From Blasia pusilla (taxonomy: Eukaryota): DNA of 64,000 nucleotides. Of the stretch, positions 1 to 64,000 are shown piece after piece. Where the stretch lies: assembly GCA_050084515.1 (NCBI GenBank), contig CM114271.1, forward strand, positions 20,398,001-20,462,000, given 5' to 3'. The translations under genes were made by a program, and so were the position numbers. Positions within the stretch are counted from its first letter, which is position 1, and each line of letters opens with the position of its first letter. The notes under the pieces were generated by a model. The model saw nothing but the letters and a program-made list of their open reading frames with translations, ran no database searches and had not been told where the DNA came from.

Positions 1-249
1 GCATGTAGACACAATGTAAAAGGGAGAGGCAAATAGATCAATATCCCATGGTAGAGGATAAGAGGAGATTATGTCAAGTACAATCTTGGGGGAAATTTGG
101 GGCATCTACAACCAACTATATGACACCCTTTTTTTCAAGTACAAACTTTATAACATTGGGAGTTAGGATTGCAAGGTATTTTAACTAGTCGCTATGCTAT
201 GTGAATATAAGGGTGGTTTTACAACCTCAAACAAGTAAGGTTAAGTAAA

Positions 250-2330
250 CAAGGTTGCATCCAAACGAACATGTCCACGGACATGCCAAACTAGTCTCCA
301 CCCATTTTTTTGGCACCCAGGTCACCCACGCAAGTTCTAGCAGCGGGAATAAGTGCGGGTTGGGATGAAGGGTGCGAGTTGCAGCCGGGCTGTGGGCAAA
401 ATGCCCAATGTAGGCCTAACACGATCGCCCTCGTCAACTTGACGCAAGCTTGAAGGCTTGGGTCATACGGGTTGTTAGGCGGGCCTTGTGCAGGCGTGGT
501 GAGCGGGCAACGGCCCCTGAGCTCGTGCACGGGCTCGATGCAGGCTTGGCGTGGTCTTGCAAGTGGGCATAGCATTAATGTAGGTTGGGTGTGGGCCTAG
601 GATTGGAACACGCGGGCGGCTTGGGGCCAAGGATTGAACTCATTGGAGGATTCAGCCTTAGGATGAGAACATTTGATCTTGGTACAGGTTATGCGGATTG
701 AGGCTCGGAAATATTGATAAGTAACGGGCTGACGCGGGCCCCGTAAGCTTGAATGCAGGCTTAAGCGCGGACCTTATGCGGGAAAAAGCATGATTCGTGT
801 ATGGGATGGCATGCGGATAGGGGAGGATTCTGGTTACTATTGAAGGCACCTGAGTGGTGGAGAAGAACGAAGACGATTAAAATATAGTTGAATAGGTTGG
901 TTATATTAGAGAATAGGTTAGTTGTAAATGAAAGTGGTTAAAGAAGTGGAAATACTAGGTGGAGAGGGGAGAGAATATTAAAATACAACAAAATAGGATG
1001 GTTGTATTAGAAAATAGGTTAGTTGCAAATTAAAGTGGTTAAAGAGGTTAAGATGGTTGAAAAAGGATTGGGATTAGAAGAACATAATAGGATTTGCTAA
1101 ATGGAGATAAGTGGAAATGGTTTAGGAATAAATAGTGAGTAGGGGTAGATGAGGAAAAAGAATGAAGGGTTCATTCCCTTCCTTCCATCCTCCCTTATAT
1201 AAACTTGTTCATTTTTTTTGTACCCTTACAATGTCACCCCTCCCTTCTTGTCTCCCTCCCTCTACTCTTTTGTGGAAGGTTGTTTTCTCCATAGATAGGT
1301 GAACTTGATAAGTAAGAATGTATTTTGCCACTAGATAACCTTGATAATTGAAGGAATCTGGGTTATCTCGGTGAGTATATTGATCTTTCTTGTTCATAGC
1401 GAATATTCCAAGATTGTTATTGGAGCATTTTCAGACAATATTTGGTATAATTCCAATGTATTTCACCAATCGATATATCATTTTATTGATAGTGTAATTT
1501 TTTTAAAATTATCCAAATATTTTTTGGATGAGGTTAGTATCTGTATGTAGTCATGACCAAAGCCAGAGAACTCCAATAGATCTTGAAAGAACATTGGGAA
1601 GAAGTAAAGTTTAACATGGAAGGTGGAACATCAAACAAATGGCAATGTAAGTATTTTTCCTATTCTATGAAAATCTATCATAGGGATTCTTTCAACATCC
1701 AAGTAATAGAAGTTACAAATGACACGTGGACGAAGTGTTTCTATAAATATGGAATATCATTCAACATAGTACGGCAAGATGTTTTCAAGCAAGAAGTGTT
1801 CAAAACAACAAAGGTGAAGGGTTACTCAAGTCTTTGTTGCGCACCACTCTACTTGAGAAACATATGGGGAAGATGAAGGAAAAGGTAGATGGCAGATTGG
1901 ATAATCGAGTCAGTAGACACAAAGGGGGAATCCCAAACAAATGAATGGTTGGAAAGTCACATAGAGAGGACTATCATGCCCATAGGTCCAAAGAATATGT
2001 TGCAACTTGTGATAGAAAATGCTAGCAATGAGCGAGCATCATGGAACATTATTGAAGCAAAGTTTCCTCATATTCTTTGGTGTGTATGTGTAACACATTC
2101 TCTTGATCTTGTATGCAAAGAATGGTATAAGTGGACAGGATTTTTCACAAGCTCATGAGATGGTAGGATTTGTGAAGACAAGAACTTACGTGATGGCCAA
2201 ATTCATGGAAACCAACCTAGTGAAGTGACGATTGTTGCTTCCTACATACATATGCTTTGTAAAAAACTTATAATATTGGGACGTGTCTTAGAATTGAGGG
2301 AGGCGTTCCATGCCATGGATGCCACAAATG
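250..2330 (+). mobile_element. Degenerate hAT-superfamily DNA transposon (left TIR plus transposase remnant); right end not visible
   Basis: TIR CAAGGTTGCA at 250, the same as the MITE ends at 32464 and 37186, followed by a GC-rich subterminal region. ORF 1889-2158 IGPKNMLQLVIENASN...FPHILWCVCVTHSLDLVCKE matches the hAT/DUF659 pattern VVTDNA..N...P.I.W..C..H.LDL. ORF 1583-1876 has a BED-finger-like KWQCKY. Right boundary approximate. Confidence 0.7.
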
Positions 2331-2339
2331 CTTTAAATT

Positions 2340-5300
2340 TAGGGAGTATTTCAATGGGAGGGATGCGAGGCAAAGGGAGAAAACACAAGTCATGACCCTC
2401 ATAACTAAATGAACATCAAGCGGAACATCAGAACTTTAGCCGGCTCATGCTAGGATGGTTGCGCTTTGGAGAGGTCTCTTGGAAGAGTCCAAGAGACAAA
2501 ACGTGGAAATAGAGTTTGTGTGTTTCATACCTTTATTATCGTGACCAGAAAACCTACAACAAACGTGAACCAAGATTTAAGATGAGTTGAGTCTAGGATG
2601 ATTGGTTGCCAAAGAGGTGAGAATCAGATTTGGAACACTACTAGTAAAGGAGGGATAGAATTTGAAGTCTAAAGAGATACACGCCAATATTTTGAGGTAG
2701 ATATGGTCATATAACCATAAATTGTCACTTTCATTGGCTTCGAAATAGGCCATATTGTTGCCCTCTTAATCATCTTGAAGGGGACACATGCATGAAGATG
2801 ACGAAAAAAAGGGACCTCAAGGAAACGCCAACCACCAGTGATCTCGCCTTATGGATATATTGGTTCTACAAAAAGGAGAAAAGACGAGGGTCGACTCAAA
2901 TATATGGAGGTAAATGGTTTGAATAGAGGAGAAATTAAACCCGTCTAATTATCATAAATGGGGAAGTAGAAGGGTCCCAAGTTAGAGTATTGATTGATCT
3001 ATGTGCAACAGAAAACTTCCTTTTAAGAGCCATAGCTATGAAGTTGGGCTCAACTTTAGAGAGGGATCAAAACGAAGAGGTAGAATTACCAAACAGGCAA
3101 ACAAAAAGAATTGAGAAGCTTCCTTTAGGTGTAGAGTTGAGGATAGGAAAGTATCATGAAGAGTTGAAGATCATTCGATTAGCACGTTATAATGTTATCT
3201 TGGGCATGCCTTGGATGGAATAGTACAATCAGGAGATAGATTGGAGAAGAAAGACCGCTTTTCGTACTAGATATGGACACTTTGAATACTTAGTCATATC
3301 ATTTGGTCTTACCAATGCACCTGCAAACTTTATGGGCTTAATGAATGTTGTCTTTCGTCCATATCTAGATAAGTCTATCATCATATTCTTAGATGATATC
3401 TTGGTTAATAGTAAAACCATAGAGACCATCTATGAGAAGTTCTTTAAATCTTATGAGATAACGAGTTGTGTGCTAAAGCTTCAAAATGTGAGTTCGGCAA
3501 GACATAAGTTGATTATCTAAGGCATCGAGTAAGCCTAGAAGGCATTCGAGTGATGAGTGAGAAGGTAGAAACGATCCAAAAATGGAGTGCATTTGAGGAT
3601 CAAACTCAATTGAAGAGTTTTCTAGGTTTAATAGGATTCTATCAAGGATTTGTCAAAGGTTTTGGTCGAATTGGATAATCCTTGATAGATTTACTAGGGA
3701 GAGGACAAAAATGGAATTGGGATACATTACAAGAGATTTTTTTTTCATCATTAAAAGATATCTTGATTAAAGCCTTTATTTTGAAATGGTATGGTCCTAA
3801 TTGAGCTATCAAGTAAGCTATAGATGCATCATGTACTACTATTGGAGGAGTATTACAACAAGAATGGGATGATGGATGGCATCCAATTGCCTTCTTTTCT
3901 TGCAAGTTGGTGCCAATGGAGCAAAACTACGATAAAATTGAGCGAGAAGAACTTGTTATTTTATTGGCAATCAAGTAGTCAAAACACTATTTGGCGATAA
4001 GGAGTTTGTGGTGGAGAGTAATCACAATCCCTTTGTTTACTTAGAATCTTGAAAGGAGCTCTCCAAACGCCAAATTTGATGGGCAGACTGGCGAAAAAAA
4101 TTCACCATGAAAATTATCAATATAGAAGGAAAGAAGCAGTTGGCAGACGTCCTAACTCGTATGCCACATATGAATAATATATCTGAAGTGCATATTCACT
4201 CTGGTTGGTGAAAAATGTTGACCAAAGAAACGAAGAAGGATGAAGAAATTCTAGTTGCTATTGAGGCCAACAAAGCATATAAGACGCAAGGATTGGTTTT
4301 CCATAAAGGTAAAGTATGGATCCCACAAGATCCACATTCACGCATTCAAGTATTGTCCAAGGCTCACAACAAAATTATTGCGGTTCATACGGGAGCTGAA
4401 AAAATCATGGCCCTTCTAAAGTGCTTATCATTAATAGAAGAACTCATTTCACAAGTCTATTTTGGAAGGATTTATTTGGATTTCTCCAAACTAAACTAAC
4501 CATGTCTACAACTTATCATCCTCAAACTGATGAACAAACTTAAAGGGCCAACTGTACCATTGAGGATATGCTACGGGCCTTAACATTGGAAGATCAATGA
4601 GGATGGGACTCACTGTTACCATTAGTAGAGTTCTCATACAACAACTCCATGAACTCTTCTACTAAGGCAACACCCTTCATATTAATGTATTGCGAGCATC
4701 ATTTGATTCCATCTAGTCCCACTCAAATAAGGAGACTTCTTAGGGAATCTACAAAGGAAGAAACTCTTAATGAGTTTATGGATTAGATTTAGAAAGGAGT
4801 TCAACTTGCTAAGGAGAAGTTGGTTATTGTCCAAAATCGACAAAAAAATATGCAGATGCTCATCGTCGAGAAGTTGAGTTTTTAAGGGGACAAGGTTTGG
4901 CTAGCAACAACCAATTTATCATTAGTATGTGTTTGTAAGCTTAATCCTCCCTATATTGGGCCTTTTACTATTCTACAAAAATTGGGCGTCATGGCGTATA
5001 AGCTAGACCTATCGACATATTTGAAAATCCATCCTATGTTTCATGTCTCTCTTCTTCGACCGTTTATTTCATGTCCTAAAATATTTGAGGATAATACTTG
5101 CACTCTACCACTTCCTCAAATGGTAGGAGATCATAAATAATTTAAAGTGGAACATATCTTGAAGAAATACACTCGAGGAGCTCATCACCAACAAGTCGAA
5201 TACTTTGTTCAAGAGAAAGGATATCCATTATTTAAGGCCATATGGGAACCCTCAGCCAACTTGGCCAAGGCATCATCAATAGTGCAAGACTTTGAAAGTT

Positions 5301-5867
5301 CTCATAGCAAGGACCTTGTGTTTTAAATGGGAGGAGGTTTGTAACCATCCTTTGTTAGTCATAGTTAAGTTAGAGTCTATGACATATAGTGCAGAAGTGG
5401 AAAAGAATCATCCAAAAAATGAAAAGACATGCAAAGAACATGAGATAGTGATGAGAGTGGGGCCATAGGTTGGTGAAAAGTAAGATAAGGATGAAGTTGG
5501 GGATAGATGTGATGAGATGAGATAGGGACATTAGGGTCCAAAGAAGATCCTCTCATGCTATGAGAGTATGACACGTGATATATGGATGGGTAGAGCTAAT
5601 TAATTTATCTTCATTATACATATTCCATAAGTATATAAAGGAAGAGGAGAGACCTCAAAGGAAATTCTACCTTAGAGCAACTCTAGAGTGGTCTTACGAG
5701 ATTTGAGAGTTATACGTGTCGAGGGCTTGAAGCTCGCACACTCATTCAATCCTTGCCCACACCCATTCTTTTGTCTCAAGCCCGCGAGGGCGAACGAGGT
5801 ACCAAAAAGATTAGGCGGGGGCCTATTGATCCCATAGACGGACAAGTCATTTCAATACAACCTTACA
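2340..5867 (+). mobile_element. Degenerate Ty3/gypsy chromovirus (protease, RT, RNase H, integrase, chromodomain, PPT, 3' LTR); 5' LTR not seen
   Basis: Protease RVLIDLCATENF...YNVILGMPW (~2980-3220). [12 protein letters not shown]...IIFLDDILV (~3300-3410). Integrase remnants 4500-5060. Chromodomain FKVEHIL...EYFVQEKGYP...WEP at 5141-5265. Many stops. Start approximate. Confidence 0.85.
5340..5867 (+). repeat. 3' LTR of the chromovirus, preceded by a polypurine tract
   Basis: PPT-like ATGGGAGGAGG immediately upstream; termini TGTAA...TTACA. Confidence 0.7.
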
Positions 5868-7087
5868 AGTGTGATGCTTACAAAGAAATTTATAACTTAA
5901 CAATAGTCACAAATTCCTTGATCATTTCTAATTATTATGCGATTATCCAAAGTTGTAAACTCTGACAATCCAAAATAAGAGCTAGTATAATATATGTCTC
6001 AAGAATTCTATTCAATATAAAAATATCTAAAATCCTATAAATCTCATAAGAAAATCACAAATAGATCATAAAATGGAATCCCTTGCATTGACATAATTTT
6101 GTAACTTAGATTATGTTACTATACGGAGTCTTGAATATCTTGAGCTAAGAGTGGACTTGGTCATATATCTATGTAGATTATCGAGAGTGTATTGATATCA
6201 ATAGTCACTTCAATTGTTAAGACATGGATATGAAATAGTTGACTATTCAAGTGAATTATCTTACATTTGAACGTGCACATTTAGAGAATTTGAAGCAAGA
6301 TAATCAAAGAAAAATATAGAGAGATAAAGCATATTGCTCTTTAGTGTTATGAGAGAATAAGTCTAGATTCTAGCTTGTTGTGTGTGCCATTTGATGCAAA
6401 GTCTGCTTATGCATGCATAGATATTTGAATTTTTTAATCTTTTGGCCAAGGTGTACAAGGCTAAAATATTGAAAATTCTAATGAAAGCATTATTTCAAAA
6501 TTAAAACATTTGCTCAATAATGTGGTAGATTGTGAGAATTTTAGAGGGGGACATTTTTTATTTTTCATTAGCATCAAATTGCTTTCTCGATCAAGAAGAG
6601 AGTAATTGTGTGAGGACGACTCAGTGAGTATTGGTCTTTGTGAGAGTGAATGAGATTTTATACTAGTTCTAGAAAGAAGAACAAGTATCAAAGGTTAACG
6701 TTGTATGTCATAGATTAGAAGTTTGTTGCCTTCATAATGATCTACTTGTTTTATGGACTTTATTAGAATGACCTATAAAGATAGTATTGCAATGACTACT
6801 CCAATATATCCATAGAGAACTAGGATGCAATTTGAGGATTTATGTTGAGTGGATCAAGATTTTGAAGGTTCATTTTTTTATTAGTAGACCTTTGTTGCCA
6901 CATATATTATCATTAATGGAGAGGATGCATCAAATTATAAGTTATCCAATAAGTCAAAGAGTATTGATAAGATTTCCTTACCATTATTGTGGAATATAGA
7001 TGAAGAACATATATATATGGATCCATAAAGAGACATTGAAAATTTGAAGAGAAGATAGGGAGTTAGAATCTTTTTAACTATCATATT

Positions 7088-7824
7088 TGTCGTGCGCATA
7101 CATATCGCTACACAACATACATCGCTAGTCACATCTATAGCACACAACACCGATCTTCCCCACACATCAGTAGATCCACACATGTACAGAAATCAACTCA
7201 TTCATATACATGGAGATCACAAAAAATAAAGTAGTAAAAATGGCACACCCGGCCTAAAACTCCACTCCTCAATCTATATTGGCATATCGAGCCTCGTCCA
7301 CTCTGCGCTATTAAGGAATCCGGACGCAAGCACCCTAGTCCTATCTCACACACATACAAGAGAGGTGCTCCAACGGCCCAACATGAGAAAGATGGTTTGG
7401 GAAAGCCATCTTCCTCCCTTATATAGGGTTGGGAAGAGCCAAAAGGATCTTCTCCTAAAAATAGCTATCCTCTTGGTAACCAACGTGCACATGTTACCAG
7501 GGGAGGGTGACTTGGTCCGACTGTGAAAGACCTCAACAAGAAAGTTGTCAGAAACGACGTTCTTGACGCAATGGACCTATCCTCAACTTCATCCGACACC
7601 GTGGGGCAAAGTAACACTCAAGATAGTCCGCTGGCTCCTACGCCCTATCCACGATAGATCTCGGCCTATCGCCTACTCAGATGTGACAGTTGTCATGCGC
7701 ATACATATCGCTACATAACATATATCGATGGTCACATCTACACCATAGAACACCGATCTTCCCCACATATGAGTAGATCCACACATGTACAGAAATCAAC
7801 TCATACATATACATGGAGATCACA
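7088..7824. repeat. 3' terminal repeat block of element A: Y (7088-7221) + X (7222-7688) + 2-nt spacer + Y' (7691-7824)
   Basis: 7088-7221 and 7691-7824 are near-identical 134-bp direct repeats. 7222-7688 recurs at about 16363-16842. Junction reads GTGACA-GT-TGTCA. Confidence 0.9.
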
Positions 7825-7904
7825 CAACCGCCCCCCTATCTGGCAGTTGGATCTCCCTAACTCCAGATAAAAAATATCATATCTCTCGGACATGACCTAC
7901 TACC

Positions 7905-9300
7905 CTATACACATCTCAGACACATCCATCGTCCCATGGGAACTACATCAAGAGGGGGGGGGATCAGACATGACATATGCCATCCTCGAGAACAACCATC
8001 ACATACCAACATGGTGGTTGCACCCCTTGCAGATCCGCACAATATACACCTCAAGCCTGCAGGTACCATTGCCAAGCTCGGATCCACTATCCCGTCTATG
8101 TTCGGAAGATGACATGGTGCACAATTGCGCACATGATCCTTCCAAACCATACCATCCTGTCCCTCCAACATGAGGACTCCGGTCGGTAATACCTCGCGCA
8201 CACTTAGGATCGTGCCCCCCTGTAGTGACATCTAGCGTCGTGGGTGCCGCGTGTTGTAAATACACGTAATCTCCAGGATGAAACCTCCTAATTCTTGGAT
8301 GATAACCTCCTCCAAACATGGTCGCGTACCTCAATGTATCTTTATGCTGAGCAATAACTAAGTTCTCAAAGGCCATAGGCATAACTCCGACGCTTGAGGG
8401 GGCACAAGTGATACTTTCTTTCCAAGGTTAGTGCTTCTAGAGTAAATTGGCATAGTCTACGAAAAATCTCTGCCCTCTGAGAACACGCTTGTACCCACAC
8501 ATCTGGATCATCAAGATCTAACACCTCCGCCATGTCACGTTGATTAACTGTAGGTAAATATGGCTCTCTCCCAAAGAGCAAAAAGTATGGTGAAAATGAT
8601 GCCAAGGATGTTTGCCAACTAAAGCGATAACCCATAGCCAACCATGGCAATTGTAGGTCCCACTCCCTCAACTTTCCCCGCTGCATGCCATACTTGCGCA
8701 ATCCTCTCTTCACCGTCTGTACTCCTCTCTCCGCCAACCCATCCACCTAAGGATGATCTCTAGACGTGGTGCGATGATCTACCAGCGCTTGATCACACAA
8801 GGCCTGAAACTTGCCCCTAAACTCGGTACCCTTGTCAGTCAAAACCTCGGCCTGTGCACCAAAGTGACTAAGCACACAATCTAGAAATGCATAAGTTTTT
8901 CCCTCACTCGCCTTGTCTGGTAGTGCCACCAACTCTATCCACTTGGAGAAATGCTCCACCATGACCGACAAGTACCTATGATGATGCCACGTCAATGGCA
9001 AAGGTCCCGCAAAGTCTAAACTCCATCGATAACCATAACCGATAATCGGCAAAGGATGTAACTACGGAGTGGGAGCATTGAAGGATGCTCGCACTCTGTC
9101 ACATACCATACATCTGACCACAAACTGCTATACCCCTATATGCATGTTGTGCCACCAATACTGAACCTGGAGTAAGCTGTAAGTACGCTTTACTCCAAAA
9201 TGCCCCAACTCCTCATCGGCATGTCGCACTACACGTGCTCACTAGGAAGGATGAGGTACCACTCATATCCTACCATCTCTCCATACCCGCAAAATGTGAG
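7905..9300 (-). pseudogene. DDE integrase with C-terminal PHD finger (element A), disrupted
   Basis: WSLDFAGPLP...VEHFSKWIELVAL...LTDKGTEF...DGLAER core, then C4HC3 CILCGS..MLVCDGCSRGWHMSCLIPP.L..VP.G.WMCLRC. Confidence 0.9.
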
Positions 9301-9639
9301 TCCCCTCCCACCTGAACCTCCTGGCTCTCTGTAGGATCTAATCCCGCTCCCTAGCACTCACTGTACTCGCTATGACGCCAGTGCGTAAGAACTCCACAAC
9401 CTCCATTTCATCCTGGATATCACGGCCACCTATCGCCTCTTCACTGACCTCTGGATCCAAAGACTCATCATCCAACCCCACCACTCGAGTCATCACCTGC
9501 GATTGACCTACCATAGTCAACCAACAAAGATAGGCAAATACATGCCAACCGGGCACCATCTCCTCATCATTCTCTCCGTGCCATCGAGCTCTTGTGTCGT
9601 CTCTCTGACTCAAACATGGGTTACGACTCAACCCATCCG

Positions 9640-10900
9640 CATCCTAGTTCAGCCGGCGTGGCCTATGAACCATCTCAAACTCATACTCTTGTAGTAATAG
9701 AGCCCACTGGGCAAGCTTTCCGTAAGCTTGCCGGACTCCATCAATCACCTCAACAGTTGATTAATCAGTGATAAGTGTGAAAGGGTTGCCAAATAAATAG
9801 CACCTGAAATGTGCCACAACCCACACTGCAGCTAAGCACTCTCCCTTGTAAGAGTTGTACTTTTCCTCTGCAATGTTGTTTGATCGGCTCGCGTAAGCCA
9901 CAACGAACTCCCTCTCCTCATCATCCCTCTGAGTAAGCACTGCTCCTAGACTCAACATGCTCCAATCCGTATGTAATTGGAATGGGCGACCCCTAACCGG
10001 TCTCTGTAAAATGGGTGAGGACGTCAACTTGTCCTTGAGCTCTTGAAATGCTCGCTCCTGATCATCTCCCCACAACCAAACCTGATCAAGTCTTGTCAAC
10101 AAAGTCAAAGACTTTACGATCGCACTAAAACCTTTGACATATCGTCGATAGAAGTTCGCCAGTCCAAGAAATGCTCGGACTCGACTCACATCTGTAGTAG
10201 CCTCTATCTTTGTCTGCTGAACGCCTAACCCACTCGTGTATATGGTGTGTCCCAAGTACTCAATTTTCTCTTCAAAGAATCTTCACTTGCCTAGATCTAA
10301 CTTCAGTCCATGTAACTGCAATCACCAAAATACCTCCTCCAAGTGTCGCTCGTGCTCCTCAACCCTGGAACTAAAGATAAGAATATCATCTATGTAACAT
10401 CATACAAACTCGAAGCCAGCCAGAATCCTATCCATCACTCTCTGAAACTCCACAAGCGTGTTCTTCAACCCAAATGGTAAGAACCGCCACTAATACAAGC
10501 AATCTCTCCCGAATCGATCTATCCCCTAGAATATTGTCTTCTCCCTGTCCTCCAACTTGATTGGAAGCTGATGATAGCCATCACGGAGTTCTAAAGTATT
10601 GAAGATCTTTGCATGTCCTACTACATCAAAGATCTCCTCAGGAGTAGGCATGGCATACCGATCAGACCTTGTCTGTCGGTTGATCGAACGGTAATATCCA
10701 CACATCCGCCTATCCGTCAAATTGCCATACATATCCTTCTTTTCCGGCATGACTGTGGCAGATGCATACTCCCTATGTGATAACTCCACAAGTTTTGCCT
10801 CCAACAAGTCCTGACTCCTCCTCGAATCAAGGCTCGCTCCATATCAGAATACCTGTAGGGTTGACAAAAGATCGGCGTATCACAAGCCAACTCAATCCGT
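9640..10900 (-). pseudogene. Reverse transcriptase-RNase H (element A), disrupted
   Basis: RMCGYYRSIN...GYHQLPI, YIDD near 10385-10398, VRAFLGLANFYRRYVKGFS, LHTDWS...VVAYASR...ECLAAVW. Confidence 0.9.
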
Positions 10901-11329
10901 ATCCCGGGACCCTTCAGCATACCCAAGTCTCTCATATTGAAGGCAAAAAAAATGACATGCCCTCTTAGAAGCCTATGAACTCGCGGTCGTTCTCCTCCTA
11001 TCAACTTGAGACCTATCACAGGCTCCCAAGGCTCCATTGTGACCTCACTCGGAGAGTACGCAACCTTCGGCTTTGGTTGCTATGTAACAACCCTAGCCAC
11101 CTCCGCAATAGTCACTCCACTCTGACCTCCTACCCCATGCTCCACATCCAAAAAATTTGAACATGTGATGCTCTGGCCGCCTTTGCAGTCTTCGCTCGAA
11201 TGACATCCCAAGAAGTCCATGGATGTCTATCTCTCCTCATCCTGCCACCAGCTAATGCCTGTACAGACCCTGCAGGCAATGGTCCAACTCGTGGACGTGA
11301 CGGCATGGATGACACTTGCATCCATCTCT

Positions 11330-11700
11330 GCTCAGCCATACTTAGGCTCACTATCCATGTGAGGTCCATCCCCTGCCCCAACACCTATCTCCGAGATGCC
11401 TGAGTCATACCTGGCACCGCCATAATACCCGTAGCAAACCCCATGGCGCGCTCGCGCTCATCTGCTGTAGGTTCCTCTAATGCTCGGATCACCTCATCCC
11501 AAATCATGCTTGGCCCTCCTTGACGAAAGGCTGGGAAGCTCACCAACATAGGTAAGGTTGCCTTCAACTCCCCCACCCTATTGGCCATCGCCAACGGTGG
11601 TCTATCATCTCGCGTAACCACCTCAGATCAACGCCCTGAGCCCAAAATAGCATCGAATATGAGATATGGTACTCTCTGGACTCCATCGTATGCTCGACTC
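11330..11700 (-). pseudogene. C-terminal part (TRD, motifs IX-X) of a DNMT3-like cytosine methyltransferase in element A
   Basis: ERERAMGFATGIMAVPGMTQASRR*VLGQGMDL resembles the DNMT3 motif IX/X pattern E.ER.FGFP..YT.V..MS..AR...LG..W. Truncated upstream by the element D insertion. Confidence 0.75.
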
Positions 11701-14700
11701 TCTCACGTCTTTTAGGATAGATCAGTGAGATCTATGAGAGCACCTTTGTGAGTAGTGGAGGACACACTTAGTAGGTCAAGGATGACCTGTTGAGGCCTCG
11801 AGAAACTTGAGAGAGCAGGTTTCCCCTTCGTTTTAGCTCATTTGGAGCCATATTGAGGAACTTACTATTTTAGTGAAGAACCATTTTGAGTATATAATCG
11901 ACTTTATATTTTTGGTAAGTGGCCCTTGACCTCCTACATCAGGTCAAGAGCCAAGGAGGTGACTTGGGAGAATAGGTTACCATGGAGAGAGCTTGGGAGA
12001 AGGGGGGTATACCTCAAGGAGAAAGAGCTTGAGAGCTCATTCTCTCTTTGTTGAACCTCTTGGCATGAGGTGGCGAAGCTATGGTCCCTTGCCTTGTGAG
12101 TGTTACCCAAGCCTCTCATTAGGAGAGTGGGTTTGATTTGACATGAGAAAGAGTGCACACATTTGAGAGCTATGGTGTGAGATGGTGTAGAGAGAGATTG
12201 GATCTTACTTTACAAAGAAAGAATGAGAGAGTGAGAGAGCTTCATGGGAGAGCTTGCTAGTCACTCGCTGGTTTTGCAGGTTGGGTTGGTGTTCCCCATT
12301 CAGCAGCTCATGGGAGTGCTCACCGGAGCAAGGGTTGCTTTGATTGTTCTTTGCATTTGCTGATTTTTCGTGTGGAAGAGTGGCGCGCGGAAGAGCTGCC
12401 CAATTTCTGATAGGGATTGATTATGGGGGCAAGTTGCCCCATTTTGGTCCTCTCAAGAGCAACATTTAGCTTGTTGATTTGTATTTTTATAGGTTTTACA
12501 TTTTGGTTGGGAGAAATCAGCGCGGAAGCGCTGCCAAATTTTGTGTAGGAGAAAGAGACATTGGGCTTTACGACAATCCCTGTCTGTTTCTACTGGAATG
12601 TCCAATTCCAAATATTTTCTGACACTATTGTAGATCATAAAGCTCTGCACGTTGTGCAACAAACGGTATGCAATTTGGAGTTGCGAGTAAAAAGTTATGG
12701 TCAATCTTGAAAATTTGCCATTGCTAGGCAATTTTTAGGGTTAAATTATTCAAACCCTAAACCAGCCGCCACGCCGGCGGCGGCCGTCACCGTCATAGTC
12801 ACCATCACCAATCAACGGTCAATCATCACCGTCAATCGTCAACCGTCATTATCAACGGTCCGTCGTCACCATCAACGGTCAACCCTCACCGTCAACGTAC
12901 CACCGTTGGCCGTTGCCGTTGCCCAGCCTTGCTTAGAGCTGCATTCGGCCATTGTCCACCCTTTGGTTACCTTTGCCGCCATTACGAAGTGGAGGGTCTT
13001 CCACGACCAGCGTTGATTCTCTGACTTGCGCCGCCACCACATACTTTGGTTTGGCCGTCACCGTCATCGCCGTTTCGTCATCAACCATTGATGGTAGATG
13101 AACTCTGGTTATGGTGTTTGAGTTTTGATTTCATGCTGCTATGTTGTGATTGGTAGCCACTCGATGACGATCGAGTACCGTGCCGTGACACACATAGCCG
13201 CAACGCGCCGCTGATTGCCGCGTTGTGCCGCTCGTGGCCGCACTGCACCGTCTCGATCGCGGACCCGCACCGTCATTGTGGACCAGAGTGTGGGTTTATT
13301 GTTGATTGAGGAGGGTATGCCGCCGAGTGCTGTATCCCACCATCGAGGGCCGTGCCGTTCCATGCCGCCTGCAACGCCGCACCGTTCCATTGGAACCGCA
13401 CTGTCCATCAAAGAGTTTTAAGCAGCATCAATACATGAGGAGTATGACTTGCTGATTGGAGGAGTTGTCTCCACAACTAAGTTGGGGTCGACATTTGCAG
13501 TTGCTGAGGAGCAACATCGACATGTGTTTCAGGTTACCTATTCTGGTCCTTTATCTTGCACGTGTGAGGGATTCTGGGATTTGGGTAGTTTATTTGGGGA
13601 TTGGGGTGTGGATGCTGAGAGCATCATTTATGTATGTGGTTTAGGGGACATAGACCTGTGTGGGATGTCCAAAGTTGAGGGTAGGTTGTCGATGAGATGA
13701 TAGCCTCGTCGATTTTCCGCACCACGCCACTTGTTGTCGCACGTTACATTTCTCGGGAGGAAGAGTGTAGATCAATTGCTGCATGTTTGGGATGAGTGAT
13801 TGAGGGATTACTCGCGAGGTTGAGAGTCATCGTGTGAGAGGGGCACGAGGGCCATCACCACGTCCTTTCAGGATTTTGAGAGGCGAGTTAGTGGACGTGA
13901 GAGTAGCTCTAGAGGGTTTACCCGGAGTGGTGGGAGGTTTCAAGGGTCTCCACGTGACACACCGCCTCGATCTCCTTCTCTGTCGTCTTCAGACGAGCGG
14001 GAGCGTGTAGAGGAGTTTGTGAGCACATCGCCACACATTATGAGTGGTCCTACCAGTTGGGTGTACGAGATGGACGATCGGGATAGAGGACCGCGTAGGT
14101 TTTCAGGTGCAGTAGGCACGGTTGAGTTGCACGATTTCATAGCAGAGTTTGGGAGTTGGTCCCCGACTCCTAGCGGGCCAGGAACTCTAGAGAGTTCAAC
14201 CAGTTTACAGCATGGAACGATATGTTCCAGCATTTAGAGGGGGCGCCCATGGACAATTACCATGAGTTCTCTCAGAGATATGCACATGAGATTGAGACGT
14301 GGAGGCTCTACTATGACCCACATTATGTGTCATGGACGGAGCCATTCCCAGATGAGGAGGAGGAGTCAGGAGAGGCTACTTCCTCTTCCACTAGTGACGT
14401 TTTAGGAGGGGTCACTTGCACGGGAGCAGTTGCACCGTCTAGTCGGGTTTGTCCCAGGTTCAACCCTGTGGTTGAGTTCTTTGCTAAGTTGAGGGCGAGC
14501 TACTAGGGGGTACGGACGGAGAAGTTGTGGAGCATCCACGACTTCCAGAGGCGCCCCGGGTGAGAGTTTGCGTGAGGCTTACACTCGCTTGCGCCGGTTG
14601 ATCAACGTCACTCATGGGGTGACAGAGGCTCAGGCTAACCAGTCATGGTATGCGATGCTAGACCGGACCCTACGGACACGGGTGCATGAGGGGGTGCTTC

Positions 14701-15095
14701 TTATGAACACCTCTCCTACGTTGAGAGATGTTTATAGGACCGCTGAGAACAATGAGCGCAACATGGCGGAGGAGAGCGTAGCCACCATGGGTTCTAGGCG
14801 AGAGCAGTTACGATTGTCTGCACTACTTGTGCAGCAACATGGACTCCGAGATAGATTGACTGTGGCACCACGAGCTCAAGGAGGATATCGGGAGGCCGTG
14901 CCATAGAGACCTACGCCTTCATATGCGGCTCAGCAGCAACCACCTACTATTACTTGTTGGTCATGTGGTGGAGCCCATCATCAACGCGATTGCACTTGTC
15001 AAGGTCATGGACGTGTGCCTCAGTATGGAGGAGGAGATGGTGTTGCACCAGGAGGTTATCACTGTGACTATTGTTAGAGGTATGGTCATACACGC
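11701..15095 (+). mobile_element. Element D: 3'-truncated subfamily-2 copy nested in element A (5' X repeat, leader, gag)
   Basis: 11701-12220 is the reverse complement of X at 29885-30398. Leader is homologous to 26100-27840. Gag 14020-15095 with CWSCGGAHHQRDC and CDYC..GH knuckles. Ends at a deletion junction into element A gag. Confidence 0.85.
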
Positions 15096-16362
15096 GCGCT
15101 CGAACAACCCCTTCCAGGCCATGAAAGGGTTGAACTGTGTCGGGGTCCGTATCTCTTGGAAGTCGCACCACGTGTCAAACTCCAAGATAAAATCATCTTT
15201 GTCGATGGTGCCCACTGCACCCGAGAAACGACGCATGCCGGATGGCCCATGTTTTCCATCTCCTGCCAAGTGATACTGCCTCTGTCTGCGATCTCGTCAC
15301 CAGACTCGGTGTATAGTGATGACAATATAGCCACGGATGGATGTCGAGGTAGCTCCTCACTCGTAACCCCTTGGTATCTCACTCCACTCTGTGTCACACC
15401 ACTACTACTGCTTGCACTACCCCGTTCTTCCGAACCTTGGAAGAACGCCGTGATGACAACCGTATCTTACGTGCTCAAGCATTGAGACTCACCGAGACTC
15501 TCCCACCCTCCTCACTAGCTCACCGATGCTAATGATAATCCTGTGATGACACACCCAACCTCACGCACATTCAACACTCAGGCTCACCATGAGCCTCTCG
15601 ACTATCTCACCTAAATCACCAACATACGCTCAGGTCATACACTTGACCCCTACTTAGCAATCGCCGTATACCCGCAAACGTGCCAAGGAGTCTACCCTTG
15701 GCACGATAACTACACCCATCTAGCACCAGCTACTACCCGACCCATCATACTCAACGACACAAGATAAGTGCGGGAACCTCATCATGCCCTCCAACCTACT
15801 GCATCGTCAACACCCACTCCATACGTGTGGCATGACAACCTCCGTAGCACAACCATCTCCTCGCACACACGTAAAACCTCTCGTCAGCATCGGCATGTGT
15901 GTCCCCATCACAACCCTCACAAATCCCAGCCATGCCCGAAAAACATTACGTCGTGCAAACCTCTCCGCCCATCCCCAAACGCACTCCATAACCTTACTCA
16001 ACTCCGTCTGAACTCAACCATGTCAGCCCGTCTACCACGTTTCCCGCACCGCTACCACGTCACCCGCACTACTACCACGTCTCCTTCACATCTACCACGT
16101 ACGCCCTACCCTGCTACCAAGTTGGATGGGAGGCGCCGAACACGGAGCTCCCGAAGTTGGCGCCAACCACGTCTGAAAAAATTGGGGGGCAGGGGGGGGG
16201 GGCGTTAGGCCCTTGGCCAACATCCCTATGCACATGTGTAGGGAAGGGGGTTGTGGGCTTGACACCTGCCTGTCACATGCACGAGGGCGGGGGCGCGAGG
16301 CAACTCGCTTGCCTATCTGCAAACAACGAATTCCCACTAGCCCCCTCACATCTTTCTCGTGT

Positions 16363-16842
16363 AAAAATAGAGAGTAGTAAAAACGGCACACCCGGCCTAA
16401 AACTCCACTCCTCAATCTACATCGGCATATTGAGCCTCGTCCATCCTGCGCTATCAAGGAATCTGGACGCTAGCACCCTAGTCCTATCTCACACACATAC
16501 AAGAGAGGTGCTCCAACGGCCCAACATGAGAAAGATGGCTTGGGAAAGCCATCTTCCTCCCTTATATTGGGTTGGGAAGAGCCAAAAGGCTCTTCCCCTA
16601 AAAATAGCTATCCTCTTGGTAACCTGCGCGGGCATGTTACCAGGGACGGGTGACGTGGTCAACAAGTCACCCGGCTGTGAAAGACCTCAACTGGAAAATT
16701 TCCAGAAACAACGTTCCTGACACAATAGACCTATCCTCAACCTCATCCGATACCGTGGGACAAAGTAACACTCAAGATAGTCCGCTGGTTCCTACGCCCT
16801 ATCCACGATAGATCTCGGCCTATCGGCTACTCAGATGTGACA
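16363..16842. repeat. 5' terminal repeat X of element A
   Basis: Direct repeat of 7222-7688, ends GATGTGACA, with no Y segment attached. Confidence 0.9.
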
Positions 16843-16846
16843 TATT

Positions 16847-17060
16847 GGGTAGTTTATTGGAGGAGTTTGATAGCTAGTGTAATTCAGAATACTTGATGAA
16901 TGAAGAGATATTTCTTCCCTTTATGGCATGGTAGGGAATATTCTAGCATCTATTTTGCCTCCAATAGATGATTATATATTATGAATTTTGGAATCTCCAT
17001 GAGGGAAAGATTGAGGTGTGGAGACTATTTTGATGTCCATGATATGTGGTGCTCGATAGA
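16847..17060 (+). pseudogene. Very old gag remnant of a related element (the target site of element A)
   Basis: Reads approximately EEFDS*C...PFMAW*GIF*HL..PPIDDY, matching the family gag EFDTWCD...PFMAWKGLFHHLEGPPMDDY at 56850-56965. Confidence 0.6.
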
Positions 17061-19416
17061 GGTTTGATATAGAATATTATATTATTTCTAATCTAGTGGA
17101 GAGAATCAATAAGGCATTCATATCTATAGGCCAAGAGTGACCTCATTGGGGAGGTGGCAACTTGAATAAGAAGATTTAATTTTTAAGAGCAATATGAGTT
17201 TATATTAGCTACAACCTAGTTACTATTCTACATGTGCATTTATTTAATTTTTGACTTATTTTCCTTTTTTACATACATATATGAAGATGACTTTTGACCT
17301 ATTGTATGAGGTTAGGGCTACCAAGTTAGTGACATATGTATAAAAATTACCCATGAACGGTTGGATCAACTATGTTTACCCAACATAATATCATAAATAA
17401 AGAAACCAACACCTACTATTTTTCATTACAAGTTTTTTCAAGAGAGTTTTGCAATACTTCTCTAAAGATAAGAAAATGCTATACACTACACTTAAATGTT
17501 GGATTGATGTTGTTGAAAAATAGATAGAAATGGCTTCCTTCAAAGGAGAGCTCCAAAATTTTGGTGCATATCGATGCATAATGAGAGTTTTCCTGAAATT
17601 GAAAGTGATTGGTCTATTTACTCTCTTGAATGGAGACTGAGTCAACTTATCACTTTCTAGATCTCAGAGAAGAAATTGATCGTTCAATCCCTTATTTTCA
17701 ATAGGGAAGTGGGTCGACCAATCATTTTCCATATCTTGAAGAAGAAAAATGTAGGGCTAACTCACTCAATTTTTTCATTGAAAAGAAAACTTCAATCATT
17801 TTCTAATGCTTTTTGACAAAGACATTTTTTCTTAGTTAATAATGAATCTAGATTAAAATCCTACATACTCAAAAATACTTTAGAGCTAAATAGAAAATTT
17901 GATTTATTCAAAGAAATTATATATGTTCCCACTTAAAACTATATGATTTTTTCAAAACTTATTTCAATCCAAAGTTTTGGGGGAAAAGCACCTTTTCCTT
18001 TACTTATATAATGCTTCAACTAATAATTTTTCATGGTTAAAACTTTCCTTCAAATTAAAAGGGAAAGATGAAGTTAATTTTCTCTAGGTTCAACAATAAA
18101 AGTAACTGAATGATCAGTTTCCTTTCATATCTTACTAAGGGGAACTTAAAAGAGGAAGGGCTTTAACTTAAAGAAGGGGTTACTCTAATTTTAAAGGGCA
18201 AAAGCTTAACTTGAAGGAGGAGAATGGAGCTATTTAAATTAAGATCCCTCATTAACCTCTATAATAAACTCTCCACCGTCCTTAAGTTGAAAGGGAAAAA
18301 ATAATTCTCCCATTTGAATTTGATTTCATTTTTACTACTTAAAATTTCAATTTATTTTCATAATGATTTTTTCTAACTCAAATTATTTTGGAGGAGTTAG
18401 AAAAAGATTAGGAATATCTCCTTAAAGAATATGTATCAAAAAAAAATCATCTTCCTAGAAAATTAGAACTATTTAACTTTTATCTTCACTACAATATCGT
18501 GCGCATACACATCGCTACACAACATACATCGTTGTCAACGGACACAGACATAAACACGCACAATCCTATGTTAATTCATGGCATCCAAACAACAAGACAA
18601 GAAGTACCAAAATATCTCCAAAATATATACCCTAAGATTCAATCTCTCTCACAACACCATAGTTCTCACATATGTGCACTCACATGTCTCTCTCAATATC
18701 AAACCAAACCCACTCCCATAATGAAAGGCTTGGATTACACACACAAGGTAAGCAAGACCATATCTCCGCCGCCTCATGCCAAGAGGCTCAAGCTCTCTCT
18801 CCTTGATGTATACACCTTCCCTATCCCAAGCTCTCTCCATGGTAACTTATGCTCCCAAGTCAACTCCTTGGCTCTTGACCTGATGTAGGAGGCCAAGGGC
18901 CACTTACCAAAAATAGAAAGTAGATCATATATGGTACTCAAAATGGTACTTACCTAAAATAGTAAGTTCCTCAATATGGCTCCAAATGAGTCGAAACGAA
19001 GGGGAAACCTGCTCTCTCAAGTTTCTCGGGGCCTCAGCAAGTCATCCTCAACCTATTGAGCCTATCCTCCACTACTCATGAAGGTGCTCTACTAGATCTC
19101 ACCGATCTATGCTAAAAGACATGATAGATGTCGTGCGCATATATATCCCTGTCACCGAACATACAAAAACACGCATAATCCCATGCTAACTCATGGCATC
19201 CAAACAACAAGACAAGAATTACCAAAATATCTCCAATGGCCCCCTAGCTAGTGATTAGGTCTCTCTAACTCCAGATAGCCATCTATCCCTACCTACCATG
19301 ACGTACATCTCTCGGACGCTAAGAGCGAGAAGGCCGGATGGTCATATGACCCCATCGTTAGTCGTTTTCTTGTCATCCATATCACATATATAAGTCGGAA
19401 TATAGAACCACCTACT

Positions 19417-20700
19417 CTATGTACATCTGGGACACATCCATCGTCCCTGAGGAACCCTAGTGAGAGGTGACATCAAACATGCCATATGCCATCCTCTCGA
19501 ACACCCATCACATACTAGCATAGTGGCTGCACCACGGGCCGAACCACACAACATACACCACAAGCTTGCAGGAACTATTGCTAAGCTTGGATCAATTGTA
19601 CCGTCAATGTTCGGAAGATGATATGGCGCACAGTTACGCACATGGTCCTTCCAAACCATACCATCGCGTCCCTCCAATAAGAGAACACCAGATGGCAAAA
19701 CCTCACGCACTCTCAAGATGGTGCGCCCTGCAGTCACATCCAACGTCGTGGGTGCCGTCTGCAAAAAGTAGACATAGTCTTCTTGATGAAACCTCTGAAT
19801 AGTAGGTCAATAACCACCTTCCCAAATAGTCGCATACCTCAACGTATCCCGATGTTGCGCAATTGCCAAGTTCTCAAACGCCATGGGCATCACTCTCCAA
19901 AACAACTCAGCTCTCTGAGAACATGCTCGCATCCATATATCAGGGTCATCAAGGTTCAACACCTCACCAATATCTCGACGAATGGCCGTAGGTAAATCTG
20001 GCTCTTGGCCATAAAGCAACAAGTACGGTGAGAAAGACGCTAAAGATACCTGCCTGCTGAATGTGTATCCCCTTGCCAACCACGGCAACTGGAGGTCCTA
20101 ATCTCCTAGGTGACCTCTCTGCAAGCCATACCTGCATAGTCCTCTCTTCACCGTCTGCACAATCCACTCCGCTAGTCCATCCGCCTCAGGATGATCTTGC
20201 GAAGCAATGCGGTGGTCGATCAGTGCCTGATCACACAAGGCCTGAAACTCCCCGTGGAACTTTGTACCCTGGTCAATCAACACCTCAGCTGGTGCACCAT
20301 AATGACTCTGCACTTGATCTAGGAAGGCATACGCTACTCCCTTACTCACTTTGTCAAGCAATGCAACCAACTCTATCCACTTCGAGAAGTGCTCGACCAT
20401 CACTAACACATAACGACTATGGCAAACCGTCAAAGGCAAAGGTCCTCCAAAATCCAAACTCCATCTATAAACCTAAACCCATGATCAAAAGTGGATGCAA
20501 CTGTGGAGTCGAAGCATTGAACGATGCTTGGACTCGATCACACATCATGCATCTGGCAAGAAACTGTTGAACTTCAATCCGCATGCCTCGCCACCAATAC
20601 TGAATCTGGAGCAAGTTGTACGTCCGCCTCACTCCAAAATGACCCAACTCCTTGTGGGCATGACGCACCAAATGTGCTCTCTACAAAGGATGAGGCACTA
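19417..20700 (-). pseudogene. DDE integrase with C-terminal PHD finger (element B), disrupted
   Basis: HHCC HAHKELGHFG...CMMCDR; core DFGGPLP...LIDQG...DGLAE; PHD CMLCGS..MLVCDGCSRGWHMACLMSPLTRVPQGRWMCPRC then a stop. Confidence 0.9.
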
Positions 20701-21049
20701 CACACACTCTACCATCCTCCCATACTCGCAACACATGTGTGCCCTTCCACCGGAATTGTGAGGCTCACTGTAGGATCCGATCCCGCTCTCTAGCACCCAC
20801 TGTGCTTGCGACACTGCCAGTACGGAGGTACTCCAAGACCAGTCCATCGTCATGAATGTCTTGGCCACTTGTCGTCTCCTAATCGACCTCTGGATCTAAG
20901 GACTCTCCATCAAACCTTACCATCAAAGTCTCACCAATCTGGCTCTCCATAGCCAACAAGCCCAAATAGGCTGACGCATGCCATCCTGGCACCAACTCCT
21001 CATCATTCTCACCATGCCAATGAGCTCCAGTTGCATCTCGCTGACTTGG

Positions 21050-22350
21050 GCATGGGTTATGGCTCAAACCATTTGCATCCTGGTTGAGCATCCCACGTCT
21101 ATGCACCACCTGGAAGTCATACTCTTGCAACAAAAGAGCCCACCTCGCAAGCTTCCCTGTAAGCTTTCTAGACTTCCCTTAAAGTGGCTGATGATCAATA
21201 ATGATGGTAAAGGGATTGTCGAGTAGATAACATCTAAAATGTGCAGCCCACACTGCAACCAAGCACTCACCCTCATACGAGATAAACTTTGCCTCAGCAA
21301 TATTGTTCGAGCGACTAGGGTAAGCCACCACAAACTCTTTACCATCATCGTCATGTTGGGTGAGCACGGCTCCAAGCCCCAACATGCTCCAATCGGCATG
21401 CAATTGGAAAGGACGCCCCCTTATCGGTCTCCTCAATATTGGTGCGGACGTCAATCTATCCTTGAGCATCTGAAATGATCTCTCTTGCTCATCCCCCCAG
21501 TGCCACTCCTGATCCACCTTGGTCATCAAGGTTAGCGGCTTCGCAATTGAACTGAAAACCTTGACGTACCGTCGATAGAAGTTTGCCAATCCCATGAATG
21601 CACAAACTCGACTCACATCTGTAGGGCGTGGAATGCGTGAAATAGCCTCTACCTTTTTTTGTTGCACACCAAGGCCCCCTTGGTATATTTTATGACCCAG
21701 GTACTCAATCTAGTCGTAGAAGAACTTGGACTTGCCTGGATGTAGCTTCAGCCCATGTAACTGCAATCGTCGGAACACCTTCTCTAGATGTCCTTCATAC
21801 TCCTCAACCGTGGCGCTAAAGACTACGATGTCATCAATATAACACCTAGCAAAATCCAGACCTACCAAGATCCTATGCATGACCCTCTGAAACTCAGCCG
21901 GGGTGTTCTTTAACCCGAATGGTAAGAACCGCCACTGGTACAAACAATCCTTCCCGTGAGCATCGATGCCCCAAAATGTCGTCTTCTGCCTGTCCTCCAA
22001 TCTGATAGGTAGCTGATGGTATGCGGCTCGCAAATCCAATGAACTGAAGACCTTTGCATCCCCAATCCCATCAAAGATCTCCTCAAGGATGGGCATGGCA
22101 TACCTATCGAACTTTGTCTGCCGATTGATAGGTCGGTAATCTCCACACATTCGCCTATCTGTCTAGTTGCCATGCACATCCTTCTTGGCAGGCATGACAG
22201 TGGCAGATGCATACTCTCCATACAACATCTCCACTAGTCTTGCTCCAACCAAGTCCTGGCTCCTACTCTTAATCAGAGCCCTCTCCATGTCACTGTACCT
22301 GTAGGGTCGTCAAAGATTGGCGTGTCACTCGACAACTCAATGCGGATCCC
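21050..22350 (-). pseudogene. Reverse transcriptase-RNase H (element B), disrupted
   Basis: MCGDYRPIN...FSSLDLRAAYHQLPI...LPFGLKNTPAEFQRVM...YIDDIVVFS; RNase H LHADWS...VVAY...ECL. Confidence 0.95.
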
Positions 22351-22769
22351 TAGACCCTTCAGCGTATCCAAATCATGCATACTAAATGCAAAACAGCTCC
22401 TATAACTTCTAAGGAATTGGTGTATCCGACGCCGCTCTCCTCTTGTCAACTTAGGGCCCATATCCGGCTCCCAAGTCTCCATCGTGATTACGATAGGACT
22501 CTCCGACGCGGATGTCGGTGGTTGCTATGGTGCAACCCGTCTCGGACAATAGAACTCTCATCTCCACATGTAGTACCCAAAACCATGCTTAATGATGTGG
22601 CTATCATCTCCTAGCATACGTGCAAAACATTCCAAGAAGTCCAAGGATGTCTCTCCCGATCATCCCTGGTGTGTCAATCTCCTCGCGTCTCGCCGCCAAC
22701 CACTGCCTCAACTGTCTCAGTAGGCATGGGGCTCACCAACGTAACTTTTGTGATTTATTGCATTCTCAA

Positions 22770-23380
22770 ACAATGTTGTTCAGCTACTCCTAAGCTGAAA
22801 ATCCATGTCACGCAGTTCAGGTCCACCGCCTGACCCAAGACATGACATCATGATGCCTCCGATAGTGACGGTACTACCGTTACTCTTGTGGGGAATCCCA
22901 TCGCTCGCTCTCGCTCATGGGCGTTGGGCTCCACCAACTTCTGTGCTTGATCATCCCAAACCAAGCCAGGTCCGGCCTCCTTGAATGCATAGGAAGCGGG
23001 AAAACTCACCAATGTGGGAAAGGTTGCTCGTGGCACGCCAATCCTGTTGACCACAGTCAACGGCGATCGATCATCGTGCCTCACTGCCTGTCATTGATGG
23101 CCTGGATCCAATATAGAATACACCAACAAATTTTAGGGACGCTCCACTCTCGCATAAGCCCTCCGTAATATCTCATGTGGTACCAAGTTGATCCACCAAA
23201 GATGCGAGTGGTGTGCTCTAGAACCTACACTTGCCGCATCTAACAACACTGTCGGGCCGATCCATGCGCACACCTGATGTGCACTCATCACTACGCGGGA
23301 CCTCAAATCATCCAAAATTGGCACATTCTCCAAAATGTATGCTCGAGAGCGAGGTTGATGCTCCTGATTGGAGTTCCTCT
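22770..23380 (-). pseudogene. DNMT3-like methyltransferase motifs VI-X in element B (motifs I-V deleted)
   Basis: YILENV (motif VI), PTVLLDAASVGSRAHHSHLWWINL (motif VIII; DNMT3 pattern P..IDA..VS.AHRARYFWGNL), ERERAMGFPTRVTVVPSLSEAS...VLGQAVDL (IX/X). Confidence 0.85.
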
Positions 23381-24549
23381 GACCCGTCACACTCAAGTGC
23401 AAACGTCTTGCTCCACGCGCTTTGTACATGCTGAGTGGCTAAGCGTCGAAGCTCCTCAGTCAAGCCCCAAAGTGCCACCTTTCCTCCACAAATTGATGCG
23501 GCTACCATAGCACTCCTCTGCATAGAAATGTCAGGAACGGAAGTATCTTCTACATGGACATATCCCTCAATCAAATCACTAGGCCAAGTGATTGCACTGC
23601 TAAATGCTGCTAAGGTCGCCATCTCTCTTGGCCATCGCTCGATCACTACACTTGTGAATCGAATGGGTAATGAGCTAAGGTGCCCATCACCTAACTGCCA
23701 TCCTGGTCTGTCGGATGCTGACTCCTCCAAGTAATCCAGGGAAAACCCCATCGGGTATAACACTACTCCATCAACCAAGACGTTGTAGGACTCTACATTA
23801 GTCACTATCGCCTTGGCTCGCACCACGGACTCATCTGTAGGATGTCTCGGGCAAATCCTCACCACAACCTCCTATTGGGTGATATATTGTGTGGTACTCA
23901 CTCCACCCAAGGATGTCTATATCCGGAATGGACAACGCTCCATATCGGCTCTTGTCAAGCCATCATGGGGTTGCGCTTTTGAATCCAACAAGATCCATTG
24001 CGGACTAAAAGCTCTACCTCCGGGACTCACCAACTAGAAGACATCTCCTCGATTATCCAACAACACAGCACTAGGAGAAGCCAGGGCACGCTCTATCGCG
24101 GGTCTAGCGGGCATCTCCGCCATCCTAGCAATTGTAACCTGCTATGAATCTGACGTGGACGGCGCGAGCATCCGCTCCAAGGGCCGGTCCATCACCTCCT
24201 CTGCAATCACCTCTGAATGTGATGCAAGAACTCCAACTCCATGCTTACATAGCGTAGCGGCCAGCCAGAAAGCCTCGGCGGGCATACCTCCCAACGTCAT
24301 AACATCGGAAGCAAAAAATAAAGGAGCGGGGTACACAACGGTGGCCGCCCCCAACAACGTGCTCGACACATGCCCCTCCTAAGCATCAGCAATAGCAGTT
24401 GTTGCACTCGCTTCTCCCATCGCCCTCCGTTCCTGCAAACCAACAACATCACCAACTCTCCAGGAACTCTGATGAGGACCTATCAATGGGGTCCTCATCA
24501 CCTCGGACAACGTGAAAGACTAAGGAATCCTAGTATGTTTCCATCCTCA

Positions 24550-26030
24550 CCCTCGTTGTGGATCCAACTCTACGGCTGCTCTACGCATCACAATTGAGGC
24601 GGCCTCCATCTGGGCAGCCGAGCATATCCAACCAGAATCCTCCATAACTCTGGCTGCTCCATATGATGTCGATGCCACGGATCCGGCATCGGGTAACCTC
24701 AATGCCATAGCGGCAATCTGCTCCTGTAGCTGTTGTATCTGAGCAGCCATCCCAGCCTCACATCAAGCGTCTCCCTCGACGCGTCTAGGTGGTGGTACTC
24801 TACCTCTTCCACGGGTGGCTCCACCACCTTGTCGGGCAACTCCAGCTCCTTGTCCTCCCAACGGGACCACCTGGTGCACGATCTCTAGGCCCATCTGGAC
24901 CGGCTACTTGCTCTGGTGCCCTCTGTGGCCCTTGGTCTGAACGTAACTGAGGATGTAAACTGAAACACCTGGCGCGTGTATGACCATACCTCTGACAATA
25001 GTCACATTGATAACCTCCTGCTGTAGCACCATCTCCTCCTCCATGTTGAGGCACACGTCCATGACCCTGACGAGTGAAATCACGCTGATGATGGGCTCCA
25101 CCACATGACCAACAAGTAATTGTAGGCCGCTGCTGCTCAGCCACATATGAAGGCGCAGGTCTCTATGGCACAGCCTCCCGATATCCTCCCTGAGCTCGTG
25201 GCGCCACAGTCGACCTTGCTCGGAGTCCACGTTGCTGCACAGGTGGTGCAGACAATCGTGACTGCTCTCACCATGGATTCTGGGCGAGAGCAGTCACGAT
25301 TGTCTGCTTTCCTCCGCCATGTTGCACTCAATGTTCTTGACGGTCCTAAAAAATATCTCAACGTAGGGGAGGTGTTCATAAGAAACACCCCCTCCCGCTA
25401 TCCTATCCGTAGGGTCCGATCCAGCATTGCGTACCATGACTAGCTAGATAGCCTAAGCCTCTTTCACCCCCTGAGTGACGTTGATCAACCGGAAAAAGAT
25501 AGTGTAAGCCTCACGCAAACTCTCACCCGAGCACCTTTGGAAGTCATGGATGCTCCGCAACTTCTCCGTCCGTACCCCCTGGTAGCTCGCCCTCAACTCA
25601 GCGAAGAACTCAACCACGAGGTTGAGCCAAGGACAAACCCGACTAGATGGTGCAACTGCTCCTGTGCGAGTGATCCCTCCTAAAACATCACTAGTGGAAG
25701 AGGAATTAACCTCTCCTGACTACTCCTCCTCATCTGGGAATGGCTCCGTCCATGACACATAGTGTGGGTCATAGTAGAGTCGCCATGCCTCAATCTCTTG
25801 GGCATATCTGTGGGAGAACTCATGGTAATCGTCCATGGGCATCCCCTCTAAATGCTAGAACATACCGTTCCATGTTGTAAACGGGTTGAACTCTCTAGAG
25901 TTCCTAGCCCGCTATGAGTCACATCAACTCCTAAACTCGGCAATGAAGTCGTGTAGCTCTATAGTGCCTACAACACCCGAAAACCTACGCGGTCCTCTAC
26001 CCCGGTCGTCCATCTCATACGCCCAACTCA
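24550..26030 (-). pseudogene. Gag with two zinc knuckles (element B), disrupted
   Basis: CWSCGGAHHQRD and CDYCQRYGHTRARC in ORF 24800-25144; homologous to gag at 14020-15095 and 56636-58760. Confidence 0.75.
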
Positions 26031-28094
26031 ATGTGTACGGTGGATCACTAACACACTCTTCTATATGCTCCCCCTCGTCTCAAGAAGACAAATAAGGAGA
26101 TCGAGGTGGTCTCTCACGTGGAGACCCTCGAAACCTCACACCACTCCGGGTAAACCCTCCAGAGCTACTCTCACGTCCACTACCTCGTCTCTCAAAATCC
26201 CGAAAGGACACTATGATGGCCCTCATGCCCCTCTCACATGATCACTCTCAATCTCACGAGTAATCTCTCAATCACTCAAACTAAACATGCAGCACTCAAT
26301 CTACACTCTCTCACTAAGACATGAGTTGTGCGGCAATAAGCATCGTGGTGCGGCAAATCACTAATATATCATCTCATTGACAAACCATCCTCAACTCTGG
26401 ACATCTCACACATGTCTATGTCCCCTAAACCCATACATTATCGATGCTCCTAGCATCAGCCAAATATCCCAAATAACTTCCCAATATCCGGAAATCCCTC
26501 ACAGTCGTAGAGTAAGAGACCAGAATAGGTAATGTCGATGTCCCTCCTCGGCAATTGCAAATCTCAACCCCAACTCGGTCGTGAAGATAACTCCTCCAAT
26601 CAGCAAGTCGTATTCCTCTCGTACTAACGCTGCTCAAACCTTCTCGATGTGCGGTGCAGGTCCAGCGGTCCGGTGCGGCAGTGGCGGCACAGAACGGCTA
26701 CAAACAACACGGCACTAGGGAATGGGGTGCGGCACTTGGCGGCATACCCTTCTCAATCAACAATTCACACGTTCTGATCCTTAGTGAAGGAGCGGCTCTA
26801 CGATCGAGACGGTGTAGTGCAGCCATGAGCGGCACGGCGCGTTGTGGCTACGGGCGTCACGGCACGGTATTCGATCATCATCAAGCGGCTACCAATCACA
26901 ACATAGCAGCATAAAATGAAAACTCAAACACCATAACCCGAGGTCATCTGCCATCACTGGTTGATGAGGAAACTGCGATGACGGTGGCGGCCAAAACAAA
27001 GTACATGGTGGCAACGCAAGTCAGAGAATCAATGATCGTCGTGGAAGACCCTCCACTTCCTAATGGCGGCAATGGAAATCAAAGGGTGGACAACAAACAA
27101 ACGCAGCTCTGAGCAGCGCTAGGCGGCGGCGGCGGCGGCGGCGGCCGACGGTGGACCATTGACGGTGACGGTTGACCGTTGATGGTGACGACCGCCCATT
27201 GATGGTGACCATTGATGGTGACCATTAATGGTGACCATTGGACCATTGACCATTGATGGTGATAGTTGACCGTTGACGGCGACTATGACGGCGACGGCTG
27301 GTTTAGGGTTTGAACAATTTAACCCTAAAAATTGCCTAGTAATGGTAGTTTTGCAATATTGACTATAACTTTTTTCTCGCAACTCCAAATTCCACACCAT
27401 TTGTTGCACAACGTGCACAGCTTCACAACCTATAACAATATCAAAAACTATTTTGAATTGAACATTCCCATAAAAACTGAACGGGATTGTTGTAAAGCCC
27501 AATGTCTCTTTCTCCAATACAAAATTCGGCAACGCTTCTACGCTGATTTCTCCCAACGAAAATGTAAAACCTATGAAAATACAAATCTACATGGTGCTTC
27601 CAAGAGCACCGGCATGGGGCAACCCACCCCCATAATCAATCCATATCAAAAATTGGGCAGCGCTTCCGCACGGCATTCTTCCACACAAAAAATTGGCAAA
27701 GGAAACATCTCAAGTAAGCGGCTCTTGCTCTAGTTAGCACTCCCATGAACAGTTGCACTGAGAATATGATCCCCAATATACAAAACCAGCAAGTAACTAG
27801 TGAGCTCCCCTATGAAGCTCTCTTACTCACTCATTCTCTCTTTGTAAAATAAGATCCAATCTCTCTCACAACACCATAGTTCTCACATGTGTGCACTCTC
27901 ACATGTCTCTCTCAATGTCAAACCAAACCCACTCCTCTAATGAGAGACTAGGGTTACACACAAAAGGCAAGCAAGACCATGTCCTGTGCATACACATCGC
28001 TGTCACCGAATACACACACAAACACGCACGATCCCATGCTAACTCATGGCATCCAAACAACGAGACAAGAAGTAAGTTTCTCTCTTTGTAAAGT

Positions 28095-28470
28095 AAGATC
28101 CTCAACATCTCCCAAAACAATCTGGACCGAGTATCAGCCAACCCACTACCTCGTCTAGCACTCGATTGGCCCTGACATGGCCAACCGGAAATGACCAAAT
28201 CAATGGTCCCTACCCGCTCTAAGTCCTGCGCCCCCAACAATGAAATATCCCTCGGTAGGAAACTTTGGTACCCTTGTACCGCGGACGCAGATAATAAGTC
28301 GGGAAAACGTGGGCGTAAGTGCCACATGTCGTAGTGAGACGCGCCTCGCAACCTCATCACTCTCCACATACAGGTACTGCTGTACTCGCACTCTTGCCTG
28401 CAAAACAACAGCTAACCCGGTGCTAATCTCTCCAAAGAGATCTAACACTCGAATACCCTCCTCCGGGATA
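28095..28470 (-). pseudogene. DNMT3-like methyltransferase motifs I-V in element C (one frameshift, then deletion)
   Basis: IRVLDLFGEISTGLAVVLQARVRVQQYLYVESD (motifs I-II) and RDI...IDLVISGWPCQGQS...GLADTRSRLFWEMLRIL (motifs III-V; catalytic PC retained). Confidence 0.9.
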
Positions 28471-28899
28471 CACCACACAATGGGTGTGGTATCCAAGGGT
28501 GTCATCGTAGCACTCCTTGCTTCCTCGGGTTCCTCAGACCCATCCTGCTCCGGTGCAAACGCCTCGCTCCACGCGATCTACACGTGCTCATCTGCCAATC
28601 GTCGAAGCTTCTCAATCTAACCCCACAGCGGCACCTCTCCTCCACAGAATGATGCAGCTACCATAACACTCCTCTCCATAGAAATGTCAGGAATGGGAGT
28701 ATCCTCTGCATGGACATGTCCCTCAATCAAATCACTACGCCAAGTGATGGCACTGCTTAATGCTACTAAGGTCGCCATCTCTCCTAGCCGTTGCTCGATC
28801 ACTACACATGTGAATCGAACAGGTAATGAGCTGAGGCGCCCATCACCTAACTGCCATCCTGGTGTGTAGGACGCTGACTCCTCCCGGTAATCCAGGGAA

Positions 28900-29200
28900 A
28901 ACCCCATCGGGTATAACACTGCTCCACCAACCAAGACGTCGTAGGACTCTACATCAGTCACTATCGCCTTGGCGCGCACCACGGACTCATATGTAGGATG
29001 TCCCGGGCGAATCCTCACCACGACTCCTGTCGGGTGATATAGTGTGTGGTACTCACTCCATCCAAGGATGTCTGTATCCGAAATGGACAACGCTCCACAT
29101 CGGCTCTCGTCAAGCCCAATCCTTTGAATGACGCTTTCCCCAACATCAAGGGTTGCACTCCAGAATCCAACAAGACGCGCTGTGGACTAAAAGCTCTACC
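28900..29200 (-). pseudogene. Retropepsin-type aspartic protease (element C)
   Basis: RVLLDSGVQPLMLG active-site motif and downstream YDVLVGGAVL, separated by a frameshift. Confidence 0.75.
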
Positions 29201-32200
29201 TCCAGGACTCACCAACTGGAAGACCTCTCCTCGGTTATCCAGCAACACAACACCAAGAGAAGCCATGGCACGCTCTATCATGGGTCTAGCGGGCATCTCC
29301 GCCATCCTAGCAGCCGCAGCCTGCCATGAATCTGACGTGGACGGTCCGAGCATCCGCTCCAAGGGCAAGTCCATCACCTCCTCTGCAATCACCTCTAAAC
29401 GTGATGCAAGAACTCCAACTCCACGCTTACATAGCAAAGCGGCCAGCCGAAAAGCCTCGGCGGGCGTACGTCCCAACGTCATAACATCGGAAGCAGAAAA
29501 TAAAGGACTGCGGTACACAACGGTGGCCGCCCCCAACAACATGCTCGACACATGCCTCTCCTGAGCATCAACAATAGGAGTCGTCGCACTCATTTCTCCC
29601 ATCGCCCTCCGTGCTTGCACACCAACAACATCACCAACTCTCAAGGAACTTTGATGAGGACCCATCGATGGGGTCCTCATCGCTTCGAACAACGTGAAAG
29701 ACTGAGGAAGCCTAGTCTGTTCTTTGGCTTCCCCTTGCTATGGATCCAACTCTGCGGCTGCTCTACACGTCACAACTGCGGCGGCCTCCATCTGGGCAAC
29801 CCCGCACATCCAACCAGGATCTTCCAGATCTCTGGCTGCTCCATATGATGTCGATGCCACGGATCCGACATCAAACGGAGCAATCTCTCTTTGTAAAGTA
29901 AGATCCAATCTCTCTACACCATCTCACACCATAGCTCTCAAAAGTGAGCACTCTCTCTCATGTCAAACCAAACCCACTCTCCTAATGAGAGGCTTGGGTT
30001 ACACTCACAAGGCAAGGGACCATAGCTCCGCCGCATCATGCCAAGAGGTTCAACAAAGAGAGAATGAGCTCTCAAGCTCTCTCTCCTTGGGATATATATA
30101 CCCCTCCCCTCTCCCAAGCTCTCTCCATGGTAACCTATTCTCCCAAGTCACCTCCTTGGCTCTTGACCTGATGTAGGAGGTCAAGGGCCACTTACCAAAA
30201 ATAGAAAGTCGATCATATACTCAAAATGGTACTTATCTAAAATAGTAAGTTTCTCAATATGGCTCCAAATGAGCCAAAACAAAGGGGAAATCTGCTCTCG
30301 GGGCCTCTGCAGGTCATCCTCGATCTCCTAGGCATGTCCTCCACTACTCTTGAAGACGCTCTACTAGATCTCACCGATCTATCCTAAAGGACGTGACAAC
30401 CATAGCTCCGCCGCCTCATACCAAGAGATTCAGCAAAGAGAGAATTAGCTCTCAAGCTCTCTCTCGTTGAGGCATATCCCTCCCCTCTCCCAAGCTCTCT
30501 CCATGGTAACCTATTCTCTCAAGTCACCTCCTTGGCTCTTGACATGATGTAGGAGGTCAAGGGCCACTTACCAAAAATAGAAAGTTGATCATATACTCAA
30601 AATGGTGCTTTACTAGATCTCACCGATCTATCATAAAAGACTATTGTTGATATGGTGAAAAATAGCTTACACGTGAGCGTATAGCCTAGATCATAGTTAT
30701 GAGACTTGTTATTTTTTACATACCCAACTTTGCTAACTACATCAAACGTGGTTATAATATACTTCTAGAAAAAATCACCTTCACTGAAATTTAACAGATT
30801 TCATAAATTGATTTAAACACCATTTTAGTTTTTTTGTATCATACCCTTTCTTCCCCTATTTTAGAAAACTTTTGGAATTTCAAGATTCGTCCTTTTGTGC
30901 TTTGCAAAACATCTTGCATATTTGTGAAAGTTGAATCTTGATTGGTTGAAGATAAAATATAATAAGCCCTTTTTTTTTAATGAACTCCCTTCATGGTTTT
31001 TTAATGGCTAAATCTTTGATGGACCAAAATAACTAATTTAAAATTTTGATTGAAAGTTTGTCGAGGTCTTCTTCAACATAAAATTGAAGCTACAAAATTA
31101 CATTTTTGCTGTACAAAGGTTTGTATTTTTTGGGAGTTTTGATTTCTTGCTTCAGAAAGAATTTATTTTTGGAGTTGAGATCATTTTCGACAAGACAAGA
31201 CTCATAAGTATTTCCCAATAGAAGATCATCGAGGAAATTTTTCGTAATCTCCAAAAATCATGAAATTTTATGCTTGTCTATGAAAGAACATAAGTGAAAA
31301 AAAATTTAACCCAGAATTCAAGAATTTCAAAATATCAAAAGACATTTTTTCTAAGGAAAAGAAAGAAAAAAATTGAAACTTGAAAGTGATTTCCCAATCA
31401 ACTTTCTAATTGAGAATTCAATGATCTAAACCCTGTAAGAATTTAGGATGAAACCAAGGTTGAGGAATCCCAACAGGGAAAGAAAATGCAATTGTCAAAA
31501 CAGCAAGCGTCTTGATCACAGTAGATCAAAATGTCAACCAACCCAAATTTAACCAACCATTGTCAGATTAAACTAGTTATGGTTATGTAACTAGAGGCCA
31601 TAATTTTGGAAAACTATTCCTACATGTCTAGGATTTCAATTTCCATTCTACAATTTTTATTGACTTCAAAATTTTAGCAATTTTCAAATTTAAAAAATAT
31701 ATAAAAAATTGCATAACTTTCAAATTAGGGGATTGCGAAACCAAGAGGAACTTGGATTCACACAGAGGAAGTTGGTTAATATTTTATTTCAATTAAATTT
31801 TTTGTTAATTTAGAGAAAGGATATTCAACCACAAAGTGAATTTCAGTGATCGTTTCATATATATGCTAAAAGAATGATCATTGAGACTCTTAAAATACTT
31901 GATAGGCAATCGAAAAAAATACTCTCGCTCAAATTTCACTCACATTTGAGAGTTTATTGGCTGATCAATTTACCTCTTAACTTGTTGAAAATTGATTATT
32001 TATATGACTCTAATCCATTAAGAGATATTTGGTAAATTTATTTCCTTTCCAAATTGTGATTTGAGATCGTAAATATGAGATCATATCCATATTTATAAAG
32101 TAAAATTCTTACTTGTTGATTTCCTTATTGATTATTAGAAATCAATAAGTATGAATTTTACTTTCTTAATTTTGAAGGGTCCAATTCTACTAACTAATGA

Positions 32201-32463
32201 CTAGAGAAGAAAATTTATTGAAGAAATTACTATATAATCCAAAAATTCCTAAATAAATTTTTTTCTAAGAGTGTTTTTTCCAAAAAAATTCAATTAATAA
32301 ATTTGTAATTAGTTTGATGGTATGAAAGTTTTCAACTCCTCAAAAAAAATTATCTTAAAAAGGGAATAAAAATATTAATCGAATTATTTTTAGTCCGTTA
32401 AAAAATTATAATTGCACTAGACAGTGATTGGTCGATTAACTTCATGAAGGAGAATCAATTAAA

Positions 32464-32901
32464 CAAGGTTGCACGGAAACGGACTTGCCCAATGGGTCCC
32501 CCACGTGGGTTTCTTTGATATCCTAGTGGCTCGTGTGGTCTTACAACATGGGAACGGGTATGGATTGGGATTATGGGAGGCAAGTAGGGATCGAATGGGT
32601 GTGCATGCTATGAGCCCTCGTCTGGCCCGCATCAAGTCCGTGCGCAGCAAATAGACCACCCTAAGCTTGCATTGGGCCCACTTGCCTTGGCGGGCTAGGA
32701 CAGGCCAGTACGGACTATAAGACGTGTGGTGAGAATGAGCAACGGGTTCCTAAACTATGTATGGGTTATCCGAGCTTAGGTCTATATTGCAAACATGACG
32801 GGCTCATGTGCGGGTTGCAAATACCTATGCCTACACGGACATGTTCATCCTAGGGACAAACATAAATCCACAAATACGGAATTTTTTGGCGTGCAACCTT
32901 G
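32464..32901. mobile_element. hAT-type MITE, 438 bp
   Basis: 11-bp perfect TIR CAAGGTTGCAC...GTGCAACCTTG; 8-bp TSD CAATTAAA/CAATTGAA (7 of 8); GC-rich island in AT-rich DNA. Confidence 0.85.
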
Positions 32902-35900
32902 CAATTGAATTATCAATATCTGATTTCAAAGTATTCTTGTAAGAGAAGAACTTGAATAACGATTTTTAATTTCCTCTTAGAGACCTAGAAATGAGCAATC
33001 GACTCAATGTCCTATGGAGCATTAATTGACCAATCACTTTTCCACCTTAAGAACTACAAAGTGATATAGAGAGTCAATATTTCTTTGCAATAGAAACTAG
33101 GATCAATTGATGCATTTGACCATTCAAAAGGAAACTCAACCAATCACTTCTCTCTCAAGATGGGAGGAAAAGTCAAAAGTGGATGCAAACTCCCACACCA
33201 TTTGAAAAATGATTGGTTAACTCATACTCTATATGGGAGACTACATCAAGCAATCAGATTTTGTCCCATGTTGAGAGAAAAAGTTATGGATTGTGTTACC
33301 TTCCATATGATCAAGTAGATTGACCAATCATATATCTTTTCAAGTGGAAGCATAGAGATGGGTAAGCTCACACTGCTTGCTCTAAAGATCCTTGAGTGAT
33401 TGCGTTCACTTACTCTTCAAGATTGAAATTGATAGTTGAATGCATTGGGAATATCCATGGACCTTTGATCTATTTGAACTACTTTAATGAAGTAGTTTAA
33501 ACCAAAAAAAAAACACTTATCAATCGATCTCACTTTCTATATTCTTCAAAAAAAATAGGATCAATTTGGATGACCCACCAATAGTAATAATAATAACTAC
33601 TTAATTGCTACTTTATCTTATTCTCGTGATACTTTTAGAATGAAAATGCTATTTCTTTTAAAAATCTATGAAAAATAAAATCTATGTTAATTATTACTTG
33701 TTATTAGCTTAATTTTAAATATGATTTAAGTCTAGAGTTAAATTGAAAGTCAAATTTTAGTAATTGAAATAATTTTACTAATCAATATTTATTCCAAATA
33801 AAAGGGAAAATTCGGTCATTCTTTTGAATCTTTTCTAAGTTGAAGAGATAAAGTGTTGTATGGAATTTACATTCCGCTTTCAAATCAAAGAATGGAAAAG
33901 GGTTTAACTTATATAAGGGACATAATAGATTTATTTAAAATTATGAGACATCTTAAAGTTATGAAAACCGAACTCAATTAGTAAGTTTTTCATTCTTGTC
34001 CTTCTCTAAGTTAAATCCATCATGTTACCTTAAGGAATTTAAAATTACATCTACCATCACTTTCCTTCTTTGGCTAAGGGAAAATTAACTTTGTTCTTTC
34101 GAATTCTTCCCCTTTAATTTAAAGTACATTTATATTAGTATTATTACTTATAAATGAGAAGTTGAAATATCTGTGTTATGATATTATCTCCCTAAAAATT
34201 TAGACTTTTATACGTGATTATTATTTTTTGAAAATTACTATTTGAAGTTAAATCAAAGAAAATAAGAAAACTATCTCAACTGAACAACTTGTTATTTCCC
34301 AAGTTTTATGGACGAAGTAAAAAATAGTGTTGTCGAATATTGCTTCAATAGAAACTTAGAAAGCCGTCTTGAGAATAAACTTCATGATTGTCTCTCTCAC
34401 GTAGAATAGGATTGAGAATACTCTTTATAAATTATCATTGGAGTGAGGAATGAGAAATCTCATAGACTCGCTTTAGGATATAAACCACAATGCTAAACAA
34501 GTAACTCTAATCTTTAAAAAGATCCTTCATTAAAAAGACTCAATTGTGAGATGGAAAAAATCCTTCACTATTTATACTAGAACCTTCAATACATATCAAA
34601 CTAGATAGTATTTTGACTTAAGATTCATTTTCTGAAAGCCATTTTCTTTCAATTTTTAATGAAGCTATGGAATGGAATCTTTCACTCTTTCTTTATTCTT
34701 AATTATTCCATTTTTTCTAACTCAAATTTAAGAATTAAATATATAATTGTAAAACTATAGGATCTTGTAGAAAATCTTTATCAACCAATCATGTTTTGGA
34801 TTGTAATCAAATAAAGTGAAATAATCCCTTAGCAACCGTATTTCCAAAAATATTTTATGTTCAAAAAATTTAATGATATTTTCTATTAATATAAATGATC
34901 TCACTTTTAATCTTCTAATTTCTATTTCTATCCTTAGAAAATTCTTCTTGTAGATTTTGAACAAAAAAATTTGGGTACATCAAACTAGATATTCTAACAT
35001 GTTCTCCCAAATTTTTGGATTTTAATGAATATTTATATTTTTCTTTAATTAGAGAAAATATTGAAAATTATTCCATTTAGTATGAGAGCCAATTTTTAGC
35101 TTCCAATATAGTAATAATATATGAAACTACTTGTGGTTACCTTTCATTATAAATTCACAAAATGAAAGTAGTCTTTTTTAATCTTAATAATTCTCACTAG
35201 CGTTAATAATGACTCAACATTTGGGGAACTCACTATTCATTATCTTCCTATATTAAGTGAGTCCAAGACCCAACCTTGCGATTTTATTGTTTTGGAAGGG
35301 ATGGGCATCTTTCTTAAAAATAATGGAAAATACCAAAAATTTGTCTAAGCTTTCTTATTGTCCTCATCCCTCCCTTCCTAAACCCTCTTGATACCATTAC
35401 TTTGTCAATACATCCAACAAAACATCAAATATTATATATATCCCATACAACTCCAAAAATTACCAATGAAAGAAATGAAAATTTACTTCAAACATTCTGG
35501 AATGTATAAACTATATGAAATACCATTTTTTTTTCAAAGTTGTATAGTAAATATGGCTTTGAAATTGAAGTAATCCCCTCTAGGCTAGTACCTATTTTCA
35601 AGTTTCCCTTCCTCTTCTAAGATTCTGAATTAATGAATGAATAATCTATCTTGTTTATCTAGACTCTAGAATCCATGTTCAAACCATAAAAATATTGTTG
35701 AATTTCATGGTCATTGAATATATAAAAGCATGTTGTGTATCCATTATTGTCTTGCTTGTGTGTTTTTCCAATTCACTTACTATTCCCTACATGTTTGTAT
35801 GAATTACAAATTACATGGTTAAAAAAGTCCATTCTCATTGATAAGAATAGGCATATCATGCAAATGAACATGGTACCAATGTAGATAAACCAAATTTTCT

Positions 35901-35964
35901 ACCTTATATGTGTCTCATTCTTTGAAATCTTCCTATCCATACATCGGTTATGGGTAGGATCTAA

Positions 35965-35968
<4 letters not shown>

Positions 35969-36008
<40 letters not shown>
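35969..36008. repeat. (AT)20 microsatellite
   Basis: Direct reading. Confidence 0.95.
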
Positions 36009-36010
<2 letters not shown>

Positions 36011-37185
36011 TTTGAGTGGTAGGTTTTGTGCCTTCTCCTTCATGCTATTTACCCTCATTTTCTTAGTGATCTGCAAGGTGTAGATGCATAAAAAAATCAT
36101 TACACAATCAAAACCAATGTCCAATATTGTCCTCTCATTATTTTTAGCTTTGTACTATCTTACTTTCATAGAGTTGCTATCCTTGAGTGCATCATATTCC
36201 CTGCTCTTGTATAACCATTGGAAAATAAATGAAGGTGTTTTCCCAATCATTGAGATATTAAAAATCTTGATCTAGTTCATAGTATCCATGCCTCTTTGTG
36301 CCATGCTTAATATCAAGGACCTATTTCCAGTACACCATGAAAAGATAAATCTCCAACACATATAAGCACTATATAGACGATATGTTGAGAATGCCTATAA
36401 ATTCATATCATACATATTTTCCTTACTCTCCAAAATTTTCTCCGTTCCTTTAAGTTGAATTTTCTCTCATCTCAATTCAGTCCTATATTGGCGCCTCATC
36501 TCTACTCATCCAACGTAACACCCTTATACGCAACACCATAGGAAAATCCTTACAAGAACAAGACTCGGACTAGAATGGATAACTTTTAACATGGTCATAA
36601 TAATGTTGCTAGTTCTCATAAATTGGTAAGTTGTTACCACCTCAATTTTAATATAAACTCGTTAGAATCATATCAACTCTTCTTACTTTTATGTTCCTCC
36701 TCCTCGATTATGCAGTTGCGACAACAATGGTATGGTGCACCAATGAATGTCATGATATGGGACTACACTTTTTGATGGAATAACATGTGGCACCTCCTAT
36801 CATGTGCATCTCACATAAGAGGAGGTTCCATATGTTGGTATGGCTCCGTAACAAAGTTGCACAAAAACGGACAAGTCTAGATATATCCACGGACATGGAT
36901 TGCAAGAGGTGGGACCCATACTTATAGCTTATGATGGAAAGCAAAGTGGGGGCGGGGACGGGCAGGGCAATAAGGGGGGAGGGAGTGGAGATGGGAGGAG
37001 GAAGTAACGGGAAAGTGCAGAATATGAAGGGAAGTGGGAGGAATGAGAAAGAAGGGGGAGGTGGGCCCTACATGGACAAGTCCTTCTATAGGACAGACGT
37101 AAGTCAACAGACATGGACATGTCTATGGAGACACACTTTGTCCACATGAAACCTTCCTCATTGATTTTTGATAGTGCGGCGCAGC

Positions 37186-37705
37186 CAAGGTTGCATACAA
37201 ACAAAGTCCATGTCCACGGACTTATGTCCCTCTTATGGACAGACAGGTCTGTGCAAGCCCCGGGCCCGCATCCGAGCCGCATCCAATTAAGCCCGCATGC
37301 GAGCCTTCCTAGAGCCCGCACCCATTGCGTGGCCCGTAGCCCGGCATGGGGCGGACTTGGTGGGGCCTCGAGCCTGCCTTGCGGACTTTGGGTGCGGGCT
37401 CAGGGCGGGCCTCAAGCCCGTGCCCGGGGTGCCTGTTTGCCTTAGCCCGCGCCCAGCCCGCCCTAGCCCGTAGTAGGCAATGAGCTGCCCGCCTTAGCCC
37501 TAGACTACCTACCCTAGCCCACGTCCAACCCGCCCCGAGCCCACCATGCGAGCTACGCAACGGGTGCAGGCTCTGTCTAGGTGGCGGGCTTCGAGGCAGG
37601 CTCCGGGCGGGCTCGGGTGCTAGCCGGGCATGTCCGAGGACATGTCTGGACTTTTCCAGATATGTCTGTCCCATGGACGGATTGGTTCGTTTCTGTGCAA
37701 CCTTG
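37186..37705. mobile_element. hAT-type MITE, 520 bp; a further related end lies at 36852
   Basis: TIR CAAGGTTGCA...TGCAACCTTG; 8-bp flanks GGCGCAGC/AGCGCAAC (6 of 8); many GCCCG subterminal motifs. Confidence 0.75.
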
Positions 37706-38699
37706 AGCGCAACCATTTATGACCAACGCAGTAATCTAGTGGGCTTGGTGGAAATTGGCAAGTGGCAAGTGGCCACTACGAGCATCACAATATGGTCATA
37801 ATTGACTCTGAAAGGGACTCTAATCCTACTATGTCTCCATGAGTGGTATATATGGCTAAAAACCATCAACCAATATTATTCAATAGTTTCCAGATTGATC
37901 ATTTGTTGACAAACTTAAATATGACAATGAAGACTGGGTCAATTCATGGTGGTGCATGACATCCACTAACTTCAATGTGGCTGACTCTCAATCAAGTTAG
38001 CCTAGATGCAAGTTGAACCTACGTATCATGAAGTGGAAATATGGTCATCAAATATCTATGTAAAAATTGTGGAAAATCATAGGAACTCCTTTCATGTAAC
38101 CCTTCAAAAACTTTGCCACAAAATTGTATGGATCTCACAATACCACTTCACCCAATTATATTTCTCCATATAACATCTATCCCTATCATCAAATCAGGTC
38201 TTATGGATAAGGTTGGCCATGGCCATAGTTATTGTTTAGCTCATCGCCACTTTTTCTTTTGTTGTTTAGAATCCATTTGTACATTTTTCCACACTCTTTT
38301 TTTGCATTTTTTTCCTTGATTCAAGATCACTAGTTCTACCATTGGTAGCGACCATTATATGATCCATCATCTCGATTCAACCAAAAGTTTGATAGTGCTT
38401 CTACACACATTTTTCCCATAGAAAAATAGCAAGCGTTAAGCCCCTATCCTCACATACACTCACATGAGCCACTTTCTAGAGAACTTGGTCTCCACTCTAA
38501 GCGTTTTTGGCAATTCTTCCATGTGCATTGGTTCAACGGTTCAACCCAAAAATATTCCTAGAAAAAATATAAGATGTAGTATCCCAAGATCCTCAAGGGC
38601 ACTTCTAAGAGCCACTACAAAGTCCATCATTAGGAGAGATCATGGATTCCGTATAGAAAATCCTTGCTCCTACTTTGATTCTAATAGGAGCAAGAGCTC

Positions 38700-39780
38700 A
38701 AGCTGAGTCAAGACTAGTGAAGATGTTTTATGGGAAGTATGTAATTGCCATAAGTTATGCACACCAAGAAGGATGTGCATATAAATGAGACACGTGGGAA
38801 GATGTGCATAGAGTGTCATTCTCTAAATCGATTAACAAAGGTTGATAGATATGGTAAGCAATGCCAAACCGTGATGGGATCTATAAAGATCTTCAATTCA
38901 TTGGATCCCCAAGAAAAATACCATCAACAACATGTCAAATTGGAGGACATGTAGAAGATGAATTTTTTGGGCATCAACTATCATGGAATGGATTATTTGC
39001 ACTAGAGGCGCTTCTTATTGTTTGGGTTGAAGAATGCTCTTGCTATTGGTAGAGTTTCAGAGGACCATGGATAGGATCTTGGCAGGTTTTCATTTTTCTA
39101 GGTGTTGTATGGATAATTTTATTGTCTTTAGAACCATGGGAAGGAACCATAAGTGGCATCTTGCGAAGTGTTTCATCAATCATAGTTACATGGATTTAAG
39201 TTACATAGAAGAAAGTGCAAGTTCTTCATTATTCAAATTAAGTATCTCAATCATATCATATATCAAGGTGGCTTAGCAATTCAATATACGAAGGTGGCAA
39301 CTATTTCATATATGCTATGCCCTCTAGATGTGAGTCTAGTTTGTGCATTCATAAGAGTGGAAAACTTCTATCAATCGCATGTCAAGGGGTTTAGTGCAAT
39401 TGCAAGGCCTGTGACTTTACTAATCAAGATAGATCATGAGTGATATTTAAGGAGATGAGAAGGAGTCTATTGTTTCCCCTTGATTTTTCATCAAGGGTAA
39501 GTGTGGAAGAGGTGATAAGTGTACACATGTCACCAAGGAGATTGCTTGGAGAGAAGGAAGAGGGTATACCTCAAATAGAGAGAGCTTGGACAACTCATTC
39601 TCTCTTTTTTGAACCTTGTTCCATGAGCCGGTAGAGCTCTAGTCCTCCTTGCTTTATGAGTAACCCAAGTCTCTCACCATAAGAGTGGGTTTGGTTTAAG
39701 ATGAAAGAGAGCTATATAGTAAGTGAGATCTGATTTCTGAATTGATTGGGGATATTTTGATACATGATCATGTGTATGTA
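38700..39780 (+). pseudogene. Highly decayed RT/RNase H and terminal-repeat fragments of the same gypsy-like family
   Basis: KKDVH...KMCIECHSLNRLTKVDRY and EFQRTMDRILAGFHFSRCCMDNFIVF align with the RT of elements A and B; 39500-39720 resembles reverse-complement X. Confidence 0.7.
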
Positions 39781-39863
39781 TCATTTCTATGATTGAGCAT
39801 GGTTTCCAACTTGATGAGTTGTATGCACGATGACAAAAACATATCTTTAATAATTATGAGTAT

Positions 39864-40070
<207 letters not shown>

Positions 40071-40559
40071 CAATTCAAAGTCATGGTTATTCGAACCATT
40101 CAATAAATTTATGAATCTTAGGATCCAAGTGCCAAAAATAGGACCCAAGGGATAAGATATCTTATTGAAATCCTTCGTCTGTCGATGTTTGGTAACTATC
40201 TCTAGATGAAAACCCCACAATACCTACTACTTGTTGAGTTTGGAGAAGTCTCAATGGAGATTCATGGAATCAAAATCATGATCATTTTCCTCCAACAGCT
40301 TAATACTATTAAAGAAAATAGTCATAATCATCTATGTACTAGAGCCTTCCAAGCTTCCAATGATAATGTTACCATTGGGGAAAAGAATTGGTACCACAAG
40401 TGCAATTTACGGCTTAACAAGTGGAGCATGTCGATTGATGATTTTCCAATAAGCATTGAAAAAGAATTCAAACTTTTTCGAAATCAAAATGAATGTAATA
40501 TACCCTCTCTTTTGGTGTTGTGAGAACTATATCTTTATTAATGGGAATGAGCACCAAAA

Positions 40560-40902
40560 ACTCATAGCTCTTTCGCCTCATGCCAAGAGGTTGAATGAGC
40601 TCTCAAGCTCTCTCTCCTTGAGGTATACCCGTCCCCTCTCCCAAATTTCCATGGTAACATATTCTCCCAAGTCACCTTCTTGGCTCTTGACCTGATGTAG
40701 GAGTCAACATTTATAAAAAAATATAAATCATATTCAAAATGGTACATTACCTAAAATAGTAAGTTTTCAAATGGCTCCAAAAAAATGAAACCTGCTCTCT
40801 CGGGTTTCCGGGGCCTCAACTGGTCATTCTAAACCTCGTGGGCCTATCCTCCATTAAAGACTCTCTCCGCTAGATCCCACCGATCTATCCCTTGATGTGA
40901 CA
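40560..40902. repeat. Isolated partial X terminal repeat (subfamily-2-like)
   Basis: Homologous to 30020-30398; ends CCGATCTATCC...GATGTGACA. Confidence 0.8.
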
Positions 40903-43900
40903 ACATATCCACCCAATCATTCTCATAAAGGGACTTGGAATGAGGCTACAATGAAGCGTGATAGTGATGGATTCTTACTAGCAAACTTCAAGAAAATGCA
41001 ACCTGAATGGTCTGAACGCGAGAGGAGGTACAATTAAATTGGAAAAAAGGGAGAAAGTATGAAACATTACGTCACCTTCATGAATACCAAGCAATCTACT
41101 AAATTGGTTTCTTGAATATCCACCAAAATTTCAACTAACCTCGATCATGCAATAATTTATTTAGATGTGGGTCTTTCCACTCATAATAAGAGAGAGGAAA
41201 GTTTTCCCGAACCAAAAGAAAGGGCAGATTATTTTAAGTGTCATAACGCGTAAAGTTTAGATTATGAAGAACATATTTTTTCTCCACGTGTAATTATCAC
41301 AAGTACATCTTACTTGATTTTCCACATGTAATCTTATTAACATTCCACCCTCATGGTTGCTAACTTCATCATTTGCAAGTGAGTTTGTTAAGTCCTTGTA
41401 GAGATGTAGGAAGGCCAAGGGAACCTCGTATGAGCTAGAGTACTTATCGAGTTTTCTTTATATGGGCTCTCCTTGCTCAATTCTTGAACAAATTGCAAAT
41501 CAAGGTCCCATAAAGTCCACTTGAAAATAAATCAATACTATCTCTCTCATATGATGTAGAGAAAATTTTATCACATTCCTCCAATACCTTCAACATATGA
41601 TTGAAAATCATCCCAATTGTTTCTACAAATTTTATGAATAGTGTTGGAGTTCCATTACCAAAACTATTATAATTTGACTCACATTACTAATCTATATTAT
41701 AATGGAGAGTGCTTTCTTGATTTGCAAACACTTCTCTCTTTGACACATGACAAAGACAAAACATTAACCTTTGGCTAATGCTTGAAGGTTGAAACAAAAT
41801 CCCACTTAAAAAGAAGAAGCTAGCAAAGATTAAAAAGATTAGAATGAGCATAAAAACCACATGTCATAAAATAAAAATACTCTTCAAACACTTTTTTATT
41901 TCCCATACATTGTACAATTTTTATTTTTTTTTAAATCATATATTTCAACTCAAATTTTGAAGATTATATTTTTTCCAAAGAAAAAAAACATGAAAAGAAA
42001 AAGTAAAAGAAAATTGGGAGGAGGTCTCAATCGTGAAATGCATGCCCCTCCCCTCTTATGGAGCATCGGATGCAAACTAGTCCAATTAAAATAAAATTAA
42101 GAAAAGAAAAAAGCCAACTCTTACGCGAATCGAGGGACGCGTGACTCCGGATGTCATAGTATGTCAGGACGCATACTGCGAGCTCGAATTCACGAATGGA
42201 CCTCCATTGATGATGAAGTGTTTCAAATGAGAGGCCACCCTCCCCTCCCAATTTCCCAGACGCTTGGAGGACCTCCTGCTCCAAATTGGCGAAAAGCTGA
42301 TTCGGCGCTATGTCACCAGATCGAGAGAACTTTTTGACTGGTCACCGAAGTTTATCGAACTTCTTTTTCAAGTGCGGTGAGCGGCCGGCCCCTTCGCCTC
42401 CACTGTCGCTCTTGTGTAGGCGTGTCTAAGTTAATTTACTTGTAAGAGTAGCGCACCCTCCAGCCTACGCACGCAAGAGACCTTGCTTCATGCGCATGGT
42501 GATGATGGGTGGGAGGGATCTGGGCAACTTGTGAGTGAGTGGTTGGAAGACCATCTCAGAGTCTTCTAGTTTGAAACGGTTCTCTCCTCCGGGCACGATT
42601 GGAACTGTGGAAAACTTGGGAATGAATCGTGAACTCTCACCTGAATTGCGAAAGGATCGCGGTGGGAAGGAGTGACTTCAAGGAGTTATGGAGACTCGGT
42701 GCTAAAGTGAAGACATGAGACGACGGCAATTAAGTTAACGACGTTGCACATGATTGATCGGAACTGTTTCAGAAAGAAAATGAAAAGTTTGCGAATCGGC
42801 ACTGGAAATGTGAACCGCCGCTCTCGCCCTGCTCCAAACTCACAAACTTGAGCTCCGCACATCGTTTGGAGACACACTGTCACACCACCGCCATCACTAG
42901 TTTGTTACACCAATCTATACTAGTATTGCAGGAGTGCTTAAGATTTGTGAACACTCCTCCTCGCGAGGCGCTTTCTTGAAATTGACTCACAGCTTCATTC
43001 ATTCACAAGATCAAGGTAATAACTAGCATTATGCAGCCTTTGCATTTTCAATGGAGTTAGCACCCAAAGAACCTAGTAGCAGGGACCGTAACCAGAGAGG
43101 TCGACTTTAGACGGAAGCAAAGGGACGGTTTCAGGATCGGGGAAGAGAAGAGGAAATTTCTGTGAACGTACCTTCAGCAGGACGAGATGGGGTTCCACCC
43201 GAGCAGAAGTAGCGCTCATGGTTCACCGGGGACCTACTTCTAAATGTAAATGATGCACTTCGATAAAAACGTGTGATGGAAAACCCATCGGAAGTACAAA
43301 AGAGGGGGACTCAAAGAGTCAAAACCTGAAGGCCACAACAAGACCAGAAAAGGAAGAAGGGGGCATTCCCCCCAACGACGAAACTCACCAACAGCAGGGA
43401 CCTACTTCCCTAACGTGAGCGACCTCGCAGTTGCATAATTTGAAATTTGAAGAAAGCCAATCGCGGCATCGATTGGTCCGGTGTGTTGACTGGGAAATCG
43501 GTAAACCTTTGAAGTCCTGCCTGTGCTGTGGCACATGTATCGGCATCTCATGACGTTCACGTCAACCTGAAACGTGATGGTGAACGTTTAAGGATCTGGC
43601 GACTCTGGCAACCTTTTTGTACCCTGGTCAACATCCAACTGAGGGGTCAACATAGCCACTACGCGCGAGATGTGACTTTTGAGCTTCCTTTACAGACGAA
43701 TCTGGAGGGCAGCGGAAGGAAAGGAGAAGACTGCTGACTCTGCTTACGACTGGTGTTTAAGGCGGAACAGAGGGATCTTTGATTGGGATTCATGAGGGAC
43801 TGCGTGAGCTGACATGTCCTTAGGGTGCCTGCTCTGGCGTCATGCTCTGTGGTTCTGAGGCGTCACAGGGCTGATCGTACTCAGTGCTACTCACTCGGCT

Positions 43901-45246
43901 ACTGGATTGGTACCAGCTTCGATGGACTGTGCATGTACTACGTGGTTCCCCAGTTCGCAGCGTAAGATTAGTCCTATGATTTGTATGCTCCCGGGTCTAC
44001 TTAGCTTGTGACTATGTGAAGCTGCAGTCGTTTCTCCTTTGGGGATCCAAACTAAACATTTTCCTTTAAAATCATCCATCCGCCTGTGGCACTTCCGACC
44101 ACAGGATGGCTCTGATGGATAGACACGTCGAGGCTGGCCCTAACAAACTCCCGTGTCCCGGACCCTATCTAGCTCGATTAGGCGAGGAAATCGGCTCTTT
44201 AAATACACATCCTTCCCAGGGCTTCCATAATCGAGATGGGCTTGAGGTTTGAGATGGATCCGAATCCAGCATACAGCAACAACTGCGAACGTTACAAGAT
44301 GGGTACAGGTGGTTCTCTCTACACATGTGTGATTCATTCCCACTGTAATCGAGTGAAGGCTTCGGGAATATGAATATGCGTTAGATAAGGCTCCAGAAAG
44401 GATAATAATTACTTCTTGGAATCGAACTGGTGATCTGGCGACTTCGGTTGAACTGAAGACAGCTCTAACTGAACCGTCGTAAGTTTCGGAAGGAGTAAAA
44501 AAAGTGTTTGGAAGCTTTTGGTATGTAAAGGACTAATGTAAGTGTGTAGTCCATGAAAGAAATTAACCATGTACCACACAAATTCAAACGTTTTCTTATT
44601 GCCCAATTATCAACTTAGTTGATCGCATATAAGAATGCACTCTCCCATAAATGCCAATCGAAACCTTACCTCCACCAGTGATTTAATCTCACTTTTAGAC
44701 TTTGCATGCCATGCGATACTTAATACTGAGATTCCTGGTTTCTGATTCAGCCGAGTGAGTCGGACTCATGCGTGCGGCAATAAACAAGATCTTTCTCGCT
44801 ACTACATGAATCCGATGGGCTCCTCATTAGCTCCCAATATTGTACGCACTGTTTCGTTCTAGCTCTGGAAGGTGCTGGGTGTTGGCAGGGTAGACCTGTT
44901 CTAGGAAGCACGATCGGCGTTGTGCTTGATTTGTCTCTCGGCAAAAGTATCATAGCACGAAAAGAGCAAGAAAACCTCATTCCATGAGAATTTCGTTCTC
45001 GTTTCCGTAGTGAAATAATCTAGCCACTAGGTGATTGTCGCCGATTGGGCGGGGCTGTATCTGGTGTCCAATTGCTGAACTTCCAGAAGGTAGCCGGGAA
45101 AGATTGAGTTGCTAGCTGAAACCATCGACGAAACTCCTGATGCTAGAACATAAATTTATTTTCTTGGAAGCAATTGGTGAAGAGACGTCAAACAAATAAT
45201 GTCTAGCACATCCACCGCTTGGGAAATCATTTGAACCTCGGAAGGA

Positions 45247-48200
45247 CTAGCTATCTTCACTCCATAGATTTGCTATCATCTCATCAGGGCCCACGCCTGA
45301 TTTCCCAGGAACGGAGGGGATGATATCCACAGGAGATATGAATTTCACGAATTCCTTGAGCTCTGGATAACTTGAATGCTCACTGTACGGAACATCGTAC
45401 CTGCACATTTGTCCCAAGGCCAGAGTAAGAAATGAAGGAAAATTGAGTGAACCGCACACTAAGCCACAGCTCATATGTAAATCAAGCATATCTTAAAACT
45501 TCTAGTTCGCAAGGTGGTCTTGCAAAGGACGAATTCACCTCACGTTCCGGGAAGCTCTCTGCAGTATCCCGCCAGCAAGCAGTTTGAACCTCACATCGAT
45601 GCTCACAAGCACTCTCCTCATAGACAAGTTTCTGACAGTGAGCTGTGCAATGACTACATAATACCACATAGCTTTGAGTAGATGACAGTATTTGGAATAG
45701 TACCTGATCATGGTTCCTTGTTGACACCTGCGACCGGACGCTTTCTTCTTACCTCGGCCGAAGCTCCAGCCCGTGGGAGAAAAGGCTACTATGAGCTTGT
45801 ATGTTCCCTGTACAATTTAATTTCCAAGTCGCGTTCAATAATGGGTTTAGCGAAATCAACTATACACGCCATAAAGTCAGTCGTATCGCTACTATGCTTC
45901 AAACCCAGCGCACATTGCCGTCTTTATTCTTTCAATCATTTCGTCAAGTTTATCTTGGAACTAATTGCCCTGTGCCGCGGCTAAAGGTTCCGACTAAACT
46001 CAAATTGTTCAAAGGAGACAGTGAGCTTTACTGGTATGCTCCATTTTCTGAGTAATTGGGGAACGGAGGTCAGCCGTTATAATTATGCCATGAGTTCTAT
46101 GAGACCTCACACGTTGGTGAGGAAGTAGCAACAATTGAAATCCATAAAGATTCCTTACACGATAATGCCTGGAGATGGAATTCATTCTCTTGAAGCTAGA
46201 AATGCTCCAAAGTGGGACCACATGGATGTAGCTTTCTCGATCATCACACGTTAGCCATTGCGTATCTTCAGCGGAAAGATCCAAGCAATCCAGCAGTTTC
46301 TTCTTTGCCGCACCAACGTACACCATTTTTTGCAGAACCTTCCCCACTTCCAAGAAAATTCGCTCCTTGCCTGCATGTGCCGAATACCATCGTCACTCGT
46401 TCCATACCTTGCGTGCTTTCACATATCTACTATGCATCGTAAACAAGATGAAGTGGAGAGAAGTACATGGTTCAAGTTGCATACCAATAGTGTAGGTGCC
46501 AATTAGGAACAATGTTTCGCGATTAAAAGCTTCTGCCTGGATTGCTTCGATGACAAACTGTATAACAGATTCCTGCGTGGGAAAGTCATACTGTAACACC
46601 AACTAACCGATGTTACTTTCATGTGGTTATCAATCGAGTTCCAACGACGAAACGAATGTGGAGCGCACTAAAGTGAGAGGGCTGCAGTCTTGATGAATTG
46701 CGTTAGTGAAATATAACACATCGGCGATTATAAACAAAGATACTATTCAAAAGAGTCTTTGGTGATTGGCCAAAATCGGCATAACAAACTTCCACTTTTC
46801 ATGAGACTCTTAAACGCAGGAGACTGGAAAACTGCCCAGAGTCTGTCGCCTTCAATCACATACCATTACATCCTCAATACCCTGACAGAGCCATTATATA
46901 TCTCACACCAGGAGCCACTCAAACGAAAAGACGGGCAGGTGGAAGCTCCCTAGAAGAATCCTAGCAGAGAAAGATCGGCTTCACTAGGAGCCCAAGCTTA
47001 ATACCCTCATCTACCTTAAAGATCTAATAATGACACAAAAACAACACGACACGATACAAAAACTTGGATTGAGAAGGCATTAAAATCCGACCTGTTGATC
47101 GCAGTAAGTTGTGTCAAGAATAAGAGTGTGGATATCGGCGGCCTGAAGCACGTCACTGTTGCCTATGGCCGAGCAAAACCGGAAGTCTCCCGTGTGCAGC
47201 ACTTTCTGAGGATGCCATCGTAATGTCAGTAATGTCTCATTGTCCATTTGGAAGAAAGTACATTCAATGAATAAATGGAGGATCATAATAAGCGGAGTCC
47301 AATGATTGACTGCACTATTAATTACCTCACCATCTGGAGGCTCAAACAAAATCATCACGGAGCCAGGACAGTGATTTGCATCGATGAAAGTCACATCCAC
47401 TCCACATATCTTGTATTTCTCATTTAGTGGCACTATTACAAGCCTATCCCACGAAACCCCTATTCTGAGGTTGACCAGACGCGCCGTAATGGACGAGCAG
47501 TAAATTTGACCATATCGAAAGCCTCTGGTTAGCCCCTGATAATCTGCACAATTGAGAAAGTTACTGGTAACCGCGCTGAAAACCAAAGGTGAAAGGACAA
47601 AAACCCAGTGCACAGCGAAGCATGACTTGTAAAAACATCAGCTATTAAACGACTTTTAGAATGTGGAAAGAAAGTCAAACAATGAAAACTTAAGAAATTT
47701 AATCGTCAGACTTCCACATGGAATCTGCTATTGAAGTAGGAACTTAATGGTTGTAGGTCATAGAATCGCATTGGGAAAAGGAGTTCAAAACGTGAGTTAA
47801 AACCATTAAAGTTTTATGAGTTGGATAAAATTAGTTGTACCCACGTGCAAAGAGAACGCACAGACCCTCCATGGACCTTAGACCAGTGATAATAACCAGT
47901 CTTCGACAACCAAAGATCTCATACACGGTAGAAGGGGTAGCACAAAACTGACAAAGTTAGTAGTCGGGGTAAGTCTTGCAGTGAGTAATCCCAAATATTT
48001 TAGGTGATAGGTATGCCGCAAAATACTAGTTAGTTGGACGTATACTGCACGTTCTGATGGAATAAAAAGGTATAGAAAATCATATAAAACGAATTGTTCT
48101 TCTGGTCACACTGGCGACTGAGAGTAGTGAATCTTACGGTCAGTGTGAAAATGGGTGAGAAACCAGTGGGAGCAATCCCCGCTCAGATGTTGAAACGCAT

Positions 48201-51200
48201 CCTACGAGAGACCAAAGAGCATCTTTACTCAGAATGAGAGTGATATTTCGAGGGCATAACAAGATAAAATGGTATTCCTTAGCACTCAAGCGAAGTGTAA
48301 TCAGCATGAATTCTTTGTACGGCATTCTTATGAAAAAGTCAGATCCAAGTGAGTACTTGGAAGGTTCAAATGTGAAACGAGTGCTCAGCAACCAAATTCT
48401 TACCACTCTGAAAGGTGTGCCGGGAATGCACATCCATGCAGGAATACCCCTGACATTTGGGCGAATAAAACTCCTTGGTTGCCGTGGGTTCAGATGAGAT
48501 CCTGGGCGCTTGCCTCCTCTGTTCTCCCTCACAATATTGGTGGTCATAGGCCTTTCATTCATTCCAGACTCTGGCGCAACGGGAAAGAATTTTGTGATGA
48601 GATTGTGACTGTCATCTCCATTCATTCGCAAGATTTTGCTGTTGTTAGCTTCCATTCCGGGTACGACTCGTCCACTTATTTCTGCAGTCCTCCTTGTGTC
48701 ATCCTCCATTCCAGATGCATGTCGTGACATGAACTCCGTTCTCCCACTTCCTCCGTTCTTCAGCTCTTGTAAAGCGACAAAAATTTTCCTTCTGGGCCCT
48801 AGAGCAGTTACTCCCAACAAGAGCAAGTCCTGGTACAACCTTCTCATCCAAGAACTTTGATGAGTTCCAAATCAAAAATGCACAGATAAAGAGAGAAGCC
48901 AAAAATGTGACTGGGAATACGTCAACATAATGTCCTCTTGAAGGGAGTAACTTAAACCAAATCTAGACAAAGGGACTCAATGAAAAAGTGGATAAGACGT
49001 TGCACCACCAACCATTGTGTCACAAACCCTATTTAAGTTCAAGCACGCATCAAATTGATTGATTAGTTCCACTTCCTAATCAGCAGAAAGTCTACAGGAT
49101 TATGGGCTCATTCCATCTGTGATCCTTGGCATCACAACCGTGGAGCACCTTTCACTAGACTTCCAGGTTCTAGGCTGAGTCACCACAAACAAGAATTTTT
49201 CTTCAGGGAATGTCTAGATTTTCCAAGCAGTAACCAATAAGCATAGCCAAGGATCACACACAGGCTAGACACAACAGCTTTCTGCATGAGTCATCCAAGA
49301 TGGAAATAGAAAGAGTAGCTATCCAACACAAGTGAACTGCTGGTAAGAAATCCTTATGCTCCACCAGAGAGCCATAACAGGCCAAACCAAGGCTGGGAGG
49401 AATGGTAAGCAAGCCTTCCAACCAGTGAAATTAAAAGTGTACTGTCGAACCTCTCAAACTTGTTTTTTGGATGGTACAACAAGCCCTGTGGTTTAAGTCC
49501 ATAAGTTTGGTATGGTGAGGATCATGCAACACACTACTTTGCAAATCCCAGATTACCTCCTCTTTTAGCCACTGTAAAGTATCCCAGTCGATCTCGTGTT
49601 GCATGAACATGTCCACATATCTTGAGAGGTCCAATGTCTCAAGCCATTTCTTCACTTTGTCGCAGCCATCGGACATACTAGCATCCCGGCCAGGCAGTGT
49701 AGTATACTCCTCTGACTTCTGGTCTTTGGTGCATTCCTGCATATCAAGAACCCAGGGAGACTCATTAAAAAAATATGTTGTTTTCTTTGTACTCAATGTC
49801 AAGAAAGATATTAGAACCAAGGAACAGTTGTCTACAGTCCCAGTGCACTCTGCATCCACAGAGTTTATGAAAGCCCTAATCTAATATCAATTGCACCCTA
49901 GGAAAGAAAAAATGAAAGAACCTTGCGAGTAGGCTTGCTATTATCAGACTAACTTTCAACCGTACCTGCAGTTTATCAAGCTTATCCAAGCAGATGTTTG
50001 AATGAGACTCACGCAACTCAACTGCAAGCTCGCTTATGTTATCTCCACAAACTGGACATAATACCGCTGTATCGACCTCTAGATTGTCCAACATTATCTC
50101 GGGTCGCTGATCTGTAAGACCATCTTCTCTATTGTTTGAGTCAACCCTTGGATATTTCTCACTACCAGGTTGCAGTTGTCTACAGGTAGCACCCCCCGCT
50201 ATGTTAGGCTGCGGCCTGCCACCACAGCTAGAGTTTTCGCTGTCATTCTCACCCTCCTTATGATTTTCTCGATCATCACTAATTTTGTGTGCTAGTATCA
50301 CTGGACCTATTGTGGGTTCTTTTCCATTTTCCTGAGTTACATCATCGTCTGCATCTCCACAGCTAAAATGTCTGTTGTGAACTGTTGTCATCATGGACCG
50401 GAATTTCACGTCCTCGCATTGTACTAATGGATTGGGTATGTCCTGCAAGGGTTTGCGAATTTCCTGAGGAAGAGACTCGACCTGTTCTAATTGAGGAACG
50501 CATTGTTGAGTCATCATGCTGCTTATATCATCTGACCAGTCTTCGATGAGATGACTTTCGGCATTCGGGCTACTGGCTACGGGTTCAATGACAGCCGACT
50601 CTGATCCGTGAACGTCAGATTCGTGACCACTTGCCTTCTCAGTTAATTGTGCAGCTTTTTCCAGCACAGCGCAGAAACCTGTGGGAACCGGAGACTTCGA
50701 CACTGCATTCCCTCTCGGGACGTCACCGAAGTCCACCATGCTGTTGATAGGGGACAAACACACTGAAGTTTCCAGGCCCGGAGGATCATGAGTCATGTCA
50801 CCTGCTATGTTGGGATGTTCCATCACACCAGCGTCATGCAATTCTTCCACTCCATCCTCATCACACAGCCGCAATAGAATACTGAATTGTGTCTCGTTAG
50901 CTACCCCAGCTATTTCATGTCTTCCGACGTCCATTACTTCTTCGCTACCAATATCTACGACGAAGAAGTCATCTTCCATTTCATCGAGCGCAGTATGGCT
51001 TGGACGATCGTACTGCCCATTCGAGAGAGTTACACCGGCTCCAGGAGTACTGTTCTCTGGATTCGAACACTCTTCCTCGGCCTTTAGAACGGATGATCTT
51101 TCCTTCGGAGTACTCTGTTCTGACGAAGTTTGCGGCTCTTGGTAGCCTGTTCCTTCAAGCTCTTGGCAGACGTGATGATTTCCGTTTCCAGCGAAATCAC

Positions 51201-51630
51201 CAATTGGCTTCCTCTCAGAGGACGCGAGGGGACAAGTCTGACTACCAGCTTTCTTGGGAGCACTAAGTCTCGAGCCCTCGCAAACACCTCCGGTTAGAAT
51301 GTCACCTCGCTTAAAAATGACAGACCCGTTCGCAGTATTTTTCTTCGTCTTCTTCAGCTCCCTCGCCCTTCTGCTTGCATTCTCATCCTGTTCGTTACGG
51401 TTCTCAAAATTGTTTACAGAGGCAGACTGATCTCCATGAGTCCTCTGCTTCTTCTTCGCGCGCTTCGTTGCAGGCTTTTTCTTTGGCAAATCCCGGAAAT
51501 TTTGGAAGAGAAGTCGCTGGTTGATGTCCACCCGCCGTCTGGAAGGCTTGAAATCGTCGTCACTTACTCCCTCACTTGCCTCCGCCAGAGCAATGGCCAT
51601 GGCCAAATCGAGATCCGTGTCCCCCGCCAT
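45247..51630 (-). CDS. SNM1: SNM1/PSO2 (DCLRE1A-like) DNA cross-link repair metallo-beta-lactamase/beta-CASP nuclease with SAM domain, about 1080 aa
   Basis: Exons read by hand: 49966-51630, 49557-49736, 48404-48829, 48138-48201, 47326-47543, 47092-47205, 46485-46590, 46159-46370, 45704-45807, 45247-45400. All introns are GT-AG and the total of 3243 nt is in frame. Motifs [46 protein letters not shown] ([35 protein letters not shown]); CPVC..H...CLD zinc finger. Confidence 0.93.
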
Positions 51631-54600
51631 CGTTTCGACGAAATCTACCCAGGGACTAGGAAATGTTTAATCGTTGTGAGGGCCCTGCCGAAATCGTGCG
51701 TACGGTCCGGTCGATAGATATGCGCAGATAGCTCGACCATTGTCAGAAAGCTTACTGTATGACCACAAGTTTTGTCGGACCTTGAAGCTTTGATCTCTCG
51801 TACAAATTGTTCCGATTATCGCTCAAAAATCCGAAAATTACTGTCATCGATGCTGGCCAACAATGACTATAATACACATGAATGTACTCTCTTAGAATCC
51901 ACACAAGATTGACATCTTAGCTTTAGTTATGGCCCCCACAACATCTCTTGCCATCACTTCCACCCATCTGTCCACTATGAAACAGCCACACGATCGATGC
52001 CGCGGACCCGTAGCTGGCACTAGTTACTCTGCAGCAATGTCAGCATCATGAACGTTACCGTCAGAGAAACCTATCTAGAGATGAACCAAAACACGGAAAA
52101 CGAAATCTAAAGGTTCCACGAGCCTGGCTGCTCTACGCAATTGAGAAGACTGATCAGTAGCTTCCCTACTTTCGAGTATCCCAGCTCATCCGAAAAACAA
52201 ACACTTGTCTGAGAACCAAATGTAAAATTCCTGTCCAAACGGAGACGCCAAAATTAAGATGCGAAAACCGACCATCCAATCACTGCCCTGCGCTGCCACC
52301 AAAATTACTGCACTCGAGCTCGCGAAACTCTGCTACAAGTGTCCACAAGCCTTCCAACTGAAGTTCACAGTTGACGCAATTTGCCCGGACGTACCCCGCA
52401 CCTGCTGCCCAAATGTGCTTCGCAATGGCCATAGACACGAGGACGTGTCCATTTGCGCATTCAAGACTCAAGTTTGAATGAGGAGTTGGCGCCTTTTGGT
52501 CTCCGGAGTCCGCAACAATGAACGGGGAGAACCGGGGATGACCTAGCCGGATGATTTTCCAAATACTGGTCAGAAACCGACGGAATACACATGGTCTCAG
52601 GCCGGAATTGGAAAATTTATGTAGACCGGGAACAGGGGTGTCCATAATACCCCCTATCCGGGGTTTTACGGGTCCCCGGATCTCTCTATATGGGGACTCG
52701 TATGATCCCAAACGGGTAGCTCCCGAGTCTTTCCTGCCCGTTTCATTTTTATCCGGGCACCCCCATGGAATTATGGCTCGCAAGTGACAGACGTCGATTG
52801 CACGGGCCAGCGCAAAACTCCCGCCCCCTCATCTTTCGGGAGTAGCCCCGATGGCTTTCCAAGTGTGCCCCCCGAACCCGGACGATATCAGATAGCCAGT
52901 AAAATGACACCCCTAATGTACCAATTCTCTAAAAAGAGACTACCCGGACCCTGGTCCGCAATTCCTCCCTTTCTATGGGATGGCGTTTTAGGAATTCGTC
53001 GAGAGTAGGGCTGAACGGGTCGCTCGATCTGGGACCTGAGACGTTGGCAACGCGGTGGGATTTTTTGTTCCCCGTCACGAACGCCAACAATCACGACCCT
53101 ACACGAACCAGGTCTTGGACTAGGCTAGTCCCAAGTTCTAATCCGACGGTATCAAAACATCGAAAACCCTCCCAAAAGTCTCCACCTTCTTACATCATTT
53201 AGCCTCGCCAAAGTGGATTCTACTATCCATTCACAATCTCTCTTCCCACACATTCATTGCTTCCTACGCTCTTCTTCCTCTTGCTACACAAGTAATTATA
53301 TCCCTGTTCAATCAATTTACTACAAAAGGGCGTGACCGACTTCAAGAACTTATATCTGAGAATTTACATCCAATCAACTTTTCACGCATTTTCTCTAAGG
53401 CATCCTCAAACAGTCATCTAGCTCGTCTGCATTCATATGCATGTGCACGAGCGGATACATAACTTATTGCAAATCCTCTTATTCTTCCATTTCGTTCTTC
53501 TTGGAGTATGTTTGTATTTCCCACTCATGCTTTGGAATAGCTTCTTGTTGCACAACAACAGCCATAGCTCTTCATACAACAATCTTAGGAACCCAACATT
53601 CAAATTGGAACTCCATCCAGCTATTGGCAACAATCTTTGCTCGTCTCGTGGCCCCAAATTTGTCAAGATATCAGCAACACTTCCACCTTGATTTCTTCCC
53701 CATAACCTCCTAACCTCCTAAGAGCCCCTCCACCTTGAGTATAGATATTCTTCCCTACTAGTTCCATTGGATTTAGTAGGCTCTGATCCTTATAAATTTT
53801 TTTCTAAGGTTGGGGGTCATGAATGATCATGAGAGATCACATGATTTTGGAACTTTGTTGGATTATACTATTGCCATGAATAGGTTACAAAACGTTTAAG
53901 TATGGAGATGAAGAGTTGAAATTTTGGCACCATAAAAAAAAAAGCAAATTTAGCACCATTTGTGTCCATTGAAAAAAGGAGGTGTTGTTGCTTGCTTAGA
54001 CAAGTACAACATATTGTCTTAAAATGAAATGTTTGTGGAGACTTTCAAGGAAGGAATAGAGCTTGCAAGAGGGATGTGTATACAATAACATACGTGTACT
54101 CATTCAAGAGTACGAGGGAAAGAACGGATCTTGAGGGATAAGCCTTTGGAAGTAGAAAAGAGATCTTGGTTGAGAGACTTGAAGGACGAGCTTGTTGTTG
54201 CTCCAAATCCAAAGGTTCATTATGAGATCATGGAGAATATGTTGGATGGAGTTAGAGCTTGGTTGTGGAATGATTGTATTAATGATGCATAGCATCTTGA
54301 AGATGTTCTAATGTGGGATTTAACCTACATACTTAAGGTCGCCCGATAATAAAAACACTCTTTGGAGTATAGTTCAAGATTTGGATGTAACGAAGTTGAA
54401 TTAGGGCATGTCATAATTTAGTTAGTGAATGACAACGTTGAAGAGGAGGTTCCTTTTGCTAGAAAGCTAGTTCCATCTGTTTGCTATGAAAATAAGATCA
54501 TTAGCAATTAATTAGCCAATTAGTAGGAAAACTTATGCTCCCAAAGGCCTAATTGCTTAGATTGAGGTGTTTATTAGATTTCTATAATGTGACTCCAAAT

Positions 54601-54656
54601 CTAAAACCAATTCATGGCTCAAGTAATTCTCTAATTTTGGATGTAGGTACAGTATG

Positions 54657-55620
54657 TGTCGTGCTTCTACTCTCCTTGAACGTAAATCTTTAGTGTTGCG
54701 GAAGCGTGCGTTCGGGAAGACACGCTCTCAATGTTGATCTTCATCCAAACACGCACTAATGTTAGTCAGGTCTGGGTCAATCAACACCCTAACTCTCTGA
54801 GTTTTCGACTCGACCTCTCATCAAGCTCAACCTTCCTAGTTTCTCACTTTACAACATGGGCAAGTCTCTCAAGATTTGGGAGAGACTTTCTAGTCGGTTC
54901 AAGAACCTCAAACGGCGTTTGTACGCCTGGCGGTCCCAAATGTCCAATAAACCTCCAATGAGTCCCTAACCAAGACTCGCTAAAATGAGTCGCGGGTTGG
55001 AATCCAAGTGTGGCTTTCGGAATCCATTCCCTTGGTTCAAATTTGGGTTTTGAGTCCGAACGCCAAACTCTCATTCCATCCCCTGCCCCTTGAGCCGCCC
55101 TTTGGCGCCAAAAATGGGGTTTAGGTCCCAAAAATCCTCGGAGACACTCCCCCTTACTAGTACATCTGGGGATCACCACCCTCCCCCTAAATTTGGAGAA
55201 AGACACTTGAGCCCTTCATTTTGGCTCTCAACCAAACTCTTCCGTTCAGTATTTTTGGCAAATATCTCAGCCTCTACTTGTGCCCTAAACGCATTTGCTA
55301 ATATCTTTGGTGCGTTGGAATCGGTTTCGCATAAGCTTTCCAACATCACCTTACTTGTACAAAATGAATCTCCGGATTTAATGTTATGGTCCAAAACATA
55401 GTCAAAACCCCAAAGGCTAGTCGCATTCCAAATGTGGTTCTCACCTCTTTGGTAAACAACCTTCCTAGACTCAAATCATCTCAAGTCTTGGTTCACATTT
55501 GGTCCACATTTCCCGGTCGCGACCTTGAATGCATGAAACTCTATTTACGAATTTCATCTCTTGGACTCTTCCAAGAGACGCGTCAAAAGGGAAATCATCC
55601 TAGCGTGAGCCCGTTAAAGT
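54657..55620 (-). mobile_element. Older diverged LTR of the chromovirus LTR family, interrupted by element F
   Basis: Begins TGTCGTGCTTCTACTCTCCTTGAACG and is colinear with 58762-59715; breaks off at 55620. Confidence 0.8.
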
Positions 55621-58600
55621 TGTCACATCTGAGTAGCCGATAGGACGAGATCTATCGTGGATAGGGCGTAGGAGCCAGCAGACTATCTTGAGTATAACTT
55701 TGGGAGGCGCGCATAGGTGTGCGCGCCCCTCCCCCCCCCCCTTCTCTCTCCCCTCGAGGTGGGAGGCGCGATAGGTGCGGCGCCCCCCCCGCATTAAGGG
55801 CCTAAGGGGCCCTGCATAGGGCCGCGGACCCAAGTTCTCCCCCCCTCTCCAACGTGGTAGCACCGACCATAGTCGGTCGGACAGTTGTAGCATACGTGGT
55901 TGGCAGGACAAACGAGGTTAGTCGGGCGAACGTGAGTTGAGATTTGCCGGACATGAGGGGGAGCCGACCAGGGTGAGTCACGTTACATGCCGCGCGTGGG
56001 GATAGACAGAGGGGTTTGCGCGACATGATGTTTTGGGGCGCGACATGGTTGCGAGAGTTTACGATGGAGGGGCAGTGTGCATGATGTCGACGGGTTGTCC
56101 GCATCTGTTTACGGGAGGATTGACGTGTTGGTCGAGGGGAGTGTTATGTGGCGAAGATTGTCATATCATGTGGAGGAGTGCATGTTGACGGTGCAGCAGG
56201 TTGGAGGCCGTGATCAGGTTACCCATTCGAGTCCCTTTTCCCGCACTTGTCGTGTGTGATTGAGAGTGCTGGGTGTCGGGTAGTAGCTGGTGCTAGATGG
56301 ATGCAGTGATGGTGACGAGTGTAGATTCTTTTCATGTGTAGCATGTTGGTGGATATACGGCGGTTGCCGAGTAGGGGTCGCGTGTATGACCCGAGAGAGT
56401 GTCGCTAGGTTAGGTGAGTCAGTTGGGAGGCTCATGGTGAGCCCGAGTGTTGAGCGTGGGTGAGGCCGGGTATGTCATCACGGGATTGACGTTAGCATAG
56501 GTGAGCTAGTGAGGCGTGTGGGAGACTCTCGGTGAGTCTGAGTGCTTGAGCGGGTGAGCAGGTGAGATAGGGTTTGTCATCACGGCGTTCTTCCAGGGTT
56601 CGGAAGAACGGGGTAGAGCGAGCAGTGGTAGTGGTGTGACACGGAGTGGAGTGAGATACCGAGGGGTTACCAGTGAGGAGCTCCCTCGACATCCATCCGT
56701 GACTGGATCGTCATCATTGGACACTGGGTCTGGTGACGAGATCACCGATAGAGACAGTAGTACTTGGCAGGAGATAGATGACATGGGCCATCGGGGCATG
56801 CGTTGTTTCTCAGGTGCAGTGGGCACCATCGACTTAGATGATTTCATCCATGAGTTCGACACATGGTGCGACTTCCAGGAGATACGCACCCCGATACGGT
56901 TCAACCCTTTCATGGCATGGAAGGGGTTGTTCCATCACTTGGAGGGTCCTCCGATGGATGACTACATGGAGTTTCGATCACTATATTCAATAGAGATTGA
57001 TGCTTGGAGGATGTATTGGGCTCCAGGGTATGTGTCCACTAGTGGTCGCGAGGCATATGATGGGATTGTGAGAGGAGAGAGTCCCACCCCATCAGCCCGG
57101 AGACTAGATGGAGAGGAGGGCAGTGAGACAGGCGATGTGGTAGAGACCTCTTGTCGCGAACCTCATGACCAAACAAGTGCCAAGTGGAACATCGGAACAT
57201 TAGCGGGCTCACGCTAAGATGGTTTGCGCGTTGGAGTTGTCTCAAAGAGGAGACAAGAGACGAGACGCGAGCGAGGAGCCGCGTTTCAGCTGTTATGGTC
57301 GCGACTGAGAAACCTGGACCAAACGCGGAATGAGACTTGAAAGAAGTTGAGTCTAGGAAGTGGGTTGCCAAAGGAAAGATCCGGATTTGGAACGCCACTA
57401 GCGTTTGAGAGTTTCCGACTGTATTTATGGCCATAACTTTTAGCTCCAAGATGCGTTTGGAACAAATAAGGGTGCGTTGGAAAGCTTATGGAGAGCCGGT
57501 CCAAACGCACCAAAGATCGCTGCAAACGCATAAGCAGAGGCCGAGATACAACCCAAAAACGACTGTAAGTGGAGTCGGGTTGAGGGCCACAATGAAGGGC
57601 CCGACCCTCTTTTCCCAAAGGGGAGGGGTTATTGGAGAACCCCAGAAGTACTAGTAAGGGTGAAGGTCTCCAAGAGTGCTTGGAACCCAAACCCCACTTT
57701 GGGCGCCGCAGGGCGGCTCAAGGGCATGGAACGGAATGCGAGTTTGGGGGTTGGGTTGGAAAACCTGCACCAAGTCCATTGAGGCGATTTTAGACATCCC
57801 TCTTGGATTCCACCCCGCGACTCAATTACTTGGGTCTCGGTTCGGAACTCACCCGAGGACCGTTGAACAGTGGGGATCGCAAGGCGCGCAAGTGTCGTTT
57901 CAAATCCTTGGACTAACTAGGAAGTATGTTCCAAGTCTTGAAGGACTTGCCATGTTTTGGAAGCTAGGAACTAAGGAAGGTTGAGCTTGATGAGATGCCG
58001 AGTTGAGGACTCGGTGGGTTGGAACGCCGGTTGGCCCAAACCCGACTAACGAGAGTGCGTGTTTGGGTGCAGATCGGCGATGAGTTCGTGACCTACTGAA
58101 CGCACGCTTCCGCAATACTAAAGATTGACGTTCAAGGAGAGTAGGGGCGCGACACCTTTGGTGGTAGAGGGCCACCCAGCTTCAGCCCCACAGTGGAGTT
58201 CTTCGGCGGTTGGGGAAGAGTACCAGTATGACGGACCGCAAGTCAAGAGTCTACAAGATTTTCAGCGACGATCGGATGAGAGTCTGAGACAGGCATTCAC
58301 ACGCATGAGGAGGCTGATCATTCCTACGTTTGGAGTGACTGAGGCGCAGTCTGTCTAGTATTGGTATGGGGTTCTAGACCGAGAACTACGGAGGAGAGTC
58401 CAAGATGCGGTGCTGATTCACACAGCGAAGCCCACATTGAAGGTGGTCTTTGAGTTGTCTGAGCGTATTGAGCTCAACATGAGTGAGGAGCAGGTAGTGA
58501 CCACTGGATTTTCTCGAGAGTCGACGGGTCCACGAGCGGCGGTGACCCCACAGGTGCCATAGCGAGCACCAGTACCACGAGAGCGGGCCAGTGTGCCTAG

Positions 58601-58761
58601 AGAGCAGGGCAGGTACCGTGAGCCTATGAGGCAACGACCCGCACCTATATATGTTGCCCAGCACTGACCGATGTGGTCTTGTTGGATGTGTGGAGGGGCC
58701 CATAGGCTGAGAGACTGCCCACAGCATGGGAGAGGACCACCAGCGCCTCCGATTGCTCAGG
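55621..58761 (+). mobile_element. Element F: 5' part (partial X, leader, gag) of a subfamily-1 copy, interrupted twice
   Basis: TGTCACATCTGAGTAGCCGATAGG is the reverse complement of the element A terminus at 16842. Leader and gag are homologous to 15100-16200. Knuckle CWMCGGAHRLRDC near 58680-58720. Confidence 0.85.
57152..58154 (+). mobile_element. Solo LTR (1003 bp) of a chromovirus family
   Basis: TGTCGCG...CGCGACA; 5-bp flanks CCTCT/CCTTT; same sequence as 58762-59763 (inverted) and 62264-63260. Confidence 0.9.
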
Positions 58762-61700
58762 TGTCGCGCCCCTACTCTCCTTGAACGTCAATCTTTAGTG
58801 TTGCGGAAGCGTGCATTCAGTAGGTCACGAACTCATCGCCGATCTGCACCCAAACACGCACTCTCGTTAGTCGGGTTTGGCCAACCGGCGTTCCAACCCA
58901 CCGAGTCCTCAACTCGGCATCTCATCAAGCTCAACCTTCCTTAGTTCCTAGCTTCCAACACATAGCAAGTCCTTCAAGACTTGGAACAGACTTTCTGGTT
59001 AGTCCAAGGATCAGAAACAACACTTGCGCGCCTAGCGATCCCAACTGTTCAACGGTCCTCGGGTGAGTTCCGAACTGAGACCCAAGTAATTGAGTCGCGG
59101 GGTGGAATCCAAGAGGGATGTCTAAAATCCCCTCACTGGACTTGGTGCAGGTTTTCCAACCCAACCCCCAAACTCGCGTTTCGTTCCATGCCCTTAAGCC
59201 GCCCCGCGGCGCCCAAAGTGGGGTTTGGGTTCCAAGCACTCTTGGAGACCTTCCCCTTTACTAGTACTTCTGGGGTTCTCCAATAACCCCTCCCCTTTGG
59301 GAAAAGAGGGTCGGGCCCTTCATTGTGGCCCTCAACCCGACTCCACTTACAGTCGTTTTTGGGTTGTATCTCGGCCGCTGCGTATGCGTTTGCAGCGATC
59401 TTTGGTGCGTTTGGACCGGCTCTCTATAAGCTTTCCAACGCACCCTTATTTGTTCCAAACGCATCTTGGAGCTAAAAGTTATGGCCATAAATACAATCGG
59501 AAACTCTCAAACGCTAGTGGCGTTCCAAATCCGGATCTTTCCTTTGGCAACCCACTTCTTAGACTCGACTTCTTTCAAGTCTCATTCCGCGTTTGGTCCA
59601 GGTTTCTCAGTCGTGACCATAACAGCTGAAACGCGGTTCCTCGCTCGCGTCTCGTCTCTTGTCTCCTCTTTGAGACAACTCCAACGCGCAAACCATCTTA
59701 GCATGAGCCCGCTAATGTTCCGATGTTCCGCTTGGCACTTGTTTGGTCATGAGGGTCGTGACACTCACCCCTCTTTTAAAGGTTGATGCCCTCATCAACG
59801 CAAACCTTTATTATGTCAAGTCTCATGGGCAGCCTACCCCTTGACATTGACATTGAATTGCGTTCTCGTGGCTAACCCGCAATTCCTCTTAGTCTCTAGT
59901 TGTCGCTTTGCCCCACTTAGAATTATTAGCCTCCCCTCTTTGATAAGCCTGGACTAGTTCCAAGGAACTAACCTATCAAATAAGCTAACTAAGTGTGCAA
60001 CCTTAAACTCTTTTGACTCATTATTGTAAACATCACACCTATTTACCTGGTCCATAAATCGTACTACTATTGGGTCGCTCTCGTATTCGACTTAGGCGCG
60101 TCACTAAGTTTACTTATGTGGCCACAAGTAAGATCACCCCAAGCCCCAAGATAGACTTCATCTGCCCCGCCGACGCTAGGGCGAGCCCGAGTGTAATCCA
60201 ACACAAGGTCGTGTTCTAGGTGCTTATCCACATACGAGCTCTCACCTCAAATACTCCTTGTCTGTCCTCTTGTCGTACATTCTAAGCCTATGATGAACGA
60301 CTCATAGCCATGCACTACCACATACAAATTGCAATCAACACTGGTATTGAATCTCCAAATCCATACACTCCTTTATTGCAACACTAGCATATTCTAGTTA
60401 CAACGGCCTTCGGCCCAAGATTCCACTGGTTACAAGTCATGTCTCCAGCTTCTCCTCGTACTAACGTATGTGCTTCGCTTGTGTTCACTTGAAGTCGCGC
60501 AACAATTCTTGCGCGTGTTCCAAATCCGCCTCCGCAATCCAAGTGGCCTCCTTCACATGGTAGCCCTTCCATTTTACCAAGTATTCATACTTGTTGGCCC
60601 GACGCCTCGAACGTAAGATGGTCTCCACCTCAAACTCCGGCTCTTCATTTACGATGACCGGGGTGCGGTCTCACCACCTGTCTCCGCTTGAAACGTCCAT
60701 TATCTTGAAGATATTTCTTCAACAATGACACATGAAAGGTCGGGTGAATCTTGAACTCGTCCGGCAGCCTCAACGTATACACATCCTCAAACGGGTTTGC
60801 TACAATCACATACGGTCCAACATACTTGGCAGACAGCTTCGCACACAACTCTTTCGGAAGAGTGAGATTCTTTACACTCAACCACACTTGTTCTCCAACT
60901 TGGAATCGTACTTGGCGCCGACTCTTGTTAGCATGCTTAACGTACCTCATTTGAGCCTTTGCAAGACTTCGCCTCGCGCGCTCTTTCTATTCTCGCATCT
61001 TTACCAACAAACCTTCTACCGTCGCTTGTCGTGTTCGTGCCAATGTAGTACCCTTCGAAAGGGCTAGATCAAGAGGCCCTTCTAGCTCTCGTCCATTTGC
61101 CAGGAGAAACGGAGATTCTCTGTTGCGAAAATCTTGGTCGAGTTGTAGCAAGATCGCCATGCTCACCACGACCCAATCGCGTTGATCAGCATTGACATGA
61201 TTCCTCAAGTACTGATTCACGATAGAGTTTACCTTTTCAGTATGTCCATCCGTCTGTGGGTGGAAAGCCGTACTGAAACTCAGCTTGGTCTTAAACCTTC
61301 TGAACAAGTGCTTCTAGAAAGCACTGGTAAAGTTTGGATCCCGATCTGAAACAATGCTCCTCGGCAAACCATGAGCACGCCACCAGCTATCAAGGAATAG
61401 TTGCGCCGTCATTATCGCCGTTTCGCGGAATCCACCGTCGGCACGAATCTCGCCAACTTGCTAAACCGATCAACAATCACAAGTATAGCGTTGTATCCCT
61501 CAGATTCCGGAAGACTTGTGATGAAATCCATACTCACACTTTGCAAGGGTCTTTCGGGGATCGGCAAGAGATGCAGCAAGCCTTGTTTCTTATCATAAGA
61601 GACTCTATTCGCTTGGCAGGTCACACAGGTCTTCACATATTGAGCAACATCCTCTTTCATGTTGGGCCAAAAGAACCGCTTCGAAAGAACAGCTAGCGTA

Positions 61701-62263
61701 GATTTCTCTCCTTTATGTCCTGCCAAGGGCCCGTCGTGACATTCCGCTAACACCTTGGTTCGCATCCTACCTTGCCCTACATAGATCCTACTCTGTTTGA
61801 ACCTTAGTAAACCGTGCCTCAAACTTATGTTGGCCACCTTCTCACCCTACTTCAACTTCCTCAGGTATTCCCCTGCTTGAGCATCCTTCATATACCCTTC
61901 ACGAATCCTTCTTTCCAGATCTGTTTCCTTAGGGAACATTGCTCTCAAGACCTGTGTCGTCGATGGCATGTGTTCCTTCTTGCGACTTAACGCATCTGGA
62001 ATCACATTATCTTTACATGGCTTGTGGATCAACTCTACATCCATCAGCGCCAAGGTATCATGCCATCACAGTTGTTTTGGTGTCACTCGATCCTGGGTCT
62101 CAAAATACTTGAGTGATATATTATCGGTGAATACTCGAGTCTTGTGGAGCCCTAGATAATGCCGCCACTTCCTCAAGCAATGTACCACCGTGAACAACTC
62201 TTTCTCCTGAGTAGGCCATCTCCTTTTAGTATCGCTAAGCTTCTTGCTCTCATATGTCACCGG
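58762..62263 (-). mobile_element. Chromovirus 3' part: RNase H, integrase, chromodomain, PPT, 3' LTR (58762-59763)
   Basis: CHDGPLAGH...CVTCQ; SMDFITSLP..VDRFSK; HPQTDG; GPY..IHPTFHVSLLK; chromodomain FEVETIL...YLVKWKGY...ATW at ~60485-60640; PPT AAAAGAGGGGTGAG adjoining the LTR. Confidence 0.92.
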
Positions 62264-64000
62264 TGTCGCGACCCTCATGACCAAACAAGTGCCAAGCGGA
62301 ACATCGGAACATTAGCGGGCTCACGCTAAGATGGTTTGCGCGTTGGAGTTGTCTCAAAGAGGAGACAAGAGACGAGACGCGAGCGAGAAGTCGCGTTTCA
62401 AATGTGATGGTCGCGACTCTGAAACCTGGACCAAACGCGGAATGAGACTTGAAAGAAGTCAAGTCTGGGAAGTGGGTTGCCAAAGGAAAGATCCGGACTT
62501 GGAACGCCACTTGCGTTTGAGAGTTTCTGACTGTATTTATGGCCATAACTTTTAGCGCCAAGATGCGTTTGGAGCAAATAAGAGTGCGTTGGAAAGCTTA
62601 TGAAGAGCCGGTTCAAACACACTAAAGATCGCTGCAAACGCATAAGCAGCGGCCGAGACACGACCCGAAAACGACTGTAAGTGGAGTCGTGTTGAGGGCC
62701 ACAATGAAGGGCCCGAACCTCTTTTCCCAAAGGGGAGGGATTATTGAAGAACCCCAGAAGTACTAGTAAGGGGGAAGGTGTCCGAGAGTGCTTGGAACCC
62801 AAACCCCACTTTGGGCGCCGCGGGGCGGCTCAAGGGCATGGAACGGAATGCGGGTTTGGGCGTTGGGTTGGAAAACCTGCACCAAGTCCATTGAGGCGAT
62901 TTTAGACATCCCTCTTGGATTTCACGCCGCGACTCAATTACTTGGGTCTCGGTTCGGAACTCACACGAGGACCGTTGGACGCTTGGGATCGCTAGCGCGT
63001 AAGTGTCGTTTGAGATCCTGGACTAACCAGGAAGTCTGTTCCAAGTCTTGAAGGACTTGCCATGTGTTGGGAGCTAGGAACTAAGGAAGGTTGAGCTTGA
63101 TGAGACGCCGAGTTGAGGACTCGGTGGGTTGGAACGCTGGTTGGCCAAACCCGACTAACGAGAGTGCGTGTTTGGGTGCAGATCGGCGATGAGTTCGAAC
63201 TCATCAACGCACGCTTCCGCAACACTAAAGATTGACGTTCAAGGAGAGTAGGGCGCGACAAGTGGTATCGAGCTTATCCTTGGTGAGCGAGAACTTGGGG
63301 TCGTGGGATCAGCCGGACGCTTGGGAAATTTCAAGGTAGCGGCTAGACTCGGACGCTCGAGGAGGGACGCAAGAAACGAGGAGGAGATCTGAGTGAGTTG
63401 GCTTGGAGATGGCAATCGAGGAGAACAACAAGCGCCAAAAGCGGCGTGAACGGAGAGAGGAACCAATGCCGGACCGTGAAGCTATAGAGGAGTCGGAGAC
63501 TCAAGAGTGAACGCTAGCCGTGAGGACGCCCCAGTGGCGACTCCTTCCGCGGGGCCAGTGGGCCCAAACTCAGGGGAAAGGACGGAGTCGAGCGAGACGT
63601 TGGACTTGTTGAAGGTGTTGGTGGAGCAGATGTCCCAGCAAAGCAAGCGGATTTCGAGTTAGAGGCCACTCAAACCCGAAAAGTGCGGGCAAAAGCTCTG
63701 CAAAGATTTAACCGCCCACGCCATTTATCGGAGTGGGGCGCCATGAAAGTGAAGGATTTTTACGGAACTAGAACTCTACTTGAGGCGCAGAAGGTGCTTG
63801 CCGAGCAAGACAAGGTGACGGTAGCCGCGTTACTTTCTGAAGGATCATGCTCTACAATGGTGGACCGCTCAACGAGAGGAATATCTGGGCGGTGAGTCAC
63901 CTCTAAGTTGGGAGGAGTTCAAGGAGTTGATTGGGGATCGGTTCACTCCGGAGTACCAAGGGTTGCGTGACACGGTGGAATGCGTGCGGATGCGGCAGAG
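62264..64000 (+). mobile_element. Chromovirus-family element 5' end (LTR 62264-63260, PBS, gag start) inserted into the RNase H of a family member; runs off the window
   Basis: LTR TGTCGCG...CGCGACA, then TGGTATCGAGC and a decayed gag-like region. Confidence 0.88.
63263..63273 (+). promoter_or_regulatory. tRNA-iMet primer binding site
   Basis: TGGTATCGAGC 2 nt after the LTR; differs from canonical TGGTATCAGAGC by a 1-nt deletion. Confidence 0.75.

Follow-up and report, generated by a model that had tools for sequence, protein, structure and literature searches.

Split terminal repeats in a gypsy-like retroelement lineage with a DDE integrase from Blasia pusilla

Introduction

Ty3/gypsy elements (Metaviridae) carry two identical LTRs, a polypurine tract (PPT) and a pol order of RT, RNase H and H2C2 plus DDE integrase, and are found between short duplications with TGTNR..CA ends. 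Elements of the PAT/Ngaro type (DIRS order) follow an A1-body-B1-A2-B2 layout, both ends meeting at an internal joint; they encode a tyrosine recombinase and are generally devoid of target duplications, and an internal joint that restores missing ends has been proposed for DIRS-order elements. In the Tf1/sushi-Tcn1 type, the primer site beside the 5' LTR can pair with the transcript start, and there is no tRNA-type TGG site. Tcn1 is reported to occur in mosses (PMC6317226), and TGTNR termini are documented for gypsy elements (PMC2836005). The latter source also describes the Ginger DNA transposons, with a gypsy-type integrase, TGTNR ends, a 4-bp duplication and, in one Ginger1 family, a PHD finger. 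In retroviruses, the CA..TG palindrome of the 2-LTR circle is reported as an integrase substrate whose cutting at one site re-opens the circle (foamy virus, PMC1180852), and cleavage of the palindromic LTR-LTR junction is also reported for HIV-1 (PMC1905944, PMC4372172).

Here, a stretch of 64,000 nucleotides of Blasia pusilla (contig CM114271.1, positions 20,398,001 to 20,462,000, hereafter the window) is analysed, in which gypsy-like elements with a DDE integrase exhibit the split-repeat layout otherwise associated with PAT/Ngaro.

Results

X and Y denote the terminal repeat segments and Y' the internal copy of Y; sense orientation is that of the minus strand. Read in sense, element A consists of X (16842-16363), body, PPT, Y' (7828-7691), 2 bases, X (7688-7222) and Y (7221-7088), the whole sitting between 4-bp duplications (AATA at 16846-16843 and 7087-7084). 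A first-pass annotation had described this X-body-Y'-X-Y arrangement inside a short duplication, and the repeats were found at the positions that it gave. The X pair (7221-7688 versus 16364-16842) is 89.6-92% identical and the Y pair (7087-7224 versus 7690-7827) 90.6-91%. Y'-X-Y can also be described as a 603-bp tandem unit in 1.2 copies. The first bases in sense are TGTCAC at 16842 and the last ones ACGACA at 7088, the 14-nt Y-end motif having five matches in the window against 0.15 by chance. In genomic reads of other copies, the joint runs from 7828 to 7230. The features of A are the following.

7084..7087, no strand: target-site duplication, 3' side, read directly and identical to 16843-16846 (TATT on the plus strand, AATA in sense)
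7088..7221, minus: terminal Y, about 91% identical to Y'; its ..GACA end adjoins the duplication and the end motif matches
7222..7688, minus: 3' X, beginning TGTCAC
about 7426-7418, minus: TATA box in the 3' X
7393-7381, minus: primer-complementary site in the 3' X
7689..7690, minus: two-base spacer from the Y' end (CA) to the X start (TG), read directly
7691..7828, minus: Y', internal Y copy, with the Y start at 7828 according to reads of other copies
7829..7840, minus: PPT (G-run) directly upstream of Y', read directly
7908..8231, minus: ORF piece with PHD finger, integrase C-terminus (PF00628, E 1.1e-09)
8750..9061, minus: ORF piece with integrase core, rve, DDE type (PF00665, E 2.9e-13)
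9764..10282, minus: ORF piece with RT-linked RNase H (PF17919, E 5.7e-32)
11656..15097, plus: fragment E, a B-type element inverted inside A (sequence comparison)
15102..16348, minus: A's own leader and gag remnant, matching 56932-56111 of another A-type copy
16349..16362, minus: primer-binding site (PBS) adjoining the end of the 5' X; its complement lies at 16537-16524 within X
16363..16842, minus: 5' X, with flanking DNA before, the primer site after and no Y attached
16843..16846, no strand: target-site duplication, 5' side, read directly

The body of A is composite, with a B-type fragment in opposite orientation. In fragment E, a Y with an internal deletion is followed by a spacer, X (about 11701-12207), a primer site and a gag region, and positions 12088-15097 of the fragment correspond to 27971-24972 of B, reversed, with 80.5% identity. 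Fragment E shows the only Y-NN-X-PBS arrangement seen, too degenerate to be of use. Both A and B are degenerate, with 119 stops in one frame of A. Their composite nature had been missed in the first-pass annotation, as had the frequent X-body-Y form described below.

The 3' end of B is laid out as in A, with the terminal Y, X and Y' where they had been placed before and with 85.7% identity between Y and Y'. The features of B and of the other copies are these.

18495..18621, minus: terminal Y of B, with about 12 unmatched bases between X end and Y start
18633..19126, minus: 3' X of B (sequence comparison)
19129..19236, minus: Y' of B, with a G-rich tract before (about 19238-19247) and TC plus the X start after
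19420..22162, minus: B pol remnants as a whole (Pfam), namely PHD 19420-19806, rve 20101-20472, RNase H 21182-21709 and RVT_1 21713-22162
27850..27979, minus: end portion of the 5' X of B, with the primer site and gag region of B coming next
27980..30398, minus: F, a nested unit-length copy in B's 5' X, with TGGT at 30402-30399 and 27979-27976
30403..30641, minus: beginning of the 5' X of B, with an internal deletion and an eroded start
55621..55702, plus: D, an A-type X reduced to its first 82 nt

The region 27850-30641, taken earlier as the 5' X of B, does contain it, although not as a continuous segment, since F splits it with a TGGT duplication of its own. F is made of X (30398-29881), a body with an internal deletion and one Y (28074-27980). 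A copy C, said to start with Y followed by the first bases of X, was not found in the window; the sole further Y (27980-28074) is the terminal one of F, which adjoins the last ~130 nt, and not the beginning, of B's split X. D had been listed with A and B as a 5' X lacking Y; it is indeed preceded by unrelated repeat DNA and no Y, and comprises only those 82 nt.

Pfam scans of the ORF pieces of A and B revealed RT, RNase H, a DDE integrase and, at the C-terminus, a PHD finger. The order RT - RNase H - integrase is kept along both elements and in four uninterrupted relatives. These relatives match PF17921 and PF00665, and A and B match PF00665, the DDE type being assigned by profile match; RT and RNase H are retained in intact relatives. 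The profiles RVT_1, RT_RNaseH, Integrase_H2C2 and rve, together with Ty3 Gag-Pol as best solved relative (E 1.2e-97), bear out the gypsy-like assignment made earlier. No Pfam match to a tyrosine recombinase was obtained in the 20 ORF pieces scanned from A, B and E or in the four relatives (728-1106 aa). The proposed combination of DDE integrase and target duplication is likewise supported. Neither A, B nor the four relatives match a chromodomain, a PHD finger (PF00628) occupying its place.

Integrated copies run from TGTCA at the X start to GACA at the Y end and are flanked by 4-bp duplications, perfect in eight of the ten tested (A and F of the window and loci L028, L053, L058, L063, L003 and L014); L039 agrees at 3/4 bases and L080 at 0/4. 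The inverted ends extend over ~7 nt only. The duplication embraces the whole element in 4/4 locus insertions tested at both ends and in A of the window, while an X-Y block with its own duplication was seen in 0/14 and a Y after the 5' X in 0/10 evaluable copies; separate insertion of the outer block and two full (X+Y) LTRs, which the first-pass annotation had named as the outcomes that would speak against it, were thus not encountered. Within each copy, the X-start and Y-end termini meet as CA-NN-TG, a joint present in 18/20 independent related insertions. Irregular joints affect X-end/Y-start in ~6/22 insertions and CA-NN-TG in 1-2/22.

Reads of Blasia pusilla indicate ~1000 family copies and contain all expected junctions, with depths of ~1 for unique flank, ~950-1100 for the body, ~1900-2400 for X and ~2000 for Y plus Y'. 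The passage from X end to primer site is covered by 746 genomic reads, and that from X end to Y by ~450-620; in 619 reads, unrelated AT-rich flank precedes the X start. Past the Y end, agreement of the reads on an X start is only 38-49%. RNA reads bearing the same species label cross the X-to-Y joint in sense at a depth of 9-22, which would fit readthrough as well as an RNA carrying the terminal Y.

Eighty related metagenome loci were picked by their PHD finger, a selection in which solo copies could appear only by chance, and 61 of them extend at least 900 nt after it. The long form Y'-NN-X-Y was displayed by 30/61 loci (20 independent insertions) and the unit-length form X-body-Y, with a single Y and then flank, by 18/61 (16 independent), which makes unit-length copies 16 of the 36 independent insertions. 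They possess 4-bp duplications and 7-nt inverted ends without terminal repeat. The mirror form X-Y-NN-X-PBS-body-Y was absent from 10 evaluable 5' X copies and from 41 near-full-length X copies, and neither it nor a solo X-Y appeared among the 80 PHD-selected loci. Unit-length copies cluster on the tree (7/7 in one clade, support 0.93; 4 label changes, where shuffles average 6.9; P 0.024), although this clade may simply represent one host genome, and they are no older than long copies. Taken together, related loci and genomic reads extend the A1-body-B1-A2-B2 layout, noted at first for the window, to a lineage-wide trait. Named relatives comprise liverworts and one moss, and this is apparently a very abundant gypsy-type family of mosses and liverworts.

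Integrated copies lack two identical LTRs, Y' lying between PPT and 3' X and the terminal Y having no 5' partner. New observations here are that the PPT adjoins Y', with a G-run at that place in 17/20 independent related insertions, and that a self-priming site adjoins the 5' X. Just behind the 5' X lie bases that can pair with a site in X ~25-33 nt past the TATA box, the presumed RNA start, and as read from sequence this is a Tf1-type self-priming signature. Such complementarity is significant in 7/12 copies tested (9-17 nt): stretches of 17, 13 and 13 nt were reached in 0/1000 shuffles each, three of 10 nt in 4, 9 and 6 of 1000, and one of 9 nt in 17/1000. Element A has 10 contiguous nt (6/1000 shuffles), which become 14 nt in the genomic-read majority sequence. 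Four different sequence pairs occur across subfamilies at unchanged positions, that is, with compensating changes. Significant complementarity is absent in 3/12 copies, all degenerate (L014, L058 and the 5' end of B itself), and weak in L048 (73/1000) and fragment E (140/1000). A tRNA-type PBS was also considered; no TGG-type site follows any 5' X, and self-priming was adopted instead.

Comparison of Y' with Y revealed no column fixed and different between the classes, the nearest neighbour in another insertion belonging to the other class in 22/40 cases and to the same class in 16/40. Moreover, Y/Y' identity tracks X/X identity within a copy. These patterns indicate that Y is remade in each cycle.

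Discussion

The PPT at Y', the priming site at the X end and the lack of class differences together point to ordinary two-jump reverse transcription with Y+X as LTR, and hence locate what is unusual in integration or in the joining of ends. The non-canonical reverse-transcription scheme suggested at first is consequently not favoured, with the PPT exactly at the Y' start, the Tf1-type site exactly at the 5' X end and Y and Y' free of class-specific differences. We consider it probable that A and B are Ty3/gypsy-type elements whose reverse transcription is ordinary, the odd step being integration at an internal palindromic site. Two jumps would yield a cDNA [Y-NN-X]-PBS-body-PPT-[Y-NN-X], in which priming signals set the LTR as Y+X and the integrase ends (TGTCA...GACA) lie inside that LTR. 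The integrase would ignore the cDNA tips and use the palindromic site inside U3. If the left LTR contributed its X-start site and the right LTR its Y-end site, the product would be unit-length X-body-Y, probably a dead end, as it has neither terminal repeat nor 3' R. In the long form X-body-Y-NN-X-Y, the X end is joined to the Y start, and this LTR-LTR joint would have to be re-formed in every cycle, through circularisation, end joining or template switch, followed by cleavage of the left-LTR internal site; only this form would keep a 3' R and could found the next generation. We infer every step after reverse transcription from integrated copies. It is a more tentative proposal, possible rather than probable, that joined-ends cDNA (a 2-LTR circle or its one-strand equivalent) is the productive precursor and that LTR-less units are a regular primary product. 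From a symmetric 2-LTR circle, mirror and long forms should arise equally often, yet no mirror form was found. Unit-length copies could also be later Y'/Y deletions, against which stand their clustering on the tree and their age.

Replication of PAT/Ngaro type combined with a DDE integrase, where a near full-length RNA X..Y'-NN-X-Y would use the internal joint as template or splint to restore the ends, is an unlikely alternative to internal integration. It agrees with the A1-body-B1-A2-B2 layout and with the sense RNA across the X-end/Y joint, and would account naturally for the missing mirror form; yet it leaves the PPT at the Y' start and the self-priming site at the 5' X end unexplained, and two Y copies inherited through RNA should gain class-specific differences, whereas none is fixed and the classes are mixed. 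The undetected tyrosine recombinase and the 4-bp duplications also weigh against it. Less likely still, at a very low probability, is that X-body-Y is the basic mobile form, moved as DNA by an integrase-transposase acting on TGTCA..GACA in the manner of Ginger, with the long form as by-product. Unit-length copies are indeed common (16 independent versus 20 long), with their duplications, inverted ends and clade of 7, and Ginger is reported to share integrase type, TGTNR ends and 4-bp duplication (PMC2836005). Nevertheless, RT and RNase H are retained in intact relatives, priming signals are kept with compensating changes across subfamilies, ~1000 copies are hard to attain by cut-and-paste, and divergence of the X/X pair keeps pace with that of the Y/Y' pair, as copying at each insertion predicts. 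Finally, an ordinary element with X as LTR and the extra Y as local duplication, solo insertion or assembly artefact, as the tandem-unit reading of Y'-X-Y might suggest, can be regarded as refuted: the layout recurs in 20 independent insertions of other assemblies and two window subfamilies, every junction is present in raw genomic reads, the duplications bound the whole element and not the outer block, and the PPT is not beside X.

Pol order, ends, duplication and PPT place the lineage among Ty3/gypsy elements, from which it departs in lacking two identical LTRs, in having integrase ends ~90-135 bp inside the priming-defined LTR and in its common repeat-free form. The likeness to Tf1/sushi-Tcn1 concerns the priming signature, and the lineage differs in its permuted ends and in its PHD finger for a chromodomain. 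The likeness to PAT/Ngaro appears convergent, considering the DDE integrase, 4-bp duplication and TG..CA ends. Dictyostelium DGLT-A is associated with an odd LTR make-up. As a precedent it was set aside, since its LTRs are described as normal, with the PBS 2 bp beyond the left one (PMC5006619, PMC6101501). In viral 2-LTR circles, as the sources cited above present them, the palindrome forms where the cDNA tips are joined and belongs to a side path, whereas here it is built into U3 and the X-end/Y-start tip joint stays in the provirus. Ginger elements, as described in PMC2836005, have long inverted repeats and no RT or RNase H, in contrast to the RT, RNase H and ~7-nt inverted ends found here. 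In the open-access literature, no earlier description was found of the permuted-end arrangement, of a gypsy-type element with split repeats or of a PHD-finger integrase lineage in bryophytes, and the term PHD is absent from PMC6317226 and PMC2864245.

For annotation, the expectation that standard LTR finders err on such elements is upheld: they would take X as the LTR, set the 3' end ~100-135 bp short and lose the primer logic, and would miss unit-length copies altogether because these have no terminal repeat. As the PAT/Ngaro-like layout occurs with a DDE integrase, layout alone is not diagnostic of the DIRS order. The PHD finger where chromoviruses have a chromodomain suggests another chromatin target. 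With its short inverted ends and 4-bp duplication, the unit-length form resembles an intermediate between LTR retrotransposons and Ginger-type DNA transposons. On the reading favoured here, the copies would record both integrase action at an internal palindrome and the persistence in the provirus of a joint between cDNA ends, offering a natural system for the old question of whether junction-bearing unintegrated DNA can be an integration precursor. If the more tentative proposal of a joined-ends precursor and regular LTR-less products is true, this would be the first natural retroelement in which reverse-transcription termini and integration termini are uncoupled, its integrase resolving a palindrome built into U3 by a route that retroviruses reach only as a side path.

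Repeat organization of elements A and B

A direct-repeat search and self-BLAST bear out the arrangement that the first-pass annotation had described for A (7088-16842), in which a repeat part X opens the element and its body is followed by an internal copy of a second part (Y'), a two-base spacer (NN), X again and a terminal Y, hereafter the long form (X-body-Y'-NN-X-Y). In sense orientation, on the minus strand, A starts with TGTCAC at 16842, ends with ACGACA at 7088 and is flanked by AATA at both ends, two bases separating Y' from the 3' X (..CA-AC-TG..). The 3' end of B (18495-30641) has the same layout, and the window contains five occurrences of a 14-nt motif of the Y end, where 0.15 would be expected by chance.

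Repeat parts and nested copies in the window
7087-7224 (minus), terminal Y of A, ~91% identical to Y' at 7690-7827
7221-7688 (minus), 3' X of A, 89.6-92% identical to the 5' X at 16364-16842
7840-7829 (minus), G-run polypurine tract (PPT) of A, immediately upstream of Y'
18495-18621 (minus), terminal Y of B
18633-19126 (minus), 3' X of B
19129-19236 (minus), Y' of B
30403-30641 and 27850-27979 (minus), 5' X of B, in two pieces with copy F between them
27980-30398, F, nested in B: a single X, a shortened body and a single Y, with TGGT at each side
11656-15097 (plus), fragment E, a B-type piece within A
55621-55702, fragment D, an A-type X start

The body of A is composite, as 11656-15097 derives from a B-type element and runs the other way (self-BLAST aligned 12088-15097 at 80.5% with 27971-24972 reversed, and 11703-12225 with 30396-29881 reversed), and A's own sequence picks up again on both sides. 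This piece opens with an internally deleted Y, a spacer and X, followed by a primer site (PBS) and gag. Fragment D indeed has no Y before its X start, as had been noted, whereas a further copy C, reported to start with Y and the first bases of X, was not identified in the window. Remnants of another, more distant gypsy-type element lie at 38709-40902, with an RT region sharing 65-69% identity with A and B, together with an X-like repeat that begins TGTCAC at 40902 (minus strand).

Other repeats were also observed. Three ~1-kb copies, 93-97% alike and one of them inverted (57152-58157, 58759-59764 and 62263-63260), constitute a family distinct from A and B, with relatives of ~70% identity at 54656-55621 and 2389-2644, and at 39867-40067 a 101-bp sequence is duplicated in tandem with 100% identity.

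Layout across the family and in genomic reads

An integrase-PHD alignment used as query retrieved 556 relatives from metagenome contigs; the 80 best of these were taken as loci, 61 of them with at least 900 nt downstream of the PHD finger. Thirty of these 61, representing 20 independent insertions, show a direct repeat of 56-117 nt (mostly 86-117 nt) whose first copy lies ~175-400 nt past the finger, giving Y'-NN-X-Y; the X enclosed by this Y pair measures ~230-400 nt, except for ~1170 nt in one locus, and in eight loci it has a matching copy 4-10 kb upstream. Among the 31 remaining loci, 18 (16 independent) carry a single Y right behind the PPT, ending in ..ACA and followed by unrelated sequence, which is the unit-length form (X-body-Y) of F; in the others Y'-NN-X is interrupted by another insertion (two), Y is truncated (two), a deletion is present (two), the Y pair is placed further downstream (one) or Y is absent (six).

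Mapping ~2 Gb of raw genomic reads from the same organism (~1% of the run) to 6950-8350 at a likeness of at least 85% gave depths, summed over both orientations, of ~1 in unique flank, ~950-1100 in the body, ~1900-2400 in X (one variable bin at ~600), ~1060-1200 in Y', ~700-960 in Y, and ~3800 in the final ~40 nt of Y, common to subfamilies. There are thus roughly 1000 copies, and for every body there are two copies each of X and Y. Every expected junction was found. The X start is preceded by unrelated, AT-rich sequence in 619 reads (agreement 0.33), and the X end leads in 746 reads into a common sequence (agreement 0.8), the region following the 5' X of A, and in ~450-620 reads into Y; an element bounded on each side by an LTR of Y plus X would show no random flank before X and no common sequence after it. 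Past the Y end, reads agree at only 38-49% on the spacer and X start, as would be expected if Y copies were divided evenly between internal and terminal positions. The flanks of new copies are AT-rich. Sense RNA was seen over the body, Y', X and Y, with a depth of 9-22 across the X-to-Y joint, so transcripts often continue beyond the X end, which fits poorly with the mechanism proposed below.

Target duplications

In eight of ten copies tested, the terminal Y is followed by the same 4 bp that precede the 5' X, both long (L028, L053, L058, L063 and A) and unit-length (L003, L014 and F), while L039 matches at three of four bases and L080 at none. The first-pass annotation had proposed two observations that would speak against the layout, namely an outer block of Y and X with its own duplication, or identical full X+Y LTRs in most intact copies. 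The former appeared in none of 14 blocks tested. As to the latter, among 41 near-full-length X copies from the loci of the best 80 of 556 relatives, 28 are flanked by Y on both sides, ten lie between flank and primer site and three at contig edges; three other X copies were Y..X..Y cases misplaced by a coordinate artefact. None of the 41 has Y before and a primer site after it, and none is a true solo X-Y. Neither of the two refuting observations was thus made.

Coding capacity

Open reading frame pieces encode RT-linked RNase H, an rve integrase core and a PHD finger in A, and RVT_1, RNase H, rve and PHD in B, both elements being degenerate (119 stops in one frame of A). The integrase-PHD piece of B matched 28 proteins at E ≤ 1e-5 among 337 candidates, some with the source names Marchantia polymorpha, Calypogeia fissa and Sphagnum fallax. 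Three of four scanned relatives (728-1106 aa) contain RVT_1, RNase H, Integrase_H2C2, rve and PHD in that order, P0008 (728 aa) has the same domains minus RVT_1, and none of the four has a recombinase domain; among solved structures, Ty3 Gag-Pol is their best match (E 1.2e-97). Considering this domain content and order together with the Ty3 relationship, the element is gypsy-type, and the earlier claim of a DDE integrase holds, rve being present in A, B and relatives.

PHD fingers were located at 7908-8231 and 19420-19806 and in relatives P0015-P0017. The closest solved fingers are those of KDM5A/B PHD1, PHF21A, AIRE PHD1 and ATXR5, which bind unmodified H3K4; the finger may direct integration in a chromodomain's stead. 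An RNA depth peak at 8078-8171 (minus strand; 60-98 versus ~10-25 nearby), where reads at 8104 continue with 0.99 agreement, comes from one expressed relative that has kept the coding sequence of the integrase C-terminus.

Priming signals and two offset frames

In 17 of 20 independent insertions a G-run lies within ~20 nt upstream of Y', in several copies the terminal Y starts at the base directly following a G-run, and the joint (C/T)A-NN-T(G/A)T(C/T) is found in 18 of 20. The sequence immediately after the 5' X is reverse-complementary to a stretch in mid-X, ~25-33 nt downstream of a TATA-like box; in A this stretch begins at 16537 in the 5' X and at 7393 in the 3' X.

Complementarity between the sequence after the 5' X and mid-X (copy, complementary nt, shuffles reaching it)
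L028, 17 nt, 0/1000
L053, 13 nt, 0/1000
L080, 13 nt, 0/1000
L063, 10 nt, 4/1000
L039, 10 nt, 9/1000
Window A, 10 nt, 6/1000
L003, 9 nt, 17/1000

It reaches 14 nt for the A family in the majority sequence of genomic reads, is weak in L048 and fragment E, and was not significant by the shuffle test in L014, L058 or B's own 5' end. Four subfamilies have four different sequence pairs at the same positions; both sides have therefore changed together. This is the self-priming signature known from Tf1/sushi elements; in plant gypsy elements, self-priming is predicted for the Tcn1 clade in PMC6317226. These priming signals are new in this analysis.

The PPT and the putative self-priming site define an LTR from Y start to X end, with U3 corresponding to Y, NN and the first part of X, and R-U5 to the remainder of X. 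Integrase-type ends, given as TGTNR for gypsy elements in PMC2836005, and the duplications instead define a unit from X start to Y end. The offset between these two frames is the length of Y.

Proposed mechanism and alternatives

No columns are fixed and different between Y' and Y in the alignment of either subfamily, in 22 of 40 comparisons the nearest neighbour of a Y from a different insertion falls in the opposite class (16 in its own class, two tied), and Y/Y' identity follows X/X identity within copies. The terminal Y is therefore not inherited separately through RNA, which argues against a PAT-like scheme, where a near full-length RNA template would carry the terminal Y; these patterns indicate instead that Y and Y' are remade from a single template every cycle.

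Most likely, self-primed reverse transcription is combined with integration at an internal site. Two-jump synthesis would yield [Y-NN-X]-PBS-body-PPT-[Y-NN-X], and integrase would act on the internal CA-NN-TG palindrome (7-nt inverted ends), away from the cDNA tips. In linear cDNA the sole properly oriented pair of sites would give X-body-Y; the long form would arise if the X end were joined to the Y start and the left-LTR site then cleaved, and it alone would retain a 3' R and so template RNA for another round. Integrase cleavage of a palindromic LTR-LTR junction is described for foamy virus and HIV-1 (PMC1180852, PMC1905944, PMC4372172). The X-end/Y-start joint is irregular in ~6 of 22 insertions (L020 has 17 extra nt, L075 lacks 30 nt, A lacks 5 nt relative to most reads, B carries a 12-nt filler, and L012 and L016 show variants), versus only one or two of 22 for the templated CA-NN-TG joint, which fits a joint formed anew per insertion.

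A symmetric circle would produce the mirror form (X-Y-NN-X-PBS-body-Y) as often as the long form, and its absence among the 41 near-full-length X copies of the 80 loci counts against such a circle. Kinetic bias, the left LTR being double-stranded first, or rapid collapse through X/X recombination are possible reasons for this absence. The sole instance anywhere of the order Y-NN-X-PBS is the B-type fragment inside A, which may be left over from a mirror-form or tandem copy.

In a tree built from the integrase-to-3'UTR region of 20 copies, all of one subfamily and each representing a separate insertion, a clade with support 0.93 holds seven unit-length copies (L013, L022, L023, L026, L037, L043 and L047, with different flanks) and no long form. 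Form changes four times on the tree, versus a shuffle mean of 6.9 (P 0.024), and median terminal branches are 0.059 for unit-length and 0.063 for long copies (Mann-Whitney p 0.76). Given this clustering and branches no longer than those of long copies, unit-length copies appear to be primary products rather than the outcome of late deletion, even though the clade may reflect one host genome.

Relation to known retroelements

The lineage shares proteins, ends and duplications with Ty3/gypsy elements but lacks the two identical terminal LTRs that define them; with Tf1/sushi-Tcn1 elements it shares self-priming, although it has a PHD finger where those carry a chromodomain; and with PAT/Ngaro it shares the layout only. 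Among the open-access papers searched, no description of a gypsy-type element of this kind was found. The organization has clear consequences for annotation, and provides a testable link to whether junction-bearing cDNA is an integration substrate.

What the first reader, a model, noticed from the sequence alone, without database searches (positions are those of the whole stretch)
19417..19764. PHD finger fused to the integrase C-terminus in place of a chromodomain
Seen: a complete C4HC3 finger ends the integrase frame in both subfamilies (7905-8231 and 19417-19764), with all eight ligands retained. The chromoviruses in the same window have a chromodomain at this position. Established: the CD.C.R..H..CL.PPL..VP.G.W.C pattern is typical of histone H3-tail-binding PHDs (CHD4/KDM5-PHD1/BAZ-type), several of which prefer unmethylated H3K4, and integrase C-terminal modules steer target choice. 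Inference: a chromatin-reading targeting module.
Basis: partly seen in the sequence, partly recalled or inferred. Interest (0 to 1): 0.7.

Follow-up and report, generated by a model that had tools for sequence, protein, structure and literature searches.

The report
PHD-tipped integrase of methyltransferase-carrying retrotransposon
A very abundant plant-type jumping gene ends its integrase with a real PHD finger that probably helps it dock on chromatin; such fingers are already known from algal elements, but this family also carries its own DNA methyltransferase and appears to insert by cutting inside its terminal repeat.

Summary
The finger is real: Pfam PHD with eight ligands at 19423-19557 and 7911-8048 (- strand). 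Both window copies are decayed, but integrase core and finger share one stop-free frame in 11 of 12 long copies from this genome. The element is not a chromovirus. It belongs to a green-lineage Ty3/Gypsy clade; 98 of 120 listed homologs also carry a DNMT3-like domain. A PHD in Gypsy Gag-Pol (Chlamydomonas Gypsy-7a) and DNMT3-Gypsy with split repeats (Klebsormidium) are published. Histone reading is only weakly supported: there is no K4me3 cage, this subclade has lost the acidic loop of algal and KDM5-type fingers (net charge +5), and the H3-tail model scores 0.44 against a 0.01 control. The scan found this element type before on other DNA. Verdict: new variant of a known kind.

The parts
19423..19557 (-). 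PHD finger (C4HC3), last domain of the integrase frame; stop at 19417-19419
   Evidence: (PF00628 42.5 bits)
19560..20725 (-). Integrase: H2C2 part (shifted frame, about 20468-20725), rve core, C-terminal beta-rich part; two in-frame stops before the finger
21056..22309 (-). Reverse transcriptase and RNase H (broken)
22519..22527 (-). Family-conserved in-frame TAG-CAA-CCA between methyltransferase and RT (read-through-type context)
22776..23366 (-). C-terminal two-thirds of a DNMT3-like cytosine methyltransferase domain; motifs I and IV are missing in this copy
23569..24033 (-). Aspartic protease region (broken)
   Evidence: Asp_protease hit in homologs P0012 and P0172
24742..26235 (-). gag with two zinc-knuckle-like motifs (broken)
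27830..27971 (-). Remnant of the 5' repeat A, followed by the primer-site position
19238..19252 (-). G-run at the polypurine-tract position, directly before repeat B
18497..19237 (-). 3' end: B (19237-19129), 2-bp spacer, A (19126-18633), B (18621-18497)
28088..30398 (-). Partial upstream copy: repeat A (29894-30398), protease, and methyltransferase N-terminal part with motifs I and IV (28088-28511)
   Evidence: (PF00145 34.1 bits)
7911..8048 (-). PHD finger of the second, more divergent copy (frameshifted against its integrase core)
8510..11786 (-). Second copy: integrase 8510-9286, RT-RH 9620-10899, TAG-CAA-CCA 11074-11082, methyltransferase C-terminal part 11340-11786
60482..60986 (-). Comparator: chromovirus integrase end (SH3_Tf2-1 plus frameshifted chromodomain)
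5141..5296 (+). Comparator: second chromodomain after an RT-RH-INT remnant

Best explanation
The finger is the normal, ancestral C-terminal domain of the integrase in a green-lineage Ty3/Gypsy clade that also carries a DNMT3-like methyltransferase. Shown: domain order gag-PR-DNMT / TAG-CAR-YY / RT-RH-INT-PHD; ends A-ORFs-B-NN-A-B with TGTC...GACA termini and 4-bp target duplications. Inferred cycle: the RNA starts inside A and primes itself; RT and INT-PHD are made by occasional read-through, so methyltransferase is in excess over INT-PHD; reverse transcription gives B-NN-A at both ends; integrase cuts the CA-NN-TG palindrome inside the left repeat and inserts those ends, while the true cDNA ends are end-joined. 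The PHD most likely tethers the integration complex to nucleosomes through the unmethylated H3 N-terminus, biasing insertion away from H3K4me3 promoters, with weaker or altered specificity in this basic subclade.
For: Fold and sequence: best matches are H3-tail readers (ATXR5, DPF3, BAZ2B, BHC80, KDM5-PHD1; model pLDDT 76.8). All eight ligands, the Trp and the Gly-Trp-His turn are invariant in 21 of 21 aligned fingers, which were picked for a complete pattern; the Asp after Cys3 is in 20 of 21. pN/pS is 0.32 for the finger, 0.18 for the core, 0.24 for RT. The position matches the targeting chromodomain of chromoviruses. Finger plus the host's H3 residues 1-34: ipSAE 0.44 against best control 0.01, contacts agree 82%, partner pLDDT at least 54. 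The tool calls this weak support (mark reached by 51 of 78 solved and 2 of 108 mismatched pairs; at 0.60 or under, 5 of 78 solved and all 4 passing mismatches), and like complexes are solved, so it may be memory. The active C. reinhardtii Gypsy-7a has a PHD and inserts between genes 2.6 times more often than chance. Ends: 13 exact and 5 one-mismatch 4-bp duplications in 19 copies with both ends, 0 of 19 with 5 bp. Stop context in 29 of 32 distinct own copies and 31 of 36 relative loci.
Against: Net charge of the finger is about +5 in 29 own copies and +3 in 36 relative loci, against a mean of -4.4 in 106 distant homologs, 98 of them negative. The acidic loop of KDM5-type fingers is absent; binding a basic H3 tail is therefore less expected. 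Target sites show no sequence rule (20 different 4-mers in 23 flanks), which fits chromatin targeting but also no targeting. The Gypsy-7a bias may be selection after insertion (the authors say so). No binding, insertion-map or read-through data exist. The homolog search used the INT-PHD end as query, so PHD enrichment among hits is by design. Many metagenome loci are near-duplicates and not independent.
Confidence: 0.55

Rival explanations
1. In this subclade the finger has changed ligand: being basic, it binds DNA, RNA or an acidic protein surface (for example the nucleosome acidic patch) instead of the H3 tail.
For: Net charge +4 to +6 in own copies and 0 to +4 in the ten nearest homologs, with loss of the acidic loop, while 98 of 106 distant homologs are acidic. 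The shift goes with loss of the long C-terminal tail.
Against: The Asp after Cys3 and the Pro-x-Gly-x-Trp region, which I recall as the H3 R2 and N-terminus contacts, are kept. The H3 model passed weakly.
Confidence: 0.2
2. The finger mainly serves the methyltransferase, as the ADD finger does in animal DNMT3 (recalled): it licenses methylation of the new copy or its surroundings on H3K4-unmethylated chromatin.
For: 98 of 120 INT-PHD homologs carry the methyltransferase-like domain, 91 of them directly in front of the integrase. The best solved matches are DNMT3A/B/C. The catalytic PCQ is kept in 27 of 30 and ENV in 29 of 30 top-scoring own copies.
Against: In this family the methyltransferase lies before RT and is separated from the finger by a conserved stop and about 1,000 residues. 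The finger stays intact where the methyltransferase has lost its motifs (P0035, P0018, P0020).
Confidence: 0.12
3. The finger is a structural part of this unusual integrase (complex assembly, or recognition of the internal CA-NN-TG site) and reads no histone.
For: Finger and split ends occur together in this genome and in relatives L080, L100, L111, L128 and L130. The integrase C-terminal part has no recognised SH3/GPY-F module.
Against: The closest folds are all chromatin readers. PHDs recur in unrelated elements without such ends (passages). Ends of the chlorophyte members were not examined.
Confidence: 0.13

Closest known systems
KnitGypsy-Dnmt3 of Klebsormidium nitens (de Mendoza et al. 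2018, PMC5890265; section 9 and passages read, supplements searched, figure not seen)
   Same: Gypsy element with a DNMT3-like domain and DIRS-like repeat layout.
   Different: The text and the 3 searched supplement files have no 'PHD' (Fig. 4c unseen). There the DNMT is in the Pol ORF; here a conserved stop separates it from RT. No target duplication, internal att site or priming mode is given in what I read. Here about 12,000 first-look candidates. Its sequence was not in hand, so kinship is untested.
Gypsy-7a_cRei of Chlamydomonas reinhardtii (Craig et al., PMC9940879; section 13 read)
   Same: Gypsy Gag-Pol with a PHD finger, proposed to limit harmful insertions. A C. reinhardtii gene model (CHLRE_09g398141) with the order INT-PHD is a homolog of this integrase end (47% identity).
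   Different: Near-conventional paired LTRs per the legend; no methyltransferase described. Chlorophyte homologs have acidic fingers, the DNMT between RH and INT, and mostly a long tail. I did not test whether that gene model is Gypsy-7a.
Chromoviruses (Tcn1, Chlamyvir; REXdb, PMC6317226; passages read)
   Same: Chromatin-reader domain at the integrase C-terminus; self-priming is predicted in one clade there and inferred here.
   Different: Different reader, separate RT-RH branch, 4-bp duplication (Chlamyvir 5 bp), split ends, DNMT. The REXdb main text has no 'PHD'; its sequence files were not among the supplements held.
REM1 of C. reinhardtii (Perez-Alegre et al. 2005; not held, seen only through citing passages)
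   Same: Gypsy-related element cited as carrying a PHD.
   Different: Its integrase part is described as truncated and in reverse frame with a chromodomain.
EpiLTR / DAM-LTR elements (bioRxiv 10.64898/2026.05.21.726589; first fifth and passages read, supplements not seen)
   Same: LTR elements combining a chromatin reader with methyltransferases.
   Different: Their reader is a chromodomain and their DNMT is DNMT4-like; the paper sets them apart from streptophyte Gypsy-DNMT3. The PHD finger is not mentioned.
DIRS/Ngaro split-direct-repeat elements; IS3/IS30-type junction transposition (both recalled)
   Same: A-ORFs-B-A-B layout; cutting of abutted ends separated by a short spacer.
   Different: This element has a DDE integrase, TG...CA ends and 4-bp duplications; no tyrosine recombinase was hit.

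Membership tests
PHD finger (PF00628) | C4HC3 ligands, score over cut-off, PHD fold | tested here: met
H3K4me3-reading PHDs (ING/BPTF type) | Aromatic-cage Trp two residues before the His ligand (position recalled) | tested here: not met
   Gly in both window copies and in 108 of 114 homologs matched, Trp in none
Unmodified-H3 readers (KDM5-PHD1, BHC80, CHD4, ATXR5 type) | Best sequence and fold matches; Asp after Cys3 | tested here: met
Unmodified-H3 readers (KDM5-PHD1, BHC80, CHD4, ATXR5 type) | Acidic surface beside the peptide groove | tested here: not met
   Net charge about +5, neutral or basic loop
Unmodified-H3 readers (KDM5-PHD1, BHC80, CHD4, ATXR5 type) | Binding to the H3 N-terminal tail | tested here: inconclusive
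   Model score 0.44 against best control 0.01, weak support
Ty3/Gypsy | Order PR-RT-RH-INT with H2C2 and rve integrase | tested here: met
Ty3/Gypsy | TG...CA termini and short target duplication | tested here: met
   4 bp: 13 exact and 5 with one mismatch, of 19
Ty3/Gypsy | Two equal LTRs flanking the ORFs | tested here: not met
   A-ORFs-B-A-B in 17 of 24, A-ORFs-B in 3, 5' end missing in 4
Chromovirus | Chromodomain after integrase | tested here: not met
   PHD instead; no chromodomain hit among the 120 homologs
Chromovirus | Nesting in the chromovirus RT-RH clade | tested here: not met
   Separate branches on a midpoint-rooted FastTree of 235 domains; only 3 labelled chromodomain tips, no curated references
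KnitGypsy-Dnmt3 / streptophyte Gypsy-DNMT3 | DNMT3-like domain with catalytic motifs | tested here: met
KnitGypsy-Dnmt3 / streptophyte Gypsy-DNMT3 | DIRS-like split repeats | tested here: met
KnitGypsy-Dnmt3 / streptophyte Gypsy-DNMT3 | DNMT in the same ORF as RT | tested here: not met
   Same frame but a conserved stop between them; contiguous in homologs P0010, P0012, P0172
KnitGypsy-Dnmt3 / streptophyte Gypsy-DNMT3 | Common descent with the K. nitens element | not tested
   No K. nitens sequence among the named hits
KnitGypsy-Dnmt3 / streptophyte Gypsy-DNMT3 | Methyltransferase activity | not testable with these tools
   Motifs and pN/pS 0.31 only
DIRS/Ngaro | Tyrosine recombinase instead of DDE integrase | tested here: not met
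   rve integrase; no recombinase among Pfam hits of the long frames scanned

The most novel reading that the evidence does not exclude
This is an old, unnamed Gypsy lineage of green plants and algae defined by a reader-writer pair (PHD plus DNMT3-like enzyme). Its integrase does not use the cDNA ends: it cuts a palindromic CA-NN-TG site inside the left repeat, as bacterial junction-type IS elements do, and leaves the real cDNA ends to end-joining. A leaky stop makes the methyltransferase in Gag-like amounts, so each new copy could arrive chromatin-docked and self-methylated.
Probability: 0.45. Interest if true: 0.72.

Novelty: new variant of a known kind. Interest (0 to 1): 0.45.

Why it matters
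The flagged feature alone, a PHD on a Gypsy polyprotein, is published and is a modest result. The family as a whole matters more. It is one of the large repeats of this 390-Mb genome (about 12,000 first-look candidates each for the DNMT piece and the INT-PHD end, against 1,636 for chromodomains; candidates are not copy numbers). It has young copies, and sense-strand RNA of the family is present. If the internal-cut model holds, it is an LTR retrotransposon integrating from an abutted-end junction, a route long discussed and set aside for retroviruses (recalled); such elements would also be mis-annotated by paired-LTR finders. The acidic algal versus basic subclade fingers give a natural pair for testing how a targeting reader changes. 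Thousands of DNMT3-like copies bear on counts of host methyltransferases and on the host methylome.

Tried and rejected
Artefact or chance: rejected (Pfam cut-off passed, 150 of 150 scored genome hits at 83-100% identity). Chromovirus with a swapped domain: not supported. K4me3 reader: rejected on sequence. DIRS identity: rejected. Symmetric use of a two-LTR circle: predicts as many A-B-A-ORFs-B copies, and none was seen (0 of 24 long copies; 198 matches of the common form against 9 of the alternative pattern, all 9 with the G-run before B); the asymmetry is unexplained. REXdb motif look-up found nothing, but only 5 small supplement files were held. Fold of the integrase C-terminal part: model too poor (pLDDT 46); BLAST to the chromovirus SH3 part gave nothing. 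Own-genome dN/dS values (0.16-0.79) are biased by top-hit choice and are not used. The INT probe was cut out of frame, so its identities and frame labels are not used; positions were rechecked. Host lineage: an Atlas search and a homolog search with a host exon gave nothing useful, so the host is not placed. The RT search of representatives returned mostly multi-RT gene models, used only as outgroup. No RNA holder was listed by words for the window copy; reads gave no start pile-up at the predicted position. One search was badly framed and returned nothing relevant. The REM1 paper is not held.

Full report
Observation. A six-frame scan finds two C4HC3 fingers in the window, at 19423-19557 and 7911-8048 on the - strand. 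Both pass the Pfam PHD cut-off (42.5 and 38.6 bits against 24). Both window copies are decayed. At 19.4 kb the finger shares the frame of the rve core but two stops intervene; at 7.9 kb frameshifts intervene.

The family. The INT-end-plus-PHD peptide gives 11,881 first-look candidates in the 390-Mb own genome, of which 150 were scored, all at 83-100% identity. Of 12 copies fetched because of long open frames, 11 have catalytic core and finger in one stop-free frame, the longest 786 aa from RNase H to the finger. The order is gag, protease, cytosine methyltransferase, RT, RNase H, integrase, PHD. The methyltransferase hits PF00145 and matches DNMT3A/B/C best among solved structures; its piece has 12,321 candidates. 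In the 30 best-scoring copies PCQ is kept in 27 and ENV in 29 (biased by choice of top hits). The window's 19.4-kb copy lacks motifs I and IV; a partial copy at 28.1-28.5 kb has them. The 5' and 3' A repeats are 86-99.8% alike in 17 copies, so some insertions are young. Three RNA runs with the same species label lay 5,281-5,563 reads (of 10-12 million read) over all 30 bins of a long copy, mostly on the strand expected for sense RNA in a usual stranded library. Only 23-33 reads are 99% alike or more, so this is RNA from many diverged copies.

Relatives. The integrase end has 142 homologs among long proteins, 120 listed (the query contained the finger, so its presence is by design). Named ones come from Chlamydomonas reinhardtii, Haematococcus, Pleodorina, Tetrabaena, Cymbomonas, Hariotina and Coleochaete. 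With profiles built here, 98 of 120 also carry the DNMT-like domain, 91 directly before integrase and 7 before RT; several of the rest begin at RT, as expected below a stop. Eighty metagenome loci (51-86% identity; many near-duplicates) repeat the architecture. On an RT-RH tree of 235 domains all 87 PHD-bearing tips lie on one side of the midpoint root, 85 of them in a clade of support 0.978; the 3 chromodomain-labelled tips sit in a separate clade (0.996). The own family groups with a Coleochaete protein in a 16-tip clade (1.0). Curated references were not available, so this shows separation from the chromoviruses sampled and no more. The host lineage was not determined. An Atlas cluster of INT-PHD proteins, commonest in Mollusca among the 24 members with a phylum, is a lead that the fusion exists elsewhere too.

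Is the finger a histone reader? Sequence and fold place it with KDM5-PHD1, CHD4, DPF, BAZ2, BHC80 and ATXR5 fingers. Against 60 relative loci pN/pS is 0.32, near the methyltransferase (0.31) and RT (0.24) (synonymous sites near saturation). The K4me3 cage position, as I recall it, is Gly in 108 of 114 homologs and never Trp. The Asp after Cys3 is kept. However, the loop that is acidic in KDM5A/B and Lid and in 95 of 106 distant homologs is neutral or basic here: net charge about +5 in 29 own copies, +3 in 36 relative loci, +2.4 in the ten nearest proteins, and -4.4 in the distant ones. A model with the host's H3(1-34) scores 0.44 against a best control of 0.01, with 82% contact agreement and partner pLDDT of at least 54. 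The tool rates this weak, and similar complexes are solved. I put H3-tail tethering at 0.55.

Read-through. Between methyltransferase and RT an in-frame TAG-CAA-CCA is present in 36 of 40 rows, which are 29 of 32 distinct copies, both window copies included. TAR-CAR-YY occurs at the matching place in 31 of 36 relative loci, with different letters in otherwise open elements (TAG-CAA-TCA in L076, TAG-CAG-TTA in L129, whose two frames are 1,369 and 1,047 aa). This matches the tobamovirus-type leaky-stop context UAG-CAR-YYA (recalled). Read-through is inferred. It would make Gag-PR-DNMT the major product and RT-RH-INT-PHD the minor one, which argues against the finger working as a fused DNMT3 ADD-like domain in this family.

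Ends. Of 24 long copies, 17 read A(514)-ORFs-B(128)-NN-A-B, 3 read A-ORFs-B, and 4 lack the 5' end. Termini are TGTC and GACA; 13 of 19 complete copies have an exact 4-bp duplication, 5 have one mismatch, none has 5 bp. A G-run lies directly before the first B in 29 of 30. Directly after the 5' A, 12-15 nt are complementary to a site inside A, in most copies 162 nt before its end, in 15 of 17 copies (best of 85 controls: score 8); relatives L080 and L111 show the same with other letters, L128 weakly, L100 and L130 not. So reverse transcription should define the repeat as B-NN-A, and the integrated ends fall inside it, at the palindrome GACA-NN-TGTC (spacer AC 14, GC 6, GT 6, AT 3, TG 1 of 30). 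The A|B joint is ragged: one base more or less, deletions, leftover G-run or primer-site sequence, as expected of joined cDNA ends. Relatives L080, L100, L111 and L128 have the same layout and 4-bp duplications. The simplest reading is that integrase cuts the internal junction of the left repeat. A symmetric circle would also give the mirror form, and none was found: 198 exact matches for the common form against 9 for the alternative pattern, all 9 with the G-run before B. Earlier completion of the left repeat during reverse transcription could explain the bias; this is inference. Circle versus joining after insertion is open.

Comparison with print. A PHD in Gypsy Gag-Pol, with the targeting idea, is described for Gypsy-7a_cRei (PMC9940879, section 13 read). 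PHDs are called common in Chlamydomonas elements and widespread in retrotransposons (passages of PMC8557442 and PMC6673714). A DNMT3-Gypsy with DIRS-like repeats is described from Klebsormidium (PMC5890265, section 9, passages and supplement search), without 'PHD' in the text; its figure was not seen. The REXdb paper has no 'PHD' in the main text. The 2026 EpiLTR preprint (first fifth and passages; supplements not seen) concerns chromodomain elements. I also read passages of PMC12344493 and PMC2774666. Ten full-text searches (listings only) showed no paper on the PHD-DNMT3 pairing, the leaky stop or the internal cut; subscription journals, theses and Repbase were not covered. The scan's own notes report this element type, and the split ends, from other genomes; I read them after reaching my reading (notes).

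Verdict. A real and conserved feature; not a chromovirus; known in kind; histone targeting likely but weakened for this basic subclade. The element's end structure and its reader-writer pairing are the more interesting parts. New variant of a known kind, interest 0.45.

Noticed in passing
P0020, P0021, P0027, P0034, P0049, P0075, P0084, P0091 (homologs): Chlorophyte-type members continue 100-450 aa past the finger, with weak Tudor (PF21743) and N6-adenine methyltransferase (PF02086) hits below cut-off: possibly RT-RH-DNMT3-INT-PHD-Tudor-DAM elements with two methyltransferases.
   Followed up: partly
table: Most distant homologs read EC instead of PC at the catalytic Cys; C. reinhardtii P0035, Pleodorina P0018 and P0020 keep the domain without its motifs.
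   Followed up: partly
window:47176-51666 (-): Multi-exon host gene with a SAM domain (PF00536, 49431-49880), a UBZ-like Cys motif and a 'DANHCPG' motif that I recall as metallo-beta-lactamase: probably SNM1/DCLRE1A-like. The short exon gave no Pfam hit.
   Followed up: partly
window:57152-58157, 58759-59764, 62263-63260: Three copies of a 1-kb repeat (93-97% alike, one inverted) with TGTCGCG...CGCGACA-like ends, plus a 70%-alike copy at 54656-55621; gag-like hits at 56561-57037. Probably repeats of another, related element.
   Followed up: no
window:11703-15149 (+): A third family member (repeat A and gag only) lies head-to-head against the truncated 7.9-kb copy.
   Followed up: partly
window:38733-39711: Degenerate RT-RH piece related to the family, next to a partial A repeat.
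   Followed up: no
L201, L202 (G000:C25, about 9.6 kb apart); L194, L197: B-NN-A followed by the primer site instead of B: tandem or concatemer-like insertions.
   Followed up: partly
ESM Atlas, rank 1: An 80-member cluster with PHD (99%) and rve (94%), commonest in Mollusca, score 0.93: a possible separate integrase-PHD fusion in animals.
   Followed up: no
P0151: A close homolog is labelled as from an uncultured cyanobacterium; likely eukaryotic DNA in a bin.
   Followed up: no

Follow-up and report, generated by a model that had tools for sequence, protein, structure and literature searches.

Decayed Ty3/gypsy-type retrotransposon copies with a DNMT3-like cytosine methyltransferase domain in pol in an apparently bryophyte genome

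Retrotransposon copies and their repeats

The window, the 64-kb stretch of DNA analyzed here, contained three minus-strand copies (A, B, and C) of one Ty3/gypsy family, each with pieces of a C5 cytosine methyltransferase (DNMT) between the protease and the reverse transcriptase (RT), together with an oppositely oriented 5' element fragment, A' (Table 1). Motifs I-V of the DNMT were present in copy C, motifs VI-X in copy B, and motifs IX-X in copy A. Every copy within the window was decayed, with stop codons, frameshifts, deletion of the DNMT N-half (B) or truncation (C). All of the motifs quoted in an earlier note on this DNA were found on the minus strand, in place or a few bases away.

Table 1. 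Features of the retrotransposon copies in the window.
Feature	Positions	Strand	Evidence or remark
Copy C 5' repeat b (~500 bp)	29881..30396	-	self-blastn: 88.5% to 11703-12225 (inverted), 79.8% to 18633-19124
Partial tandem duplicate of copy C b	30399-30641		adjoins 5' repeat b
Copy C protease region	28529..29911	-	tblastn to Marchantia P0009, aa 401 to ~860
Copy C DNMT motifs I-V	28094..28454	-	PF00145 E=2.6e-8
Short repeat a (~100 bp), between copies C and B	27979..28074	-	86% to 19128-19221 and 18526-18606
Copy B 5' repeat b, last 134 bp	27850..27983	-	rest of b deleted
Copy B gag with CCHC knuckles	24944..25998	-	tblastn to P0009 aa 9-354; ORFs
Copy B protease region	23407..24759	-	P0009 aa 395-842
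Copy B DNMT motifs VI-X (P0001)	22782..23342	-	one frame, 3 stop codons
Copy B RT + RNase H	21179..22162	-	RVT_1 E=3.9e-24 (22162-21710); RT_RNaseH_2 E=2.5e-25
Copy B integrase + C-terminal region	19412..20680	-	rve E=2.6e-10; 76.6% to 7900-8387
Copy B 3' end repeats	18524..19236	-	sense order: a 19236-19141, b 19124-18633, a 18621-18524
Fragment A', 5' element part, opposite orientation	11703..15097	+	80.5% to B 27971-24972 inverted; tblastn
Copy A DNMT C-terminal part (motifs IX-X + linker)	about 11202..11702	-	cut at ~11702 by start of inverted b
Copy A pol remainder	7905..10843	-	72.7% to copy B over 2.6 kb
Copy A domains	RT 10843-10526; RNase H 10282-9761; integrase 9061-8747; PHD finger 8231-7905	-	

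The gag part was absent from copy C. Its protease region, with one frame change, carried the motif LLDSGVQ (29173-29153) upstream of the DNMT. The DNMT piece contained IRVLDLFGEISTG (28454-28416), in which motif I read FGE (FGG in relatives), GWPCQG (28186-28169) with PCQ intact, and RSRLFWEMLRIL (28129-28094). A frameshift lay near 28320, and DNMT homology stopped at 28094, where the coding sequence ran into repeat-end sequence. The short repeat a that follows was tied to b by read joints in DNA run X17.

The DNMT half of copy B contained ILENVP (23336-23319), SRAHHSHLWWINL (23222-23184), FPTLVSF (23021-23001), ERERAMGFP (22916-22890), and LGQAVDL (22838-22818); its motifs I-V had been lost by an out-of-frame internal deletion of roughly aa 852-997 in P0009 numbering. 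Downstream, RVT_1, RT_RNaseH_2, and rve matches followed in order on the minus strand, as they did in copy A, identifying a Ty3/gypsy-type pol. The corresponding DNMT stretches in copy A were LPMLVSF (11555-11535), ERERAMGFA (11459-11433), and LGQGMDL (11381-11361), and the integrase of that copy ended in a PHD finger (PF00628 E=1.1e-9). The integrase C-terminal region of copy B was homologous to this PHD region and held seven stops in 19412-19900. Fragment A' comprised b (11703-12225), a leader, and then gag up to P0009 aa 344.

The PF00145 search proposed in the earlier note succeeded for the copy C piece (34.1 bits; cutoff, 22); a Pfam search with the copy B half by itself gave no PF00145 match at E<=1. 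With stops read as X, the copy B half (P0001) matched a protein of Calypogeia fissa with 66% identity (E=1.6e-72). The homology is far beyond chance, given this match and the E-value of 2.6e-8 for copy C against PF00145.

On P0009 the DNMT of copy C ended at about aa 993 and that of copy B resumed at about aa 998. The candidate reading that an insertion had split a single element into copy C and the 3' portion of copy B was rejected on b repeat similarity. The b of copy C was nearer to that of A' (88.5%) than to the 3' b of copy B (79.8%), and the 5' b remnant of copy B was 89.6% identical to its own 3' b (18633-18764) vs. 80.1% to the b of copy C; copies C and B are thus different insertions. 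Their protease regions (23373-24690 in B) shared 85.8% nucleotide identity and had diverged neutrally, with a dN/dS of 0.90. Copies A and B represent old subfamilies in which amino-acid-changing differences were fewer than silent ones, both in the DNMT C-half (pN 0.324 vs. pS 0.804) and in RT (pN 0.138 vs. pS 0.663); synonymous sites between A and B were saturated, and the pN/pS given for the DNMT is not a proper dN/dS.

The element ends were split direct repeats in the layout b-coding-a-b-a. Copy B retained a-b-a at its 3' end and the b remnant at its 5' end. Of the related loci, 13 extended 4.3 kb or more to each side, and two of these (L065 and L047) had the complete layout; 26 extended 4.3 kb or more downstream, and 11 of these had an a..a pair downstream of the DNMT. 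The figure legend of a 2018 paper on Dnmt3-carrying elements gives the repeat layout as "A-coding region-B-A-B" (PMC5890265), which, as far as the legend describes it, is the same odd layout as the one found here.

Elsewhere in the window, a 596-aa ORF (49879-51666, minus strand) had one match, Marchantia DNA cross-link repair 1A (28% identity, 34% query coverage); no Pfam family was found in it.

Character of the methyltransferase domain

A family member with a full DNMT domain, P0003, was used as the query in a PDB sequence search. The top match was human DNMT3A (6e-12), followed by DNMT3B (1.4e-9) and DNMT3C (6e-9). Tobacco DRM matched at 1.2e-8 through query residues 44-168 only, which fell on chain residues 228-346; such a partial match, of the N-terminal part of the query to the C-terminal part of DRM, is the pattern that a permuted enzyme should give. 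HaeIII and HhaI matched at 1e-4 to 1e-3, and no DNMT1, MET1, or CMT chain was matched in the PDB at E<=1. The motif order in P0003 and the window pieces was I, IV, VI, VIII, IX, X, unpermuted, unlike DRM. Judged from the PDB E-values and the published tree, the window domain appears nearest to DNMT3 among C5 methyltransferases; the tree built here was made without host DNMT3, DRM, MET1, or CMT sequences. Profile matches, motif order, PDB ranking, and relatives together uphold the central claim of the earlier note, that a retrotransposon carries a DNMT3-like C5 methyltransferase with unpermuted motifs between its protease and RT.

Motifs I, IV, VI, and VIII aligned in the same order in cellular DNMT3A/3B/3C, and motif X aligned weakly (a second stretch of 3.4 bits). 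The family domain differs from these enzymes in lacking PWWP and ADD, in being embedded in a retrotransposon polyprotein, and in reading PCQ (or ECQ) where the cellular enzymes read PCN.

The predicted catalytic residues were conserved across the family in both architectures. The catalytic Cys column was kept in 25/29 T1 and 34/34 T2 sequences, the ENV Glu column in 28/29 and 34/34, and the R.R columns in 25-27/29 and 33-34/34, respectively. In about half of the family, Glu replaced the canonical Pro before the catalytic Cys, a change that could alter the chemistry.

Family distribution and possible function

Among 1.84 billion proteins, the family comprised 269 representatives at E<=1e-30. 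The nearest relatives were proteins annotated in liverworts (Calypogeia, Marchantia, and Riccia) and in Sphagnum mosses, and in the DNMT tree the window domain grouped with Calypogeia, Sphagnum, and Marchantia in a clade of 12 rows (SH-aLRT 96). A protein atlas search returned only generic C5-methylase clusters (Streptophyta, phage). The polyprotein order of the lineage was gag(CCHC)-protease-DNMT3-like methyltransferase-RT-RNase H-integrase-PHD finger.

Rearranged elements are nested in the window, and of the five breakpoints mapped in copies A, A', B, and C, three fall within or right at the DNMT, as might be seen had a host DNMT3 been captured once or interrupted by nested insertions, leaving DNMT-in-pol as a local chimera or assembly artefact. 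That explanation is effectively refuted. The same order occurs in one continuous frame in relatives from other genomes (P0175, P0187, and P0005). P0175 is a single predicted protein of 2327 aa with zf-CCHC, Asp_protease_2, DNA_methylase, RVT_1, RNase H, Integrase_H2C2, and rve in order. Protease-DNMT or DNMT-RT adjacency was found in 31 proteins, and within the window the DNMT holds the same polyprotein position in three copies. DNA reads also revealed tens of further genomic copies of the copy C DNMT half at >=95% identity, with a read depth of ~80 over this half vs. 2-5 over that of copy B. The domain is accordingly present in several copies and many genomes, and the one-off capture envisaged in the earlier note as a refutation did not materialize.

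Several Marchantia gene models of 1159-1278 aa stop just past the DNMT, before RT, and one cluster held 18 sequences (n=18). These models would agree with domestication of gag-protease-DNMT as a bryophyte cellular gene, the window pieces being relics of that gene family. We regard this as very improbable: P0005 (Marchantia) and P0019 (Sphagnum) continue into RT and integrase, RT, RNase H, and integrase directly follow the DNMT in copies A and B, the copies are repeat-flanked and multi-copy, and copies C and B diverged neutrally. The window pieces are decayed transposon relics rather than a host methyltransferase gene, and annotation pipelines that label such pieces "DNA (cytosine-5)-methyltransferase" should mark them as transposon-derived.

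Only six plus-strand ORFs of at least 400 aa were present in 80 related metagenome loci. Three of these covered the DNMT, so most known copies are likewise decayed. In three raw-read RNA runs, matched at >=95% identity, a few reads came from copies this similar, and these were almost only in the first-mate-on-plus direction (strand-specific).

A retrotransposon that encodes the enzyme usually employed in its own silencing is an established curiosity. We know of no demonstration of the function of a retrotransposon-borne DNMT. In intact members the DNMT would be made as part of Gag-Pol. The enzyme might then methylate cytosines de novo on the new DNA copy of the element or on its fresh insertion, thereby setting its epigenetic state, and the PHD finger at the end of the integrase would recognize histone tails and steer integration. 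We offer this joint mechanism tentatively, with the odds somewhat against it. Every copy in the window is broken, and the self-methylation or camouflage idea is a hypothesis that the 2018 paper had already raised (PMC5890265).

The DNMT may instead serve mainly something other than self-methylation, working with the PHD finger as a module that binds or tethers to chromatin and directs integration, or modifying another substrate (RNA, host loci). A PHD finger lies at the integrase C-terminus in copy A and in at least 30 T2 relatives, the position at which chromoviruses carry a chromodomain, and the frequent Glu before the catalytic Cys also favors this alternative. The catalytic Cys, ENV Glu, R.R, and motif X residues are, however, kept in nearly all members, and a pure binding module needs none of them. 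The yeast assays of the 2018 paper bear on both sides: the Klebsormidium nitens domain was inactive, with no detectable methylation, a result its authors call inconclusive, while SymbioDIRS Dnmt3 domains methylated CG de novo (PMC5890265). We consider the alternative unlikely, and less probable than the self-methylation mechanism.

Relation to known elements

The region very probably represents dead, rearranged copies of a Ty3/gypsy-type lineage with a DNMT3-like domain, the same lineage as the Dnmt3 Gypsy elements of K. nitens. Gypsy elements with Dnmt3 in pol (KnitGypsy-Dnmt3) were published for that alga by de Mendoza 2018 (PMC5890265). The K. nitens protein GAQ93235.1 (P0095) shows the domain order of the family (zf-CCHC, Asp_protease_2, DNA_methylase), and its alignment with Marchantia P0009 is collinear over the whole protease-to-DNMT stretch (29% identity, E=1e-54). 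The window aligns to P0009 throughout, and homology to K. nitens thus extends beyond the DNMT. The suggestion of the earlier note that this domain set was undescribed was therefore not borne out, going by GAQ93235.1 and the portion of the 2018 paper that describes the Gypsy elements. Its suspicion of a land-plant host appears right, as every named relative is a liverwort or a Sphagnum moss. A literature search found no paper on Dnmt3-carrying Gypsy elements in bryophytes; what is new is the host range, and the kind of element was already known from a green alga.

The lineage, known from algae, is hereby extended to land plants: it occurs in multiple copies in bryophytes and is apparently transcribed there, and some proteins of Marchantia polymorpha that had been annotated without comment belong to it, which points to an experimental system. 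Should active copies exist, part of the land-plant methylome could be shaped by de novo methylation that transposons encode, and the benefit that a transposon draws from carrying a DNMT would become testable in a genetically tractable plant. It is possible, if doubtful, that the lineage passed from streptophyte algae to land plants and is still transcribed and recently amplified here and in Marchantia. On the same doubtful reading, the different place of the DNMT in pol in the sister group (chlorophytes, metagenomes) would mean that the module moved or was acquired twice within one ancient Viridiplantae lineage.

KnitGypsy-Dnmt3, as far as the 2018 text describes it, shares with the elements here the Gypsy-type pol, an unrearranged Dnmt3-like domain inside the polyprotein, and A-coding-B-A-B repeats; the protein-level likeness runs via GAQ93235.1, a protein of the same species that may be one of the paper's own copies. 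Its host is a charophyte alga, whereas the host here is apparently a bryophyte and the copies are all broken. In the tree, the K. nitens sequence lay near the split of the two architectures, outside the bryophyte clade.

The T2 elements (RT-RNase H-DNMT-integrase-PHD), found in many metagenome contigs and, for example, in "pol" KAF8056149.1 of Scenedesmus sp. PABB004, belong to the same DNMT clade (E<=1e-44 to P0003); they too have RT, RNase H, and integrase of Gypsy type, and a PHD finger follows their integrase. Their DNMT lies between RNase H and integrase, whereas that of the window family lies between protease and RT; the two layouts were parted by one branch of the DNMT tree (SH-aLRT 97).

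SymbioDIRS-Dnmt3 of Symbiodinium shares a Dnmt3-type domain in pol and A-coding-B-A-B repeats (PMC5890265). It is a dinoflagellate DIRS element with a tyrosine recombinase, whereas the elements described here carry a DDE integrase (rve).

Methyltransferase pieces in the copies of the window

Using stop-to-stop ORFs and three-frame translations of the window, every motif quoted in the earlier note was recovered on the minus strand, confirming that the Ty3/gypsy copies A, B and C carry pieces of a cytosine DNA methyltransferase (DNMT). A PF00145 search, of the kind proposed in that note, gave a match for the copy C piece (E=2.6e-8; score 34.1 bits, cutoff 22); the copy B half alone had no match to PF00145 in the Pfam search. 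For this copy B half (P0001, with X at stops), a protein of Calypogeia fissa was a match (E=1.6e-72). A single frameshift near 28320 was present in copy C, and the copy B motifs shared one frame interrupted by three stop codons. In copy A, motifs IX-X preceded RT, RNase H, integrase and a PHD finger.

Features of the DNMT-bearing copies in the window and of two related metagenome loci
Feature	Position	Strand	Basis
Copy C, a fragment, extent	30396 to 28094	-	self-comparison, tblastn
Copy C protease motif LLDSGVQ, upstream of DNMT	29173-29153	-	translation
Copy C motif I IRVLDLFGEISTG	28454-28416	-	translation
Copy C catalytic motif IV GWPCQG	28186-28169	-	translation
Copy C RSRLFWEMLRIL	28129-28094	-	translation
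Copy B, whole extent	27983 to 18524	-	self-comparison, tblastn
Copy B ILENVP	23336-23319	-	translation
Copy B SRAHHSHLWWINL	23222-23184	-	translation
Copy B FPTLVSF, ERERAMGFP, then LGQAVDL	to 22818	-	translation
Copy B RVT_1, directly after DNMT	22162-21710	-	Pfam
Copy B RT_RNaseH_2	21709-21179	-	Pfam
Copy B rve	20472-20098	-	Pfam
Copy A, starting inside DNMT	about 11702-7905	-	self-comparison, tblastn
Copy A DNMT motifs IX-X	11555-11361	-	translation
Copy A PHD finger	8231-7905	-	PF00628, E=1.1e-9
A', inverted 5' fragment: 'b', leader, gag	11703-15097	+	self-comparison, tblastn
L065 first b	6000-6336		metagenome locus
L065 gag to integrase	7490-14206		metagenome locus
L065 a	14634-14748		metagenome locus
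L065 second b	14753-15089		metagenome locus; 90.8% to first b
L065 second a	15089-15203		metagenome locus; 93.9%
L047 with split direct repeats	1768-10971		metagenome locus

Copy anatomy was derived from self-comparison and from tblastn against a Marchantia protein (P0009) and a metagenome polyprotein (P0175). Copy B comprised, in sense order, the last 134 bp of an end repeat 'b' of about 500 bp, a leader, gag with CCHC, protease, DNMT, RT, RNase H, integrase and the 3' end repeats a-b-a (19236-18524). The N-half of its DNMT had been lost by an out-of-frame deletion (roughly P0009 aa 852-997). Copy C had no gag: 'b' was followed at once by the protease region (from P0009 aa 401 on) and DNMT motifs I-V, and coding sequence passed at 28094 into repeat-end sequence and then 'a'. 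Copy A was cut where the inverted fragment A' begins. The 'b' repeats of A' and C had an identical start point, upstream of which their sequences were unrelated. The 'b' of copy C was 88.5% identical to that of A' and only 79.8% to the 3' 'b' of copy B, which was 89.6% identical to the 5' remnant in copy B; because of these identities, copies C and B were taken as separate insertions.

Three of the five breakpoints mapped in A, A', B and C fell in or at the DNMT (11702/11703, 28094 and ~23342-23407), a domain that occupies no more than roughly 10% of the element, though counts are low and the copies had been picked for holding DNMT pieces. Two of these three adjoined the 5' end of another same-family copy.

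All copies within the window were dead and are fossils. Across the codons compared, stops per segment (DNMT C-half, RT, RNase H, integrase) numbered three to six in copy A and one to three in copy B, the protease region held three in copy C and six in copy B, and the conserved R-P-R of motif VIII was replaced by H-S-H in copy B. The protease regions of copies C and B diverged neutrally (dN/dS 0.90, 402 codons). Between copies A and B, members of old subfamilies, silent sites were saturated (pS 0.66-0.80) and pN was far below pS (RT 0.138; integrase 0.171; DNMT C-half 0.324), so the DNMT was under constraint during their divergence, less tightly than RT.

Relatives, domain layouts and end repeats

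Of 496 candidates in a word-indexed protein search with P0001, 20 matched at E<=0.001; they comprised proteins of Calypogeia fissa, several Marchantia polymorpha models (1159-1333 aa), Sphagnum proteins and metagenome proteins without a name. P0003, a 368-aa relative with a full DNMT domain, was the query of a further protein search. Among the 120 matches listed of its 165, all named eukaryotes were liverworts (Calypogeia, Marchantia, Riccia sorocarpa) or Sphagnum mosses, and no vascular plant was named; most matches had no name and one was labelled as a bacterial metagenome bin. An exhaustive representative search gave 4268 proteins at E<=0.001; of these, 965 reached E<=1e-10 and 269 reached E<=1e-30, and the best 150 were all at E<=4e-44.

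Placement of phmmer domains in 189 proteins with a DNMT match revealed two layouts. The T1 layout, with DNMT after gag/protease or before RT, was found in 31 proteins; the T2 layout, with DNMT after RT/RNase H or before integrase, in 90; the remaining 68 were DNMT-only fragments. The Pfam order was zf-CCHC, Asp_protease_2, DNA_methylase, RVT_1, RNase H, Integrase_H2C2, rve in P0175 (T1; 2327 aa) and RVT_1, RNase H, DNA_methylase, Integrase_H2C2, rve, PHD in P0020 (T2; 1991 aa). Named T1 members were from Marchantia, Calypogeia, Sphagnum fallax, Closterium sp. NIES-54 and NIES-68, and Klebsormidium nitens (GAQ93235.1); the sole named T2 member was a 'pol' protein of Scenedesmus sp. PABB004 (KAF8056149.1). 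T2 proteins, of which P0029 and P0074 are further examples, outnumbered T1.

For the DNMT segments, a quick maximum-likelihood tree was built without an outgroup from 29 T1 rows, 34 T2 rows (the first 34 of 90 by id, 56 being left out) and P0001. One branch separated T1 from T2 (SH-aLRT 97), and P0001 lay inside a 12-row clade with Calypogeia, Sphagnum and Marchantia (SH-aLRT 96). Its nearest row was Calypogeia (67% identity over 184 columns), a pairing with support of only 81. The DNMT domain has persisted, in two layouts, among chlorophytes, charophytes and bryophytes. Both a single capture event and a chimera of the assembly can be effectively dismissed.

The full b-coding-a-b-a layout was present in metagenome locus L065. 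Among 80 related loci, an a..a pair lay downstream of the DNMT in 11 of the 26 with at least 4.3 kb downstream; a matching upstream 'b' was also found in two of the 13 loci with both flanks (L047 and L065), the remainder being truncated or decayed. The split direct repeats coexisted with a DDE integrase, without a tyrosine recombinase.

Copies and transcripts in the genome, and other features of the window

One DNA run (X17) and three RNA runs under the same species label were mapped on 18600-30400. In total, 6431 DNA reads mapped, of which 6239 were only 95-99% alike and therefore derived from other copies. DNA depth, with both directions summed, was about 70-160 over the protease and DNMT N-half of copy C, about 350-540 over 'b', and 2.5-5.5 over the DNMT C-half of copy B. 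If the 192 reads at >=99% represent this locus (~2.4-fold coverage), there would be, very roughly, tens of C-like copies. Positions with A/T in the window and G/C in X17 reads were about twice as frequent as the opposite case (T>C 119, A>G 109; C>T 58, G>A 51), an excess that fits deamination of methylated cytosines in old copies.

The RNA runs contributed 255, 279 and 260 reads, nearly all first-mate-on-plus; under the usual stranded protocol this orientation denotes minus-strand RNA, here the element sense. Depth over the DNMT half of copy C (28056-28449) was 1.5-3.7. Most RNA reads were 95-99% alike to the window, so the low-level transcription belongs to the family somewhere in the genome, not necessarily to the window's own copies.

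The window is a nest of transposons. A 479-bp direct repeat (7221-7688 and 16364-16842; 89.6% identity) flanked the entire A/A' composite; the two repeats may represent the LTRs of another, older element that received A and A'. An extra gag fragment of the same family (56792-57043 and 58239-58736, plus strand) was interleaved with an unrelated repeat of ~1 kb in three copies (57152-58157, 58759-59764 and 62263-63260; 93-97% identity, one inverted). Other Gypsy-type RT/integrase remnants, with 25-34% identity to P0175, lay at 3251-4729 (+), 38754-39440 (+) and 61086-61846 (-), the last with an Integrase_H2C2 domain (61415-61846, E=7e-22). The one clear cellular ORF, of 596 aa at 49879-51666 (-), had Marchantia DNA cross-link repair 1A (an SNM1-like protein with a SAM domain; 28% identity) as its sole database match and probably represents an exon of a host gene, to which a 243-aa frame just downstream (48143-48871, -) may also belong. 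Given this match and the liverwort and Sphagnum proteins closest to the element, the host is likely a bryophyte, perhaps a liverwort.

Enzyme family, possible function and published precedent

Among PDB sequences, P0003 matched human DNMT3A best (E 6e-12), followed by DNMT3B (1.4e-9), DNMT3C (6e-9), tobacco DRM (1.2e-8), M.HaeIII and M.HhaI (1e-4 to 1e-3), Arabidopsis DRM2 (1.6e-4) and DNMT2 (0.007-0.02); no DNMT1, MET1 or CMT chain matched at E<=1. The tobacco DRM match covered only query 44-168, onto chain 228-346, the outcome expected of a permuted enzyme. Across the family the motif order was I, IV, VI, VIII, IX, X. This ranking and order support a DNMT3-like, unpermuted domain, as the earlier note had proposed.

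In the alignment columns, the catalytic Cys was kept in 25/29 T1 rows (the other four were gaps) and 34/34 T2 rows, the ENV Glu in 28/29 and 34/34, and the two Arg of motif VIII in 25-27/29 and 33-34/34; motif X was likewise conserved. We infer a working de novo C5 methyltransferase, which would be made within Gag-Pol. It would methylate newly made DNA or a fresh insertion of the element itself and in this way set the element's epigenetic state; the PHD finger of the integrase would read chromatin and steer integration. Self-methylation together with PHD-steered integration is our preferred reading, held tentatively and at less than even probability.

About half of the family carries Glu for the canonical Pro before the catalytic Cys (ECQ, not PCQ; T1 13/29, T2 17/34), which is unusual among C5 methyltransferases. 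Methylation of the element's own DNA was also raised in the accessible text of de Mendoza et al. (2018; PMC5890265), where SymbioDIRS Dnmt3 domains gave de novo CG methylation in yeast and the K. nitens DNMT had no detectable activity in a yeast assay that its authors called inconclusive. Owing to the ECQ share and this negative assay, a rival account stays alive, though unlikely: DNMT and PHD finger would mainly tether or target, or the enzyme would act on another substrate.

The same accessible text describes KnitGypsy-Dnmt3 of K. nitens, an LTR Gypsy element with a DNMT inside the Pol ORF; its DNMTs are Dnmt3-related, unrearranged and intronless, with Ka/Ks below 0.2. Marchantia, mosses and liverworts have no occurrence there, and the T2 layout is unmentioned both there and in the accessible text of a 2026 preprint (10.64898/2026.05.21.726589), which uses the phrase 'streptophytes (Gypsy-DNMT3)'. 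The 2018 work is also cited in the accessible part of PMC12344493. The earlier note knew of no land-plant description, and a full-text literature search, with subscription journals mostly outside its reach, found no paper on elements of this type in bryophytes. Three points appear undescribed: that land plants, Marchantia among them, harbour the lineage, how abundant it is here, and the second layout; these could make DNMT function testable, the concept itself being already published.

Of the earlier interpretation, the DNMT3-like, unpermuted domain and its recurrence beyond a one-off stood; the suggestion of an undescribed domain set was not supported. K. nitens P0095 (GAQ93235.1) has zf-CCHC, Asp_protease_2 and DNA_methylase, ordered as they are in the window, and is collinear with Marchantia P0009 over the whole protease-to-DNMT stretch (29% identity, E=1e-54). 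The window order is therefore that of the alga hosting the published family, P0095 being tied to that family by its host species. KnitGypsy-Dnmt3 repeats are DIRS-like, 'A-coding region-B-A-B' (PMC5890265, accessible text), and the b-coding-a-b-a arrangement is this same unusual layout. The element is of a known kind, in a new host group.
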